A stretch of DNA of 64,000 nt from contig JALAGF010005857.1 in assembly GCA_030167865.1 (NCBI GenBank), forward strand, positions 124,001-188,000, given 5' to 3'. A program made the position numbers and the translations under genes. Below the pieces are notes generated by a model. The model searched no databases. It saw only the letters and a program-made list of their open reading frames with translations, and was not told where the DNA came from. Positions 1 to 64,000 of this stretch are shown one piece after another. How positions within the stretch are numbered: position 1 is the first letter of the stretch; each line of letters begins with the position of its first letter. The stretch is from Craspedostauros australis (Eukaryota).

Positions 1-1445
1 CGCCATGGTCGTTCGATTGTTCGTGCTTTAGGCCGTTCGTTTGTTGCTTGGTTGCTTCCTGTTCTCGTGCGGATGAATTGGATTATCTGCTATCGTCGCT
101 TGTTTGATGACGCTATCTAGTATATTTCGATGCTGGCTCTCTTCTTTTCTATACTTCCTTGCCTTGTCTTGCTCCCTCCAATGATGGGTGAGATGGGCGC
201 TTCGTTGTTGTTGGCTTGGTTGCTTTGTGTGCCTCCAAGTGCGGAGCTGGGTTTACAGAGATTGTGATAGTGATCGAGGTCGCGAGGAGGCGGCAACAGC
301 AATGTGGTGTGATGTGACGTGAAACGACGCGGTTCGTGGAAGAGAGATTGTTCCGTTCGCATCGGCGTTGTGAGTTGTTCCTTTCGCTTCGGTTGCGTTT
401 TGGTGTTGTTGTGTGTTGCGACGGCTACGGCGATGGCTACGGTTGCCGCGTAGAGCAGAGAGTCGACGAGAGCCACCACCACCAAGACCGAACAGTGGTT
501 TCCTTCCAACCGACGACAAAGATCCAACTCTGCGCACTTTTCTCAGGGCACGGTCGCGCAGGCGCACTTTGTCTGTCTGGTTCGCGTCGATCCATTTCTG
601 TCATGTTTGTTGGTGCTCTCGTCGTGGTTTGTCGTGATTTGTCGTGATTTCGTCGCGTGATGCGTGTGGTGATGGTTGCACACGCAGCGCGTGACGTAAC
701 GCTAACACCATGCGCCAAAGAGTGAGAGCAATTTCAACTCTGCTCACGGCGCAGAGTCCGCAGTACAAACACTTAGTACAACTTCTTGCGCCAAGATTCA
801 ACCTTGGCGCTTTCGCGCCGTGGATCCAATCGGGCTTCTTGCTTCCACGGTGTTCTTGCTAAAAAAGTAGCTGCTGACTCGTGTCTGTCCCATCACATTC
901 CGTCGTGTATCGTCAGAAGTGTGGAGGTCACAGAAGAGAGAGGCTAACAGTATCGCTCATCAACCCAGAGTCACGCATGATCTGTCCATTTTGGACACGA
1001 TCATTGTCGTCTATTCTATGCTGATTTCGAAGTCTAAAAGAAAGGCCTGTTCCAAACCAAAACTCTACAACTCGAGCGTAGAAGTGGACAATCCACCCAA
1101 ACACCAAACTTTGCAGACGTTTCCTTCGGATTCGAACATACAGTAACAGTGACGGAGATGAAGGGAGTCGACACAAACACACACGTGAATTGCATATAAT
1201 ATAATATGTTTGGTTTCGGCGATAGGACTGCAACAAGGATGGTGTGGTAGAAGTACAATACAATCATCTTATCGGACAATGCATGAGCAGAGCAGAGGAC
1301 GAGCGCTCTGCTCGACCTTGCTCTCTAAAGAGACGATTAGGGGTAGGTGGAAGGAGCATACTAATACCATGCCCAATGCTTGCTTGCGTGTATGGTACTC
1401 GTACATATGGCGACATTGATCCGTCCACGAGTCGTGATCCCCGCT

Positions 1446-2585
1446 TCATCTGTTGTGCTTGACATCCAACATTTCCTTGGACCACTCGTAGACAACGAAC
1501 ATGGTGCTGACCATCGGCATGACTTTGAGCAATTCCGGCGTCAATCCACGGTACACGCTGTTCAGCCCTTCGACCTTCACCATGTGACGGAACTGCTGTA
1601 TCGAGTTCAGCCTTTCCGCTTCGGGGATGTGCAGGCTCTGTATTTGCATGCGGCGTCTTATCGTGTCCATGGGGAACGTCAAGCACGTGGATAAGATGCC
1701 GCTCATGGCACCGCACATGACGGTGAGCAGGAAACCAAGCTTCGGTTCGCCGGAATCGGCGTCGATTCTGCGGAGGTTGTAAAACAGGTCGTCGTCCAGC
1801 GCGTGCTCCTTCAGCGTGCCGTACACCGAGTACGAAATGGCGAAGTTCGGCACGGCCACCAGCAGCGTCGGGGCGATGCCGCTGTAAAACCCAAGCACGC
1901 CCTCCGATCGCATGATCTTCCGAAATGCATCCGTGATGCCCTTGTAGTGCTCCCTTCCCTCCAGCTCCGTCGTCAGTCTTGTTCGAACCAAGTCCAGCGG
2001 GTAGCACGCCACGCACGCTGCGCTGCCTGCTGCTGCTCCTGCCAAGAACTTGTGAATCGCCAAGGTGTCTGCAGGCGACGACGAAGATGACGATGACGCG
2101 AGGCTGCTGCTGCCGTTGCTGTTGAGCCTTCTCTCCTCGGGACCCATGACGCGATTCGTCACCCTCCTCGCCAGATGTCCCATGGTTTCCGTTTGTTCAT
2201 GGTGACTCCGCCGTGTCCCATCCAACGCATCCAGGGTGTTTTCATACACGTAAAAGTTGATGGCCGAGTACGGAAATCTGTGCAGCACGGACGTCATGTT
2301 GCCCTTCCACAGCGACGCGATGCCGCCACGCTCCACGATCTTGCGGAAGCCGCCGCTCAGCGTGACGGCGTACTTGGGACGATCGAGTCTCGTCGTGACC
2401 AGCGAATGCACCTGGAACAGAATTGTGAGGCGACTGAACGGCGCAGTCACCGTCTTGGCGATCGACCCGGCGATGCCGCCGCAGAATAACTGTTTCGCCG
2501 CCTCCGTGGAACGATGCATGCTGCTCTTGGTCCCATTGTTGCCATTGCTGCCATTGCTACCATTGTTGTTGTTGCTCGCAGACAT
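1446..2585 (-). CDS. Mitochondrial carrier family (SLC25) protein, 379 aa, single exon
   Basis: Three carrier repeats with Px[DE]xx[KR] signatures (APFSRLTIL degenerate, YPLDLVRTRL, FPMDTIRRRMQ) and GxxxLWKG / EGVLGFYSG / EGLNSVYRG motifs. The degenerate first motif resembles the nucleotide/CoA-like carrier subfamily. Substrate cannot be determined from sequence. Confidence 0.93.
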   Translation of the reverse strand: MSASNNNNGSNGSNGNNGTKSSMHRSTEAAKQLFCGGIAGSIAKTVTAPFSRLTILFQVHSLVTTRLDRPKYAVTLSGGFRKIVERGGIASLWKGNMTSVLHRFPYSAINFYVYENTLDALDGTRRSHHEQTETMGHLARRVTNRVMGPEERRLNSNGSSSLASSSSSSSPADTLAIHKFLAGAAAGSAACVACYPLDLVRTRLTTELEGREHYKGITDAFRKIMRSEGVLGFYSGIAPTLLVAVPNFAISYSVYGTLKEHALDDDLFYNLRRIDADSGEPKLGFLLTVMCGAMSGILSTCLTFPMDTIRRRMQIQSLHIPEAERLNSIQQFRHMVKVEGLNSVYRGLTPELLKVMPMVSTMFVVYEWSKEMLDVKHNR

Positions 2586-3037
2586 TGTGAGTTGTGCGAA
2601 TGGTACGCTCTACGTGAATTTAGAGAGTACGCAGCAACAGACGGTCTGCGACGTTTGCTTGATGATGCCTTTGTTGTTGCTGTCGTTGCTCTCTTGGCGG
2701 TGATGCTGCTGGCTGCAATGCTTTCGAATGACGGAAGGCGTTGGGGATTGTGTGATTGCGTCATTTGGGCGAGGGTTTCGGCAGCCTTCCTTCACCGTTC
2801 CCTTTTTTCGGTTCCGTCCTCCTCTCTTCCTTTTTTGGTTTGGGTGGTTCGGGTGGTTCGGGTGGTTGGCTGTTTCTCTGTGCCGTGATGTTGGCGGAAT
2901 TGTGTGACTGCGCGATTGGTCGAGAAAAGAGGCCAAGATCGCCGAAACTGCCAACCATCGAACAATGCAGTCGATTCAGTCGATGATGGCCTTGTTCGGA
3001 ACACCGCGAGCTCATTCTCTATTCTGTCCCGTGTGAG

Positions 3038-3065
3038 TGACGTGTTGCAGTTTTGGTCATGACGT
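3038..3065. promoter_or_regulatory. Two TGACGT (bZIP/CRE-like) hexamers in the divergent carrier/RedCAP promoter
   Basis: TGACGT at 3038-3043 and 3060-3065, about 250-280 nt upstream of the RedCAP ATG. Function is inferred only. Confidence 0.3.
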
Positions 3066-3315
3066 TGGAGTCGAAGTGTTCGATGATCGGGTCCGGTTGA
3101 AGGAAGCGAGACACGAGTCTGCCTTCACGAGGGAACAAAAGACGGAAACGGCAAAACTGGTGTCGAGATGATGAACGAAGAACCATCAAGCACAAACCGC
3201 GGCAAACACCGCGCTCTCAGGCCAACCAACACAGCAACCAGCCTGATGACCAGACCTTGACAACCAGCTTGACAACCACAAAACACCGTTTTTTGCATAT
3301 CTCCAGACCGTCACG

Positions 3316-4642
3316 ATGATGCAGCTCAAGACCATCTTCACCTTCCTCCTCACCCTTGGTGTTGCCAGCGCCTTCGCTCCTGTGCAGCATGCCCAGAAGT
3401 CCAGGTTAGTGCCGCGGATGCGAGATCCCTTCAGGATCGGTGTTCATGCCTCGGAATCCGTCAACATCTTGATCCGATGTCTTGGCTTGCGCCATGGTGT
3501 CTGTGCTAATACGTGTGTTCTTGTGGTTGCGTGCAGGAGTTTTTCGGATGCCAACTTGAGGTTTGAAGATACGGATACCCGTTTTTTCGACCATGGCCAA
3601 CCGATGGAGAAAAACGGCGCAATCAGCCATCATCAAGATGATGATGATGATGGTGGGGTTTCGTCAAGAACAAGGGAACATCCAAGCAAAGGGACCGCGC
3701 AACGTACCGCGCAACGAGCATGATCAACGGGAGGACAAGGAGCCAGGTGGTGACACCTCCTCCTGTTGAGTGATTTTGAAAGACATGCAATCAATGCTGA
3801 TTCCGTGCTCGCAACCTCTCAATCCTCCCTCGAGAGAACATGCAAACACACATTGCAACAAAGCTAACGACATTCGCAACCATCACCATCTCTCCAAACT
3901 TTGCGCACTTCACTCTACGTTGCACGTCGTTCCTTGTTTGGTGTACGATCTTTTCGATGACCCATCACAATGGCGTGTCCTCCACGCAACTGCGTGAACA
4001 CGCACCAACGCGATACGATACGATACAATCCCATCTCATGCCACTGCCGTACATGCGCACCACAGCTCCCTGAACCTCCTCCCAGCCGAGACGTACGAGG
4101 AGGCACAGAAGGACTGGGCAAAGCAGTTCGGACCACTCGCCAAGTGGGGATGGGGACCATCCGTCCACGCTGAGAAGTGGAACGGACGCCACGCCATGTT
4201 CGGATGGGTCTTCATCTGCGCCACCGCCTACGCACAGGGACACGGCCTCCTCCCACCAGCCGACCAGCTCGTCGACCTGAAGACATGGGGCACCCTCGCC
4301 ACCATCTCTGGAAAGACCACCATCTCCACCCAGCGTGCCATCATCCTCGCCGCCAACGCCCACTTCTTCGCCATCTCCCTCATGGCCACCATCTGCCCAC
4401 TTCCATTCGGAGACTCCCTCCTCTTGGACCCAAATCACGACAACTATGAGAAGTCCGCCGAGCGCAACGAAAAGCCATTCGGTTACTTGCCAGCACTCAA
4501 GTTCGGCATCACTGAGGAGGCCGAGATCATCAACGGACGTCTGGCCATGGTCGGAATCATCGCCCTTGTCTCCGCCACCGCCATCTTCGACAAGCCCATG
4601 CTCGACATCGTGAACGACTGGGTTGGTGGACTTTACTTCTAA
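3316..4642 (+). CDS. RedCAP: Red-lineage chlorophyll a/b-binding-like protein (RedCAP), plastid-targeted, 221 aa; exons 3316-3404, 4066-4642
   Basis: Exon 1 encodes a signal peptide plus the ASA-FAP bipartite motif. The phase-2 intron GTTAGT..CACAG (3405-4065) joins in frame to WGWGPSVHAEKWNGRHAMFGW. A second LHC motif, AEIINGRLAMVG, and the C-terminus DIVNDWVGGLYF follow. Confidence 0.92.
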
Positions 4643-5516
4643 GCCCCAGCACAACATCAACCTGGATCTCAGCCCCGATGCTTCTTCCTCCTTCTCGCAC
4701 AGCACCACGATGGACACAAGCCATATGACATACCCTACCTGCATGAAGGCGTGTAGGGCACGTACTTGCGCATGATGATCGCGTGGACAAGTAGTGTAAA
4801 AGGAACACTTGTTGCATGAGCTCGGAGCGGAATCACCTGACTGGTAGTAATAGAATGCTCTGCCAGTATGGCACACCATGCTGCATTGAAATAGAATCGT
4901 TTACATCCAGCCAATCCTATCACATCATTTGTTGTGTACATCCCATAGTGAAGCACGAGCTATTCCACATCATGTATTATGTGAGCTACAAGTACTTGTG
5001 ACACAGTGGACGAGCTTCTCTCCGCATCATTGCGAAGTTCGATGTGTCCAAGCTGATCGAGGTCGCTCGGGCGGCACCTGTCCAGATGCTGTGTCGGTGA
5101 TGCAGGCGGGACCATTCAACTCTACTCGCACACGCGATAATCCACAGGTGTTGCCACAGCGCATCACGAAGATGACAACGAACACATGAGACAGTACGAT
5201 CAGCATCATTGGTGCATACAAGCAGTGTACTGCACCCGTAGCAAGGTCACGTCTATTTTTATTCGTTTCTTTTCATTGCAGATGGCCTGCGGTCGTTTGT
5301 GTTTGTTTGTGTGTATGGTACTCCTACGTGCTCGTACGTGTACCGGTGTTGCTCTACTCTATGCAGTTCCAAAATGTGCAGCAGCGGCTGTAGCAAGCAG
5401 AAAAAGACAATGATTGCACCTTGTCCAGGCCCATCAAGCCATACCAATACTGCGGTGCTTCATCTGCAAGGAGCACCCATTCCTCTGTCTCTCTCTCTCT
5501 CTGCCTTCCCCTTCCA

Positions 5517-7470
5517 TCAGTTTTTGGATTCCTTGCTGCTGACGTCCTCCTTCTCGGTTGCAGCAGTAGCAGCAGCAGCAACAGTAGTAGCATCACCATC
5601 CTGCTTGCCATCGTACGCGTATTCGCGCCCTTTGGTTGCCTTCAGCTCATCCTCTCCAATGCCCTTGTATGCCTCGCCCGCATTGTAGCCATGGAAGACC
5701 TTGGCTGTGATTTCCACCTGCGCATCGTCAGGCACCATCTCGGGTGGAATCTCCACGCGATTCACGATCTTGATGCCCGTCTCGACGATGGCGTTGTACT
5801 TCATGTCAGACATGGAGATGAAGTTGTGGATCTTGGTGACGCCCAAGAAGTGCAGAGGATCCGGCATGAGGGCCTGGAACCGCGTGTCCTGCACGCCCGC
5901 TACCTGCTCCGTGCAGGAGAAGTAGTTGGCGGCACTGTCTCCACCGACCTGACGCTTGCGCGTGTTGTACACGAGGTACTTGGTGACCTCTCCGAGCGAA
6001 CGTCCCTCCTTGCGGTAGTAGATGACGATGCCGCAGCCACCACGCTGCGCCGTCTTGATGCACTCCTCGATGGCGTGGGTCAAATAAGGACGGCAGGTGC
6101 AAATGTCGCTGCCGAACACGTCGCTGCCGTTGCATTCGTCATGAACGCGGCACGTCAGCTCGATGTCCTCGTCGGGGATGGTGTCCGGGTCGCCCCAAAT
6201 GTACACGGTGAGGCCGCCGATGGGTGGAAGGAACACCTTGATGTCCGGACGTGAGATCAGCTCGGGGTACATGCCGTTGGTCATGCGGAAGATGGATTGG
6301 CGCAGGTGCTGCTCCGTGGTTTGGAACCGTCGTGCGATTTCGGGCAAGTACCAAACCGGCTCGATGGCGGCCTTGGAGCAAATGGACTGCCCGCTGGGCA
6401 GCAAGATCTTGCCATCTGGTTTCATGCGACCAGTCCGGATGGCTTCCTTGCATTCTGGCAGGTCGATGTGCGCCTGCGTCACGGCGATGGTGGGGCGGAT
6501 ATCCCACCCTTTATCCAACCAATCACCGTAGCACTCCGTGGTCATGTGGCCGAAGGGGTCCATTGCAGCGATCTTCGTCGGATCTGACCAGGACGGGTGC
6601 GGCCCGATCTTGAAGACAGGAGAGGTCAATTTCAAATTGGGGACGTACTCTGGATTCAGTTTTCTGGCCGCGACTGCTAGACCGGTGTACACGCAGTAGC
6701 TGCCCTGGTGTGCGCCGATGGCATTGCGCTGCGAGGAATGCCTCACGGTGCAGATGATGGGAGCGCGGATAGAGGCGTTGGGATGGCCCCATGAGACAGG
6801 AACGGGATCAACTCCGAACGCATCCGTGTGCGTTGTGAGGGGGATGTGATCCTTGGTGGTGATTTCAGGCTCAGGGACTGCCATCACGAGTGGGTGGAGC
6901 GGGTCATTGCAACAGATGAGAGAACCGTCGTACAATGCAATGCAATGGCGATTGCAGCAATTGCAATGGCGCCGGTGGTGACAGTGGCGACAATGGTCGA
7001 TGTGTTGAGATGAGAAAACTTCGCGGGGAAAGCGGCATGGCGTCGCAAAAACCGAGTGACATCAATCGTGGGCGAAAAGACATGTGACCAATGACACCAC
7101 CGCTCACATGCAGAACAACCGCAGTCGGGCCAGCAATTGCGTTTCTTTGGAGACATGGTATGGTTGGAATGATGACATGGAGAGAGGCAAGAGAGACTAT
7201 TCATTCCATGGCAACCATCGCTGCTGCTCTCAATGCTCCCGCAATACACTCGTAATGTACCCCGCAATTCACTGAAGTTGCGCCGTCGGTCATCGGAGAA
7301 CGTTGTCGAGTTTGGCGAACGGTGCTTCTCATTGACCTGACGCATTCATGCGCACAAACATGCAATGGCACTCATGTTGATGTACCTTTCTGGAAGCGTG
7401 CTTTCTTCGACTGCCTCTCGGGCGATGGATCGCGCGGGGCAAGCGGCTCTAATGTCTCCATTGGCGGCAT
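5517..7470 (-). CDS. URC1: GTP cyclohydrolase II-like protein of the URC1/urg1 type (GTP_CH_N + GTP_cyclohydro2), about 481 aa; exons 7470-7386, 6877-5517
   Basis: Zn-binding RVHDECNGSDVFGSDICTC and RKEGRSLGEVTKYLVYN. The long N-terminal domain (RNAIGAHQGSY, DIRPTIAVT, KAAIEPVWYLP) is characteristic of fungal/bacterial URC1. A phase-1 intron GTACAT..GGCAG (7385-6878) joins MPPMETL..RFQK to VPEPE. Exon 1 is less certain than exon 2. Confidence 0.85.
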
Positions 7471-8450
7471 GGTGGTGGTGGGTGAGTGGACGTGTCTTCG
7501 TTTGTGTTTGGGAAGGAGGATGCTGACCCTTGGCTTCGATCTCGATCTCGGGCTTGGAGTTGTGTGTGGGTTTAGCTGCGGACGGGTTTCAGTTGCTTTT
7601 TCTCTGCTCGTGCATTGGTTGAGCCCAAGAGTTTCGAAACAGTCTTGTTCTGTCTTGTGTCTCTTTTCGTTTCGACTTTGGCTCGTCTTCAATTTATGAC
7701 TTGAAGTGTGATCTGCAAATGCACTTCTTGCGCATTCGTGTCGTCATTGCGGTTGTCTTTGCAGTTGTGCTTCGTTGCTGCCATGTTCGTCATCCCTTGT
7801 GTGTCCCTCCTTGATGTTGCAGGTATCGTATTGTCGTTGTCGTCGTCGTTGTCGTCATCTCTCCCTCCTTCCCATTCTCTCTCTCTCTGCGATTCTTGTT
7901 CCTTCTTCTTCCCTTCCGAGAACAGAATGAAAGATTCAAGTTGCGTTGGGGTTACTGCATGAATCTGTGACGTCGTGTTGATGAGATGGGTGCGTGTTTC
8001 GTTGTTCGCTTTCTTTCCACATCAAGCGAAGAATCGAAATCAGCCTTTTGACATGCGATGCTCAGTTCTGATTGGCCCATGCGTGGCGCGAACTGATGCC
8101 GACGTTGACAACAGAATCATTTCGTTGCGTGACGTAACTCCGTTGAATCGACGAAGTAGCGCACGTTTGGGGTCATTCAACGCAATTGGTCAGTCATGTA
8201 TAACTGTCGACTAACATGACTGAGATGAACGCGCCACAATCGAGTCCCCACACCAAAATCCAACAAAAACAGAGAGGACGCGAAATAGGTCGTATTCACT
8301 GCACTGCCCCATCGCAACACGCTCTCCACATCCCCGATGGACGGGTAAACAGAGGCAACACAACTCCATCCGTACCACTTGTTGGTAATCACGGGTGGCA
8401 GCAGCGGCAGCCGAGCGCATCTTGACGCACAAACGACTGAGAGTGTGACC

Positions 8451-8686
8451 ATGGTGTGGGAGGGCGCGAATCAGCAAAAGAGGAGCCATCCAGGTGTCGC
8501 TGGTGGAGCCGCAGGACATGATGATGCCGCGAAGCTTGCAGAACAGCAAGGCAGACGCCAGGGCCGGGTGGCAACGGAGACAGTGGAAGCTGCGATATCC
8601 CGACTGAGCAAGGCATATTTGGTCGCCATGCAATGCATCGGCGCGTTGAATCAGCTGCAAGCGGCAGTCTCAGGACATGAACAGCA

Positions 8687-8723
<37 letters not shown>

Positions 8724-11700
8724 GAGGTCGATGGAGACGAAGCAGCAGCTTTCGACATGGAGGCGTCGGTGGCATTGATGCAACGGGCTGCTATATCGGC
8801 CCGAAAGTCGCTGGAAGAGGGCGTTCTGCTGGACCCGTTGGTCACGGAATGCTCTCCTGCGCTGCAAGGCACGATCTATGATCTTCGACAGCGCGAAAAA
8901 CAGCAGCAGCAGCAGCCACACCCCGATCAACAGCCACAGCCGCGGCCTGACGATGCGACGACGGTCATTCAAAGGTGGGAGATCTTTGATGTTGTGCGCA
9001 ACGCGCCGCCTCTGGTATCATCCAACGCGCACAAATCGAAGATTCGGGAGGTAGCATATCTTGCATTGGTGAACTACTCGGACCTCCTGCAGAGCTGTTG
9101 CGGAGGCCCCTCTGCTCCCGCAACCACCGCTGCGAATACAACTGAAATGAGCGCAACGACAGACGCAGGAACAGGCGCCACATCGTCAAACACGGCCCCA
9201 TCAACTCAAAGCCAAGTTGAGGGCAAGGAAAGCACCGCGCCAAGACAGCAGGGAGTACTGGACAAGGGAGTCGTGTGCACGTTTGCAACATTCAAGACGA
9301 AACAGATATCTTGTTGGAGTGGAGAGGCTAAAGAAGACTCACACTCATTGGCACTTGCTGCTCTGTACGACGCTTCGTGCCTTGATGACTCAGACCCGAT
9401 CGTGTGGTTGAAGTTGGCATGCACGGCACGCAGCATGGAGACCATTTCTTGCAACTTGGGGCGTTCGTTTTCGAAGCAGAGGCGCTTCAAGAAGATGCAA
9501 CGTTACGCGCTGGAGTGCGGCAGCCAATGCCTACCACCGCACCTGCCGCCCAACCGAACCATCCTGAAGGCCCTCAAGCAATTCAGCAAGGATGAATGGC
9601 CAGAATCATACGTTGCCTACCCTCCTGATGAGGACACTGCGCCGAACACGATGACGGTGCAGATCCCGCGCTACTCATGGTCGATCCTTGGACGGTTGAT
9701 CTCCAAGACCTGCAGGGATGGCCACGAGCACAACCACAATCCAGCCATCGGCGGGCATCATCATCAAAAGAGCAAAGAGCCACAGTCTGATCGATTAGGT
9801 TCGCCCATGATTCATCTCAAACTCCCGTTGATACTTGCCATGCCGTCGCTGATCTTGGGAACCATCTGCAAGTATCTTGACGGTGCCTCAGTGGCAACGC
9901 TCCAATCAACCTGCAGAACCCTGTCCGTATCTGTCAACCCCGCCTTATCAGCCGTCGACGACCTCACCAACAACAGGCTGACGAATCAAGCCGCACCTCA
10001 TCCGTCCACGAACGGATCGCAACCGACAAACTCATCCCAAAGTGGCAACGATTCATCAAGGAAGGATGGTGAGCCAAGTCAGACCCAATCATCGTCCTCA
10101 GCAGCAGCACCGGCGGCGGCAGCGGGAGCAAACACTACCCGAACTACCACAGCGGCGGCGACAGCAGCAGCGACTGCACAGTCAATCCAGAACGATGAGC
10201 AGCTCGCTCGGAGTTTGCAACGATCGAACCGATCATCCAAGCGACTCAAATCGCAACTAATCGCGTCCAACAAGATTGCAGAGAGGAAGAGCAAGCGATC
10301 CTCCGTCGAGCAGTGCTTCTTGGCAGCAACCTTGCACGCATCAAAAGACCAGCACATGAAGTCGATGAAGGCCTGCGCACCGCAGCGATCTTATCTCGGC
10401 AAGTTCAAAACCATCACTCCGTCATCCAAACTATCACTAGTGCACAAGCGGTACCGAGTAGGAGGGAGGCTGCACCACACATCGTACTTGCACATCAAGG
10501 AAGCCATGGAACGAATCAGCGACTCTTCGCTAACGACCTTCATCCAGCACTGGAACGAGCACAAATCAGACCCACTCAACCTGCTTTCCAAATTCCTCTC
10601 GCACGTTGCGCTGTACACGGAAGACGTCTACATGGTCGATCCCAGTGGATCACTCGTGCTGACTTCCACTGTCGTCTCATGCTTCGATCTGATCATCAGC
10701 CGACGAGGATTGGGCGATGGCCTCATTCCGATCCACTTCAAACCAATCGAGGCAACCAAATCGGCACAGCGATCCATCGAGCTGTTCGCTATCGATTTGC
10801 TTGGCGCCGAGCTCATGCTCCGCAGTTGCGATCGTCATCAGATCACAGATGTGATGTTCGATGATTATGCCAGCATCGTGTCGCTTGTGGTTCCCGAGCT
10901 GGTTTCCATCATACACCGCTCCGACGATACAGTCGGCGATCTCACATCCGACCACAGCATGGCTCGTAGATGGACGAAGCTCCAGGTCCGTTGCTACTGG
11001 CTGGCGGCGCACTTCTACTTTTGGAGAGGCCGCATCTGCAACGACCTTGCCGAAGCCAAGGTAGCGGAGACCTACGGGTTGGAGTACATCGACGATGCCC
11101 TGGACGTGATGAAAGGAGCAGACATTGTGCTTGCCACGCCGCACCTTGTATCTCCTGGACGCACGGAGGCTCATTGGAGAGAGCTTTCCGTTGACTCGCT
11201 CACCAAATGTCGGGACGACATTCAGGCATCGTCCATCGTGTCGGAGGTGCGGGAGCGATTCCAGCAGGCTCTGTCCCAGCTCGCGGCGAAAAAGGCAGGG
11301 GATGGATCGCAAAGCGCAGATGCCCCTGATGTGGACATCTACCGAACTGGCATAATGAAGGAGTTTGATGAGATCGGAGAGATGTTGCATCAGCGATACA
11401 AAGCAACGCAAGAAAAGGCGGACTGCAAGCATATCGAGCTGATTCACGAATTTCTTTCAATGTATGGCGAAGTGTTGCTGGTGGACTACAGCACGATCAT
11501 CAACAACAGCACGCCATCGTCGCAATCGAAGAAGATCTTGCAGGTGGAGCTCCCCGTCGCAGAAATCGACTTGCCAAAGCTGGCAGAGCGCTCCGAACTG
11601 TCAATTCTGACGATCCTGGTCGTCAGCCTCAGGATGAGCCCCGCCAATGCACCGAAGGTTGTGGAAACGCTCTGCGGGTTGATCGTGACGATCAACGAAC

Positions 11701-14700
11701 AGCTCATGAGCCTTCTGGAGGAACATCCCACCGGCCATGGGTCATCGAACAATGGGTTCAGCGACAGCGATGCGAGTGGCGGTAGCGATGAGGACGACGA
11801 GGACAGCGACTTTCGCAGTATCGACAGACGCAGGACGAACATTCGCATCAACGAGTACGTGGGTTTGCTTGGCTTGCTGCTGGATCGGTTGGTGGAGCAC
11901 GCGAGCGGAGGTGGAACCGGGGAGACGCCTGGTACGCAATCACTGCGGGGGTGCTCGATCGCAACGACCGACGCCTTGAAAATCATCGACATCACATTCA
12001 CGCTGATCTGCACATCGCAAATCAAGATGGGGCATGTGCGAGAACAAAACAATGGCAGGGACGTGTATCTGCTGCAACGAATCCATGCCTTTGCGAACTT
12101 CATGCTTTTGCAAGAACCAGAGCAGCAGCAGCAGCAGCAGCAGGATGAGTCACAACAAACAGACGACGTCAAGATGGACGGCCAGGAGGATGGCCAGCCT
12201 GACAGAAAGGAGATTGCACGTTCATATACCAAGTGGATGCTGAGGACGATCTCGGAGTGTCGCAAAGGCCTTCAGGCCTTGCTCAAGAGTCAACGCAATC
12301 GAAACAAGCGATCTGCCCTGCAGCAAGCATGCGTGCAGAAGGCTCAGCTGATTGCCTTCGTCTCGATCAATCTGGGATCATTGCTGTCCGCAAACCTATC
12401 ACAGCTGGTCGATGGCAGATTGGTGAGGTCCCATTTGCTGTCCGTTCTACCAGATGGCGACACAGGCGCATCTTCGGATTCTCCCGACACACAATCCAAC
12501 CGATGTGAACCGTTGGAGGAAGCGGAGATCAGGCACTTCTGCGACAGCATTGTTTGGCTGTGGCATTATTGCTGCCCCCGGAGCGATACGTCGACATCGA
12601 ATCCAACGACCCAATTTGATCGCACCATCACGTATCATCTCCGCGAACCATTGGCCGTCTTGCTCATTGCGACGTGCGGTTCCATGGCCAGTTCCCGATC
12701 CTTGAATGGGATGCATCCGAATGCAACCTCGCCACTGCCACGGTCACCGCTGGTACAACACCAACCAGACACCACGCCCGCTGATTCCATCGGTCTGTCT
12801 GAGTTCTACGATTCCGATTCGAGCGTTCATCATGGTTCGTCCGATGGTAGCGACCACGAACAAGCAGACGACGAGGGTACTGGCGGAAGAAGTGGACGAG
12901 ATCAAAAGGCGTGGGATAGAAAGGAGTTGCTTCGCGCAATCTGCCATGCCGTCGAGACCATCACCAATGCCTTTCATAGGATTGACGAAAAACGTGCCAC
13001 ATCGCTGGTGTTGACGGACACACCTGAATCCGCTCGCCATGGCCCCATCCTTCCCCTTGCCGTGATCAGGGTGCTCAACTTCTTCGCTGATACGCTTCTC
13101 ACGAATTTTGAAGATGATGACGACGATGATGATGACGACGCTGACAATGGTGACGGTGAAGACCATGCGCACCCTACAGGTATCTGGGCACAATCGTTCC
13201 CCTACCGAACACAAACGATCGGCGATCGACTTGACACTTCCCTGCACAAGGCGTACCAGCTCATCTTCGGATTCCGATTGGTGCACGAGCGCAGCCATCT
13301 GAGCACTGGGTCCGACACAGGACCGACGACACTTTCCAATCAAATCGCGTCGAAGAACCACGTGCTTGAAAGCACCAAAGCGGCTGCTCAGCTGTATCGC
13401 TGCATCGTCAGGGCATATTCGTCAGGGCGACGGTCGCCACCGAAAGCTGCGTTGGAGGTGATTTCGGCTGTTCTTCCACCTTTCGAAGAAAGCAGCAACA
13501 GCAGCATCGTGAAGAAATTCCTTTTCGGGACGAGCTGCGTTTTGGATGCACCGAAGGAAATCACCAAGTTCATGTCCAACCCTGACCACATCGCCGAATG
13601 TGTGCCAGACATCAGCAAGTATCTGCTCGCCGCCAACAAGGACAGAGCATCATCATCTGACGATGATCAGCACGAAATCAGAACAGTTCAAAAGGGGATC
13701 TGCGCAGAGCTGGCGAAGGGACCATTGCCGTCGGTGACAGGTGATACGTTGAAGTCAAAACTCGACGGAGGTGTGGCAGATGAGTACTTAATCACTTCCA
13801 AGATGGAAGATGAGCTGAACAAGAAGTTCCACATGATCTTGGAGGACTTGTGCCAGCGCGATCTGAGCAACCCAGAGGGCTGGTACCGTGCCGCGCAGTG
13901 CCTCGGAATGAAGAGCGAGCTCATCGCGGATAGAGTCGGCCTCATGAAGGGATCTGGCCGATCGAGCAACTTCTCCATTCCCAAGAACACCAGGAGACTG
14001 CGAAAGCCATTCCTCGCTCATGATGACTTGGTGGCAGTGCAGATGGCAGAACTAACCGAACAGCGAGAAAACAGCGTTTCGTTCGTGGGATCCAATCTAC
14101 GCCCGTACGTGGAATATCACTGGTCCGACCAGGCGTCCCTGCAGAATATTCTCGATCATGTTGAACACGAAGCACGCAAGTCAACATCAGGCACGGGAAC
14201 GGCGATGGCGACAGCAATGGCTATTACCACATCTCGAACTGAGGCGACGAGGCAGCGCAATGATCGGGCAGTCATTGGCCAGCTCAAGAATTCTGCCAAG
14301 GCGGATTGGCATATTATCTGGGGTGGGATGTTCGTCCACGCGCTGCGCACACTCTCAAATAGATGCTTGTGCATCACCGTCCTGATCCTGAATGAAAAAG
14401 CCAAGGCGAAGGCAAAGCAGCTGGAAGAGAAGAAGGAGAAAGAGGCAGGGCAGAAGCAAGACAGGAGCAAGAAGCCAAAGGATGGTAACGAAGAGGAGCA
14501 AACCATGCTTTCGGAAGTGTGCGAAACTTTCGGAATTGCGTTGTACTCCATGATCATGGCATCGCAGAGGTACGGCTACCCCCTCAACATCATTACAGAT
14601 GCCGAGAAACGTGAATGGGCAGTAGCAGCGAAGGCTGCCTTCCAGCAGGCAGCTGACGCTGTGGATGATACGGCTGGGGACAACGATAATGACGACGACG

Positions 14701-17232
14701 ACGTCCACGAAACATGGGATCTCGACATGATGATCGGGAAATGCGAAGAGAAGATTGCCGCAACCTACAAACGCGAAGTATTTCCGACTCATCCAGATTC
14801 GCGTCGACAATATGAATCCAAAATGGCAGTCGCGTTGACCAAGTACGCCACGGCCTTGAAGCAGGCGATAGGCATTGAGGCCGATGGCGGGACCCTGTTG
14901 GATCAGGCAGGCGGGAGTGGCCATGGTTCGATGGAGATATTCTATAGACTGCATGCGACGCGCCTCAAGTGTCTCATTCAAGCAGCGTTGCAACATGAGG
15001 ACATCTATGGCGTTGCCGAAGAAGAGGCCCTCAGGCTTGCTGAGCTTCACTGGTTCCAGAAACCAAGCAGCAAGGTAGACAGCAAGGCAAAAGACGAGGG
15101 TGTGGGTAAGGGTAAGGGTAAGACAGTTGACAAGCCCGCAGCTGATACAGACGTGAAGATGGATGATGCAGGTGATACTGACGAGAAAAATGACCAGAAA
15201 AATGATGCAAAGGAGGGGGCAGGCAGAGCTGATACCATGGACATGAGCACTAAGGATGGTGACCGCAATCAGGAACAAGTGAAGGAAAGTGACGATAGCA
15301 CGCGTGAAGCTGATGTGACCACAACTGATGAAGGTCACGCTGGTGACACTCCGAGCACGCTGGAAGAAAAGAAGCCTGATAGATCAGATGTTGTTGAAAC
15401 GAAGGAGGAAGAGAAAGAGAAAGACGAAGGAAAGACAGATGAAAGTCAAGCGAAAGAAAAGGAGCAAGGGGGTACGGGCGACGTTGAAATGAAGGACAGA
15501 GATACAGACGCAGATGAAAAGCAAGAGAGCACGAAAGAGACGGGAACGAAAGAAAAGGAGGGAAGCAAGTCGGATGAAACAGAAACGAAAGGAGAGCAGG
15601 AAGGAGACACAGAAAGTGCCGAAGCGAAAGCAGGAGAAGAGGCAGGCAAGAAAGAGGAAGGGCATGGCAGCAATGCCAGTGATGGCGACAATGACAAAAG
15701 CACTGGCATGAACGTTGACAACGACAACGACAAAGGCAACGACAACGACAATAAAGAGAGCGAGAGAAGCCGTCAGGATGATATCGGCGATGTTGCCAGC
15801 ACCCGAGATCGAGTTTGGGCAGTCCTTGTTGACATCGTGGCAGCGCTGGCCAAATGCCGCAAAGATCAGCAATTCTTTCATCGATCGGTGTACAGACATG
15901 CGCAGGCATTGATGTGGGCACCGGTTCTGCATGATCCTGTCAACGGTTGGGCCAAAGGAAGTCTAAGCTCGTTGGTCGCTCCGAAAGGCCAGATGCTCTG
16001 TGGCCTGGATGTATCGATGCCCGTCGCAAACAGTGCCGAGCGCATCATCGCATCGCTATTCGACAAGAAGAGGTAAGCAGAGAACGAAGCAGGTACAGCT
16101 GCCAAGGCACTGCCATGTACGGTGCTCTGTTAAACTGTGTAATGCTCTGAATGGAAGCGCAATGTCTGTTGCTGTTCACTTCGTGTACTCCTACCTCACA
16201 CAATATCACGTAACCATCCACCAATCCATCCATTCGCGATCTCTCTCTTCGTGTTTGCCTTCTCCACACGTGTGACTTTGCGCCATGAATTCCAGAACCC
16301 AATTGTGCGCTGTCTGGGTGACCTCGGCATCCGAACCATCGCCGTTCCAGATCGTGAACAATTCCGTCCGCAAGTATGACTCTTTACGTGGGAAGTACAT
16401 CTCGGCCTACCTGGAGGCATTGCGCCTTTGCAACCGACGAGCGGAGGCAGAAACATTCTTGAAGTGGGCCTACCATGCCAAGCCAGATCTCCCGGCGCGT
16501 TTCCATTGCAGGGATTCGTTGCAGAAGAATAAGGGGTCGATACGTGAACCGTTGCTCATCGCCTCGGACTCCATCCGATGCATGACGTTCCTTCGCCACG
16601 TGAAACGCGAGGCGAACAGCAGCTTCGCTAAGGTTCTGATGCAGAGCATCGATGGGGCCAACCAGGGGACGTTGTTCACGATCTTCAAGCATGCGTACGC
16701 CTGTTGGCTGCGCATGCACTGCACCGTTGCCGACATTCAAAAGAGCCGGGCGTGGCGGTACAAGACGAGTCCGTTGAACGAGGTGGACCTGCTGGTGCAA
16801 GTATTCTGCGCAACCGGCGGGTCGTCGTCTTCGTCATCCTTGGGCGGGGAGGGTGAATCCATGAACGACTGGTCCGGCGGCGGGCACAAGCTAGCGCTGC
16901 TGAAGGCCAGCATCGCCCACGCCAGCGGCCAATTCCCGAACCTGACCGCCGGCTTCTTTTCGAAGAAGGCCTCGACGGGCGGCTCGAACAACAAGCGCAA
17001 GGCGGAGGATGAGACGAAGGTGCCGTGCGAGGTGGCTGTGCCTCCCGATCTCGCCGAGGGCGACACCTTCCTGACCACAGTGAAGGTCGGCACCATCACG
17101 AAGCGCGTGAAGCTGACCGTGCCGCCCGGAAATCCCAGCACGCTGCGATTCATGATCCAGATGGCTTCCAGCGATGAGCTCGAAGGCAACCACCAAACCG
17201 CCACCAAGAAGGCCAAGACAACAACGACCTAA
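8451..17232 (+). CDS. CABIN1: CABIN1/Hir3-like subunit of the HIRA histone chaperone complex, about 2852 aa; exons 8451-16072, 16296-17232
   Basis: N-terminal TVEAAISRLSKAY, TPR-like ALYDASCLDDSDPIVWLKLA, and C-terminal EIFYRLHATRLK and CRKDQQFFHRSVYRHAQAL resemble conserved Cabin1/Hir3 blocks. The phase-2 intron GTAAGC..TCCAG (16073-16295) restores the frame. Confidence 0.75.
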
Positions 17233-18162
17233 ACTGCGTGTGCTGTACAACATTAAATATCCTACCATGCTATGATAGTCATGATGCTGGTCGGATCCGA
17301 GGAATGTCTGGTAGCATAGTGTGCCACTGTACTGCATTGTGTTATGTTGAGGTGCACTCCTCCGCGTGTGTTTTCTAGTCTCTGTCTAGTCCCATGCAAT
17401 AGCCGTAAAGGGAGAGTTGGATCTTCCGAATCTCCTCGAAAGGCTCAAACAGGGCACAAAAGAAGCCTGTCGGATGTACATCCGGGTTCTGGAGCGTGCG
17501 ACGCACAAACCAACACGTGATGAATGAGTGCTTCGTGAGAACCGGCGCGCGACTGACGCGACAAAAGGGAACAAACAGGGCTGTTTGGATGAATCGTCTC
17601 TCTTGTGCGGTCTATTTTGGTTGGGTGGCTGTGATGTCAACAAAAAATAGCGCCGAAAGCGGAAAGAAACCGACAACAAGGAGTGGGGGGCACGGAGACG
17701 ACTCCGCGGTGAAATGCGAGTGGGCTTGCGAGGAGAGCATGTTCTTGCGACAAGACAACGAGCGATCACAAGAATCGTCCAAACAGAACCGTATCGGTAA
17801 CGTGGAATGCTGACAGCGCAGAGAGTGCTTGGTACCCCAATACGACTACTCGCAGCAGTAGATGGATCAAACCAAGCCATCAAGAGGGAAGCCATCATAT
17901 AATACGTACACCAATCATTGCAGTGATTCCAAAGTCGACAGCGGCATTGCCCTCCCATCATGGAAGTAACCAAGACGTACCACCAACAGACAGCGATAAC
18001 GAAGGACAAAGGACGACAGACGAAGGACGAAACAACGTGCCGAAGAAAAGAAAGCAGAGCAGTATAGCGCACCAACAACAATACAACTTCCATCTATTCG
18101 TACGCCGGTACGACCAGAGTACTGTGTTCATAAACGTGACGCAACTCCAAGCCAAGAAAGCG

Positions 18163-21100
18163 ATGAGCGTCGTGACAGCACCAGCACCAGGGCCACCACC
18201 CTGCGATGGCCCCAACAGCGATGTGTTTGGAGACTGCGCACTGGTGGAGATCATCCATCTGCACGATTGTTTGCGCGGTGCTCTCAAGACCCTGGCCAAC
18301 GATGTGTCCGGCATGAACGATCTGCTGGTCCAGCAACAGCAATCACAGCAACAATCACAATCACAACAACTGCCCAAGCAGAGCATGCAAGACATCGTCG
18401 ACTTGGAACGCAGAGTCAGCGCCAGATTCCAGGTGATTTGGAGTGTATTTCGTGCGCATTCTGCCGCAGAGGATGAGTTCATCTGGCCAGCGTTGAAGCT
18501 CAAGACGCAAGGGTTGATCACAGGCAGTCCAAAGCATGAACCGAACTATGACGATATTGAGCATCATCATGAGCATCAACATCATGAGCATCACCATGGG
18601 AGCCACAGCCACAGTGGGATGCATTCAACGAATGATGCATCGGCGACCGCCAGTACTGTTGCCAGCTCGCCGGCGGACCAATCGACGCAAGATCCAACAC
18701 CATCACAGCAACAGCAGCCACAACAACAACAACAACAAAAACAGCAACCCACGGGTGTCATTGAGCAGGAAGAATACGAGGAGGATCATGCAGATGAGGA
18801 ACGTATGTTCTCAGAAATGGATCGCCTCCTCACCGACTTGCGCAAAGAACTCATAAAAACAAAACAGGTGCAACCCGAATCCGTAAAGACCCTCATCGCC
18901 TCCGTCCAAGATCGATCACAAACGTTGTGCCAGCATCTCCTCATCCATCTCCGCAAGGAAGAGCAGCAGTGTATGCCGGTAAGTCTCGTCGGATCTCGTA
19001 TGCACACGAATACCAACAGCAACAGCAACAACAATTCTGATATTGCGTGGCATTGCACAGAACAAAGAGATGGTCCTTTTTGCGGGTCCAGAAGAAAATT
19101 CGATGGCTGCATCCGCCCGGCAGCGATCCCTTGGATAAACAGGCAGACTCCATGCTTGCTTTTTGTTGGCGTTGGTGGTGTTGTTATTGTATCCTTACAT
19201 GTTTGGGCATGATGTGATGGTGCGCTTCGCAACAAGTATCCTCTGCTTTAATTTTCCTGGCGCATACAGTTGTCGCAATGATCTCACCCGTTTGCCACCA
19301 ATGGATGCATTGCGTCGTCCCCAACTCCAAACAATCAATTGCAGTTGGTGATCAAGCATCTGTCGAAACCGGAGATCGATGAACTCGTCGGTCAGATCAT
19401 GGGCAAGCGTTCATCGGAGGTCGTCGGTCAAATTATGACCATGGCAGTGCAAAGTCTCAATAGCAAGGACAGAGCCGAGATGGTCTCCAACATGAAGCGG
19501 GCCATGTCGGGAACATTCTTCGACCGCTGGCTGTCCATGTCCGGCTGGATGGACAGCGATGATCAACACCCAGCGCTTACAGGTGCGACGAAAACAGACG
19601 CTTCTTGCGCCAGTGACAACGTCAGTGTTAGTGACAGCAGCACGGCCACAGACGCTGTTGCCGTTGTCGTTGCCGCCCAACAGAAACGACCTCTGGACGA
19701 CGATGGACATAACGATGAAACACAAGCCAAAAGGGCCAAGCATGCATCAACTGCATCATCCACCAACGCGCATCCATCACGACAGCATCAGCTGGAGCAA
19801 CGCGAACAGGAACACAATAGCCCACAACAACACCAGAGAGATTTACCCAGCGTCGATGCCAACATCAACCCCGAACTCCCCAACATGAAACAATCCAACA
19901 AAGATGATGTCACCAGCCAGACCGAGTTGCAAAAGCTCATTCGTGCCATTGCCTCCAACTCAAATCTATCCTCGCAGCAGAAGACCACCACCATACAAGG
20001 ACTGCGCGATTCGATCTGGAAGAACAATCAGAGAGTCAAGCAGAAGATTCGAGACAAGCAGATCATGGCAAAGCACGAAGGCGGCGATTGCAGCCATCTG
20101 GTGACGGCTCTGTAAGTCAACAGAAACGACCATGCTCATGGGCAAACCCACACCCACGACCATCCATCGCAAGGAGGGTCATTGCGAGGGATTGGTTTGA
20201 TTTGATTTTGGCTTCGTCTCCTCCAATGCCGATTCGATTATTTACGCCGCATCAACTGACCTCGCTTCTTTTTTCTAATACGATGCTTACTCTGCTGTAT
20301 CCTGTGCTCAATAATCTACAACAATGGCGATGACTGCAGTGGATCGCCCGTGACAGAAATGAAAAGAGACACTCCCCCGTCAAGGTACTTTAAGAAGATT
20401 GACGGCGCAACCGTTCAGATACGGAATCCGTTCAGCGACCCCATGATCTGTTCCGAAGTCGGAACGATGCCACTGTTTTCGTCATCCGAACTCGCGCCCA
20501 CCCACCACGATGGAACGACCGGCGCCGTCCTTGGCTGCCCGCATTACGCCAGAGCCTGCAAACTCCGGCACCCAAAGTCGGGTAAGTTGTACACCTGCCG
20601 ACTTTGCTGCGATCAGGAACGCGAGCTGCCCAGCGGAAGTCAAGACGAACAGCTCGATCGCTACGCCGTCAGCGAAGTCATGTGCATGAAGTGCAACACG
20701 CTGCAGCCAGCAGACAAGGGATGCATCAACACTGAATGCGAACTCAACAGCAAATCATTCGCGAAGTACTTCTGCAAGATCTGCCATCTATACGACGACA
20801 GGCCGCGCCCAATCTTCCACTGTCCATACTGCAATACATGCAGAATGGGGAAAGGACTCGGCATCGACTATCGTCATTGCATGCGGTGCAATGCCTGCGT
20901 CCTCCTCACCGACAAGAATCACCGCTGCATTCCACAGAAATTGCAGGGATCGTGTCCGATCTGTCACGAGAGTCTATTCCAATCGACACAGCCGCTGCGT
21001 GGGCTGAAATGCGGACACGTGATGCACCTGTCCTGCTTCACACAATTCCGACGTCAGAGCTACACGTGCCCGCTGTGCTGCCGTTCCATGGAGGACATGA

Positions 21101-21300
21101 AGGATTACTTTGCCCTGCTGGATACTGCCATCCGAACCCAGCCCATGCCGATCATGTACATGTCGCTCGTGAGCACCATTTACTGCCAGGACTGCGAAAA
21201 AACAGGGCAATGCAACTATCACTTTGTTGGGCAGAAGTGCTCCAGCTGCGGTTCCTACAACACACGTGAATTAAGCCGAACACAACGAGGCGCAACGTAG
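18163..21300 (+). CDS. BTS: Hemerythrin + CHY/CTCHY + RING-H2 + zinc-ribbon E3 ubiquitin ligase (BRUTUS/HRZ-like), about 847 aa; exons 18163-18978, 19345-20111, 20340-21300
   Basis: HHE motifs HLHDCLR, HSAAEDEFIWPAL, EDHADEE and HLRKEE. Zinc fingers GCPHYARAC, IFHCPYCNTCRMGKGLGID, RING-H2 CPIC..CGHVMHLSC..CPLC and CQDC..KCSSCGSYNTR. Two phase-consistent GTAAGT..CAG introns (18979-19344, 20112-20339). Confidence 0.9.
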
Positions 21301-21591
21301 AGGAGCAAGGAGCAGGCATGTCAATTGAAGAGATCTGAGGCCTTGTGCGAGCACGTAGAGGACTTCACGCTCAGTGCATACTTTTCCATTCTGAGTTATG
21401 AGCAATACCACACTCTGTACATTCTCTCCAAACACATATACGTAGGTTCACACATGGCATCCGCCAGAGTACTATTTCGTCACCTGTTGTGCCATACATT
21501 TGCACCATAATACTCGTAATGGAGACTCTCACGATAATGTAGCTGAACGGTAACGGATCCAACAAAGCTCTTTCCAAGCACCACACCTGTT

Positions 21592-24500
21592 CTATTCATC
21601 GTCGGAATCAGCATCCCCATCGAATATCTCTGGCATGTCTCCGTCGTCGTCGTCGTCATCGTCGTCACCATCATCGTCATCGGCAACTTCCCGATTACTA
21701 TCTTGATGACCGGTGGTAGTTGCTTCCGCATCGTCACCATCATTATCAGAGTTGCCCTCGTCGTCCTCGTCGTTGCCGTCACTGTCTTGCGCCTTGTTGG
21801 TGCGTTCTGGAATGTTGATTTCATCTTCGATAATCATGTTGTCCTGCGATGCATCATCGTCTCCAATAGGTGCATCTTCAACTGGCGTTGGGACAACAGC
21901 AACCGCAGTGGCGGTGGCGGTAACCTTGGTCTTGATGGCGTTACCTGCTTTGTCCTTTTTCGCACTTTGTGGGGGCGTCGCGATAAGTGTCGTCTTGCTC
22001 CTGTTCGATTCCGCTTGATTATTGCTTGCTCCAATTGCAACGGCAGCTTGCGCAGGCTTTTGTTCTGGCTGTGGCAGTTCAGAAGACTTGGGGCGTTTAG
22101 TCGCACCTTTGGAGGCAGCAGAGCTCGTCTCTTCAGATGTTGATGCTGCGGATCTCTTCCGTTCGGTCTGTTGGTTTGTTCGGAACTGCTCCATCGCATT
22201 AAGGAAGGCGTTGACCGACAGTTTGCTGCCGATGTTCTGACCGCCACCTTTGTGGTCTTCATGACCTGGAGACTGGTTGGCCACGACCATCTTCAATGGG
22301 GGTGCTCTGGACATGCTGGACAAGTTGCAGATCTGCAATGCTCGTTGTGCTGCGGCAATGACTCGCACGTCGCAACTTGAGAGCAGTTGCCGTGCAGTCT
22401 CCGATACAACACCGGAGATGGAACTGGATGATCCATCCGACCACGGTGTGAGCTGGCACGTGGATGCCAAATCGAGGATGGCGTTCGTCATGACGGAGTT
22501 ATTTGCCGTGTGGTGCCGGTGCATGACAACGAGCGTCAGACTTTCTCTAGCGATACCGTCCACCAACGAGCGGGTCACGTCGCTCAAGTATCCGCTGCAG
22601 GATTGCAGGATGGCCACGAGGCATTCCGCGGCGGTGACACTGCGGTAATTAATAGAGAGAATGAGGACCCATCATTTGGGAGATGGGAGGCATTGATATG
22701 GTCGGAACGATGGAACGAGATGAGATGCAGTGAGTTGTCAATTCTGTCGAAGATGCGATTGTGACTGCAAGTACCTGCAGTTGCGCACTCGTCATGCACG
22801 TACAAATCAGAAAGCCAAGAAATCCGATGGAACACAATGAGCAAGAACAATACCAAACGGATAATAAACGTCAACAGGCAATCAGCCAATTGCCAATCAG
22901 TTCTTGAGTCAGTCAGACGCATGGAACATACATGAGTTGAGTTCGCTCGAGAGAGGACCCCCATTGGGTGCCGTCCGATGCGCACTGCTTGATGCAAGCA
23001 AGTTGCTCCACCAAGCTCCCCGCCACCAACCGCGTGCCTTGCTCGACATCGTTGGTGGAATTCTTCTTCTTGCTACGATTGCTGCTGCTACTGTTCGAGC
23101 CATCGTGGTACCCGAATGAGGCAACGATGATGCGCAGGCTCTGGATGGCCATTCGACGCATGGGAATGGATTCATGCAACCACCGTCGTTGTTTTTTGCC
23201 GTTGTTGTTGCCGTTGCCGGTGGAGTTGGCTGGATCGATGATTGAGGTGACGGCGCCCGAGCAGGATGTGACCAACGATGCGTATCCAATCCGAATGATG
23301 CGTGCGGCGTATGGCAGTGCTGTCGGCCCGCCCAATTGCAGCAGCACGGTATCCAGGAGTTCATAACCCAATCGTTTCACGTGACTTGCTAAAGTGCAGG
23401 CAATCATCGTGGGACTGAGCATCCCATTCATCATGATCTCCTGTCGCAATCGCCTTTTGGTCCGTGCGTACAAACTCTCCGATGCCAGTGAGAAGGACAG
23501 CAGAGTTTCCAGCAGATTCAGCAGTTCTTCCATGTCGATCTTCAGGCCGATGAGGAAGGGTGCGTTGGAGGATGCCCTGCCGTAATCATGTTGGAGCAAT
23601 GCGATCAAGACGTAGATGAGGCCCGTTAAGTAGGCCTTGACTTGGAGAACCCGCAGTTGGTGCGATTTCTGTGCGCGCAGGACGTCCAGCCAGGATTGCA
23701 CTCGTTGTTCTCTCCATGAATTGGCATCGTTGTCGGGACCACTGCCAAGGCCTCGAACGGGAGCAACCTCTGAGATGAGTCTTTCGATCATGACGACGCA
23801 ATCCGCAGTCATCGTATTCCAAATATCGTTGGATGCTGTCTTGCTGTTTGCACTGTTGGTAATATTGTTGCTGCCACTGCTGTTGGTGTTGCCGCTATTG
23901 TTCTGCAACAGCCCTGCCGCTCCCGTCAAGGGAAGCACGCTAAGCAACTTGGCAGACGCGCGTTGAATGCCGCAATGCGGCACAAACACAAGACGCCATG
24001 CAGCTTGACGTATCTTTTGCAAGAGGGATGTCGCACGTGACATTTTGATTTGGAACAAGGTCAGCAACGACGTGATCGCGCGGATCATGGCCATGCAGGA
24101 TGATGCGTGATGTGGAATGTTGTCTGCACGGAGGATGGCAACACCAAGGGCGTCCACTAACGCCGTCAGCAGCGCCTTTCCGTGTTCCAAGAGGAGATCG
24201 TACTCGACGACGCTGCAGGCACTCGTTTGGGCATGCGTTGGAATGTACTCGCTGGTGGCAGTCAGAACATCGGCAGCCGCCATGTAGATCTTCAGATGGA
24301 GGGGGTTGCGGGAAGAACCTTCCATCTGCAACATACGAAGCAACGCAGCCATCATGTAGTTGGAATCCTGCAAGCAGCTGGTGATGGAATCCGCATTGGC
24401 ATGGGCTTCTTTGCGTTTGTGACTTTTGCGATCCGCGGTACTTTTCTGGGCGCTGGTCTTCTTGGAGAGGTAGAGCTCTGCGCTCTCCACGTCACCTCTC

Positions 24501-24793
24501 AGCAACCCGCATTTCGAAATGGTGACGGTGACCTTCTGCAGCAGCTGCAACATCTCCGTCTGCTGCTGGAATTCACGCTGCAGCATGTGGTCATCGACCA
24601 CGGCGGTGTCATCGCCATCGCCATCTTCACCGCTTCCCCCATGCTTTCGTTTCTTTTGGTTCGTTTCGATGGACCTGATCAGCGCCAACAGCCGCTGACC
24701 GGCGCCATCTTTTCCACTCGATGATAATGCTTTGCTCTTGCTCTTGCTCAGTCCAGGTGGGTTGACGTCGCTCACCAGCAACAGGTCTTCCAT
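21592..24793 (-). CDS. RIX1/PELP1-like ARM/HEAT-type ribosome biogenesis factor (putative), about 969 aa; exons 24793-22932, 22639-21592
   Basis: Long Leu-rich helical region (RASAKLLSVLP, GYELLDTVLLQLGG-TALPYAARII) and an acidic tail ending DDGDMPEIFDGDADSDDE, like PELP1/Rix1 homologues. Phase-2 intron GTATGT..CGCAG (22931-22640). The gene is clear; the family call is moderate. Confidence 0.6.
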
Positions 24794-25830
24794 CTTGTCA
24801 CAACTCTTTCCTCGTTGAGTAGAGTAACAATACACTGGCCGAGCTTCTGCTGTGACTCTCTTCGTTGTCTCCTGCCTCCTGCCTCCTGCCTACTGTTTCT
24901 TATTGGCATCAATCAAAGAGTACGTGGACAATGACCTTTCTGGTCACCTCCCTGAGAAGAGACTTTGTTGGAGCATTCGTGGAGTAGACAGGTGAGACAG
25001 AGAGCGAGGGAGGGTGGCTCCATCTGCGCTCCTGTCAGCACTCCAGGCGTTTTTCGTTGATGGGTTGGTCTCTTTGTTGTTTGGTCGACATCAACTTGGT
25101 TGGTTGGTTGCGGGTCTACTCTCGTTTGTGGTTGTTCACAAAAAATGAGATCGTCTGGACGTCGACGGTACACAATCGATGAAATGATGAAACCGAACTC
25201 TCTTGTCACCAACCATTTGTCTTCGCATGGTTGTGGTCAATGTGACGTCAGCAGGAAGAAGACGCAAGAAAGCTTGACATCCTTGCCATTCCGGTTCTTT
25301 GGCTTCGTCTCTGGGCGGGGTGGGCGTGGTAATGCTCCATGAGCATGTAGTAGTAGTATCTATGTCACAGATGGCAACGTTTCAACTCTATCCTGATGCA
25401 TGAAGTGGAGTGCGGGTACGCAATTGTTCCACCCGCCATGGGCAGGATGTGATAGAGCGTGTCGCTACTGCGGAGTGGAGCAGAGTGTTCGCAGGAAGAA
25501 CAATCAGTAGTGTAATAGAAGAATGCTTTCCAGAGAGAGAGAGAGTATCCGACTTCCTCTTTGTATGGCAGCACTATCACAATCTGCGAGAGCTGGGACG
25601 ATGCAGTTGCAGATTCTTTGTCAATGGTCTAGTTTTACAGTATTGATTCAGTAGCAAAGTCAGTGTCTGGGTCGTTGTTGGTCGTGGCATAGATGGATTG
25701 ATGGATGTACGTGGTTGTTGAGTTGGCGTGTTGGGCTTCTAACGAGGAGGGATACCATGCCTTGTGCACCATGCAAGAGCTGGACGCAGACACATGCGTG
25801 AGGGCGATGCTTGAGCACTTGTTGTTTTCT

Positions 25831-28017
25831 TTAGGACTCGGTCGTGCGGTGGGCCTCCAGCACTTGGAGGGCCTCGGAGATCTTCGAGTTCAGTGCTTCT
25901 GGGCTCTCCAGAAGATGGAGCAGCTCTGAGTTGTCCATTTCCAGGAGCATACCGGTGATCTTGCCGGCGAGCTCGGGCTGGGACTCGTGGATGAGCGGGT
26001 AAAGTCGCTCTCCGATCATGTTCTTTTGCATTTCTGGGGTTGCCGAGGCAAGGGCCGCGGCGGTGAGGGCGTTCTCCGCTGGGGCTGGTGCGCCTTGGGC
26101 TGGCATTGGCTGGGCGGCCTGCTGTGGGTTGGCAGGGGTGCCGGCGTTGCGGGCCTGCTGGTTGAACTTGATTTGCTGTCCACCCGGCTGCTGTCCGCGG
26201 CCTTGCATCGGACCGCCTGGTCCACGCCCACCGCGTCCGCGGCCCTGCATGCCACGTCCTCCCGGTCCCATCATGCCGTAGCCCATTGGGTAGCCGCCGC
26301 GTGCCTGTCCTCCCATCATCGGGTACTGTCCTGGGCGGCCTCCTGGACCGCGTCCGCCTGGTCCCATCATCTGGGGCATGCCCATTGGGTAGGCGGGCTG
26401 CATGCCGCCGGCAGGTCCTGGTCCTCTCTGCATGTACATTGGCATGCCTGGGTATCCCATTGGGCCGCCCATTGGACCGCGCATCATTCCAGGCTGTCCT
26501 GGACCGCCGTGTCCGGCTGCGCGGTTGGCGTGCTGGGCCTCGAGCTGGGCGCGTCGGACCTCACGGCGCTGGGCCAGGGCCACGAAGATTGGCTTGTTGG
26601 CGATGTGCTTGCCGTTCATCTCGTTGACGGCGCGTGTGGCTTCTTCGGAGGTGGAGAAGCACACGAAGCCGAAACCGCGGGAGCGTCCGTCCTTCATGTC
26701 GCGCATGACACGGGCGGAGGTGATGGTGCCTATGGTGGCGAATTCGCTGCGCAGCTGGTCGTCGGTGACGGTGTCGTCGAGGTTCTTGACGTAGAGGTTG
26801 ACGCCCTGGAACTTGGAAATGCGGTCGACCTTCTCGGCCTCGTACTTGGCACGCAGCTCGCGTTCGCGCTCGGCCTTCTTCTGCGCGCGTCCGACGTAGA
26901 GCTCTTGCTTGGTCTCCTCGCCGTCGATGGTGGTGTCGAATTCCTTTCCGTTGAGACCCTCGATTGCGGCCACAGCAGCTTCGTGCTCGGCGAAGTTGAC
27001 GAATCCGTAGCCGAGGGTTCCGTGAACGGGTTCTTCTTCGACGAAGATTTCCTCCTCCTGCTTGGGCTCCTCGGCCTTGTCGTCTGACTTGTCCTCGGCC
27101 TTCTTCTCATCGGCGTCGTCCTTGGCGGCATCTTCGGTGTTGTCGGCCTCGGCGTCGTCGCCTGCCTCAGAGTTGGCGGCATCGGCGGGCTCGGCCTTCT
27201 CGTCGTCGCCTTCAGCTGGTGCGGGCGGTTGCTTGAGTGCCTTCTTGCGTGGCTTTCGGAGGCCCTTGGCGATGCTGGCGCTGATGACCTCTCCGTACTG
27301 GGCGAATTCCTGCTCGAGCTTGGTGTCGCTCCACTCGAGGGGGATGTTCTTGACGTAGCAGTTGGTCCAGTCGTTCTGTCCCGGGCGTTCGTTGCGACGC
27401 ATGAAGGCTCCCACGGCGACCTCCTGGCCATCGATGAGCATGCCGTCGAGCTTGTCGATGGCGGCGTTGGCGGCCTCGGCGGTCTCGTAGTGCACGTATC
27501 CGTAGCCCTTGGAGCTGCCGCTCTCGCGGTCGACGACGACCTTGCAGGAGAGGATGTTTCCGAAGAGGCTGAAGGTGTCGTAGAGCTGCTTGTTGTCGAT
27601 GGATTCGTGGAGGTTCTTGACGAAGATGTTGCCGACCCCGGAGCGGCGGAGGGAGGGGTCGCGCTGGCTCCACATGATGCGGCACGGCTTGCCCTTGATG
27701 ACGGAGAAGTTCATGGTGTCGAGGGCGCGCTCGGCATCCGCCATCTGATGGAAGTTGACGTAGGCGTAGCCGAGGGAGCGGCGGGTGACGGAGTCGCGGC
27801 ACACGCGGATGGAGGCGACAGGCCCGACCGCGTTGAAGATTTCGAAGAGGAGGCCCTCGTTCACATCGTTGGCCAGGTCTCCGACGTAGAGGGAGGCGGA
27901 GTGCAAGAGCGGGCTTGGTCCAGCGGCTCCCTCAGAGGATGCTGGGGCTGGGGACGCGACGTTGGTTGGGCCGGTTGGGGCCTCGGTGGCTGGCTTCGTG
28001 GCGGTTTCAGCAGACAT
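25831..28017 (-). CDS. PABPC: Cytoplasmic polyadenylate-binding protein, 728 aa
   Basis: Four RRMs (SLYVGDL..SLGYAYVNF; NIFVKNL..SKGYGYVHY; NCYVKNI..GYGFVNF; NLYVKNL..SRGFGFVCF), a Pro/Gly/Met linker and an MLLE domain (KITGMLLEMD). The start is taken at MSAETATK (ATG 28017); the upstream ORF extension is simple-repeat UTR. Confidence 0.97.
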   Translation of the reverse strand: MSAETATKPATEAPTGPTNVASPAPASSEGAAGPSPLLHSASLYVGDLANDVNEGLLFEIFNAVGPVASIRVCRDSVTRRSLGYAYVNFHQMADAERALDTMNFSVIKGKPCRIMWSQRDPSLRRSGVGNIFVKNLHESIDNKQLYDTFSLFGNILSCKVVVDRESGSSKGYGYVHYETAEAANAAIDKLDGMLIDGQEVAVGAFMRRNERPGQNDWTNCYVKNIPLEWSDTKLEQEFAQYGEVISASIAKGLRKPRKKALKQPPAPAEGDDEKAEPADAANSEAGDDAEADNTEDAAKDDADEKKAEDKSDDKAEEPKQEEEIFVEEEPVHGTLGYGFVNFAEHEAAVAAIEGLNGKEFDTTIDGEETKQELYVGRAQKKAERERELRAKYEAEKVDRISKFQGVNLYVKNLDDTVTDDQLRSEFATIGTITSARVMRDMKDGRSRGFGFVCFSTSEEATRAVNEMNGKHIANKPIFVALAQRREVRRAQLEAQHANRAAGHGGPGQPGMMRGPMGGPMGYPGMPMYMQRGPGPAGGMQPAYPMGMPQMMGPGGRGPGGRPGQYPMMGGQARGGYPMGYGMMGPGGRGMQGRGRGGRGPGGPMQGRGQQPGGQQIKFNQQARNAGTPANPQQAAQPMPAQGAPAPAENALTAAALASATPEMQKNMIGERLYPLIHESQPELAGKITGMLLEMDNSELLHLLESPEALNSKISEALQVLEAHRTTES

Positions 28018-29869
28018 CTTCAAGTTTGTTGGTTTGGTGTTGCTTTGCTTTGTTTTGCTTTGCTTTGCTTTGGTGTTGCGTGTTGTGTTGTGCTGTTGTT
28101 GAAGGTGAACTCGTGGGCTGGCAGACTGCGAGTACAGGTTGAATAGAGCAGCGGTGAATGAGATGTGAGGTTTGTTCGTTGGTTTGGTTGGTTGGTTGGA
28201 TGGATGAGGCTGTTGCTTGTTGCTTGTTGGTGACAAGAGCTCTTGTTGGGTTGGGTTGGTCTGAGTCGGGCTTGCTTTGGCCGAAAGTTGTGGCGTGAGG
28301 CGTTTCTGCACGAGTAGTTGCTACAGCGACGATTTGGCGGAGGCAACTGTGAGGCTGACAAGTGCGAGCGAGGTGTTGTGGATGATGAGGCTGCTGCTTC
28401 TGATGCTACTGCTGCTGATGATGATGATGCGAACTTGGATGGAGGTGGAGGCAGTGAGGGTGAATGGATGGCTGGTTGGTTGGTTGGTTGGATTGGAGTC
28501 CACGCAACCACGAGCCACGAGGACAGAGACCAACAAGCACGTATTGCCACAGAAAGGAAGGCGGATGGTGGAACGGTTTCGTTACGAAGCTCGATTGAAA
28601 CAGGAGAGGAAGAGACGAGTGGATACGAGCCACGAATAGCCGTGAGGAAGGACAGGTTAAGAGGTGCTGAACCAGAGCCAGGGCGCCTACGATGAAATTT
28701 GTGCTGCACGTTGCACATACCATGTCTGTGACGACGCTGCGATCTGGTTGGATGAGTGGTTCCCCTTGTCCTCCTGCTATTGGTCAGAATGCTGCAGCAC
28801 GCACGATTGTCGCTCACGCAGCCAGTGTTTTCGTTGCGTGTCGTGTTGCATCCGGCGTCGTTGTTTTGCTTCGCATGCACACAGCAACGCTTCCTCTTTC
28901 GACGTTTCAAAATATCCATGTCTCAACTCCGGCGCGCCCTTCCTGTTGTCAGCTTTTTCTTTCGAAATCGTGGCTCCGCTTCGCTCGCGGTTTGAATTTC
29001 GTGTCACATCGAAGTTCCGTATTCCATGGAGCCAACTTACAGGTGGAGCATGGAGGCACATCTTTTTGATGGAATCTAGTACAGAGGTAAAGCATGTGCA
29101 TCGCTGAGGGCGACCCAGATTTTCGTGAATTGGAAGACGCAACGGGAATGAAAAAATTATTTAATACCGCAGCTCCGACAAGGGAGCAGCGATAAATTAC
29201 GTAATTGCCGATGGAATTCTTTGGATGAGATGTTGTGGTTGGCTCATGGCTAACTTCGACACCTGCTTGTGGGATGTCGCCATGTTGGTCTGTGTTCATG
29301 TTCCGACAGAGATTGCTTCCCCATCATACTCGTAGCTTGTGCTATTCCATAGTATTCTATTATATAATATAATAGATCAAGAGGACGATAGCAATGCACA
29401 TGCACGTAGAGCAGAGTACTGTCTCTGTATTGACCGCGGTGTTGCCAGCCGTAGGTTGTAAGAGTCTGGGGCGTGCTCCTGCAACTGGAGTTGCATCTTC
29501 ATGTTTAGTTTACGTACCTTGGCAGATACAAGCAGCCTGAATCAAAGACATGCTCATGTCTATGAAATATCCACGGTTCAACATGATGCAAGGAGCAGCT
29601 AAGTTCACTCTCTTGGGTCCCACACTTCACGTCGACATGCTGGTGCCTACACTTTGCCCAGAAGGAGGTGCATCCTTTGATGCATTATGTTGCTTGTCGG
29701 AAACTTTGGCTTCTGCACTTCAGACAATCACGATGGGGATGTTCTGTATTCATGGCACGATCGTATGATGTTGCTGACACTGCGGCATCATCCCGATGCG
29801 GTCGATCAGGTAAATGACATGGTACGCTGCTGCTTGGTTTCTTTTCTTGGTTCATTTGTTTTCTATTGT

Positions 29870-30277
29870 TTAGGCATCCTCCTCTGCTCTCAGCTTGGCG
29901 TTGGCGTTTGTGACGCGAACGGCCAGCTGCTCAGCACGCTGGACGATCTCCTTTCGGGATCGGGAGGAGACAGAGTGGGCGATTGTGGCGGCGTATGTAC
30001 GGTTGTGCATCATGAGCATCTCCAGCTCGGCGACGTTGTTGACGACGACGGTCTTGAATCCGTGTGGGTGGATGTTGCGTGTCTGCTTGTCGGATCCGTA
30101 TCCGATGCTTGGCATTGGGACGGCACCCTTGAAGCGGCGGCGCACACGTCCATCAATACCCTTGGGCTTGCGCCATGACGAATCCCGGATTCTGATGAAC
30201 AGGTCCGACTGGTGGCGGGCGAACTTCTTAGTTCGCTTCTTGACGATTGTCTTCTTGTTGATTGGGGCGACCGGCAT
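29870..30277 (-). CDS. RPL32: 60S ribosomal protein L32 (eL32), 135 aa
   Basis: [51 protein letters not shown]. Confidence 0.98.
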
Positions 30278-31992
30278 CTTGGAAAATCGTCTGCTCTTGC
30301 AAGGTCGCGTCGATGGTCGCAGTTGCGTTCAGGTTGTGCGTTCGTTAATGGTAGCGGTGGTATCGTATCGTATCGGTTGTGGTTGTTGATCCGTTCGTCC
30401 ATTCGCGTGTTGGTTGGTGTGGCGTCGACGTTGATTGTCGGCATCAACCGCCACACAACAGGAGCATCAACGGCACCATCAACAGCACCAGCGACGGAAT
30501 CAACGAGGAGATGTCCAAGAACAACAGACGAGAAATTCAAGGTGAGTATCGGCTCGAAAGACACAGGTACACCGTCACGCTAAACCTCCTCCCTTCCATC
30601 GTTCACTGTCCTCTGCTTGCTCGTCGATCCCCCATCTTGGTACGGGGCGTCCCCATGGTCATCGTCTTACATTCACGCGTTGTTGTCTGTTGATTGATGC
30701 TCCGGGCTGCGACCGATCACTCCACCATTGCTTGTTGCTCGGCTGCGTTGCTTCGTGCCTGGCCGCGTGCTGTTCGCAGCATCACTTGTTCTTGGTGGTG
30801 CTGTTGCTGCACTGCTGTTCTCGGTGTCACCGCGACACAAAAAGGCGAGCTTGATGCGATTCGAACGAGTCGATCACTGAAAATAGTAAGCGGTGTGATG
30901 GTAAAGCTAAAGAAGTACCTTTGGCTTGTCTCAACAACACGCAGAAACGCGTTGTTTGGTCCAGCTATGCAGCTCGCACGAGGAGAGAGGAAATGGTTGC
31001 AGAGTCTCGGGAATCCATTATTCTATGATATTATAATCCACACGCCTATAATACTTGACAGAAGAGAGGATGCTGCGCTGCTGTTCTCGTGTTTGTATTC
31101 ATCTTGTCCGCTTGGCCTTGTGTTGTGAGAGCGTGACACTGAACGTGATGGGGGCGACATGGCTATGGTGGTCTGAAACAAGATGGAGCAGAACCGAGTA
31201 GAGCAGAATGGAGTGGAGCAGTTGTTCATCGTCGGAGCGCACCATTCTATTCATTGAATGCTGACTTCACGTTCGCCTCGGCGTTGCGTCTCTACATCTG
31301 TTCATCCGGAGATGGATGGTGGGTAGCGTGTGTCGATGAAGCAAGGGATGCACCGTGCGTTGCCGAAACGTGCGTTGATGCATGACTGTATGTGTGTTTG
31401 CATCTGAATCACAAAATGTATGTTTGTGTTGTTTGTCGGTTTGTGTCTGTTCTTGTTCATCTATTGTTTTCAAACATACAATTTTTGAATTCTAGGAAGA
31501 CAGTCACATATCCCCAAATAAATTGGACATGCCCCCAAATATCTCTCCGTCTTTGTAAAACACTGCCGAACACGAGTAGTTTGCACTCTTGATTCGTTGA
31601 AATCGTCACATGAAAACTGTGCAAGAGCTACGACACTGTTCCAGATTTTCAAAACAAAAACACGACAAGCACAGCCCGATGCGACCAGAAGGACCACAAG
31701 AGAAGGGCTCTCGAAGTGTCACGTTGCGCTGGGGCACTTCGAGCGGCGTGGAGTTTGAATGCTTGTCGCTGTCATGGGGAGCGTGCGACAGTTGCGGAAC
31801 AGAATGAAAAGCTCTGCAATCATTCGTTGATGCATCCATCACATTCATCCACCTTGCCGCGTTCGTTGAATACCAGCTACCAAACAAAGTAGAGAACACA
31901 TTCATTCTCTCTGTCTGTCTCTCTCTCTCTATTTCCCAACAAAGTTTGCGTCTGGTTGCAACTCATTGCAGATATCCGACAGATGCGTAACG

Positions 31993-34900
31993 ATGGAGGA
32001 CTCGAAGCCACCTGCGAGAACGAAGGGCGCGATCCCGAAGCCCGAAGGCGGTGTTGATGGCGATGGTGGTGGGCGGCAGCAAGTTATGGGATCTCAAACA
32101 CCTGCGATTCCATCATCGCATGGGATACAGAGCCAATCAACCGAGCTCCCGTTCCTCGTCACTCATTATCTGCACAACTTTGCGGCCACAAGCAATGAGA
32201 ACGGCGAAGGAGCCAAGCTCACTCCGGAGCAGGCAGCCCAGCAAGAACGCATTCGGCGAGCAGCGGCGGAGCTTGCATCAGCCTTCACGGAGTTGGGTGC
32301 TTTCGGAACCGCGTTTCGGGTAAGATCTTCCATTCATTCCATCCGCGTTCCCTGCCGAGAACTTTCGGAGAATCATGTCGATTGCAGTCCACTGGGGGCT
32401 GATGATGGTTGGATCCATGCAAAAGCATGAATGCATGCATGAATGCGCTCTCACCATGTGTCTTCTACATTCATTTTGTGTGCTGCAACTGGTACTACCC
32501 GCGCTCTATTCTGCTCCATTCTGCTCTGCCTGCATTTTTCTTTTCAATTGGCCGTGACAGCCATCTCTCTCAGGTGATGCGATTCGCAACTACGGCTCGG
32601 GACCCAACGCAAAGCCAGCTACCTACGCAGACATGAACCGGAAGTGGGGAGGATTGGACCAGAATCATCTCGAGGCGGTCGTTACTTCGGCCACCGCAGC
32701 ATCCGCGGCAGCAGATCGCTGCGCAACCATCGTGGCGCCAACGAATCTACTGAAGGAAGCAGGGCCGCTACTGCATGATCAAAAGCGCGCGAGGAAGGCG
32801 GCAGATGGACGTCGAGCGCAGAACGCAATTGATGTGGATGGCGATAATCAAGGCGCTGCAACAAGCAATGGCGGGAGGCACATGCGGTCTTTGGATGACG
32901 CGGAAACGAATGACGCAATCCCATCGTGCCTGCAGCGACCTGTCCACTTGCAGATCGACGAGAACGAGCAATCGCGGATTGCGAACAGCACCAGCCTGGT
33001 CAAGGCCACCACACCAACTCACTTGCTGGAGGTCCGATCGAAATACAAGTCATTGATGGTGGAAGTCTCGGGTGCCACGCGGCAGATGCTAGACCAACGA
33101 GAGGTGGTGCAGACGAATGAAGAGAAGATAAGATCCCTGCAACTCTCCCTCAACAAGACAGCTGGTCATGCCAAGCCAATGAGAGCGAACAAGCAACAGC
33201 AACAAACGAAAGTACAGAAACAACAAATGCAAACGAGATTGCCGATAGGACATCAGAGCAGCGGCCTGGATCTCTTGGCATTTGCGATGAATCACAACAC
33301 ATCAACCATGTCGCAAAAGGCGCCAGCATCGGCGACATCAGCGGCGACATCAGCAACATCACGATCATTGCAACCGCCGAAAACAAAACGAATAACATCA
33401 GCGCAAGCATCAGCGCAAGCATCAGCATCAGCACCTTTCATGGCAGCATCAACCACAGCACCAACGGATTCGATTCACCAGCGAGTTGCGTCCCAGCTGC
33501 GGAGGCAGCTCGACGCACTGCAAGCAGAGCAAGAACAAGAGAAGAAAAAGCTTGGCATGCTGGAGTCGAAGCTGGAAAGACTGCGGAAGGAATGCACGAA
33601 ATTCAATTCGTACTACGATCATTCCGTGACCACGGTACCGTATTCGCGACAAGGCAACGTAATGTGCAGTCCAGTCCTTCAAGACTTGGTGCATCGTCAG
33701 ACAGGCATCGACAATTCCTTCCTTCCACAACGAGCGCGGCGGAAAAATAGAATCGGCGTGAGAATGCAAGGCCTTCGAAAGAACTTCTTCCAAAATCGGT
33801 TATCTCACGCCCTCACCACCAACGTCCATCTGCATTTCCCGGTTTATTGCTTGCGATTCGATAGATCCGGGCGCTTCTTCGTCACAGGCGCCGACGACTT
33901 CCTCGTCAAGGTGTTTCATCTGGGAGCGGGCAAATCCAGGCGGGCCAGGAAGACGCCAGATGGCAGCATCGAGAAGACGTCTATTTACGGTGCAAATGTC
34001 CGAGGAGCGGTGTTGGTATGCTCATTGCGCGGCCATGCGGGCGTGATCAATGATATTGACGTTTCATCCGATAACTGCTTCCTTGCCACAGCTTCGGTCG
34101 ACGGTGATTGTCGTGTGTGGGGACTGAAAGATGGATGCCCCATCGCCATATTGAGAGGACACACTGGCGGAGCCAACATGGTGAGTGAAAAATGCATGTC
34201 CCGCATTTGTTTGCTTGCATGTTTCCTGTTTATTTCTTGATCGCCCTGCCTCTGGATGCCATGATGAATGAAGCCTCATGCGAACGCATGAAAGTTTGTC
34301 TGTCTCTCTCGTGTGACGAGCACGCAGTATCCGGACGATGAAAATGATGAAAACGATGACAACAAGAGATTCGCTGACGTGCCTCCTCGCTGAACCAAAA
34401 AATAACGACGAACGCTTCAATGCGTGGCTGCGCATGCACAAACATGCATACTCTCCACTGCTCTGCTCTGCTCCGTAACACTCGCCTGCTCCCCAATTCA
34501 GGTCTCATGGTCGAAACTGACCCCATACCGACTGATCACAACGAGCGCTGATGGCTTCGCGAGATTGTGGGATGTTCGAGAAGCAACGCTGAAGCGGTAT
34601 GGCTCCACTGTCGGACGTCGTCCCGAATACAACCTTGCCCTCTTGAAGCCAAAGAAGAAAGCTTCCAGCAAGAACGATGGCGCCGATGGTGGCAACGTAA
34701 ATCTCAATCCCAACCAAAGCTCACCTCCCAGCGGCGCCGAAGTCACGACCAACGCTGCTGCGCCGAGTGGCGGCAATAGCAGCAACACCAACACCAGCAG
34801 CGGGGCAACGTTGATGGCGGCGAATCCTTCTCAAGCCGCTGCGCCGGTGGCAGCGCCAATCCAAATACAAGGTGGAGTAGCCACAGTTCAAAATGTAGGA

Positions 34901-37900
34901 CCTCCCATGCTTCCGCTGCCACCTTCATTGCCACTGCTACCGCACGCAGCAGGTACGACAGCAGCAGCGGCAGCAGCAATGCCACTTGTCCTACCTCCAC
35001 TGCCGCCGCTGAATCCGCTGAGTCCGCTAAATCCTCTCCAGCCCAGTGGTCCGACGCAGCCGATGCATCGCAACGCAGTGCCACCACTACCGGCAGCAGC
35101 AGCAGCAGTGCCACCACCCAACCCTCCACTTCCAAGGGCTGCAGGCAACAACAACGCAAACAGACGCAACAACAACGTTCAGATTGGTCAGTTCGTGGCG
35201 AATGATAATATCGACGAAGGCGTCTTGATCGCCGTCAAGTATCCCCACGATGCTGGGACGGACGACCCCCAGCATTTGCAGCAGCAGCAGCAACGACGCA
35301 ACGTTGGTACACGCTCTTCTCGCAAGAGGGTGAGCGTGATCTGCGTTACAAGGCATCCGTTGGGAGGTTACTTCGTGACAGGTTCCGATGACGGCGTTTG
35401 TCGTGTTTGGAAGGACTGTGACGATGAAGCTGTGGCCTTGATCGACCAGAAACTCGATAGGACATCTCAATCAGCGTACGGTGCTCTTGGTGGATTGAAC
35501 GGCTCAAGGAAGCCCCGATCGACAAGTTCTGGGGTTGATGGTACGTCGATGTTCTGCTCGCTCTTTCTTCCAAGTGCTCAACCTTTCTCATGAATGGATG
35601 TGGCATCCGGTGTGATGTGCGATACGTGGAATGCTCTGCCTTTTGATGCGATGTGACGTGATGCGATGCGATGCGATGCGATGTGATGTGATCTGTGGTG
35701 TGCACAGACAGATCCTTTGGCGCTCTGGCACGGCACCAACATGAACATGTCGTGCCAATCGAAAGTGATCAAAGACGATACTCACAAAATTCCTCTCGCC
35801 CGCCCCCAAATTGCTGCTGCCTCCTTGCCACTTCAATTTATGTTTCTGTCTCTCCTACGTCCGAATCAACCAGTGAAACCGATCCTCAAATTGGTTGGGC
35901 ACACCAGCGCAGTCACCGATCTGGTGTACTCTCACGTCGGAGATCGCATCCTCAGTGCAAGCCAGAAGGACGGCGTTGTCCGCATCTGGTTCTTGGACCA
36001 AAAACTGAAGGCGTCAGCCAGATCGAAGGCGGCATCGCATTCGTATTCAGACTCCGCGAATGTCAGCCACATCGTCATCAATCTGACGAATCCTGAATTT
36101 GGCCAAGAGGAACGCAGAAGCTCGAACCGGCGTCGCCGAAATGCAAACGCGAAACGAGGTCCATCGGTCAGCAACACGGTCTCATGCGATGTAGCCGTTT
36201 GGTCGAGGGATGACTCCAAGATCTTCACATCGCAGTGCATCCTGGCGAAGCAAAGCGACACAGAAGTCCGGCCGGGATCGCAGTACATTTTCTTGTGGGA
36301 GAGCAGGACAGGGCATTGCCTGCTTGGAATCGCCAACGCGCACCAAATGCAGTGCCCTGTCATCATGCCTCACCCCTTCAATGACTCCATCGTCTGCACA
36401 GCAGGCGCGGATGGCTGGCTGAAGGCATGGGACTGCGAGAGCGGTCGTTGCCTGTTCTCGCATGCGAATAAACTCGAGCCGAGCAACAGCGCCGTGCCTG
36501 TGAGGAATGATGCGAAAACCCAAACGAAGCTCTGCGGGTTTCTTGATGGTTCCTTTAGCCCTGATGGCACCTACCTTGTGTTGACAGACGACAAAGGTCG
36601 GGTGTGCATCTTCGATTCCATGGTCCACAAGCTATCGACGCAAGACAGGTCCATGCCGTACTGGATCCAACAGCAGTACTTTGCAAATGACTACTATGAT
36701 CTCCGGTACGATACCAACGGATACTGCATCGAACGCGGCTCTGAGCGACCTCCACATCTGGCACCGAGAGCTGTGAGGGTCAATCATACTGGCGCACCCA
36801 TGTCTACAGAGATCACGGAGACCTTCCAGTCATTGACCGGTCCAGTGCCTGTCGACGTCGAGGAATCGCGCCGGATCCGCTGTGCGATCCGCGCCAACCG
36901 CCTTGCAAGGAACAGCATCCCGCCACAAGCCGTGCATGATAGCAGCATGAAAATCCGCCGTGCCATACGAGAGTTCGACCCAAATTCAACTATTCTTGTC
37001 AACGGTTTCGATGGCAGGAGCATGTACCTTCAAAAGCAACCGCAATCTTCGCAGCAAGCGACACCACCTATTGCTGTCCCCTTCCAGCTTCCATTCGGGA
37101 CCCAGCAGCACTCCGAGGAACAGCAGAGACAGCTCTCATCGAACTATCGTTGGAGGGATTACGAAGACATCCTGCGAGAGCAAAACAACGATGATGATGC
37201 GAACGAGACCGACGATGAAGAATTCGATCCAACCGCTACCCGACGCGCCTCGGTTTCTCAGCAGCAAGGATCTGACGAGTCTGATGACGAACTGATCCAC
37301 GATGCCACAGTCGTGGAGGACATGTACATCGAAGGAATGTCTGTCGGCGGAAGTCTCACTGAGGAAGGCGGCCCTCAGCAACCTCGCCAGCAGAGAGCAG
37401 CAGCGAGGCAACGAGCAAGAAGGGATGACCTCACCCGCAACGGTGAGGGGCGTGTTCTCGGATCGGCACGGTCTCGCCCTCGGCCTCGGCCACAACCGAG
37501 ATCCCGGACCAGCCCAAGACCACGATCCCGTACTCCCCAGAGGCCGGGCAGTGCTCGATCCACTCGATCCAGCTCAAACTCACCTTCGAACTTGCGCCAG
37601 CGATCGCGAAGACGCCGCCAACGCCGTCGATTCGATGATGACGACGATAATGATCATGATGACAATGGATCCGAGATCGACTCTGAGTCTGAAGTTGCAC
37701 CGCTCTTGCAGTATCTCAGCACCAACAATACACCCAGCGGGCCGTACCTTCGTGACTACGAGCAGGCTGGTCACTTCTGGAGGATGCCCAAGGGATTGAG
37801 TGAAAGTACTCACATGGACAGAAAATGGCTCATGAGATTGGAAAGCGACACCTCGTACACGGGACACAAGACGTACTGTCCGCAAGCAGGTGATACTGTT

Positions 37901-40900
37901 GTGTACATCCCCCGTGCCCACCAGCAGGTGTTGAAGGAGTTCCCTGGCATGGCCATCCCGTGGCAGACATGGCCCACGGGAACGGATTGGCCAGTCGTGC
38001 GATGCGTCATTCGTGCGATTCGATATCGCTTTCCGCCCGAAGACTACATCAGGCACAGACGGTAAGTGATTGGTCGGTCACCTGTGCCCTTCTTCCTCCT
38101 CCTCTATACTGGCATGCCCAAGTCTGGCATGCGGATTGTGATGGACGCATTGCGTTCGACGCAATGTGCCCGCTGAAAGGATCGGTTTGGGATTGCCACA
38201 GGCGGCAGTGTGTCACGATTTACATGTGTTGCCCACTTGCGAAGTTGCCAGTGTTTGTCATGTGTTTCCGGCTGGTCCTGTGCATCGCCACAACTTTGGC
38301 TGACTATCTTCATCCGTTTGCTTTTTTCTTCCGTCATCCACTTTTGTTCCTTTTGGACCGTCTCAATCTTCTACGATGCATGATTTGCAGAGCATTGTGC
38401 ACGAGTATCGTGGCGATTCTCATACTCGAAGTGACAGGGATTCCGGACGTCTCGGCCGAGCGCGCGTATCCTTGGCAGGCTGCGTCATTCATCCCGGTGC
38501 AGACCCGGTACCTCTTCGAAGTATCGAAGTTTGAGAACAAGTACAGTGAGTTCATTGTGCCGTACTGTCTGTATTCCAGCCGGATAGCCGCTCTCGAGGC
38601 TGCCATCCAAAACCGCAACGGCAATCACCAAGGCCTCACGGTGAAGGTGTTTTATGGGGAGTCCGACGAGGAAGACGCAGAGATGGCGCAGTACGAATCA
38701 TACGTGCAAGTGATTCACAACAGCGACGAGACCAACTCCACCCACCTATCCATGAGCGGATTCGAATCGATCCATATCCGCGATGGGACCGGGTTCGACG
38801 AGCACATCAGCCCTTGGGAGATTGACGTCGAAGGAGCGACAATCGCGCGCCCATCGTTGACCAATGATGAGAAGAAGCTGGCAATCGACAGCCTGGTCAA
38901 CGCGATGGATTATTCCGGATCCGTCCGCCAGTACTTCGCGCATCCTCTGAACCTCGACCAGTACCCTGACTACATGGAGATGGTAGAGGTTCCCATGAAT
39001 TTGCTGAAGATCAACGCCAGGGTGCAACAGGGCTTCTACTCGTCGAAGCTAAGCGCCATCGCTGACGTCCAGCTGGTACGAGACAATTGTATCAAATTCA
39101 ATGGAATAGCGCATACGCTGTCTCAGGATATGATCGAGGTCTACCGGACTTTCGTTTCCTTGATGCTCCTCTCGGAAGATGAAAGTTCCAACCTGCTGAC
39201 AGAAGAAGGCTATGACACCCTCCTCCGCCAGCAATCGATGATCGATGTCCACAGCTTGATGCCACCACCGCGGCAAGATGCTGGTGCCGGTACCGGTGCC
39301 GCTGCTGGGCGGACGAGGAGGACACGCAGCAGCCAGTCTCAAAGGCCTGGGCAACGGCATCAACATCAGCCAGGTCGCGTGTTACCGCAGCGCCAGGGGA
39401 GACAACCTGGTTCGCAGCAACAGCGCCAACAACTCCAGCGTCCAGACCAGGCAGTTGCTGCTGCTCAGCGTGGTAGACGGGCTCGGACACGCCGAAGCGC
39501 CATCGATCCAGGGGACGAGCGACAGGACACACTCGCACTCATTCCGCAACGCAGGGATGGCACACGATCAGCTGCAGCACGGCGTGGGAGACAACCGGTC
39601 TCCTACGTTGAAGCCGAGGATGACATGGATGTGGAAGTGGAAGTGGAAGTGGATAATGAGCATGGAAGCCAACCAGATTCTCATTTGGCATACAATACCA
39701 CTGCACGTTCTCGCCGCGAAAGGATGAATCGCAGAAATGCGGCACGTACGACTACGGATGATGATACAACTCCAATCTCGGGTGGTGCCATTCCACCAAT
39801 TCCACCACGAACACGGCGCTCTGTACCTGCCGTTGCATCGATGCCGACAAGACTTGCGAATGAAGATGATGACGACGACGACGATGACGACGACGACAGC
39901 CATGTGGGCGCATCCATTCCTTCAATGCGGGAGTGGGGCAATGGTGATATTGCAGGCATGTCACGCAACACGCGTGGTCGTGCCCATCCGCAGCGATCAA
40001 CCAGACGCCAAGCTGCTCAGTACAAGGCCGACTCCGATTATGACGAACCCAAGCAGGAATGGGAGGAAACGCAGAAAAACGATGGCCACAGCGATGTTGA
40101 CGAAGAGGGAAAAGAGGAGGATGATGACAGCGACGCGAGCGAGCATATGGATGACGACTCAGACGACGGTGGTGGGAAGATCGCCGCTCGTCCGCGAAGA
40201 AACAGCAATGGCAACGGCAGTAGCAACGGCATCAGCAAGAACAACAAACGTGCTAGAGCCCGCGCACCGACGACGGGAGCTCGAAAGAGACCAGCAAGAG
40301 GGACCACCAACATGAACTCCAACATCATCAGCGAGGGTCCTAACACACATGGAATTTCAGGGGAGACGTCCCAAAATGAGAGTGCGTCTCACAACATGCG
40401 CAGCACGCGCCGATCACTTCGACGTGGATCAGCAGCTATTGCTGCGAACGGCACAGATGGTAGCAATGACCAGCGAAACGAAGACGACGACCATCGCCAA
40501 CGCAATTCCACCGGCAGTGATGACGGCCCGAATCCTCAGGGAGCGATTGGTCACACGCCTGGTCGGCAGACCCGCCGGGCCCAGCGCGCCAGACTATCGC
40601 CTTCTGCACCACAACAAATGGAACTTTCTGCTGCAAATCATGGGGAGGACACATCTGCTCTCGACGAGGCAGATCACCGGAGGCATAGCGCGCGGATAGG
40701 CAGCCGCGCACGGAGGCCGATGTATGCCGACGAAGACAGCTACGTGGACGAAGATATGCTCGACAATGACGAAGAAGAAGACAGTGTGGATCATCATGCT
40801 GCCCCCCAACATGCCAAGTATGATCATGGCGATGATAGTGACATCGAAAGTGACGGCGACGGTGATGAGGACGATGAAGTGGAGGAGGAAAATGACGGTG

Positions 40901-42362
40901 ATGAGGACGATGAAGTGGAGGAGGAAAATGACGGTGATGAGGACGATGAAGTGGAGGAGGAAGATGACGGTGATGAGGACGAAGGAGAAGACTCGACGCC
41001 AACGCACAGTACCAGGTCAGGCATGAGAAGACGGAGGGGTGCAGGTGAGTTGTTGCTTTGCATTGCTTTGCGTTGTTTCTCTTTGATGGACATCTTTGGC
41101 TTGTTTCGTCTTGTTGGATTTGGCATTTGGCATCTGCCCGCACAGCATTCATTTCGAATAGTTCTACTCGACGATGCCCTGATGTACCATGCGTACATCC
41201 TGCAAAGAATCCGCACGACCCCAACTAACACAGGCTCTCAAAATACCCCGTTCCGTTCGAAACGTGCCGGCGTCCACTCCCCCAAACTGCTTCCCTTTGG
41301 ATGAACCATGGGTCGTCGTGACAATGGCGCCACCACGAATGTCACTACTCGACAAACATGACAACTTTACCGACATCGCACATCACACAATCGAAAACGA
41401 AAACGAAATTTTCCAGTATCTGCAACTGCCCCTCCCCATCCAGCAAAGCGACGCAGAGCAGGAAGTGGTCCCGCCACTCCCGACTTGGCACCTTGGCCAG
41501 ATATTGAAGACGATAAACTTGTTGATGTTTGCGAACATATCATGAAGCGGATCGTAAGTATTGCCGACTTTGCATGCGTTCCCAATGGCATGGATGCATT
41601 ATTTGTGTATTCTGCCCGGTGGCCCGTGTGCCTGTTTACATCCAGGCTCTTCGCTGCATGGTGTCTTGAGCGCAGCACGACTATTCGTTTTTGACACTCA
41701 CCCGATGCCGACTCTTTTCTGGCTTTGCACCTTGCTTGTTGTTGATGATCGTCCTGCGTACCATACCATACGCACTCAATGATCGATTCTCCTCGCCTCG
41801 ACTCAATGACGATGCAACAAATGCATGCCATGTGATGCAAAACAATACACAATCCATCACAAACACTCTCCTCCTGTTCTCTATGCTTTTCTACGCGAAA
41901 CAGTGTGCGCTGGATCGAAGTGACACATTCTCAGCGCCGGTGGTTGAAACGTACCCGGCACTGGCCACGACGTATTACAAAGTGATTAGAGACCCAATGG
42001 ACTTTCGAACGATACGCGAAGATCGCATGGACCATTACGAATCCATCCAGGAGCTCCAGCAGGACCTGATCTTGGTGTTTTCCAACTGCTGCAAATTCAA
42101 CAACGGACCGGCCACGGACATCTACGAGCATGCCATGTGAGTACGAGTGGTGTCGACATTCCGCATTCTATCATGCATTCGACTGTTGAATGCTCGTACT
42201 ATACGCATCGCGATTCTCACCATTCTCTCCCTGCCCATCTTCTCTGCTTGTTGTTGTTGGCGTTGCCGTCGCAGAAAGCTTTGGTCCGAGATCAATCACA
42301 TCTTCCAGGTCACTTGCAACAAGTTCCGTATCAGGCTCCCAGAGGGGTGGGATGCTTCTTGA
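31993..42362 (+). CDS. WD40 + two-bromodomain protein (PHIP/BRWD-like), about 2761 aa; exons 31993-32319, 32561-34180, 34502-35540, 35874-38061, 38391-41044, 41417-41553, 41904-42136, 42275-42362
   Basis: N-terminal TELPFLVTHYL and ATYADMNRKW blocks. WD40s (VYCLRFDRSGRFFVTGADDFLVKVF, LRGHAGVINDI, LVGHTSAVTDL), QQYFANDY, YCPQAGDTVVYIPRAH and HISPWEI. Bromodomains YPDYMEMVEVPMNL..NCIKFN and YYKVIRDPMDF..NCCKFN. All seven GT..CAG introns are phase-consistent. Confidence 0.88.
35645..35692. repeat. Imperfect (GATGC/GATGT)n pentanucleotide microsatellite in a BRWD intron
   Basis: gatgcgatgtgacgtgatgcgatgcgatgcgatgcgatgtgatgtgat seen directly. Confidence 0.8.
40858..40980 (+). repeat. 36-bp coding tandem repeat, about 3.4 copies (DGDEDDEVEEEN)
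   Basis: gacggtgatgaggacgatgaagtggaggaggaaaat repeated almost identically in the acidic linker between the bromodomains. Confidence 0.9.
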
Positions 42363-42750
42363 TTTGGACAGAACTTGTGTGCTCTTCGCAACTCGATTGC
42401 GTGGTGAACGAGGACATATGACGGTGGTGCGAGTATAGCGGCAGAGCACTCGTACCACACTAGTAGGATTGCTGTACTGCTCGAAACGCTTCTTCTCGTG
42501 CACACACATAGTAGTTTAAGCAAGCACCATGACTAATCGAGTGCTCCTCATCCGTTGTCTGTGTGCATGGCGCAGTTCTGCACGAGCTTGTCTCCGTCAC
42601 AACCACAACCAGTATAGATAGAGTTCAAAGAGGTGGAGATGGTGTCCATTATCATGTTAAACTACGTCTGTATCTGTCTATCTATGCACAATCACGAGGA
42701 TACTATTGTTTACAACTGCATGAGAGAATCTCAGTGCAGTACCTGTTTGC

Positions 42751-44860
42751 TCAGTCCAAGTCATGTAGGTCGCTTGTGGGTTGCGATGCCGGTGCAAAGT
42801 TGGAATCCAGCAGATCAATCGGCCCAGGGGCGGAGGTTGCCGTCGCCGTCGCCTTGTTCTGGTTGTCTTCCTCGCTCGACGACGACGGAGGTGGTGGCAA
42901 TTGCGATGCAGTGGAATCGTCATTTTCGTCGTCGGTGGATGGAGTCTGGGGTGGTGCATAATGCGTCCCGACGGGTGCCGCTGCGTTGCTCGGCTGTGCT
43001 GCAGAATTGGCAGCGGTGTTCGCCGTGTCAAATTCGACATCATCAATTGGGACTTCGGTGATGCCAAAGATGGCGCAACCCAAACAGCACAGTATTATGC
43101 TGGCCTGTCGTGGTCAGTGTATTGTTGGTTGCCATTGGTCGCATTGTGAATGCACCATACGATTGCGAGAGTTGCGGGTGGAGATGAAGATTATGGGAGA
43201 TGCGAGTGAGACGATAGGAATTGAAAGTGGACATCCGGACAACGACATGCAGGAATCATTGAGTGGAGCACTACACAGGGGTGTGTGGCTTTGTGGTGCT
43301 GCAATGTACACACTATGGCACAGACATCGCACAGACATCGCAAATGGAGCGACGACTTACCGCAAAAAGGAAGGGCGACAATATCCAAAGCGAGGAAAAG
43401 TCGGCACCCTGAAGTTTGGAAATGAACATGATCATGAGGATGAGGGTGAATCCTTGCGAACAGCACTTATTGCAGAGCTTGGAGCTGGAATGGATGACCT
43501 GGGCACGCAGCTCCTCCTTTTCTTCCTCCGTCAAGGGCGTGATGGGGGTGGCATCGCCGTTGTTGCCGACGGAACCGTAGTTGGTGGAAGCCTCGTTGGA
43601 CGCAGTCTTGACAGCGTCGCCGGTTTCGACGTCTGCCGTGGCGCTGGTGGGCGTTGTCGGTGTTGCCGTGCCCGCTGCTGCTGTTGTTGCTGTCGTCGTT
43701 GCGCCCGTGTCGTGCTCCTTGTCGCTGAAGAGGCTGGGGTCTTTTTCCGCCGCCATCTGCTGCACTTCCACGTACTGATTGAAGTTGGCACAGCAGAGGA
43801 GGGCGGAGAGGATCCAAAAGGGCGCGAAGATGATCCACCAGCTCCAATCCATGGAGTATTGCAACTGCGCGAGGAGGATGATCGTGAAGGAGAGACGGAA
43901 GCAACTGACGATGAGATCGTGTCGCGCCCTGGATTTGATCTTGCTGGCCGCTTCGAATTCTGGGCTGGTCGCGGATGGGACGACGGAGTAGCGCTTGGCG
44001 ATGAGGTCCCGTTCTGTGGGTGAGAATTCATGGAACGGCTTGCCTAGGGCCTGCTCGAGATCCTCGACGGTGACGACGCGCAGCTGGGAGGCGGGCCATT
44101 TCTTGAAGACGGTGGAGATCTCCCAGGCGATGAGAGGGATGAAGACCACCGGCCAACCGACGTTGATGATGGCATCGATCTTGAGAGCGCAGAGCACCTC
44201 GAAGGCCATGATGAGGAGGAATCGCAGCAGCGAGACAACGCGCTTGAGCATGGGGAGCGGGTCCACCCACTCCTCCTCGGGTATGTTCTCGGGTCGGTGG
44301 ATGGGACCCATCATGATGACGCGGGAATGGTAGAATAGGATGAAGGCGTTCCAAATCCATAGCGGCGTGAGGGTCCACATCCAGGAGGCGTCGTCCCCGA
44401 AGGCGCCATCGACGTGCAGGCAGATGAGGATGGGCAGGAGCAGGATGGCGATGGCAATGACCACGAAGATGGCGAAGACCTTGGAGCGATCCAGGACGGA
44501 GGACTTGGCGAAGTTGTGCGCCATCTCCTGCGGATCCATGGAGAACGGCTCGTCCATCCACTTCATGCCCTTGGCTCCGATGGCGTCGTAGGTCTCGCGC
44601 TTGTGAGGATCCGAGAGGATCTCGTAGGCCTCCTTCATCTTGGTGAAGTTGGCCTGATCCTCCTCCGTGATGGTCTTGCCGCGCTGCGCCAGCTTGTCGG
44701 GATGCAGCTGCAGGCTGAGGCGCTTGTAGGCCCGCTTGATGTCATCCTGCGATGCGTCGCGCTCCAGGGCGAGGATGTCGTAGTAGGTGCCGCCATCGTC
44801 TTCCTCCGATCCCAGGAAGGACTTGCAGCAGCACAGCATGAAGGCCAGATCGAACCTCAT
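42751..44860 (-). CDS. DnaJ (J-domain) multi-pass membrane protein with TMEM185-like hydrophobic region, about 617 aa; exons 44860-43361, 43104-42751
   Basis: J domain YYDILAL..IKRAYKRLSLQLHPDK..AYEILSDPHKRETYD, followed by repeated WxxxxxP[LF]WI-type transmembrane hairpins. Phase-0 intron GTAAGT..GACAG (43360-43105). Confidence 0.88.
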
Positions 44861-46251
44861 TGTTGCTTTGTTTGTTGATATCGGTGTGGTATGGTGTGGT
44901 ATGACACAGTATGGTGCGGTATGGTGCGGTATTAGGATACTGCTGGCTGCTTCTCCTCGCAACTGTCTTCAGCAGAGTATAATGCTGAAGTAATGGACTA
45001 CTCCACACTTGTGGTCCAGTGACGAATCTGCGATGGAGGACCGGGAGAGGCGTCTGGCTCGTGTAGTAGTATATCTGCGAGTTCCGTGGAGTGCGGTCAG
45101 GCAAGCTGGTTTCCGGTTGAGTCCTTTCGGTTACGATGCGAATGCTCTCTCTCTGTCTCTCTCTCTCTCTGGAGTATTGGTCTGATCTACTTGTGCTCGT
45201 ATCCGTCCTCGTACTCTAATCGCAATATCGATACCAATCGTATTTGTGGTTGTGGTTGTCGTTGTCGTTGTCGTTTGCAGAGTCGATCCGGCAGTGTTGT
45301 TGGTCGGCAGAGATGGGACAGATGGGAGAGTGGACGGCGTTGAGAATGTCGAGAACGTTGGGGCGCAATATCAATACAAACGCGGTGCCAGTGCTACGCT
45401 CTCTTTGGACGACACCTCCTTCCTCGTTTTCCTTGAACCTTCCTTGTTCTCACCAGAAGGAGGCGTTGGCGGATGGGCTGCGCGGTCTGGGGAGATTGAA
45501 GGGGGTATGTATGCACACAGACAGAGAGAGATGGAACGACGGATGGATGGATGGATCGTTGCTGTGGATGCGGGAGAAGGTTGATTGAGGGTAACAAGGA
45601 ACGACGATGAGAAGAGAGGACAAACATGATCGTGATGGAGACACAGAGGAAGAGAGAAACGACGACAGCAACAACAAAGACCAAAAAAGAAGAATTTCGC
45701 GCCAACAACGACAAGAGCGCAACAGCGCGTCGACAACGCAAAGACGTGCGGTTCTGGATTCGCCCATCGCCCAAACAATCCGGTCTGAATCACGAGTTAG
45801 CCATCATGTGTCACACATGACCGTTGAATCTAAATGCAATTATTAGGACATGATTGTTGAATTAGGGCAATGTCGGAGGCAGTTGGAAGAGGACTAACCA
45901 AGTCCATATTTTGAAAACGGAGGTGCGCGTTTGGTCACGCAGCGCCATTTTGCGGCATGTGTCACAACAGAAACAAGACCAACAACCCACCGACAAACGA
46001 AAGAAGCCAAAAGGAGGGATGAGACGAATGCGCGGGTGTGCGAACAAAGAGCGGCAAGCACACCACACCACAGCACTATTACAATACCATTAATACCAAA
46101 GAAGAGATCAACGACATGGCATCGGAGTCCTCCACTCTCCCATCGTATCAATACTCCTACTATCCCACACACACCAATCAACCCTTCGGAATCATTGCGG
46201 TGTTGAAGTGTTGAAGAGTCGACTTCGTGCAACACACACCGATAGAGAGGC

Positions 46252-46274
46252 AGAGAGAGAGAGAGAGAGAGAGA
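46252..46274. repeat. (AG)n microsatellite
   Basis: Uninterrupted AG run seen directly. Confidence 0.85.
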
Positions 46275-46462
46275 GGACAGATACTGCATCGTACTGCGTC
46301 ACATCGGAGTTGATTGAAGTTGACTCTACCATACAGAGTTGACTGGAGTTGATTGGAGTTGATTGGATCCCACACTTGTGCGCTTCGCAGCATCCACAAG
46401 TGGCACCAGGTTTACTCGCACGGTACTTGCGTTCATACTCGCGCTTTGGGTGATCAAGGACC

Positions 46463-49291
46463 ATGAGCAGCTGCACGTCACTGCCACGATCCCGCAGAAG
46501 CGATGGCTCATTTCCCATCAGCGTCGACAATAGCAAGAGCAGGAACGGCAACGGCAACAACAAGCACGACTTGGCTCTATCTCCGTCCATGTCTGCATCT
46601 GTATCCACATTCGCATCTGCGTCCATGTCTACGTGTGCGCCTGCGTCTGCGCCTGCGCCTGCGTTGAAGCCACCAGGACAAGCACCACCAAAGAAGAACA
46701 AATCGAAGGGTTTGTTCAATGCCCTCTCGGCGCTCAGATGCTCGTCCAGGGCTCACAAGCAGGACAATCTCGCAATTCCGGCTCACGATTTCACTCACGG
46801 TGACCTAGCCATGGTCAACGAACGTGAACTCCACGCTCCGCTTCGACAACAGCAACAGCAACGACAACAAGACCAGCAGAAACGATACCAGCAACAAGAA
46901 CTGCTGCTACCGACCAAGTACAGCTCCATCAGCGACACCTACAGCATCGATGACGAAGACTTCTCCGCGCCGCCCATCGTGTCTGATCAATCGCAGTCAC
47001 AGTCGCAAGTACAGTCCCAAATGCAGTCGCAAATGCCATCGCACTTGTATCCACATGGTCAAGAGGATGTGGATGATCTATTTGCATCTTTGCATTCCAA
47101 GCCTCATCATCATCTCGACCTCTCTCAGATGCTTCAGGATCAGGACTCGGAATGGCTGTCTCCTTCTCAATTGAATGATGTCACGTCGGGCATCAATGCA
47201 GCCGCAATTGCCATGGATGCAGCCAGCAAGGATGCACTCAACAGCACCGCCGAAACGCATGATATCACGCACCACACCGAACAATCCAACGAAAGCGTCA
47301 CGTCGTACAGCTTCGATGCGCAATTCGATGACATCGACGATGACGATGATGACGATGAGGTTGGCAACATCGAAGACCAGCCACTAGGAAATGCCGTTGC
47401 GCATGATCGTGTCATGGGCGTTGTTCCTGCTGACGATACTGGTGACGATACTGGTGACGATACTGGTGATGAGGAAGATGGCGATCGTCCTCATTCCAAC
47501 AAGTATGACAGGATTGATGCGGGACTGCGAACACCACAACGACTTTCCCAGCATCGGAATCAACTTGAAACCCAACGGGAGCAAAGTTACAACCACACCA
47601 TCAACTTGGTTGATCCAAGTATGAGTGGTAGTACAGGTACATCGGAATCGTCAGAAGCAGAAGCAGAGCTAAAGGCGGAAACATTACCAGCCGCATCAGC
47701 ATCATCAGTACCAGGAGCATCACCACAGACGGCAAAGGTGGCAGTCATGCAAGTACCAAACAACATAGAGTTGCCGTCGAACCTCGAGACCCCTGAAGGC
47801 GATGTCACTACTCCACAAACACCAGCGCAAGCACAAACGCAAGTATCTACCCCGCATCAACATGAATCAGAACTCAAGCTCCGTACTGCAGCTGCGGCTG
47901 CATGGCCCAAACAGTCGTCTTCCATATCGGCGACGTCTGAACGGCGGCAGCAGCAGCAACTAAACAAAGAAAGACAAGCGCAAATGCAAACTCAGATTCA
48001 GCTGGCAGCAGGCGCAGAAACCAGGAGAGACACAAGAACAGATCTAGACGATCAAGCAACTGCAAGGATTGTATCGCGTGTGCCATCTTCTATTCCATCG
48101 GACACAGCAGGCAAGAATCGTCACCTGGTCACTACCAATGCAGACAAAGATGACAATTCCATGAGGAATCAGGTTGATGAAGCTGACATCCTCACAAAAT
48201 CGCCTGTGCGTCTCATTCAAGAAATCAAACAAGCCAAGGATGCCGCGTTATCTCCGCACTCCAAGAGTTCGCCTCCTCACAAATCGGATGCTACAGACAC
48301 AAACATAGACACGGCACCGCGACGATCCGAACATACGGCGAACGTCATGGAGCCTACCAAGTCATGCACAAGCGCCTTCCAAAGCAGATCCATGCTGCAT
48401 TCCACAACTACGCCGTCGCGGGACTTGTCATACTCGTCGTCGTCGGTATCCGGATCTGCATCCTCCGACACGACCAAACAGAGTGACAATCTCAGCCAGA
48501 TCAACGCACCAAACACCACTTTTGCCACGTCGGCTGCTTCCGCTTCGCGCAGGCAGCCTGCACGTCGACGTTCGTCGTCGACATCGTCGTACAATCTCCA
48601 GCGACAGGATTCGATGGGGGCTTCCTCCGTCGGTTCGTCCCAGGCTGGTCATCCGCAGGCGCTTGTATTGCAGCTATCGCCGGACGATGCCAGCATCACG
48701 ATCGGCCGTCAGGAACGCAAGGCCAACACCTCCAACCACAGACGCCCCAACCACGTTCTCACCTCGTCCTCGGGTTCGTCCTCCTGGTCCACAGTGTCGT
48801 CATTCACGGTCGAAACATCAATCAAACGTCAAGAGTATGCGGCCAAGCACGAAACGCCAAAGTATCAGCATCAGCACGATCGTCAGCATGATCGTCAGTT
48901 TGCGACTCAGCAGGTCCAGCCGCAACAGCGCCGTCTCCAGCAGGCATCTCACAGCGTTCGTGGAAATCACAAGGGTGACGCATCCAACAAACGAACAAAC
49001 CCCCACACGGCTTCACGCTCGCGATCACAGTCACGATTAGGTACGAATACTTATCCACCATCAGTTGGACCACCGTCTGCAAGCACGAGACCACGCGGGT
49101 TCTTCTGGAGGTCACGTCCCACCGTCGAAGCCGCTGTGTGCAAGTGCAAGCGTTGCCTGCAGGCCAGAGTTGTGGCGCACAGATCGCCAGCGACGCGTAG
49201 CATTGGCAGCAGTGCGACCAACGCAGTAACGACGATTCACGGAAATGGTGCATCTCCCTTCTGTCCATTCAAGCATGGACAATCGCAGTAG
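46463..49291 (+). CDS. Hypothetical Ser/Gln/Thr-rich disordered protein, 942 aa
   Basis: 2.8-kb open frame starting at ACCATG and followed by an AT-rich 3' region. No recognisable domain. Confidence 0.65.
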   Translation: MSSCTSLPRSRRSDGSFPISVDNSKSRNGNGNNKHDLALSPSMSASVSTFASASMSTCAPASAPAPALKPPGQAPPKKNKSKGLFNALSALRCSSRAHKQDNLAIPAHDFTHGDLAMVNERELHAPLRQQQQQRQQDQQKRYQQQELLLPTKYSSISDTYSIDDEDFSAPPIVSDQSQSQSQVQSQMQSQMPSHLYPHGQEDVDDLFASLHSKPHHHLDLSQMLQDQDSEWLSPSQLNDVTSGINAAAIAMDAASKDALNSTAETHDITHHTEQSNESVTSYSFDAQFDDIDDDDDDDEVGNIEDQPLGNAVAHDRVMGVVPADDTGDDTGDDTGDEEDGDRPHSNKYDRIDAGLRTPQRLSQHRNQLETQREQSYNHTINLVDPSMSGSTGTSESSEAEAELKAETLPAASASSVPGASPQTAKVAVMQVPNNIELPSNLETPEGDVTTPQTPAQAQTQVSTPHQHESELKLRTAAAAAWPKQSSSISATSERRQQQQLNKERQAQMQTQIQLAAGAETRRDTRTDLDDQATARIVSRVPSSIPSDTAGKNRHLVTTNADKDDNSMRNQVDEADILTKSPVRLIQEIKQAKDAALSPHSKSSPPHKSDATDTNIDTAPRRSEHTANVMEPTKSCTSAFQSRSMLHSTTTPSRDLSYSSSSVSGSASSDTTKQSDNLSQINAPNTTFATSAASASRRQPARRRSSSTSSYNLQRQDSMGASSVGSSQAGHPQALVLQLSPDDASITIGRQERKANTSNHRRPNHVLTSSSGSSSWSTVSSFTVETSIKRQEYAAKHETPKYQHQHDRQHDRQFATQQVQPQQRRLQQASHSVRGNHKGDASNKRTNPHTASRSRSQSRLGTNTYPPSVGPPSASTRPRGFFWRSRPTVEAAVCKCKRCLQARVVAHRSPATRSIGSSATNAVTTIHGNGASPFCPFKHGQSQ

Positions 49292-49759
49292 AGAATAATA
49301 CGCATGGTACGAGATTGTAAGTCTGTCACTCCAAGCAATTCAGTAAGCTCATAAATTAAGCAACTGTAGTAGAATGCATTATTGCAGAATCGATGCGGTT
49401 GTTTCTGCTGGTGCTGATGTCATTGTTGGTGTCTGTAGTTGGTATAATGTTATTTATGATACATTACATTGATTATCACATTCCAGTATTTGTTTCATTG
49501 ATCTTGATCTTGTTGCGCATGTTTGTCGCCAGTCGCACCCGCTATATCGCATTCATTCATTCTGTTCATTATTTTCAGGTTCATGTTCATCTCGTGATGG
49601 ATGTTGCTGTTGTCCTTGGTTGCTGCTTTACATGGTGGTCTTGCGTCGTGCTCATTTGCATCGTGCTCGCTTGATCCCATCGCCCCTTTTTCTCCCTTCT
49701 CTCTCTCACTCCCCCAACCCGTTGTTTTGTTTGCGCGCACGCGTCCCATCAGTCGACTC

Positions 49760-52700
49760 TCACACAGAAGCTGTAATCATGGCGGCGGTGTCTTCCTCCG
49801 AGGATGCACCGGCATCATGCTCCTTCTGTTGGTTTCCTTCCTTCTTTGACGAATCCATCGGAGCGGCGGAGTTCATTTCCACGTCGGAAGATGGCGTTTT
49901 GGACACCTCTATCATCGTGTTGTCCTTGTCGGTGCTGCTGTTGTTCACCTCGCTTTCGCTTTCGTTTTTGTTGGAGGAGGAGGTTGCTGTGATTGGTGTC
50001 ACATCAGCAGCCTCCTTCTTCTTGACGCTGTCCGGACGACCACCACCATCACCAGTTTCCTCCTTGTCCTTCTTGTCTTCATTGTGCTTGTCTTCCTGCT
50101 TGGGAACTGTCGTGGTTTCCTGATGCAATCGATTCCACACGTTTGTGAAGAAGGCCTTCTGAGATCCTGTCTTCAACGCTGCCGTTTGTTGCTTGCGGAG
50201 TTTCTTCAATCTCGTCAGTTGGTCCTTGAGCTCCGGTGGAGCCGCCTTGCACTCGATCATGTGGGTGTGGACGGAGACGAAGTTGGATTCGACGGCGCTG
50301 ACGCTGGACCAGAAGAACTTGCGTCCATCCACCGTGCCGGCGCAGTGCTTGCATTCGACGCCGATGCAGCCGACGTCCTTCAAGCGACGCTTGTTCCTGT
50401 CCGCCTCCGTGAAACGGCACGGTTGCAACTGCGCCATGACGACGTAGAGGAACTCGGCGATGCGCGGCTTGTCCTCTGGCATCACCAAAGGCTTGTTCGT
50501 CGTCTTGACTTTGGATGCCACCTGCGCGAGGATGTCCAGCGAGAACGGCTTGGCCTCCGGTTGCTCCGGATCGCGGTTGAACCGGATGCCGGTGGGTGTG
50601 TCGACCAGGCCGATCTTCTTGGCGGAGGTGATCCAGTACTGACGAGTTGCCAGACCCTTTGAACCCTTGGAGCTGGCCTCCTGCAGCTGGATGAATCTTG
50701 CCCTCACCTCGGGCGGGGTTTGCTTGCACTCGTGCATGTGGAATCGCTGGATGTCGGCGACTGACTGGTAGATGCGCGTGACGGAGAATGGGAAGCACAC
50801 GGCGCGGTTGGTCCGCTGCTTGGGCGGAAGGTTGAGGCAGTGGACGCAGGCGATGCCGACCTGGCCGACGGTGACGGAGAAGCTGGTTGGAGTTCGGACG
50901 GCGATGTCTTCTTCGGTTGCCGTGAAGGCGCACACCTGCTGACGCAGGAAGCAACGCAGCGGGCTCAGCGACTGCTTGTCTTCGGGTTGGGATAGGCTGG
51001 CTTTGCCCATGAACATCTCTTGTGGTATGTTGCCTTCGCTGTCGCTGTCGGTTCCCGTGCCAGCCTTGGCTCCAGTGTCCTTGGTGGCGCCTGGTGATAG
51101 TGAGTCAATGCCGGTGGAGGCCATGGACGCGTTGCGGACCAGCGCCATGTCGGATGTGCTTCCTGCACGGTTTTTTGCTCGGCCGCTGGTGCTGGTGCTG
51201 CCGCTGCTTCCTGGGCTGTTGGTCACGGAAAGTGTTCGGGTGTTGGCGCCCGCACCTGCAGCACCTGGCGATGCCCCGGCAACCGGCTGCTCCTGGACGC
51301 TCACCTTGGAGATCACTCTGACGGGTTTGAAGACGCTGGTGCTCGTGCTGTTGATTTCGGAAGCGTTGCCGATGCTTCCATCCACCATGCGGACACCGGT
51401 CTTGCAATCCACCATGCCGATGCTGTTGGCGGCTCGGATGAAATACTGCATCGTGGTGCCCGTGCTGCGCGTGGTGTTCGCTCTCATGGCCTGCAGGGTA
51501 TCCTTGAGACTGTCGGGGACGAACTTGCACCGTGGCAGATGGTCCAGCTTCATGTCGATGACTGTCCTGTAGATCCTGCGGATGGAGGATGGGTAACACA
51601 CCGCACGCTTGACGCGTTCGCTTGCCTTCGTCGTGTGTCGGCAATGGACGCAGCGTAACCCAACCTGACCCACCTGGACGGGATGCTTCCGACCTGGTGC
51701 AGGTGCCTCCACGTCTTTCGTGGTGGCTGTGAACACCTCGATGTTCTCTCGAACCAAGCAGAGCGTTTCGCTGAGAGAGATGCGGTCTTCTGGCAGCGCA
51801 AGAAGCCTGTACTTCTCTGTCGGGATGGCCTTGATGCCCGGCGCTGCAGGATTCGATCCCTGTTGATGCGCCATTGACTGACTGCCTTGCGGTGGAAGTC
51901 TGGAACCGTTCACCGGAGCCAAACCTCGGAAGGGATGCGGCGGGGACGGCATGCTGGCGTGCGGACCACCGCCACCCAAGCCAAAGTCCTTTTGATGCGG
52001 CATGGATGGGAACGGTGAGCGTTGGAAGTGTTGTTGGTTAGCATTCGCAGGGTTGAAGCCGTACTCGACAGAATCGAAGGTGCCTTGTCGACGCATCTCG
52101 GCATCGTCGCGTGACTCGTACCAGGAGGGGAGATGCTGTGAGTTCCAGGGGTAATCACTAGGAGAATGGGGATTCCAGGAGTTCGACCGAGAGCCATTCC
52201 AACCCGCCATGCCACTTTCCGGCGACACGAAGCGCGACGATGGGGACGTGATGGACGGCGACTCTGGCCAGACCGTGTAGTTCGTCTCCCTGAACGATGG
52301 TGGTGAGTGATGCTGCTTGTCCCAGCTGTCGCTGTACGTTCTCCTGTGGAAGTGGGCGTACTGTCCATTTTCAGAAGCGGCGGCGGCGACCGGAGCAGTC
52401 TCAGTGGACATGGACATGTGACGATGCAAAAAGCTCTGTTGCTGCTGCTGCTGTTGTTGAGGAGGAGCGTGCATGTGATGGCGCGGGGGCATGCCACCAA
52501 CACCACCATTGCCGCCCCTCAATCCATCACGATTGGAAGAGCGGCTTGCGAGATTATGTTCCATGTTTGGGCCGGCCATGCCGCGCATCTGGCTGGGTCG
52601 ACCGACCTTGGTTCGCTTTGGTGGGATGAACTCGGATGGGATGCCTGGTTGGTACTCGTCGTCGGGCCTCGAGTGATGCCAGAAACTTCGCTTGAGCGGC

Positions 52701-54457
52701 TTTGATGCAGTCGATGAGGAGGAGGTTGACATGGTCCGGTGGAACTGCATGCGATCGTGCAAAACCCTTGGACTCGGCGGGACCCTATCAGGCCCAGCAG
52801 TCGGGTTCTGCTGGGTGATGCGTGGATCGGCGGTTGTCGTCGGGGCATGCTCGCTGATCGATGGCAGCTCACGGGCGGTGTGAGGGTACTGCTGCTGTTG
52901 CTGCTGTTGCTGGAGATACGAATTGACAGGTGCTTGCGCAGGAGGCTGAGGTGGCATCCCATGTGGATGGTACTGCACCTGCTGTCCTAGCGCTGGCGGC
53001 GTTTGCTGTTGGTACTGCTTCTGCTGAATCTGCTGCGGGATGGAAGGTGAGAGTGTGTGCTGGGCGGTGCCCGCTGTCTCTCCTGGTTGCGCTCCTGCGG
53101 CTGTTGTCCGTGGCGGTGGTGGTGACGGCGTTTGCGTTTGCGGTTGCTGGGCAGCAACGTTGTTTCCCGTCGGTTTACCAGTGGTTGTTGGAGATTGCGT
53201 GGATGCTGCTTCGGCTGAGGTGGCTGGTTGTGACACTCCTAGTGCCGCTTCTGGTGCGGGCGCGGGCGCAGGTGATGTGGTTGCAGTTGCATGATTCGGC
53301 TCCGCCGGCTGGTCTCGTGGGCGTGGGGGGAATTTCATGTCCTCTCTGCGGCCCCCACTGCGTGGATCCGACGAGGCTCCTCGGCAATCCCTCTCCTCAT
53401 CCATGCTGAAGGATGATGTGACGACTGATTGGATGGGAAGTTGAGGCCTCCCGTGAAGTCTGCGCTGGCTTGGAATCTCGGTGCTGGCTTTGCCGTGATG
53501 CTGGTGGGCATCATGGCGGTTGTGGGGATGCCCGAGGGAATGACCGTTCATATGGGGGTAAGTGTATTTTGGTGGTGGACGTGCGTAATGGGGATTGCCA
53601 AGATGTGATTGTCGCTCGTGCGCGTAGGGTGGACGGCGATCGTTGGGTGCGTACGATTGCTGAGGAAGAAGCTGTTGCCTGAACTGGCCACCGTATTGAT
53701 CATGCTGGCTGTAAGGTGGGTGATGCGCAACGGGACGATGTGGTGGCTGTGGCGACGATGGATACCTAGGAGAAGCAGAAGAGGTAGAAGAAGAGTACTG
53801 GTGGTAGCCCTGGGTTCCGCCCTGTTTTCCTCGGAGGTGGTGCCCGCCGCCTCCCATGGCGGGGTCATTGTTGATGTTGCTGTTGAATGCCTCTGGAGGG
53901 TATTCGTTATGACCCTCTCTTCCAAGGCCGCCCGTGATAGTTGGTGGACGATTGGCATACGGCATCTCAGGTGCTTGGTTGTGATGTGGCTGTGGCGGCG
54001 GCGCAAGTGTTTGTGTCTGCGGAGGTGCCTGAAGTTGTGATTGTGGCAGAGTAGGCGGCCTGGTTGGCTTCAAGCCGTATCCTCCCGCTGCAGGATGTCT
54101 TGGTCCTCGGTATGCTGCCGTAGGGTGCGGCATGTGCGTGGCATTCTTCATGACATGCGGGGACATCTGCTCGCCACTGTCGCGGTACGAAAGTGCCATT
54201 CCCATACCCAACGCGCTGCCGTATGGGTGGTGATATCCATGCATCTGCGGTGAATGCTTGGGCGATTGGAACGTCTCCCCTTCCGCTTGCTGTGCGGGCG
54301 CTGTTGTTGGCGAGGCCTGTTGGTTTGCGTTCATGCCTTCGCCGGGACTGACGTTGCCATGCCCTCCCGCGGCCGCCGTCATGGTCGGCGGTGGTTTCGG
54401 CGCTTGGGTCGGAGCTGGTGCGGCTGCTGTGATGCCTTCCATTGTCGTCGTCGTCAT
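49760..54457 (-). CDS. Hypothetical protein, 1565 aa: disordered P/Q/H-rich N-terminus plus three tandem Cys/His repeat domains
   Basis: 4.7-kb ORF containing three repeats of L..PED....S...C.....E.F.A..(Q)VG[LIV]xCxHC..[YF]P/W.S...H...C. Confidence 0.85.
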   Translation of the reverse strand: MTTTTMEGITAAAPAPTQAPKPPPTMTAAAGGHGNVSPGEGMNANQQASPTTAPAQQAEGETFQSPKHSPQMHGYHHPYGSALGMGMALSYRDSGEQMSPHVMKNATHMPHPTAAYRGPRHPAAGGYGLKPTRPPTLPQSQLQAPPQTQTLAPPPQPHHNQAPEMPYANRPPTITGGLGREGHNEYPPEAFNSNINNDPAMGGGGHHLRGKQGGTQGYHQYSSSTSSASPRYPSSPQPPHRPVAHHPPYSQHDQYGGQFRQQLLPQQSYAPNDRRPPYAHERQSHLGNPHYARPPPKYTYPHMNGHSLGHPHNRHDAHQHHGKASTEIPSQRRLHGRPQLPIQSVVTSSFSMDEERDCRGASSDPRSGGRREDMKFPPRPRDQPAEPNHATATTSPAPAPAPEAALGVSQPATSAEAASTQSPTTTGKPTGNNVAAQQPQTQTPSPPPPRTTAAGAQPGETAGTAQHTLSPSIPQQIQQKQYQQQTPPALGQQVQYHPHGMPPQPPAQAPVNSYLQQQQQQQQYPHTARELPSISEHAPTTTADPRITQQNPTAGPDRVPPSPRVLHDRMQFHRTMSTSSSSTASKPLKRSFWHHSRPDDEYQPGIPSEFIPPKRTKVGRPSQMRGMAGPNMEHNLASRSSNRDGLRGGNGGVGGMPPRHHMHAPPQQQQQQQQSFLHRHMSMSTETAPVAAAASENGQYAHFHRRTYSDSWDKQHHSPPSFRETNYTVWPESPSITSPSSRFVSPESGMAGWNGSRSNSWNPHSPSDYPWNSQHLPSWYESRDDAEMRRQGTFDSVEYGFNPANANQQHFQRSPFPSMPHQKDFGLGGGGPHASMPSPPHPFRGLAPVNGSRLPPQGSQSMAHQQGSNPAAPGIKAIPTEKYRLLALPEDRISLSETLCLVRENIEVFTATTKDVEAPAPGRKHPVQVGQVGLRCVHCRHTTKASERVKRAVCYPSSIRRIYRTVIDMKLDHLPRCKFVPDSLKDTLQAMRANTTRSTGTTMQYFIRAANSIGMVDCKTGVRMVDGSIGNASEINSTSTSVFKPVRVISKVSVQEQPVAGASPGAAGAGANTRTLSVTNSPGSSGSTSTSGRAKNRAGSTSDMALVRNASMASTGIDSLSPGATKDTGAKAGTGTDSDSEGNIPQEMFMGKASLSQPEDKQSLSPLRCFLRQQVCAFTATEEDIAVRTPTSFSVTVGQVGIACVHCLNLPPKQRTNRAVCFPFSVTRIYQSVADIQRFHMHECKQTPPEVRARFIQLQEASSKGSKGLATRQYWITSAKKIGLVDTPTGIRFNRDPEQPEAKPFSLDILAQVASKVKTTNKPLVMPEDKPRIAEFLYVVMAQLQPCRFTEADRNKRRLKDVGCIGVECKHCAGTVDGRKFFWSSVSAVESNFVSVHTHMIECKAAPPELKDQLTRLKKLRKQQTAALKTGSQKAFFTNVWNRLHQETTTVPKQEDKHNEDKKDKEETGDGGGRPDSVKKKEAADVTPITATSSSNKNESESEVNNSSTDKDNTMIEVSKTPSSDVEMNSAAPMDSSKKEGNQQKEHDAGASSEEDTAAMITASV

Positions 54458-54608
54458 TCCTGCGACTATGTCTTCTGCTGTTTGTCACCGAGAAAAGTCA
54501 GCAGTGCCGGAGCGGTTCGGTCAGCTGCGACGTCGGAGTAACTCGCTGGATTGTTGCGCTTGTTGCTTTGTCGTTGCTTTCTTTGTTTGGTTGCTTGATG
54601 ATGTTGAT

Positions 54609-54675
54609 GATGATGGTTCAATCGATGATGGTTCAATCGATGATGGTTCAATCGATGATGGTTCAATCGATGATG
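54609..54675. repeat. 15-bp tandem repeat, 4 perfect copies plus a partial copy (GATGATGGTTCAATC)
   Basis: Seen directly, about 150 nt upstream of the ATG of the 1565-aa gene. Confidence 0.93.
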
Positions 54676-56519
54676 TGGACAATGAGCAATTGGAAGAATC
54701 CACTCACAAGGTGGGTGAGGAGAGACGCCCAGCGTGCGGGTGATTTGTTGTTGTGCCAAACCAATCACTGGGAAGCAAGTTGTGAAGAAGGCGATGCTGC
54801 CAAAGTCGATTGTTGATGGCGACGAGGATGTCCTCGCGAAGAATCTGGCGACGGCTTCTTTTTATTCGTTGTCTCGTTTCTGGCATCGACGAGCACTGCC
54901 AAATCAACGATGTGTTCACAGAGTGGAGTACTCCAACAGTGCAGTGATCCACCCTCCGTGCGCAATCAACCAAAAACCTTATCGTGTGTTGAGAGCACCT
55001 CTGAAGTTTTCGTTGCGCCATGGCAATAGGTGAAGATGTGAGCGATGCGGCGAGTCCGCCGTTCACAGAGCACCTCCCTCAGAGTCCATACTGATTATTA
55101 ATTGTATTCATGCATTAATACAATTATCTACTTCTATTTAGAAGAGTTGGAGATTGGCGAATGCCAAGACGTGCGTTGAGCACGACCATGCCAACTCTGA
55201 ACACAATGGTGATCGTGTCTTGGAACGCAGCTGCCCCCAAGAATCTCGATCGTGTGTGTCGCGCCAGTGTCGCTTTGCGACGATCAAGACGAAGGCGATC
55301 GCACGGCGAGATGGCGAAGAATTCGCTCGTTCACTCCGCGTATTACCGTATTACCGTATTACCTGAGCGGAGCGAAGTGAAGCGACTGGATGATGCAACT
55401 GCGTGTTCTCTTCGCATGGCGTGCACAATACAATCCAACATCGGGACTTTGTCGAGCAGATGGTGCACCATGAGGATTTGGTCGCAAGTGCATGCGCTGT
55501 GCGAGCACCCCTCATCAATCTGCCACGCAGAGGGCGGCTCATTGGAGTGCTCTCTATGTGGAGAGAGAGAGAGAGAGTCCACTGCTCTGCTCTAATAGAG
55601 CATCTACATTTCGAGTATCGCACTCCACTGGTCTCTGGAGACGAGGAGATGGAGTGCTCTACCCTGCGACAATAGAATGTGTACGAAAACGCCGCAGAAC
55701 ATCATGTTATTATATATATGTTCTTGTGCGGCACCGTGCTTAGATCGGACGACGTATCGGCATTGGATGATCTGCATCAATCGGACGGTGCAAGTTGGAT
55801 CAATGTGTCTTCTGGCTGGGAGGATAGATTGGGCAGGATGGGTTGGCTGCCACCATAGGTTTGGCCCGATCGCTGTCAGTGTAGTGTTGTTCTCTATTGC
55901 CAGCAACAAGTTGTCACTCGATGTTTGCTCCGCTTGTGGACGCTCATAGCGAACATCCTTGCAAAGTTCGACCAGTCACGTCGCACTCTAGTACAATCCT
56001 CTTCTCTACACAACATTCCTCCTCTCCAATGGTGTTGCAAGTTTAGGGGCAGCCTCCATCCAATAGGAATGGGACTCTTGCGCATTGCGATAAAAGGAGT
56101 GCTACATCAGCATCTCGTAAGTCCCTTAGCAGATTGTCTCCAGGTGAACAGAGGTCCGAAGATTAAGGCAGGGGAGGGGGCAAGATCACCAAACTTTTCA
56201 GGCACACTCCTCTCCCCGCAAAGCAGTGGCAAGGATGCAGAAGTACCGGTGTTGTTATTGATGATGCCATATCTGACTAGCGCAAGAGACTGGAAATGAA
56301 GCATACATAGTAGATTACTCCACTGGACTTGAATTTCGAGACGTCGATTGTATGCACAAGAACATGTTGAAGTTGCATGATCACCACATTCGCAGAACAC
56401 AGTACTCCACGATGGTTGAATTGGCTGGAAAAGAATAGGAGAGTTCGGCACAGAGCAGTGCAAGCCACTACAGGGGAGGGTAAGTAGAACACTCTCCAGG
56501 CAGAGCATATCCATACATG

Positions 56520-56520
<1 letters not shown>

Positions 56521-56568
<48 letters not shown>

Positions 56569-56574
56569 CGAGAG
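56521..56574. repeat. Compound microsatellite (CT)9(AT)8(AG)7 forming a 44-bp perfect palindrome
   Basis: 56525-56568 is its own reverse complement. Confidence 0.9.
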
Positions 56575-57330
56575 GCTGCAACATAACTATGTGGATGTTG
56601 AAGCAAACGAACAATGTTCCGACCGCCACACGCACGGCTCGGACTTGCCGAATTGTTCACGTCCAGCGAAAAAGTGAGCGGAGAAGCGTGGAGAACAAAA
56701 TAACGTCAAATAACACTCACATGAACCAGCCGATTCCAACATCAGGATTCAGCGAGCATCTTCCAAGCGGGCCATCCAATACATTGGCGTACTGTACTCG
56801 AAACACTCATGAATGAATACATATATTATTTTCTCAACGCTCACAAGTTGACACCGCATCTGCCGCCAACATCACACAACGCCAACCTCGCGATGCCATA
56901 CTTGCGCAACCGCATGAACCATACTCATGACGGTGCCGTGCCTGTAACCTCTTGTTGTTTTGGTTGTTGTCGTGGTTGGAACAAAAGGAACAGCTCGACA
57001 CGGACAGGGCAGAGAAGTTGGACAGTATCTGCATCGTCGTGACAGAGCATTGCGGTTCCGGTATTCCTACCAGAGCAGAGCAAAGTGGAGGAGAGCAGAG
57101 CACTTCGTAACGGTGCCGTTGGTTGAAGGAGCAACAGCACCGACAATTGCGACAACAGCGCATCGAACCACTTGCGATACTTATTCGTACACTCCTTTGC
57201 GTTGCCATCAATACGGAACGCCTCGTCGCCCATTCACACGCCTACATACAACGACTATATACTTGTGTGTCCATCGACGATCGACAACAGAAGTGGAACA
57301 AGAAGTGCAACAGGAAGACGAAGAATCACG

Positions 57331-60021
57331 ATGGCGGGAACGAAAGCGGAGGATGCCTCAGCGCAGCAGTCTACGTACGCAACGGTGCCGCTGACGAAGA
57401 GCAAGCCGAGGCTGCCGCGACGGAAGCTCATGCCGTCTTCTTGGTCATCCTCTGCCAAGCAGGACACGCAGACCAAGAGCAGCGGCAAGGTGGCACAGCA
57501 ACCCCAGAAGCAGGTGAAGCAGCAACCTCAGAAAGCACAGCAGCAATTGCAAACCCAGCCGCAACCGCAACCGCAACTGCAACGAGAGAGCGAAGCAACT
57601 ACGGAGGACCGAGAACAGAATGCGGAACAGCGCAACGAACATCAATCCATCGCGAACGGCGCAGATGGAGGGCGCGATGGAGGAGGCCAGCGGGAGTTGA
57701 ACACCGAATCCATCACATGTCCAACGGGTGAAGGGATGGAAGCTGATGCGTGGTACTCTGGCATGCTCAGCATGCTGAGTGTCGCGGACGGAAACTGCGG
57801 TCCCCTCAGCTCCGCCAACGCATCTAGTGGCGAAGAGGGCGGCGCCCAGGGTTTCAACATCTGCGGGACCGCTCCCCGCGATTCATCCGGAATCCTCATC
57901 TCCACGAGCACATCCGCGAGGTCAGCAGCAAACAACACAGGCGTCCACAATGTCAGCGGAGTCAACGACACGACTACCGACATGATGGTGACGAACGGCA
58001 ACGCAAACGGCGATGACGAGGCCAGGTTCCAAGGCGACGACGACTCTGTCGACAGCGAGGACGTCTCCTCGTTGGGCAAGGGCTTGGGAGATGACTTGAA
58101 GTCGCTGCCGTCTGTACCTGGGACGATCCTCCCAGGCGAAGACGGATCAGTGGGATCACTCGACAATGTCTCCTTGCACACAGACAATCAGAAGGACCTG
58201 GTGACCCTGAGCAGCAGCAGCCGGAAGACGTTTGGCAACGGCCGGAAGCAGCGTGGTGGAGGCGACGGCGGTGGGAACAAGAAAGCGGAGACAGTGGAGT
58301 CCGTGGTGGAGAAGAAGATCAGCAACCTGAAATCGGAACGTCAAGGAAAGGACGACACCAAGACGGTCCCCTTCCTGCGTCGCAAGATGTTCCCCAAGAT
58401 CTCGGGAAGATCCCAGAATCAGTCTGGCGAGCTCACGGACGAGGAGAATGTGCTGGAGACCAGACGTCAGATGCTGGTCACAGAACTGCGTCAGACCATC
58501 GAGAAGCATGGTAGGTGGCACGTCAAGTGCGCCAACATCACAGCCGCGCTGGGTGATCTGTACGACGAGAACAGCGAGTACAAGCAGGCAACAAAGTTGC
58601 ACATGGACGCCATCTCGGTCTACAGCATCAAGCTTGGCGATGATCACCAATCCACTCTGGATGCGAAGATGCGACTTGCGCAGGTCTACGAGAACGCCAC
58701 CGAGTACGACGCGGCCATCGGTTGTCTGCACGGCATCATGTGCATGACGAAGGCCATGAAGGGCGACAAGGATCCTTCGGTGTCAGACGTCATGGCGAAG
58801 ATCGCCGCCATCCTGAAGAAGAAGGGCAAGTACGAGCTTGCCATCAAGACCCTGAAACGAGCGTTGAAGACGTACCGTGACATCCTGGGCGACTCGCACC
58901 CCAGCGTGTCCACCACGGTGGACTCCATCGCATCCCTCTACGTCACGATCGGCGACTTCACGAAGGCATCAGCGATCCTGGAAGAAGTGGTGAAGCTGAA
59001 GGCGGCGACGCTGGGCGTGGCCAGCAAGGAGGTGGCCGCCAGTCTGTGCGAGCTGGCGACGTGCTACGAGTGCGCGGAACAGTATGGCAAGGCGATGAAG
59101 AACCTGAAGAAGGCGTACAAGATCTACGCCGACATCAGCGGCGAGTCCGGCGAGAAGGCCATCCTGACCCTGGAACGAATAGCTCTGATCTACCAGGCCA
59201 CGGGACAGTTCAAGAAGGCCGCCATCGCCTACCTTGGTGTGCTGCGTGGTCGCAAACGTGCGCTGGGTGACTCCCACCCCACCGTGGCCGACACCTACTT
59301 CCACCTCGGCGTGTCGCTGCGCGAGAGCTGCCAGCAGGAGAAGGCGTTGAAGTGCATGAAGCAGGCCCTCAACATCTACGTGGGCGAAGGCAAGGACATG
59401 CATGATGTGGAGATGATCGCGGAGGTGATGCACGAGCTGGCCATCATCCACCGTGCCAACAACAACATGAACGACGCCATCAAGACCTTCAAGCAGGAGA
59501 TCGCGGTGCGTCGCAAGCTGGGACAGCCGGAGTACCCGCTCATCGCGCAGACGCTGAACCATCTCGGGGTCGCCGAGTTCGACATCAAGAACTACAACCG
59601 GGCCCTGAACTACTTCATGGAGGCGCTGACGATCTACGAGAAGCGTGGCACGGAGGTCGGCATCGACTTCGCGGAGGTTCTGTACAACACGGGCCTGGTC
59701 TTCGAGGCCATCCGCAACAAGCCAAGAGCGTACGATGCCTTCCTCGAGGCCGCCAGGATCTTCACGGAGCACGGGTACGATCGTGATCACCCGCACCTGG
59801 CGAAGGCGGCGAAGAAGCTCCGCAAGCTTGGTCATTCGTGCAAGTGCGAAGGCACGTCCAAGTGCTCCGCCACGCCCTGCGTGACCCTGCTCGCCACCAC
59901 GGCGGGCAAGAGCAAGAAGATGAGCACCATGGGTGGCACCGCAAATGGTGCCGGTGGTGTGAGTGGCAGCGGCGTTGGCAATGGCAGCATGCACCGGCGT
60001 AGCAGCAGTGGAAGGAAGTGA
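57331..60021 (+). CDS. TPR-repeat protein of the kinesin-light-chain/nephrocystin-3-like type, 896 aa
   Basis: Disordered N-terminus followed by about 11 tandem 42-aa-type TPRs (LGDDHQST, LGDSHPSV, LGDSHPTVADTYFHLG, IAQTLNHLG). The start is taken at MAGTKAED (ATG 57331). Confidence 0.9.
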   Translation: MAGTKAEDASAQQSTYATVPLTKSKPRLPRRKLMPSSWSSSAKQDTQTKSSGKVAQQPQKQVKQQPQKAQQQLQTQPQPQPQLQRESEATTEDREQNAEQRNEHQSIANGADGGRDGGGQRELNTESITCPTGEGMEADAWYSGMLSMLSVADGNCGPLSSANASSGEEGGAQGFNICGTAPRDSSGILISTSTSARSAANNTGVHNVSGVNDTTTDMMVTNGNANGDDEARFQGDDDSVDSEDVSSLGKGLGDDLKSLPSVPGTILPGEDGSVGSLDNVSLHTDNQKDLVTLSSSSRKTFGNGRKQRGGGDGGGNKKAETVESVVEKKISNLKSERQGKDDTKTVPFLRRKMFPKISGRSQNQSGELTDEENVLETRRQMLVTELRQTIEKHGRWHVKCANITAALGDLYDENSEYKQATKLHMDAISVYSIKLGDDHQSTLDAKMRLAQVYENATEYDAAIGCLHGIMCMTKAMKGDKDPSVSDVMAKIAAILKKKGKYELAIKTLKRALKTYRDILGDSHPSVSTTVDSIASLYVTIGDFTKASAILEEVVKLKAATLGVASKEVAASLCELATCYECAEQYGKAMKNLKKAYKIYADISGESGEKAILTLERIALIYQATGQFKKAAIAYLGVLRGRKRALGDSHPTVADTYFHLGVSLRESCQQEKALKCMKQALNIYVGEGKDMHDVEMIAEVMHELAIIHRANNNMNDAIKTFKQEIAVRRKLGQPEYPLIAQTLNHLGVAEFDIKNYNRALNYFMEALTIYEKRGTEVGIDFAEVLYNTGLVFEAIRNKPRAYDAFLEAARIFTEHGYDRDHPHLAKAAKKLRKLGHSCKCEGTSKCSATPCVTLLATTAGKSKKMSTMGGTANGAGGVSGSGVGNGSMHRRSSSGRK

Positions 60022-60548
60022 GTTGAATCGGAGTGCAGCGGGATGGAGTGGGAGGAAGTGTAAGTGAGACTAAAGACTAAAATCATAAGACGGAGAGTAA
60101 GAATACAACATCTTCGAGTGAAAGTGATAGTCCTGGTGATAATACAGGGCACATGAAGGACATGAAGAGCCGTACGAATACTTCACAACGCGAGAGGCAC
60201 TCATGAGTGCGGCAGGTAGAAGTACTCTACGTACTCTACTTTGTGAACTATGGTATCTACCACTCTTCTCTCATGAGGGAAAAGGGAGAGCCTCTTGTCT
60301 GCAGATGATGATGCTTCGGACTCGCGGTGCTTCCTGCACGCGGCACTTGACCTCAGGCGAAACATTCGGAAAGTCAGGATACTATTAGGTTCTGCCCAGC
60401 GCCATTACATACTAATACTCGTACAACATCGAAACATTCGCAGCGATGGAAGCACTTCAAGCATGATCGCGTGGAGCACAGTCTCCAGAGAGGGAGAGAG
60501 AAAGAGTTGGATTGTCTTGTCGGGCTCTTTGTTTCTTCAGGTTTTAGT

Positions 60549-61019
60549 TTACTCGTCGTCGCTATCGCTGTCTTCGTCCTCTTCTCCTGCTCTGAAGACG
60601 GATCCGGCAATACGGTCAAGATCCTGCTGTCCAACGGTTGTCACTCGGCGTCCGCCGTCTGGGAGCGGTTCGACGACTCTCATCTCCTGCAGCTGAATGA
60701 GGACGGATCTGATAACACCAGAAGCGGACTTGCGGAAGTGGACGCATCGTGTTCCACGTCTGTATCCACCTCCGTACCATTTCTGGAGCATTCCGATTCC
60801 GATTCCAGGTCTCAAGTACACCTTGCGGGCGATAGAGGCGGCGCGGATGTAGTACCAGTCATCGCCGTATGGGGCAAGCTCCTTGAACACGCCGGTCTTC
60901 ACAGTGTCGGACCACACTGGCAATTCAAATTTGTCAGAGTTCTTCAAGTGCTCGGCATATGCCTCGATGAAGTCAGCCGCCGCGACATCACGGACGCAAA
61001 TTCCACGTTCTTCAGACAT
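60549..61019 (-). CDS. RPS19: 40S ribosomal protein S19 (eS19), 156 aa
   Basis: VRDVAAADFIEAYAEHLK, VKTGVFKELAPY, DWYYIRAASIARKVYL, GQQDLDRIA. Confidence 0.98.
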   Translation of the reverse strand: MSEERGICVRDVAAADFIEAYAEHLKNSDKFELPVWSDTVKTGVFKELAPYGDDWYYIRAASIARKVYLRPGIGIGMLQKWYGGGYRRGTRCVHFRKSASGVIRSVLIQLQEMRVVEPLPDGGRRVTTVGQQDLDRIAGSVFRAGEEDEDSDSDDE

Positions 61020-62290
61020 CTTTTCTGTTTGTACTGTGTATGAGCTATCTGCGCAAGTTGGTTCCGTCCGTTCGTTTTGGTTGATCGTGCGTTTCCCAGG
61101 CGAGTGTTGTCGTCAGTGGATGAACGAGTATGCGTGAAAGTGCGCATGTGAACGATGGGAATAGTCAAGGAGGCAAACAGGATCAATGATGAGTTTTTGG
61201 TTCTCGCTGGTTGTGCATCATGTTGCATCGCATTTGGAAAGGACTTTGGGCCATATCATCGCAGCGCACTTTGGAGATGGGGCGTGTGCGTTGGTCACTG
61301 GGCCGTTAACGAGTGTCACGCAGCTCTTGCTTCTTGCTTGCTTCGTTCCCATCCAGGCCGTCTTCATGAACGACGCGTCTGGCTACATCCAACACCCAAC
61401 AGCGTTGCATGATGGATTGATCCAAGCCATCTGCATCTCCGCAATCGTTGGCACCGCCATGGTCGGCGTCATCCGTCACAACACACCACGTTCGTTCCGT
61501 ACCTGCGGGGGTATTCACACAGGCAATCTGCTTTTGTCGTTGTCGGCGCCGTTGTTGGTGTTGCTCTTGTTGCGGTTGTCAACGTCGGTTGAGACCATCG
61601 CGACATTCGTCGACAAAGGAAAACAGCCAAGGCAAAACTCGAGACCGCAATCGCAAGTCTGTCCGTTCTTCCACGGCTGTCACGAAAATAGTACGAAGTG
61701 AAGTGGTAAGACTAGTCGACCGAGTCGATTCGCAATCGCCGAAAGAAGATTGTAGACTTCCGCATGTCTCTAGAGAGATGCAGAGCGAAATGTTGGCACC
61801 TCTTGTGCATACTCGTGCACATAACTATTGCATTTTACTACTACTACTATACTATTACTATTCACAAAATAAGCAATGCTGGACCATGTAGAGGACGACT
61901 ATCTCATGTATAAGACGATAGAACGTCCGTAGGGTGACAGCAGTAGTGGTACTTGGGTTCCTGGCTCCCTCTGCCTCTCTCCAGAGAAAGGAGAGAAAGC
62001 TATTCTTGTTCCTGTGATCACTGCTCTTCCGAGGAGGTCGCGTGGTCAAAGTAGCATCGATGACGAATAGAGCGCATACCTCTTCTGCAGCGAGTAGATC
62101 GTTCACTGTGGGAGTTTGCTTCTGCCCTGGGGCCATCCTCTACCACCCCAGAATGGCAAACAACATCTCCGAACAAGCAAGCATGTGTTGTATCCAAGCT
62201 ACTGTACTATGCTCTTCTCGTAGGTGATTCTAATTTATCCAACTTTTGGGTATTTGTTTGTTTGCTTGTTTCTTTACTATTTATGTTTGT

Positions 62291-63501
62291 CTAGATCATA
62301 CCAGCCTTGATGAGCTCGTCTCTTTCCTGGAGGATGGTCTTCTTGATTCCGCGTCCCTTTGGCAGTGAAACCTGTGGCTTGGTGCCGGTTCCGATAACGA
62401 AAACGTTTCCGAGACGGGTGGCGAAGGAGTTACCCTTGGAATCCTTGATGGTGACGATAGAGAAGGAACCGTCGTGCTTCTCGATGTGCATGAGGGATCC
62501 AACGCGTCCGGCGTTGTGTCCGCGGGTGATCATGACGAGGGCGCCCAATTCAAACTTGAGGATGTCAGACATCTTTCCTGTGCTGATATCGACCTTGACG
62601 GTGTCGTTGACCTTGGCATCTGGATCAGGGTATCGGAGGGAGCGTCCGTCGTGTGTGACAGCGACAGGGATCTTGTTGGCGCTGACGTAAACCTTGTTGA
62701 CGCGGCACAGCTTGTACTGGGCCTCCTCTCTCTCGATTCTGTGCAGAACGTAACGTCCCTTGGTGTCAAAGAGCAATCGGAATCGGTCGTTGGCCTTGTC
62801 CAATTCAATGACATCCATGAAACCTGCTGGGTAGTTGTGGTCGGTGCGGACCTTGCCGTCGACCTTGACGCAGCGCTCCATGCAGATCTGCATGCACTCC
62901 TTTCCTGTGAGGGCGTACTTAAGACGATCACGCAGGATGATGCTCATTGGGATGCACTCACGGAGCTTGTGTGGACCTGGGGATGGGCGTGGTGCCCAGA
63001 CACCTCCCATCTTTCCGAGGTTCCAGTGGCTTGGCGCCGAGAGGCGCTTCTGGTGCTTTCGTGGTCCGCGTGGCCTGTGTGCATCGGAACATGGTTGCAG
63101 AGCAGATGTTCAGCCAATCGATGTTGTTCATCGTGATCGTAGGTGTCGGGACGTCAACGCGATAACAAACAACAGCAACAACGGGCGTGGCGTTTGCGAG
63201 AACGGAACGGAAGAAGCGGAACAGGAAATAGCGTGAGCAAACATGGCCATGCTGGTGGAGCGTTTCGGTTGCGCACATCGAGTTGGGCAAGTTGCGCTGG
63301 CTTGACTGGTGGTCCTGCTGCTGTACGCCTCGTTGTCGACAACTTGAGGCCATCCAGCATGTTGTCTTGTTGCACTGCGCCCCCATTTGCTCCATCACAT
63401 CATCAATCCCCATCGTCATTCGAAGTCTCATTCTCATCGTCTCTTGCACGCCTGCATCCAACCGTGCATCAAGGGAGCATGATCGTTACCTCCACTCACA
63501 T
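62291..63501 (-). CDS. RPS4: 40S ribosomal protein S4 (eS4), 261 aa; coding exons 63501-63500 (AT) and 63074-62291
   Basis: [61 protein letters not shown]. The start codon is rebuilt across the intron AT|GTGAGT..ACACAG|G (63499-63075). Confidence 0.96.
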
Positions 63502-64000
63502 GGTTGATCTTGACTTCTTCCGACTGGTACGATGTGGAGTGTCCTGGTTGGGCTTTTTCTTGACGCGTTTTGGGCAACCTGACGATGGCGGTGCCTGTTG
63601 TTGCGAAGCGGTCGCAGATCCCTTCGTTGTTGTTGCTCTCTCTCACGCCTTCCACCAAAACCAACCACAACAGACGCCCCAATTGGCGAAAACAACACGC
63701 AAAATTAGGCACCGTCTGTCCGTCGACCATGTTTTAGTAGGACGGTAAAAATCCGCGCTGGTCGGCAACACGAGCAAAAAAGGGTGGACAACGACTCGTC
63801 GAAGTCCGTGTGTGTCGAGCCGTTCTGGACGCCGACATCGACATCACCAACCCCCTTTGCTTTGTTTCGTTGCGTCTGGTGTTGTTGGTTGCGCGTTGTT
63901 CTGCGGTGTTGCGGCACGACGATCCATCGCACAAAACAACAACCAAGCAACTTGCATCGTTTGCCTTGCCTTTTCCCCTCTCCCCCTCCCCCCTCTACCA

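Follow-up and report, generated by a model that had tools for sequence, protein, structure and literature searches.

A putative RING-H2 ubiquitin ligase of the BRUTUS/HRZ lineage with a single hemerythrin-like domain in the diatom Craspedostauros australis

Hemerythrin-bearing ubiquitin ligases in plants and diatoms

According to a 2025 BTS study (PMC12022348), BRUTUS (BTS)/HRZ proteins of the green lineage invariably have three hemerythrin (Hr) domains, which together make up an N-terminal unit of over 950 residues. The same text describes the three Hr subdomains of BTS as a single rigid unit whose members do not work on their own, and states that the Hr domains of BTS and BTSL2 bind redox-active diiron centres and that FBXL5 requires Fe and O2 together. 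The text also mentions homologues in diatoms. For Fe-induced homologues in diatoms, Davidi et al. 2023 is given as the reference, but neither in its main text nor in one of its supplements do the words BRUTUS, BTS and hemerythrin occur. The words hemerythrin, sensor, sensing, ubiquitin and transcription factor are likewise all absent from a review of iron metabolism in diatoms published in 2021 (PMC7966952).

A diatom gene of this kind was described by Smith et al. 2016 (PMC5156380), who reported Phatr3_J12097 of Phaeodactylum tricornutum, with hemerythrin-like and CHY domains, to be strongly LoFe-UP. The gene is annotated there as a KOG1940 Zn-finger protein, and a role as an Fe-binding regulator was proposed for it. 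Since a hemerythrin plus CHY gene with this response had already been given in that work, the novelty implied by the initial annotation of the present locus was overstated. It is limited, the candidate having been flagged in 2016, and what our locus adds is no discovery but a further member and a clearer homology statement (from the third Hr domain, H3, to the C-terminus, and in other ochrophytes as well as diatoms).

Structure of the gene

The window, that is, the whole 64,000-nt stretch of C. australis DNA analysed here, contains the gene on its plus strand at positions 18163-21300, and all features given below lie on this strand unless stated otherwise. Exon 1 (18163..18978, codons 1-272) begins at the first in-frame ATG of an open frame extending over 17713-19212, and encodes the N-terminus and most of a hemerythrin-like four-helix bundle. 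It is followed by intron 1 (18979..19344, 366 nt, GTAAGT...CAG) and by exon 2 (19345..20111), which has its acceptor CAG at 19342-19344 and its donor GTAAGT at 20112, ends in phase 2, and presents the sole junction that keeps the reading frame. Intron 2 (20112..20339, 228 nt) has the same GTAAGT...CAG borders, and exon 3 (20340..21300) encodes the zinc-finger E3 module, including the stop codon TAG at 21298-21300. The three exons, joined by script, give 2544 nt, corresponding to 847 codons and a stop, with zero internal stops.

Alignment by tblastn with 11 diatom homologues, four of which (P0038, P0053, P0057 and P0088) were derived from transcripts, was collinear over both introns in all 11 cases. 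For homologues reaching the junction at intron 1, matches stopped at 18981-18987 and restarted at 19330-19339 with the adjoining residue, and the family Hr HMM, having run as far as position 214 where exon 1 ends, restarted with position 212 at 19339. At intron 2, residues 291-478 of P0012 finished in exon 2 and residues 479-808 carried on in exon 3. Of the 120 listed matches to exon 1, 88 had a precomputed zf-CHY match, and five were MMETSP transcript ORFs with lengths of 724-944 aa. The initial annotation had joined one hemerythrin domain to CHY, CTCHY, RING-H2 and zinc-ribbon fingers through three exons, and the 847-codon frame together with the collinearity of the homologues bears this out. 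We regard the three-exon gene as confirmed, with a splice model predicted from reading frame and homologue collinearity.

It is very improbable that this model is wrong, with the hemerythrin and zinc-finger parts being separate genes or, in a variant considered jointly with it, intron 1 being retained to yield a product of 350 residues that has the hemerythrin part only and stops at 19212. In its favour, the only sequencing run that contained the stretch (X1, tentatively classed as RNA) yielded contigs over 19456-19621 (exon 2) and 20505-21500 only, the latter with zero differences from the window, so that neither intron was crossed or joined by a read or contig of that run; the frame of exon 1 is open as far as 19212; and many 'proteins' of 230-300 aa from metagenomes match exon 1 alone. 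However, only 5 of 105 rows for these short proteins name an organism or transcript, and because nearly all are gene calls on unnamed metagenomes or assemblies, they may each represent a single exon. The frame is kept by canonical splice sites, and all 11 homologues, including transcript-derived ORFs marked complete, are collinear at both junctions, which argues for a single spliced gene.

Around the gene, no Rfam match was found over 15000-24000. An iron-responsive promoter motif, CACGTGY, was considered and found no support, with 12 occurrences counted in the window where 29.9 would be expected; the single upstream occurrence (17513-17519, minus strand) is followed by T and does not fit the 8-mer CACGTG(T/C)C of PMC11947080.

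Domains of the predicted protein

In an AF2 model of exon 1 (mean pLDDT 74.1), four helices were predicted at residues 18-64, 72-114, 202-231 and 238-270. Helices 1 and 2 (18214..18504) carry the ligand candidates H34, H99 and E103, and helices 3 and 4 (18766..18972) carry H209, E213, H262 and E266. The loop between helices 2 and 3 (18496..18774, residues 112-204) is 93 aa long, contains 13 His and 17 Gln, and is predicted to be disordered, with pLDDT of about 45-59 over residues 120-200. Across 65 diatom sequences, H32, H34, H99, E103, H209, E213, H258, H262 and E266 were invariant. In the profile alignment, H34 falls on the histidine of FHKA in BTS-type H3, and H99/E103 on its AHSxAED motif. 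When BTS-type proteins were included (68 sequences), the histidines of helices 2, 3 and 4 and both glutamates of helix 4 (HxxxEE; E266/E267) were invariant. The family as such has an insertion in this loop; for the 46 homologues, out of 58, that could be anchored, its median length is 51 aa and its extremes are 25 and 99 aa. The His-rich tract was rejected as a conserved metal site, as at least 6 His were present in only 1 of the 46 anchored homologue loops, with a median of 2 His.

Pfam Hemerythrin (PF01814) gave no match at E<=0.1 with the translations of exon 1 and exon 2, each searched alone. At E<=0.01 it matched 32 of 58 diatom homologues (best 3.3e-6), leaving 26 without a match, compared to 24 of 25 in a BTS-type control set, and the matches in homologues were mostly under the Pfam gathering score (for P0004, 18.3 vs 25.3 bits). 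The HMM check proposed for the hemerythrin assignment was thus positive in part of the family and negative on the window's two separate exons, and because these split exons have no Pfam match of their own, the hemerythrin assignment draws on evidence from the family as a whole. The FBXL5 hemerythrin domain (3v5x_A) gave a weak profile match (E 0.062) over the part formed by helices 3-4. With the exon 1 model, Foldseek returned no match in the PDB at E<=0.001. A wide VIA-align search, which discriminates poorly among helical bundles, placed generic and designed helical bundles at the top (Z 15.8); at lower ranks it found 3cax_A (Z 14.3) and 2p0n_B (Z 13.0), both of which we take to be hemerythrin-like, and, under many designed bundles, the hemerythrin DcrH-Hr (2avk_A, Z 11.4). 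Taken from residue conservation and the structural model, a predicted hemerythrin-like domain with candidate H-HxxxE-H-HxxxE ligands is present upstream of the zinc fingers.

No second hemerythrin-like region was found across the window in 944 six-frame segments of at least 40 aa. HMMs for the Hr domain, the linker and the zinc fingers, run at E<=10, matched only the three segments holding the exons of the gene (Hr on exons 1-2, linker on exon 2, zinc fingers on exon 3). Homologues have just 20-60 residues ahead of Hr helix 1.

The end of Hr helix 4 and a conserved post-hemerythrin helical segment occupy 19345..19548 (residues 273-340). This segment is highly conserved in diatoms and aligns with the stretch that follows H3 in BTS-type proteins, in which the family HMM gets to about position 277 only at the Hr domain closest to the zinc fingers; in the model of P0088 it forms four more helices (224-294). 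A variable linker of low conservation comes next (19534..19911, residues 336-461), within which lies a bipartite-like basic cluster (19684-19740, residues 386-404). The basic pattern was observed in the window and in 25 of 34 anchorable homologues (34 of 58 being anchored), from which we infer that the cluster may be a nuclear-localisation signal and the linker nuclear-targeting. The conserved linker helices, SQTELQKLIRAI...IW (19906..20043, residues 460-505), are conserved in diatoms and were modelled in P0088 at 338-349 and 356-381 with pLDDT of about 86-90. Their HMM matched 31 of 147 representatives, both BTS-type and Hr-less proteins being among them.

All of the zinc-finger matches fall on exon 3, in agreement with the HMM results anticipated for zf-CHY, RING and zinc_ribbon_6. 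The CHY zinc finger is located at 20536..20769 (PF05495, E 1.2e-14, exon-3 residues 66-143), followed by the CTCHY region with the CRMGKGLGID motif (20770..20949), the RING-H2 finger (20950..21078; PF13639, zf-RING_2, E 3.2e-8, exon-3 residues 204-246) and the zinc ribbon (21094..21267; PF14599, zinc_ribbon_6, E 9.7e-22, exon-3 residues 252-309). The spacing C-x2-C...C-x-H-x2-H...C-x2-C of the RING could be read off the sequence. Query residues 55-249 aligned with residues 7-190 of the human RCHY1 chain 7ynx_A (E 4.3e-36), continuously through CTCHY between CHY and RING, and the profile match to RCHY1 structures had an E value of 1.2e-41. The C-terminal module of BTS/HRZ proteins, CHY, CTCHY, RING-H2 and zinc ribbon, is thus present in the window protein.

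Descent, proposed function and comparison with known systems

The proposal that the protein equals the C-terminal part of BTS, with its last hemerythrin domain and zinc fingers, was upheld when 58 diatom homologues were compared with 25 BTS-type proteins by hhalign (probability 100, E 9e-140, 623 aligned columns). The match spans from the third Hr domain of the BTS-type proteins to their C-terminus, and starts at residue 621 of a Porphyridium 'BRUTUS' (P0155). In a zinc-finger tree of 84 rows, all 39 Hr-bearing rows and P0148 formed one clade (support 99/96), where the architecture of representatives was assigned by an HMM built from the diatom family itself and is less independent than Pfam. 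P0148 was the sole row without a detected Hr domain inside this clade, the other Hr-less proteins falling outside. The phylogeny thus agreed with the annotation in placing the zinc-finger module within the hemerythrin-bearing (BTS/HRZ) clade. Diatoms grouped with Pinguiococcus (98/96), the window row lay inside the diatom clade (100/99), as expected from the diatom origin first suggested, and a quick zinc-finger tree of 126 rows gave a 51-row group with SH-aLRT of 94. Names attached to long relatives include 'BRUTUS-like At1g18910' (Papaver) and 'Zinc finger protein BRUTUS' (Porphyridium), and named homologues come from Fistulifera, Nitzschia, Thalassiosira, Cyclostephanos and others. The best identities were 63% at partial coverage, or 84% over just 14% of the query, for exon 1 and 79% for exon 3, and because of these ceilings the diatom of the window is one without a close relative in the searched collections.

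Of three segments taken as BTS-specific in the initial annotation, only the post-hemerythrin IDELVGQIMG..GTFFDRWL kept that status, tracking Hr domains that adjoin zinc fingers. The SQTELQKLIRAI..IW segment lost it: of the 87 tree rows in which no Hr domain was detected, 13 contain the segment, and some of these are fragments. As for CRMGKGLGID, xGLGx is absent from human RCHY1 but common in Hr-less CHY-RING proteins, KGLGI being found in 16 of 87 rows in that comparison. On the evidence of profiles and trees, we conclude that the gene descends from the BTS/HRZ clade and that the one-Hr form is conserved across the diatoms and in no fewer than two further ochrophyte lineages.

The explanation we favour, and consider reasonably probable from sequence and analogy, is that the gene encodes an 847-aa RING-H2 E3 ligase of the BTS/HRZ lineage with a single H3-type Hr domain and a putative Fe-sensing mechanism. 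Its N-terminal hemerythrin-like four-helix domain would be the counterpart of plant BRUTUS H3, and would be followed in order by the helical segment that accompanies H3, by a variable linker and by the CHY-CTCHY-RING-zinc-ribbon module. On the analogy of BTS/HRZ and of FBXL5, the domain would bind a diiron centre; the occupancy of this centre, together with its oxidation state, may report cellular Fe (and O2) and alter the stability or activity of the ligase. The ligase would in turn ubiquitinate regulators of the iron-starvation response; the substrates of plant BTS, which are bHLH IVc / PYE-like, cannot be assumed for the diatom protein. The gene itself is likely to be low-Fe-induced, like plant BTS and the published two-domain gene of P. 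tricornutum.

Two other functions can be considered, each of which we judge rather unlikely. The Hr-like domain could sense O2, reactive oxygen species or NO instead of iron supply, making the protein a redox or hypoxia ligase. The redox-active diiron centres of BTS/BTSL2 and the need of FBXL5 for both Fe and O2, as given in PMC12022348, are in line with this, the sequence holds nothing to tell Fe from O2 sensing, and the bacterial O2-sensing hemerythrin DcrH-Hr (2avk_A, Z 11.4) is among the fold matches; however, the P. tricornutum gene to which the same two domains are ascribed is placed by Smith et al. (PMC5156380) among those that low Fe induces most strongly, and in plants as well as green algae the whole clade is linked to Fe homeostasis. 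Alternatively, the helical domain could be a structural or regulatory appendage that does no metal sensing, on a constitutive Pirh2/MIEL1-like E3 with unrelated substrates, a view to which the weak or absent Pfam Hemerythrin match and the 25-99 aa loop between helices 2 and 3, absent from BTS H3, lend some weight. Yet all candidate metal ligands are invariant over the 65 diatom sequences and common to BTS H3, which a degenerate domain would not lead one to expect, and the zinc-finger module clusters with Hr-bearing proteins, not with Hr-less clades.

A shortage of iron for diatoms is generally regarded as a constraint on the productivity of the ocean, and the one-Hr family is the obvious candidate for a diatom iron sensor. 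Being smaller and simpler than plant BTS, the one-Hr protein may also ease biochemistry. It may work differently from BTS, because the Hr subdomains of the latter are described as one interdependent rigid unit in PMC12022348. A bolder possibility, which we put forward tentatively and regard as doubtful, is a 'minimal BRUTUS', in which one H3-type diiron domain with the post-Hr segment would be enough to tie the activity of the RING ligase to Fe/O2 status, and which would be the missing master iron sensor of diatoms, fixed across ochrophytes (diatoms, Pinguiophyceae and brown algae). If true, this would contradict the need for three interdependent Hr domains and would provide a far simpler protein for dissecting the sensing mechanism.

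Compared to BTS, BTSL and OsHRZ, the window protein has the same CHY-CTCHY-RING-zinc-ribbon module, at 44-50% identity, and shares with BTS/HRZ the H3 ligand motif, the post-H3 segment and the linker helices, collinear across 623 profile columns. It differs in its number of Hr domains, one against three; H1 and H2 are missing, the profile alignment beginning at H3, and a three-Hr N-terminal unit is thus not found in the gene. The diatom family differs further by the loop of 25-99 aa between Hr helices 2 and 3 and by its length, about 700-950 aa vs 1200-1400 for BTS/HRZ. With RCHY1/Pirh2 it shares CHY, CTCHY, RING and zinc ribbon, which align over residues 7-190 of 7ynx_A. In contrast to that solved chain, which has nothing ahead of the CHY finger, about 590 residues including the Hr domain precede the finger in the window protein, which belongs to a different clade; RCHY1 also has two residues fewer at the GLG position (no GLG insertion). 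FBXL5 resembles it in having a single N-terminal hemerythrin-like domain tied to ubiquitin ligation, whereas FBXL5 is, by the description in PMC12022348, an F-box/LRR adaptor of a cullin ligase with no RING on the same chain. F-box and LRR are absent from the Pfam matches at E<=0.1 on all three exons, and the resemblance of FBXL5 in overall architecture is one of analogy, not homology. The closest described counterpart is that of another diatom, Phatr3_J12097 of P. tricornutum, in which a hemerythrin-like domain likewise occurs, by description, together with a CHY zinc finger, and which, judged from the domain description given by Smith et al., is probably the orthologue of the window gene.

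Structure of the ligase gene and its hemerythrin-like domain

The candidate iron-sensing E3 ligase gene consists of three open segments connected by two canonical introns (GTAAGT...CAG) on the + strand of the window at 18163-21300. Exon 1 (18163-18978) begins at the first in-frame ATG of an open frame starting at 17713, exon 2 (19345-20111) lies between the two introns, and exon 3 (20340-21300) ends with a TAG stop codon; the joined exons were computed to comprise 2544 nt, or 847 codons, with no internal stop. All 11 diatom homologues compared by tblastn, four of them transcript-derived, were collinear with the gene. For homologues reaching the first junction, exon 1 matches ended at 18981-18987 and restarted at 19330-19339 at the adjoining residue, and intron 2 was flanked by residues 478 and 479 of the homologue P0012. 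This collinearity with relatives independently supports the three-exon model. Together with the open frame, it upholds the fusion of hemerythrin-like (Hr) and zinc-finger parts proposed in the initial annotation, and we consider a wrong gene model very improbable. Splicing was not seen in the organism itself: in X1, the only public sequencing run containing the stretch and tentatively labelled RNA, contigs lay within exon 2 and exon 3 only, and none bridged an intron (0 joints).

On exon 3, Pfam at curated thresholds matched zf-CHY (1.2e-14), zf-RING_2 (3.2e-8), and zinc_ribbon_6 (9.7e-22), and the human RCHY1/Pirh2 structure 7ynx_A aligned continuously with this exon, including the CTCHY region (E 4.3e-36). 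The domains expected from the initial reading were thus recovered for the zinc-finger module, but Hemerythrin (PF01814) gave no match at E<=0.1 on the translations of exon 1 or exon 2 taken singly. The Hr domain is divided by intron 1 and broken up by a 93-residue loop. Among full-length diatom homologues, 32 of 58 matched PF01814 at E<=0.01 (best 3.3e-6), versus 24 of 25 in a BTS-type (BRUTUS) control set. Aligning exon 1 with 64 diatom homologues showed H32, H34, H99, E103, H209, E213, H258, H262, and E266 to be invariant, and by sequence these residues form the H-HxxxE-H-HxxxE pattern of Hr-like proteins. When BTS-type proteins were added (68 sequences), the histidines of helices 2-4 and the two adjacent glutamates of helix 4 (EE of HxxxEE) were still invariant. 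AlphaFold2 predicted four long helices (18-64, 72-114, 202-231, and 238-270; mean pLDDT 74.1), the second and third separated by a disordered loop. The family profile, searched against PDB sequences, matched the FBXL5 hemerythrin (3v5x_A) weakly over helices 3-4 (E 0.062). Foldseek returned no match at E<=0.001, and in VIA-align the hemerythrin DcrH-Hr (Z 11.4) ranked below designed bundles; a plain four-helix bundle would be expected to behave in this way, and these non-discriminating outcomes weigh on neither side.

Across the family, helices 2 and 3 are separated by an expanded loop, which measures 25-99 aa (median 51) in the 46 homologues, of 58, that allowed anchoring. In the window it occupies 18496-18774, and its 93 aa include 13 His and 17 Gln, a His-rich stretch preceding a Gln-rich one. 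Only one of the 46 anchored homologues has at least 6 His in the loop, the median elsewhere being 2. The loop is a family feature, and its His/Gln-richness in the window is lineage-specific. Within the variable linker, residues 386-404 form a bipartite-like basic cluster that recurs in 25 of the 34 homologues anchored there and suggests nuclear targeting. A full-length model of the homologue P0088 (pLDDT 78.3, pTM 0.49) showed, besides the bundle and the zinc-finger module, four additional helices after the Hr domain, a disordered linker, and two linker helices predicted with confidence.

Relation to BRUTUS/HRZ and distribution of the one-Hr form

A search of 1.84 billion representative sequences with exon 3 identified 3041 relatives at E<=0.001. 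Those of 1000-1490 aa, which match at their C-terminus, were BTS-type, with cluster names such as 'zinc finger protein BRUTUS-like At1g18910' (Papaver) and 'Zinc finger protein BRUTUS' (Porphyridium); others came from Volvox and a pedinophyte. When the profiles of 58 diatom homologues and of 25 BTS-type proteins were compared (probability 100, E 9e-140, 623 aligned columns), diatom positions 59-819 matched BTS-type positions 395-1020 of 1029, from the start of the third Hr domain (H3; Porphyridium residue 621) to the C-terminus. An HMM of the diatom Hr region matched every Hr domain of BTS-type proteins; the best match was nearly always the one nearest the zinc fingers, and only there did it extend into the post-Hr segment. 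In a quick tree of the zinc-finger module (126 rows), every Hr-bearing row fell within one 51-row group (SH-aLRT 94). A careful tree of 84 rows (39 Hr-bearing and 45 Hr-less), built after 9 suspected fragments and another 33 Hr-less rows had been dropped, placed all 39 Hr rows and P0148 in one clade (99/96), within which diatoms and Pinguiococcus grouped together (98/96). The profile comparison, the Hr-region HMM, and both trees bear out the initial proposal that this protein equals the C-terminal half of BTS.

P0148 (634 aa) was the sole row in the Hr clade of the careful tree with no Hr detected. The linker motif is retained in this protein, which is extended at the C-terminus by about 240 aa; its Hr domain could have been lost, or its gene model could be wrong.

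Three segments had been considered BTS-specific, and only the post-hemerythrin one (IDELVGQIMG..GTFFDRWL) proved tied to H3; the other two also occur in Hr-less CHY-RING proteins. Although the SQTELQKLIRAI..IW segment is conserved, 13 of 87 tree rows without detected Hr are matched by its HMM as well. Some of these are fragments, and others, themselves unnamed, seem from their tree position to belong to clades also containing named fungal proteins. The xGLGx motif following the CTCHY 'CRxG', corresponding to CRMGKGLGID, occurs widely among Hr-less CHY-RING proteins (as KGLGI in 16 of 87), whereas human RCHY1 lacks it. As judged from these motifs, SQTELQKLIRAI..IW and xGLGx set the protein apart from animal Pirh2, but not from CHY-RING ligases generally.

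BTS has three Hr domains, while the window gene has one. No second Hr-like region was found in the window, where HMMs run against 944 six-frame segments matched only the three exon-bearing ones, and homologues, including transcript ORFs marked complete, had only short N-termini ahead of helix 1. The one-Hr form extends beyond diatoms, with one Hr in P0128 from Pinguiococcus (whose cluster has a 700-aa member) and in P0134 from the brown alga Discosporangium (957 aa). A 778-aa Cyanophora protein had two Hr matches and Porphyridium three. P0159 and P0161, considered as one-Hr plant proteins, were rejected as fragments of 1242-1292 aa proteins.

Gene surroundings

Upstream of the ligase gene on the + strand are open frames of 2575 aa (8349-16076; no Pfam family at E<=0.001) and 318 aa (16276-17232; no Pfam match). 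Downstream and convergent on the - strand are a 359-aa frame (21592-22671) with a long Asp/Glu-rich acidic tail, ending about 290 bp from the ligase stop codon, and a further frame (22913-24889), both with no Pfam match. Contig 3 of run X1 continues 389 nt beyond 21500, into the region of the 359-aa frame. A poly(A)-binding protein gene (25834-28320, - strand; four RRM_1 stretches 1.7e-77, MLLE 8e-32) sits where the GC content of the window is highest (0.645 for 26001-28000). Rfam gave no match in 15000-24000. None of these neighbours offers a clue to function. Across the whole window, the palindrome-containing CACGTGY was under-represented (12 occurrences versus a shuffle mean of 29.9; 100 of 100 shuffles had at least 12).

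Possible function and comparison with known systems

The architecture, descent, and ligand conservation are established. By analogy with BTS/HRZ and FBXL5, the Hr domain may hold a diiron centre whose occupancy or oxidation would report Fe (and O2). The diiron state would then alter the stability or activity of the ligase, and the RING module may ubiquitinate regulators of the iron-starvation response. In plants, the Hr domains of BTS and BTSL2 bind diiron centres, which become labile when reduced (PMC12022348). The same 2025 paper argues for interdependence of the three Hr subdomains, which speaks against carrying the plant model over unchanged to a one-Hr protein. Alternatively, the domain might sense O2 or redox state, which we regard as unlikely, or be a non-sensing appendage on a constitutive ligase, a reading we hold equally unlikely.

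The 2021 review of diatom iron metabolism (PMC7966952) leaves the gene unmentioned. PMC12022348 mentions that Fe deficiency induces diatom homologues and cites Davidi et al. 2023 for this; the text and one supplement of the cited paper contain no BTS term. Among the matches listed, the highest identity for exon 1 was 63% over partial coverage, or 84% where just 14% of the query was covered, and that for exon 3 was 79%; the source diatom is thus without a close relative in the searched collections.

The combination of HHE and CHY-RING has been placed in green algae, land plants, and three red algae (PMC5022407), and three Hr domains are called invariant in the green lineage (PMC12022348). A diatom gene was already flagged in 2016 (Smith et al., PMC5156380; Phaeodactylum Phatr3_J12097), and our literature search found no functional study of it; the window gene is thus a further member of a family noticed but uncharacterised. 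To this, our analysis adds the precise homology, from H3 of BTS to the C-terminus, the clade placement, and a wider distribution among ochrophytes.
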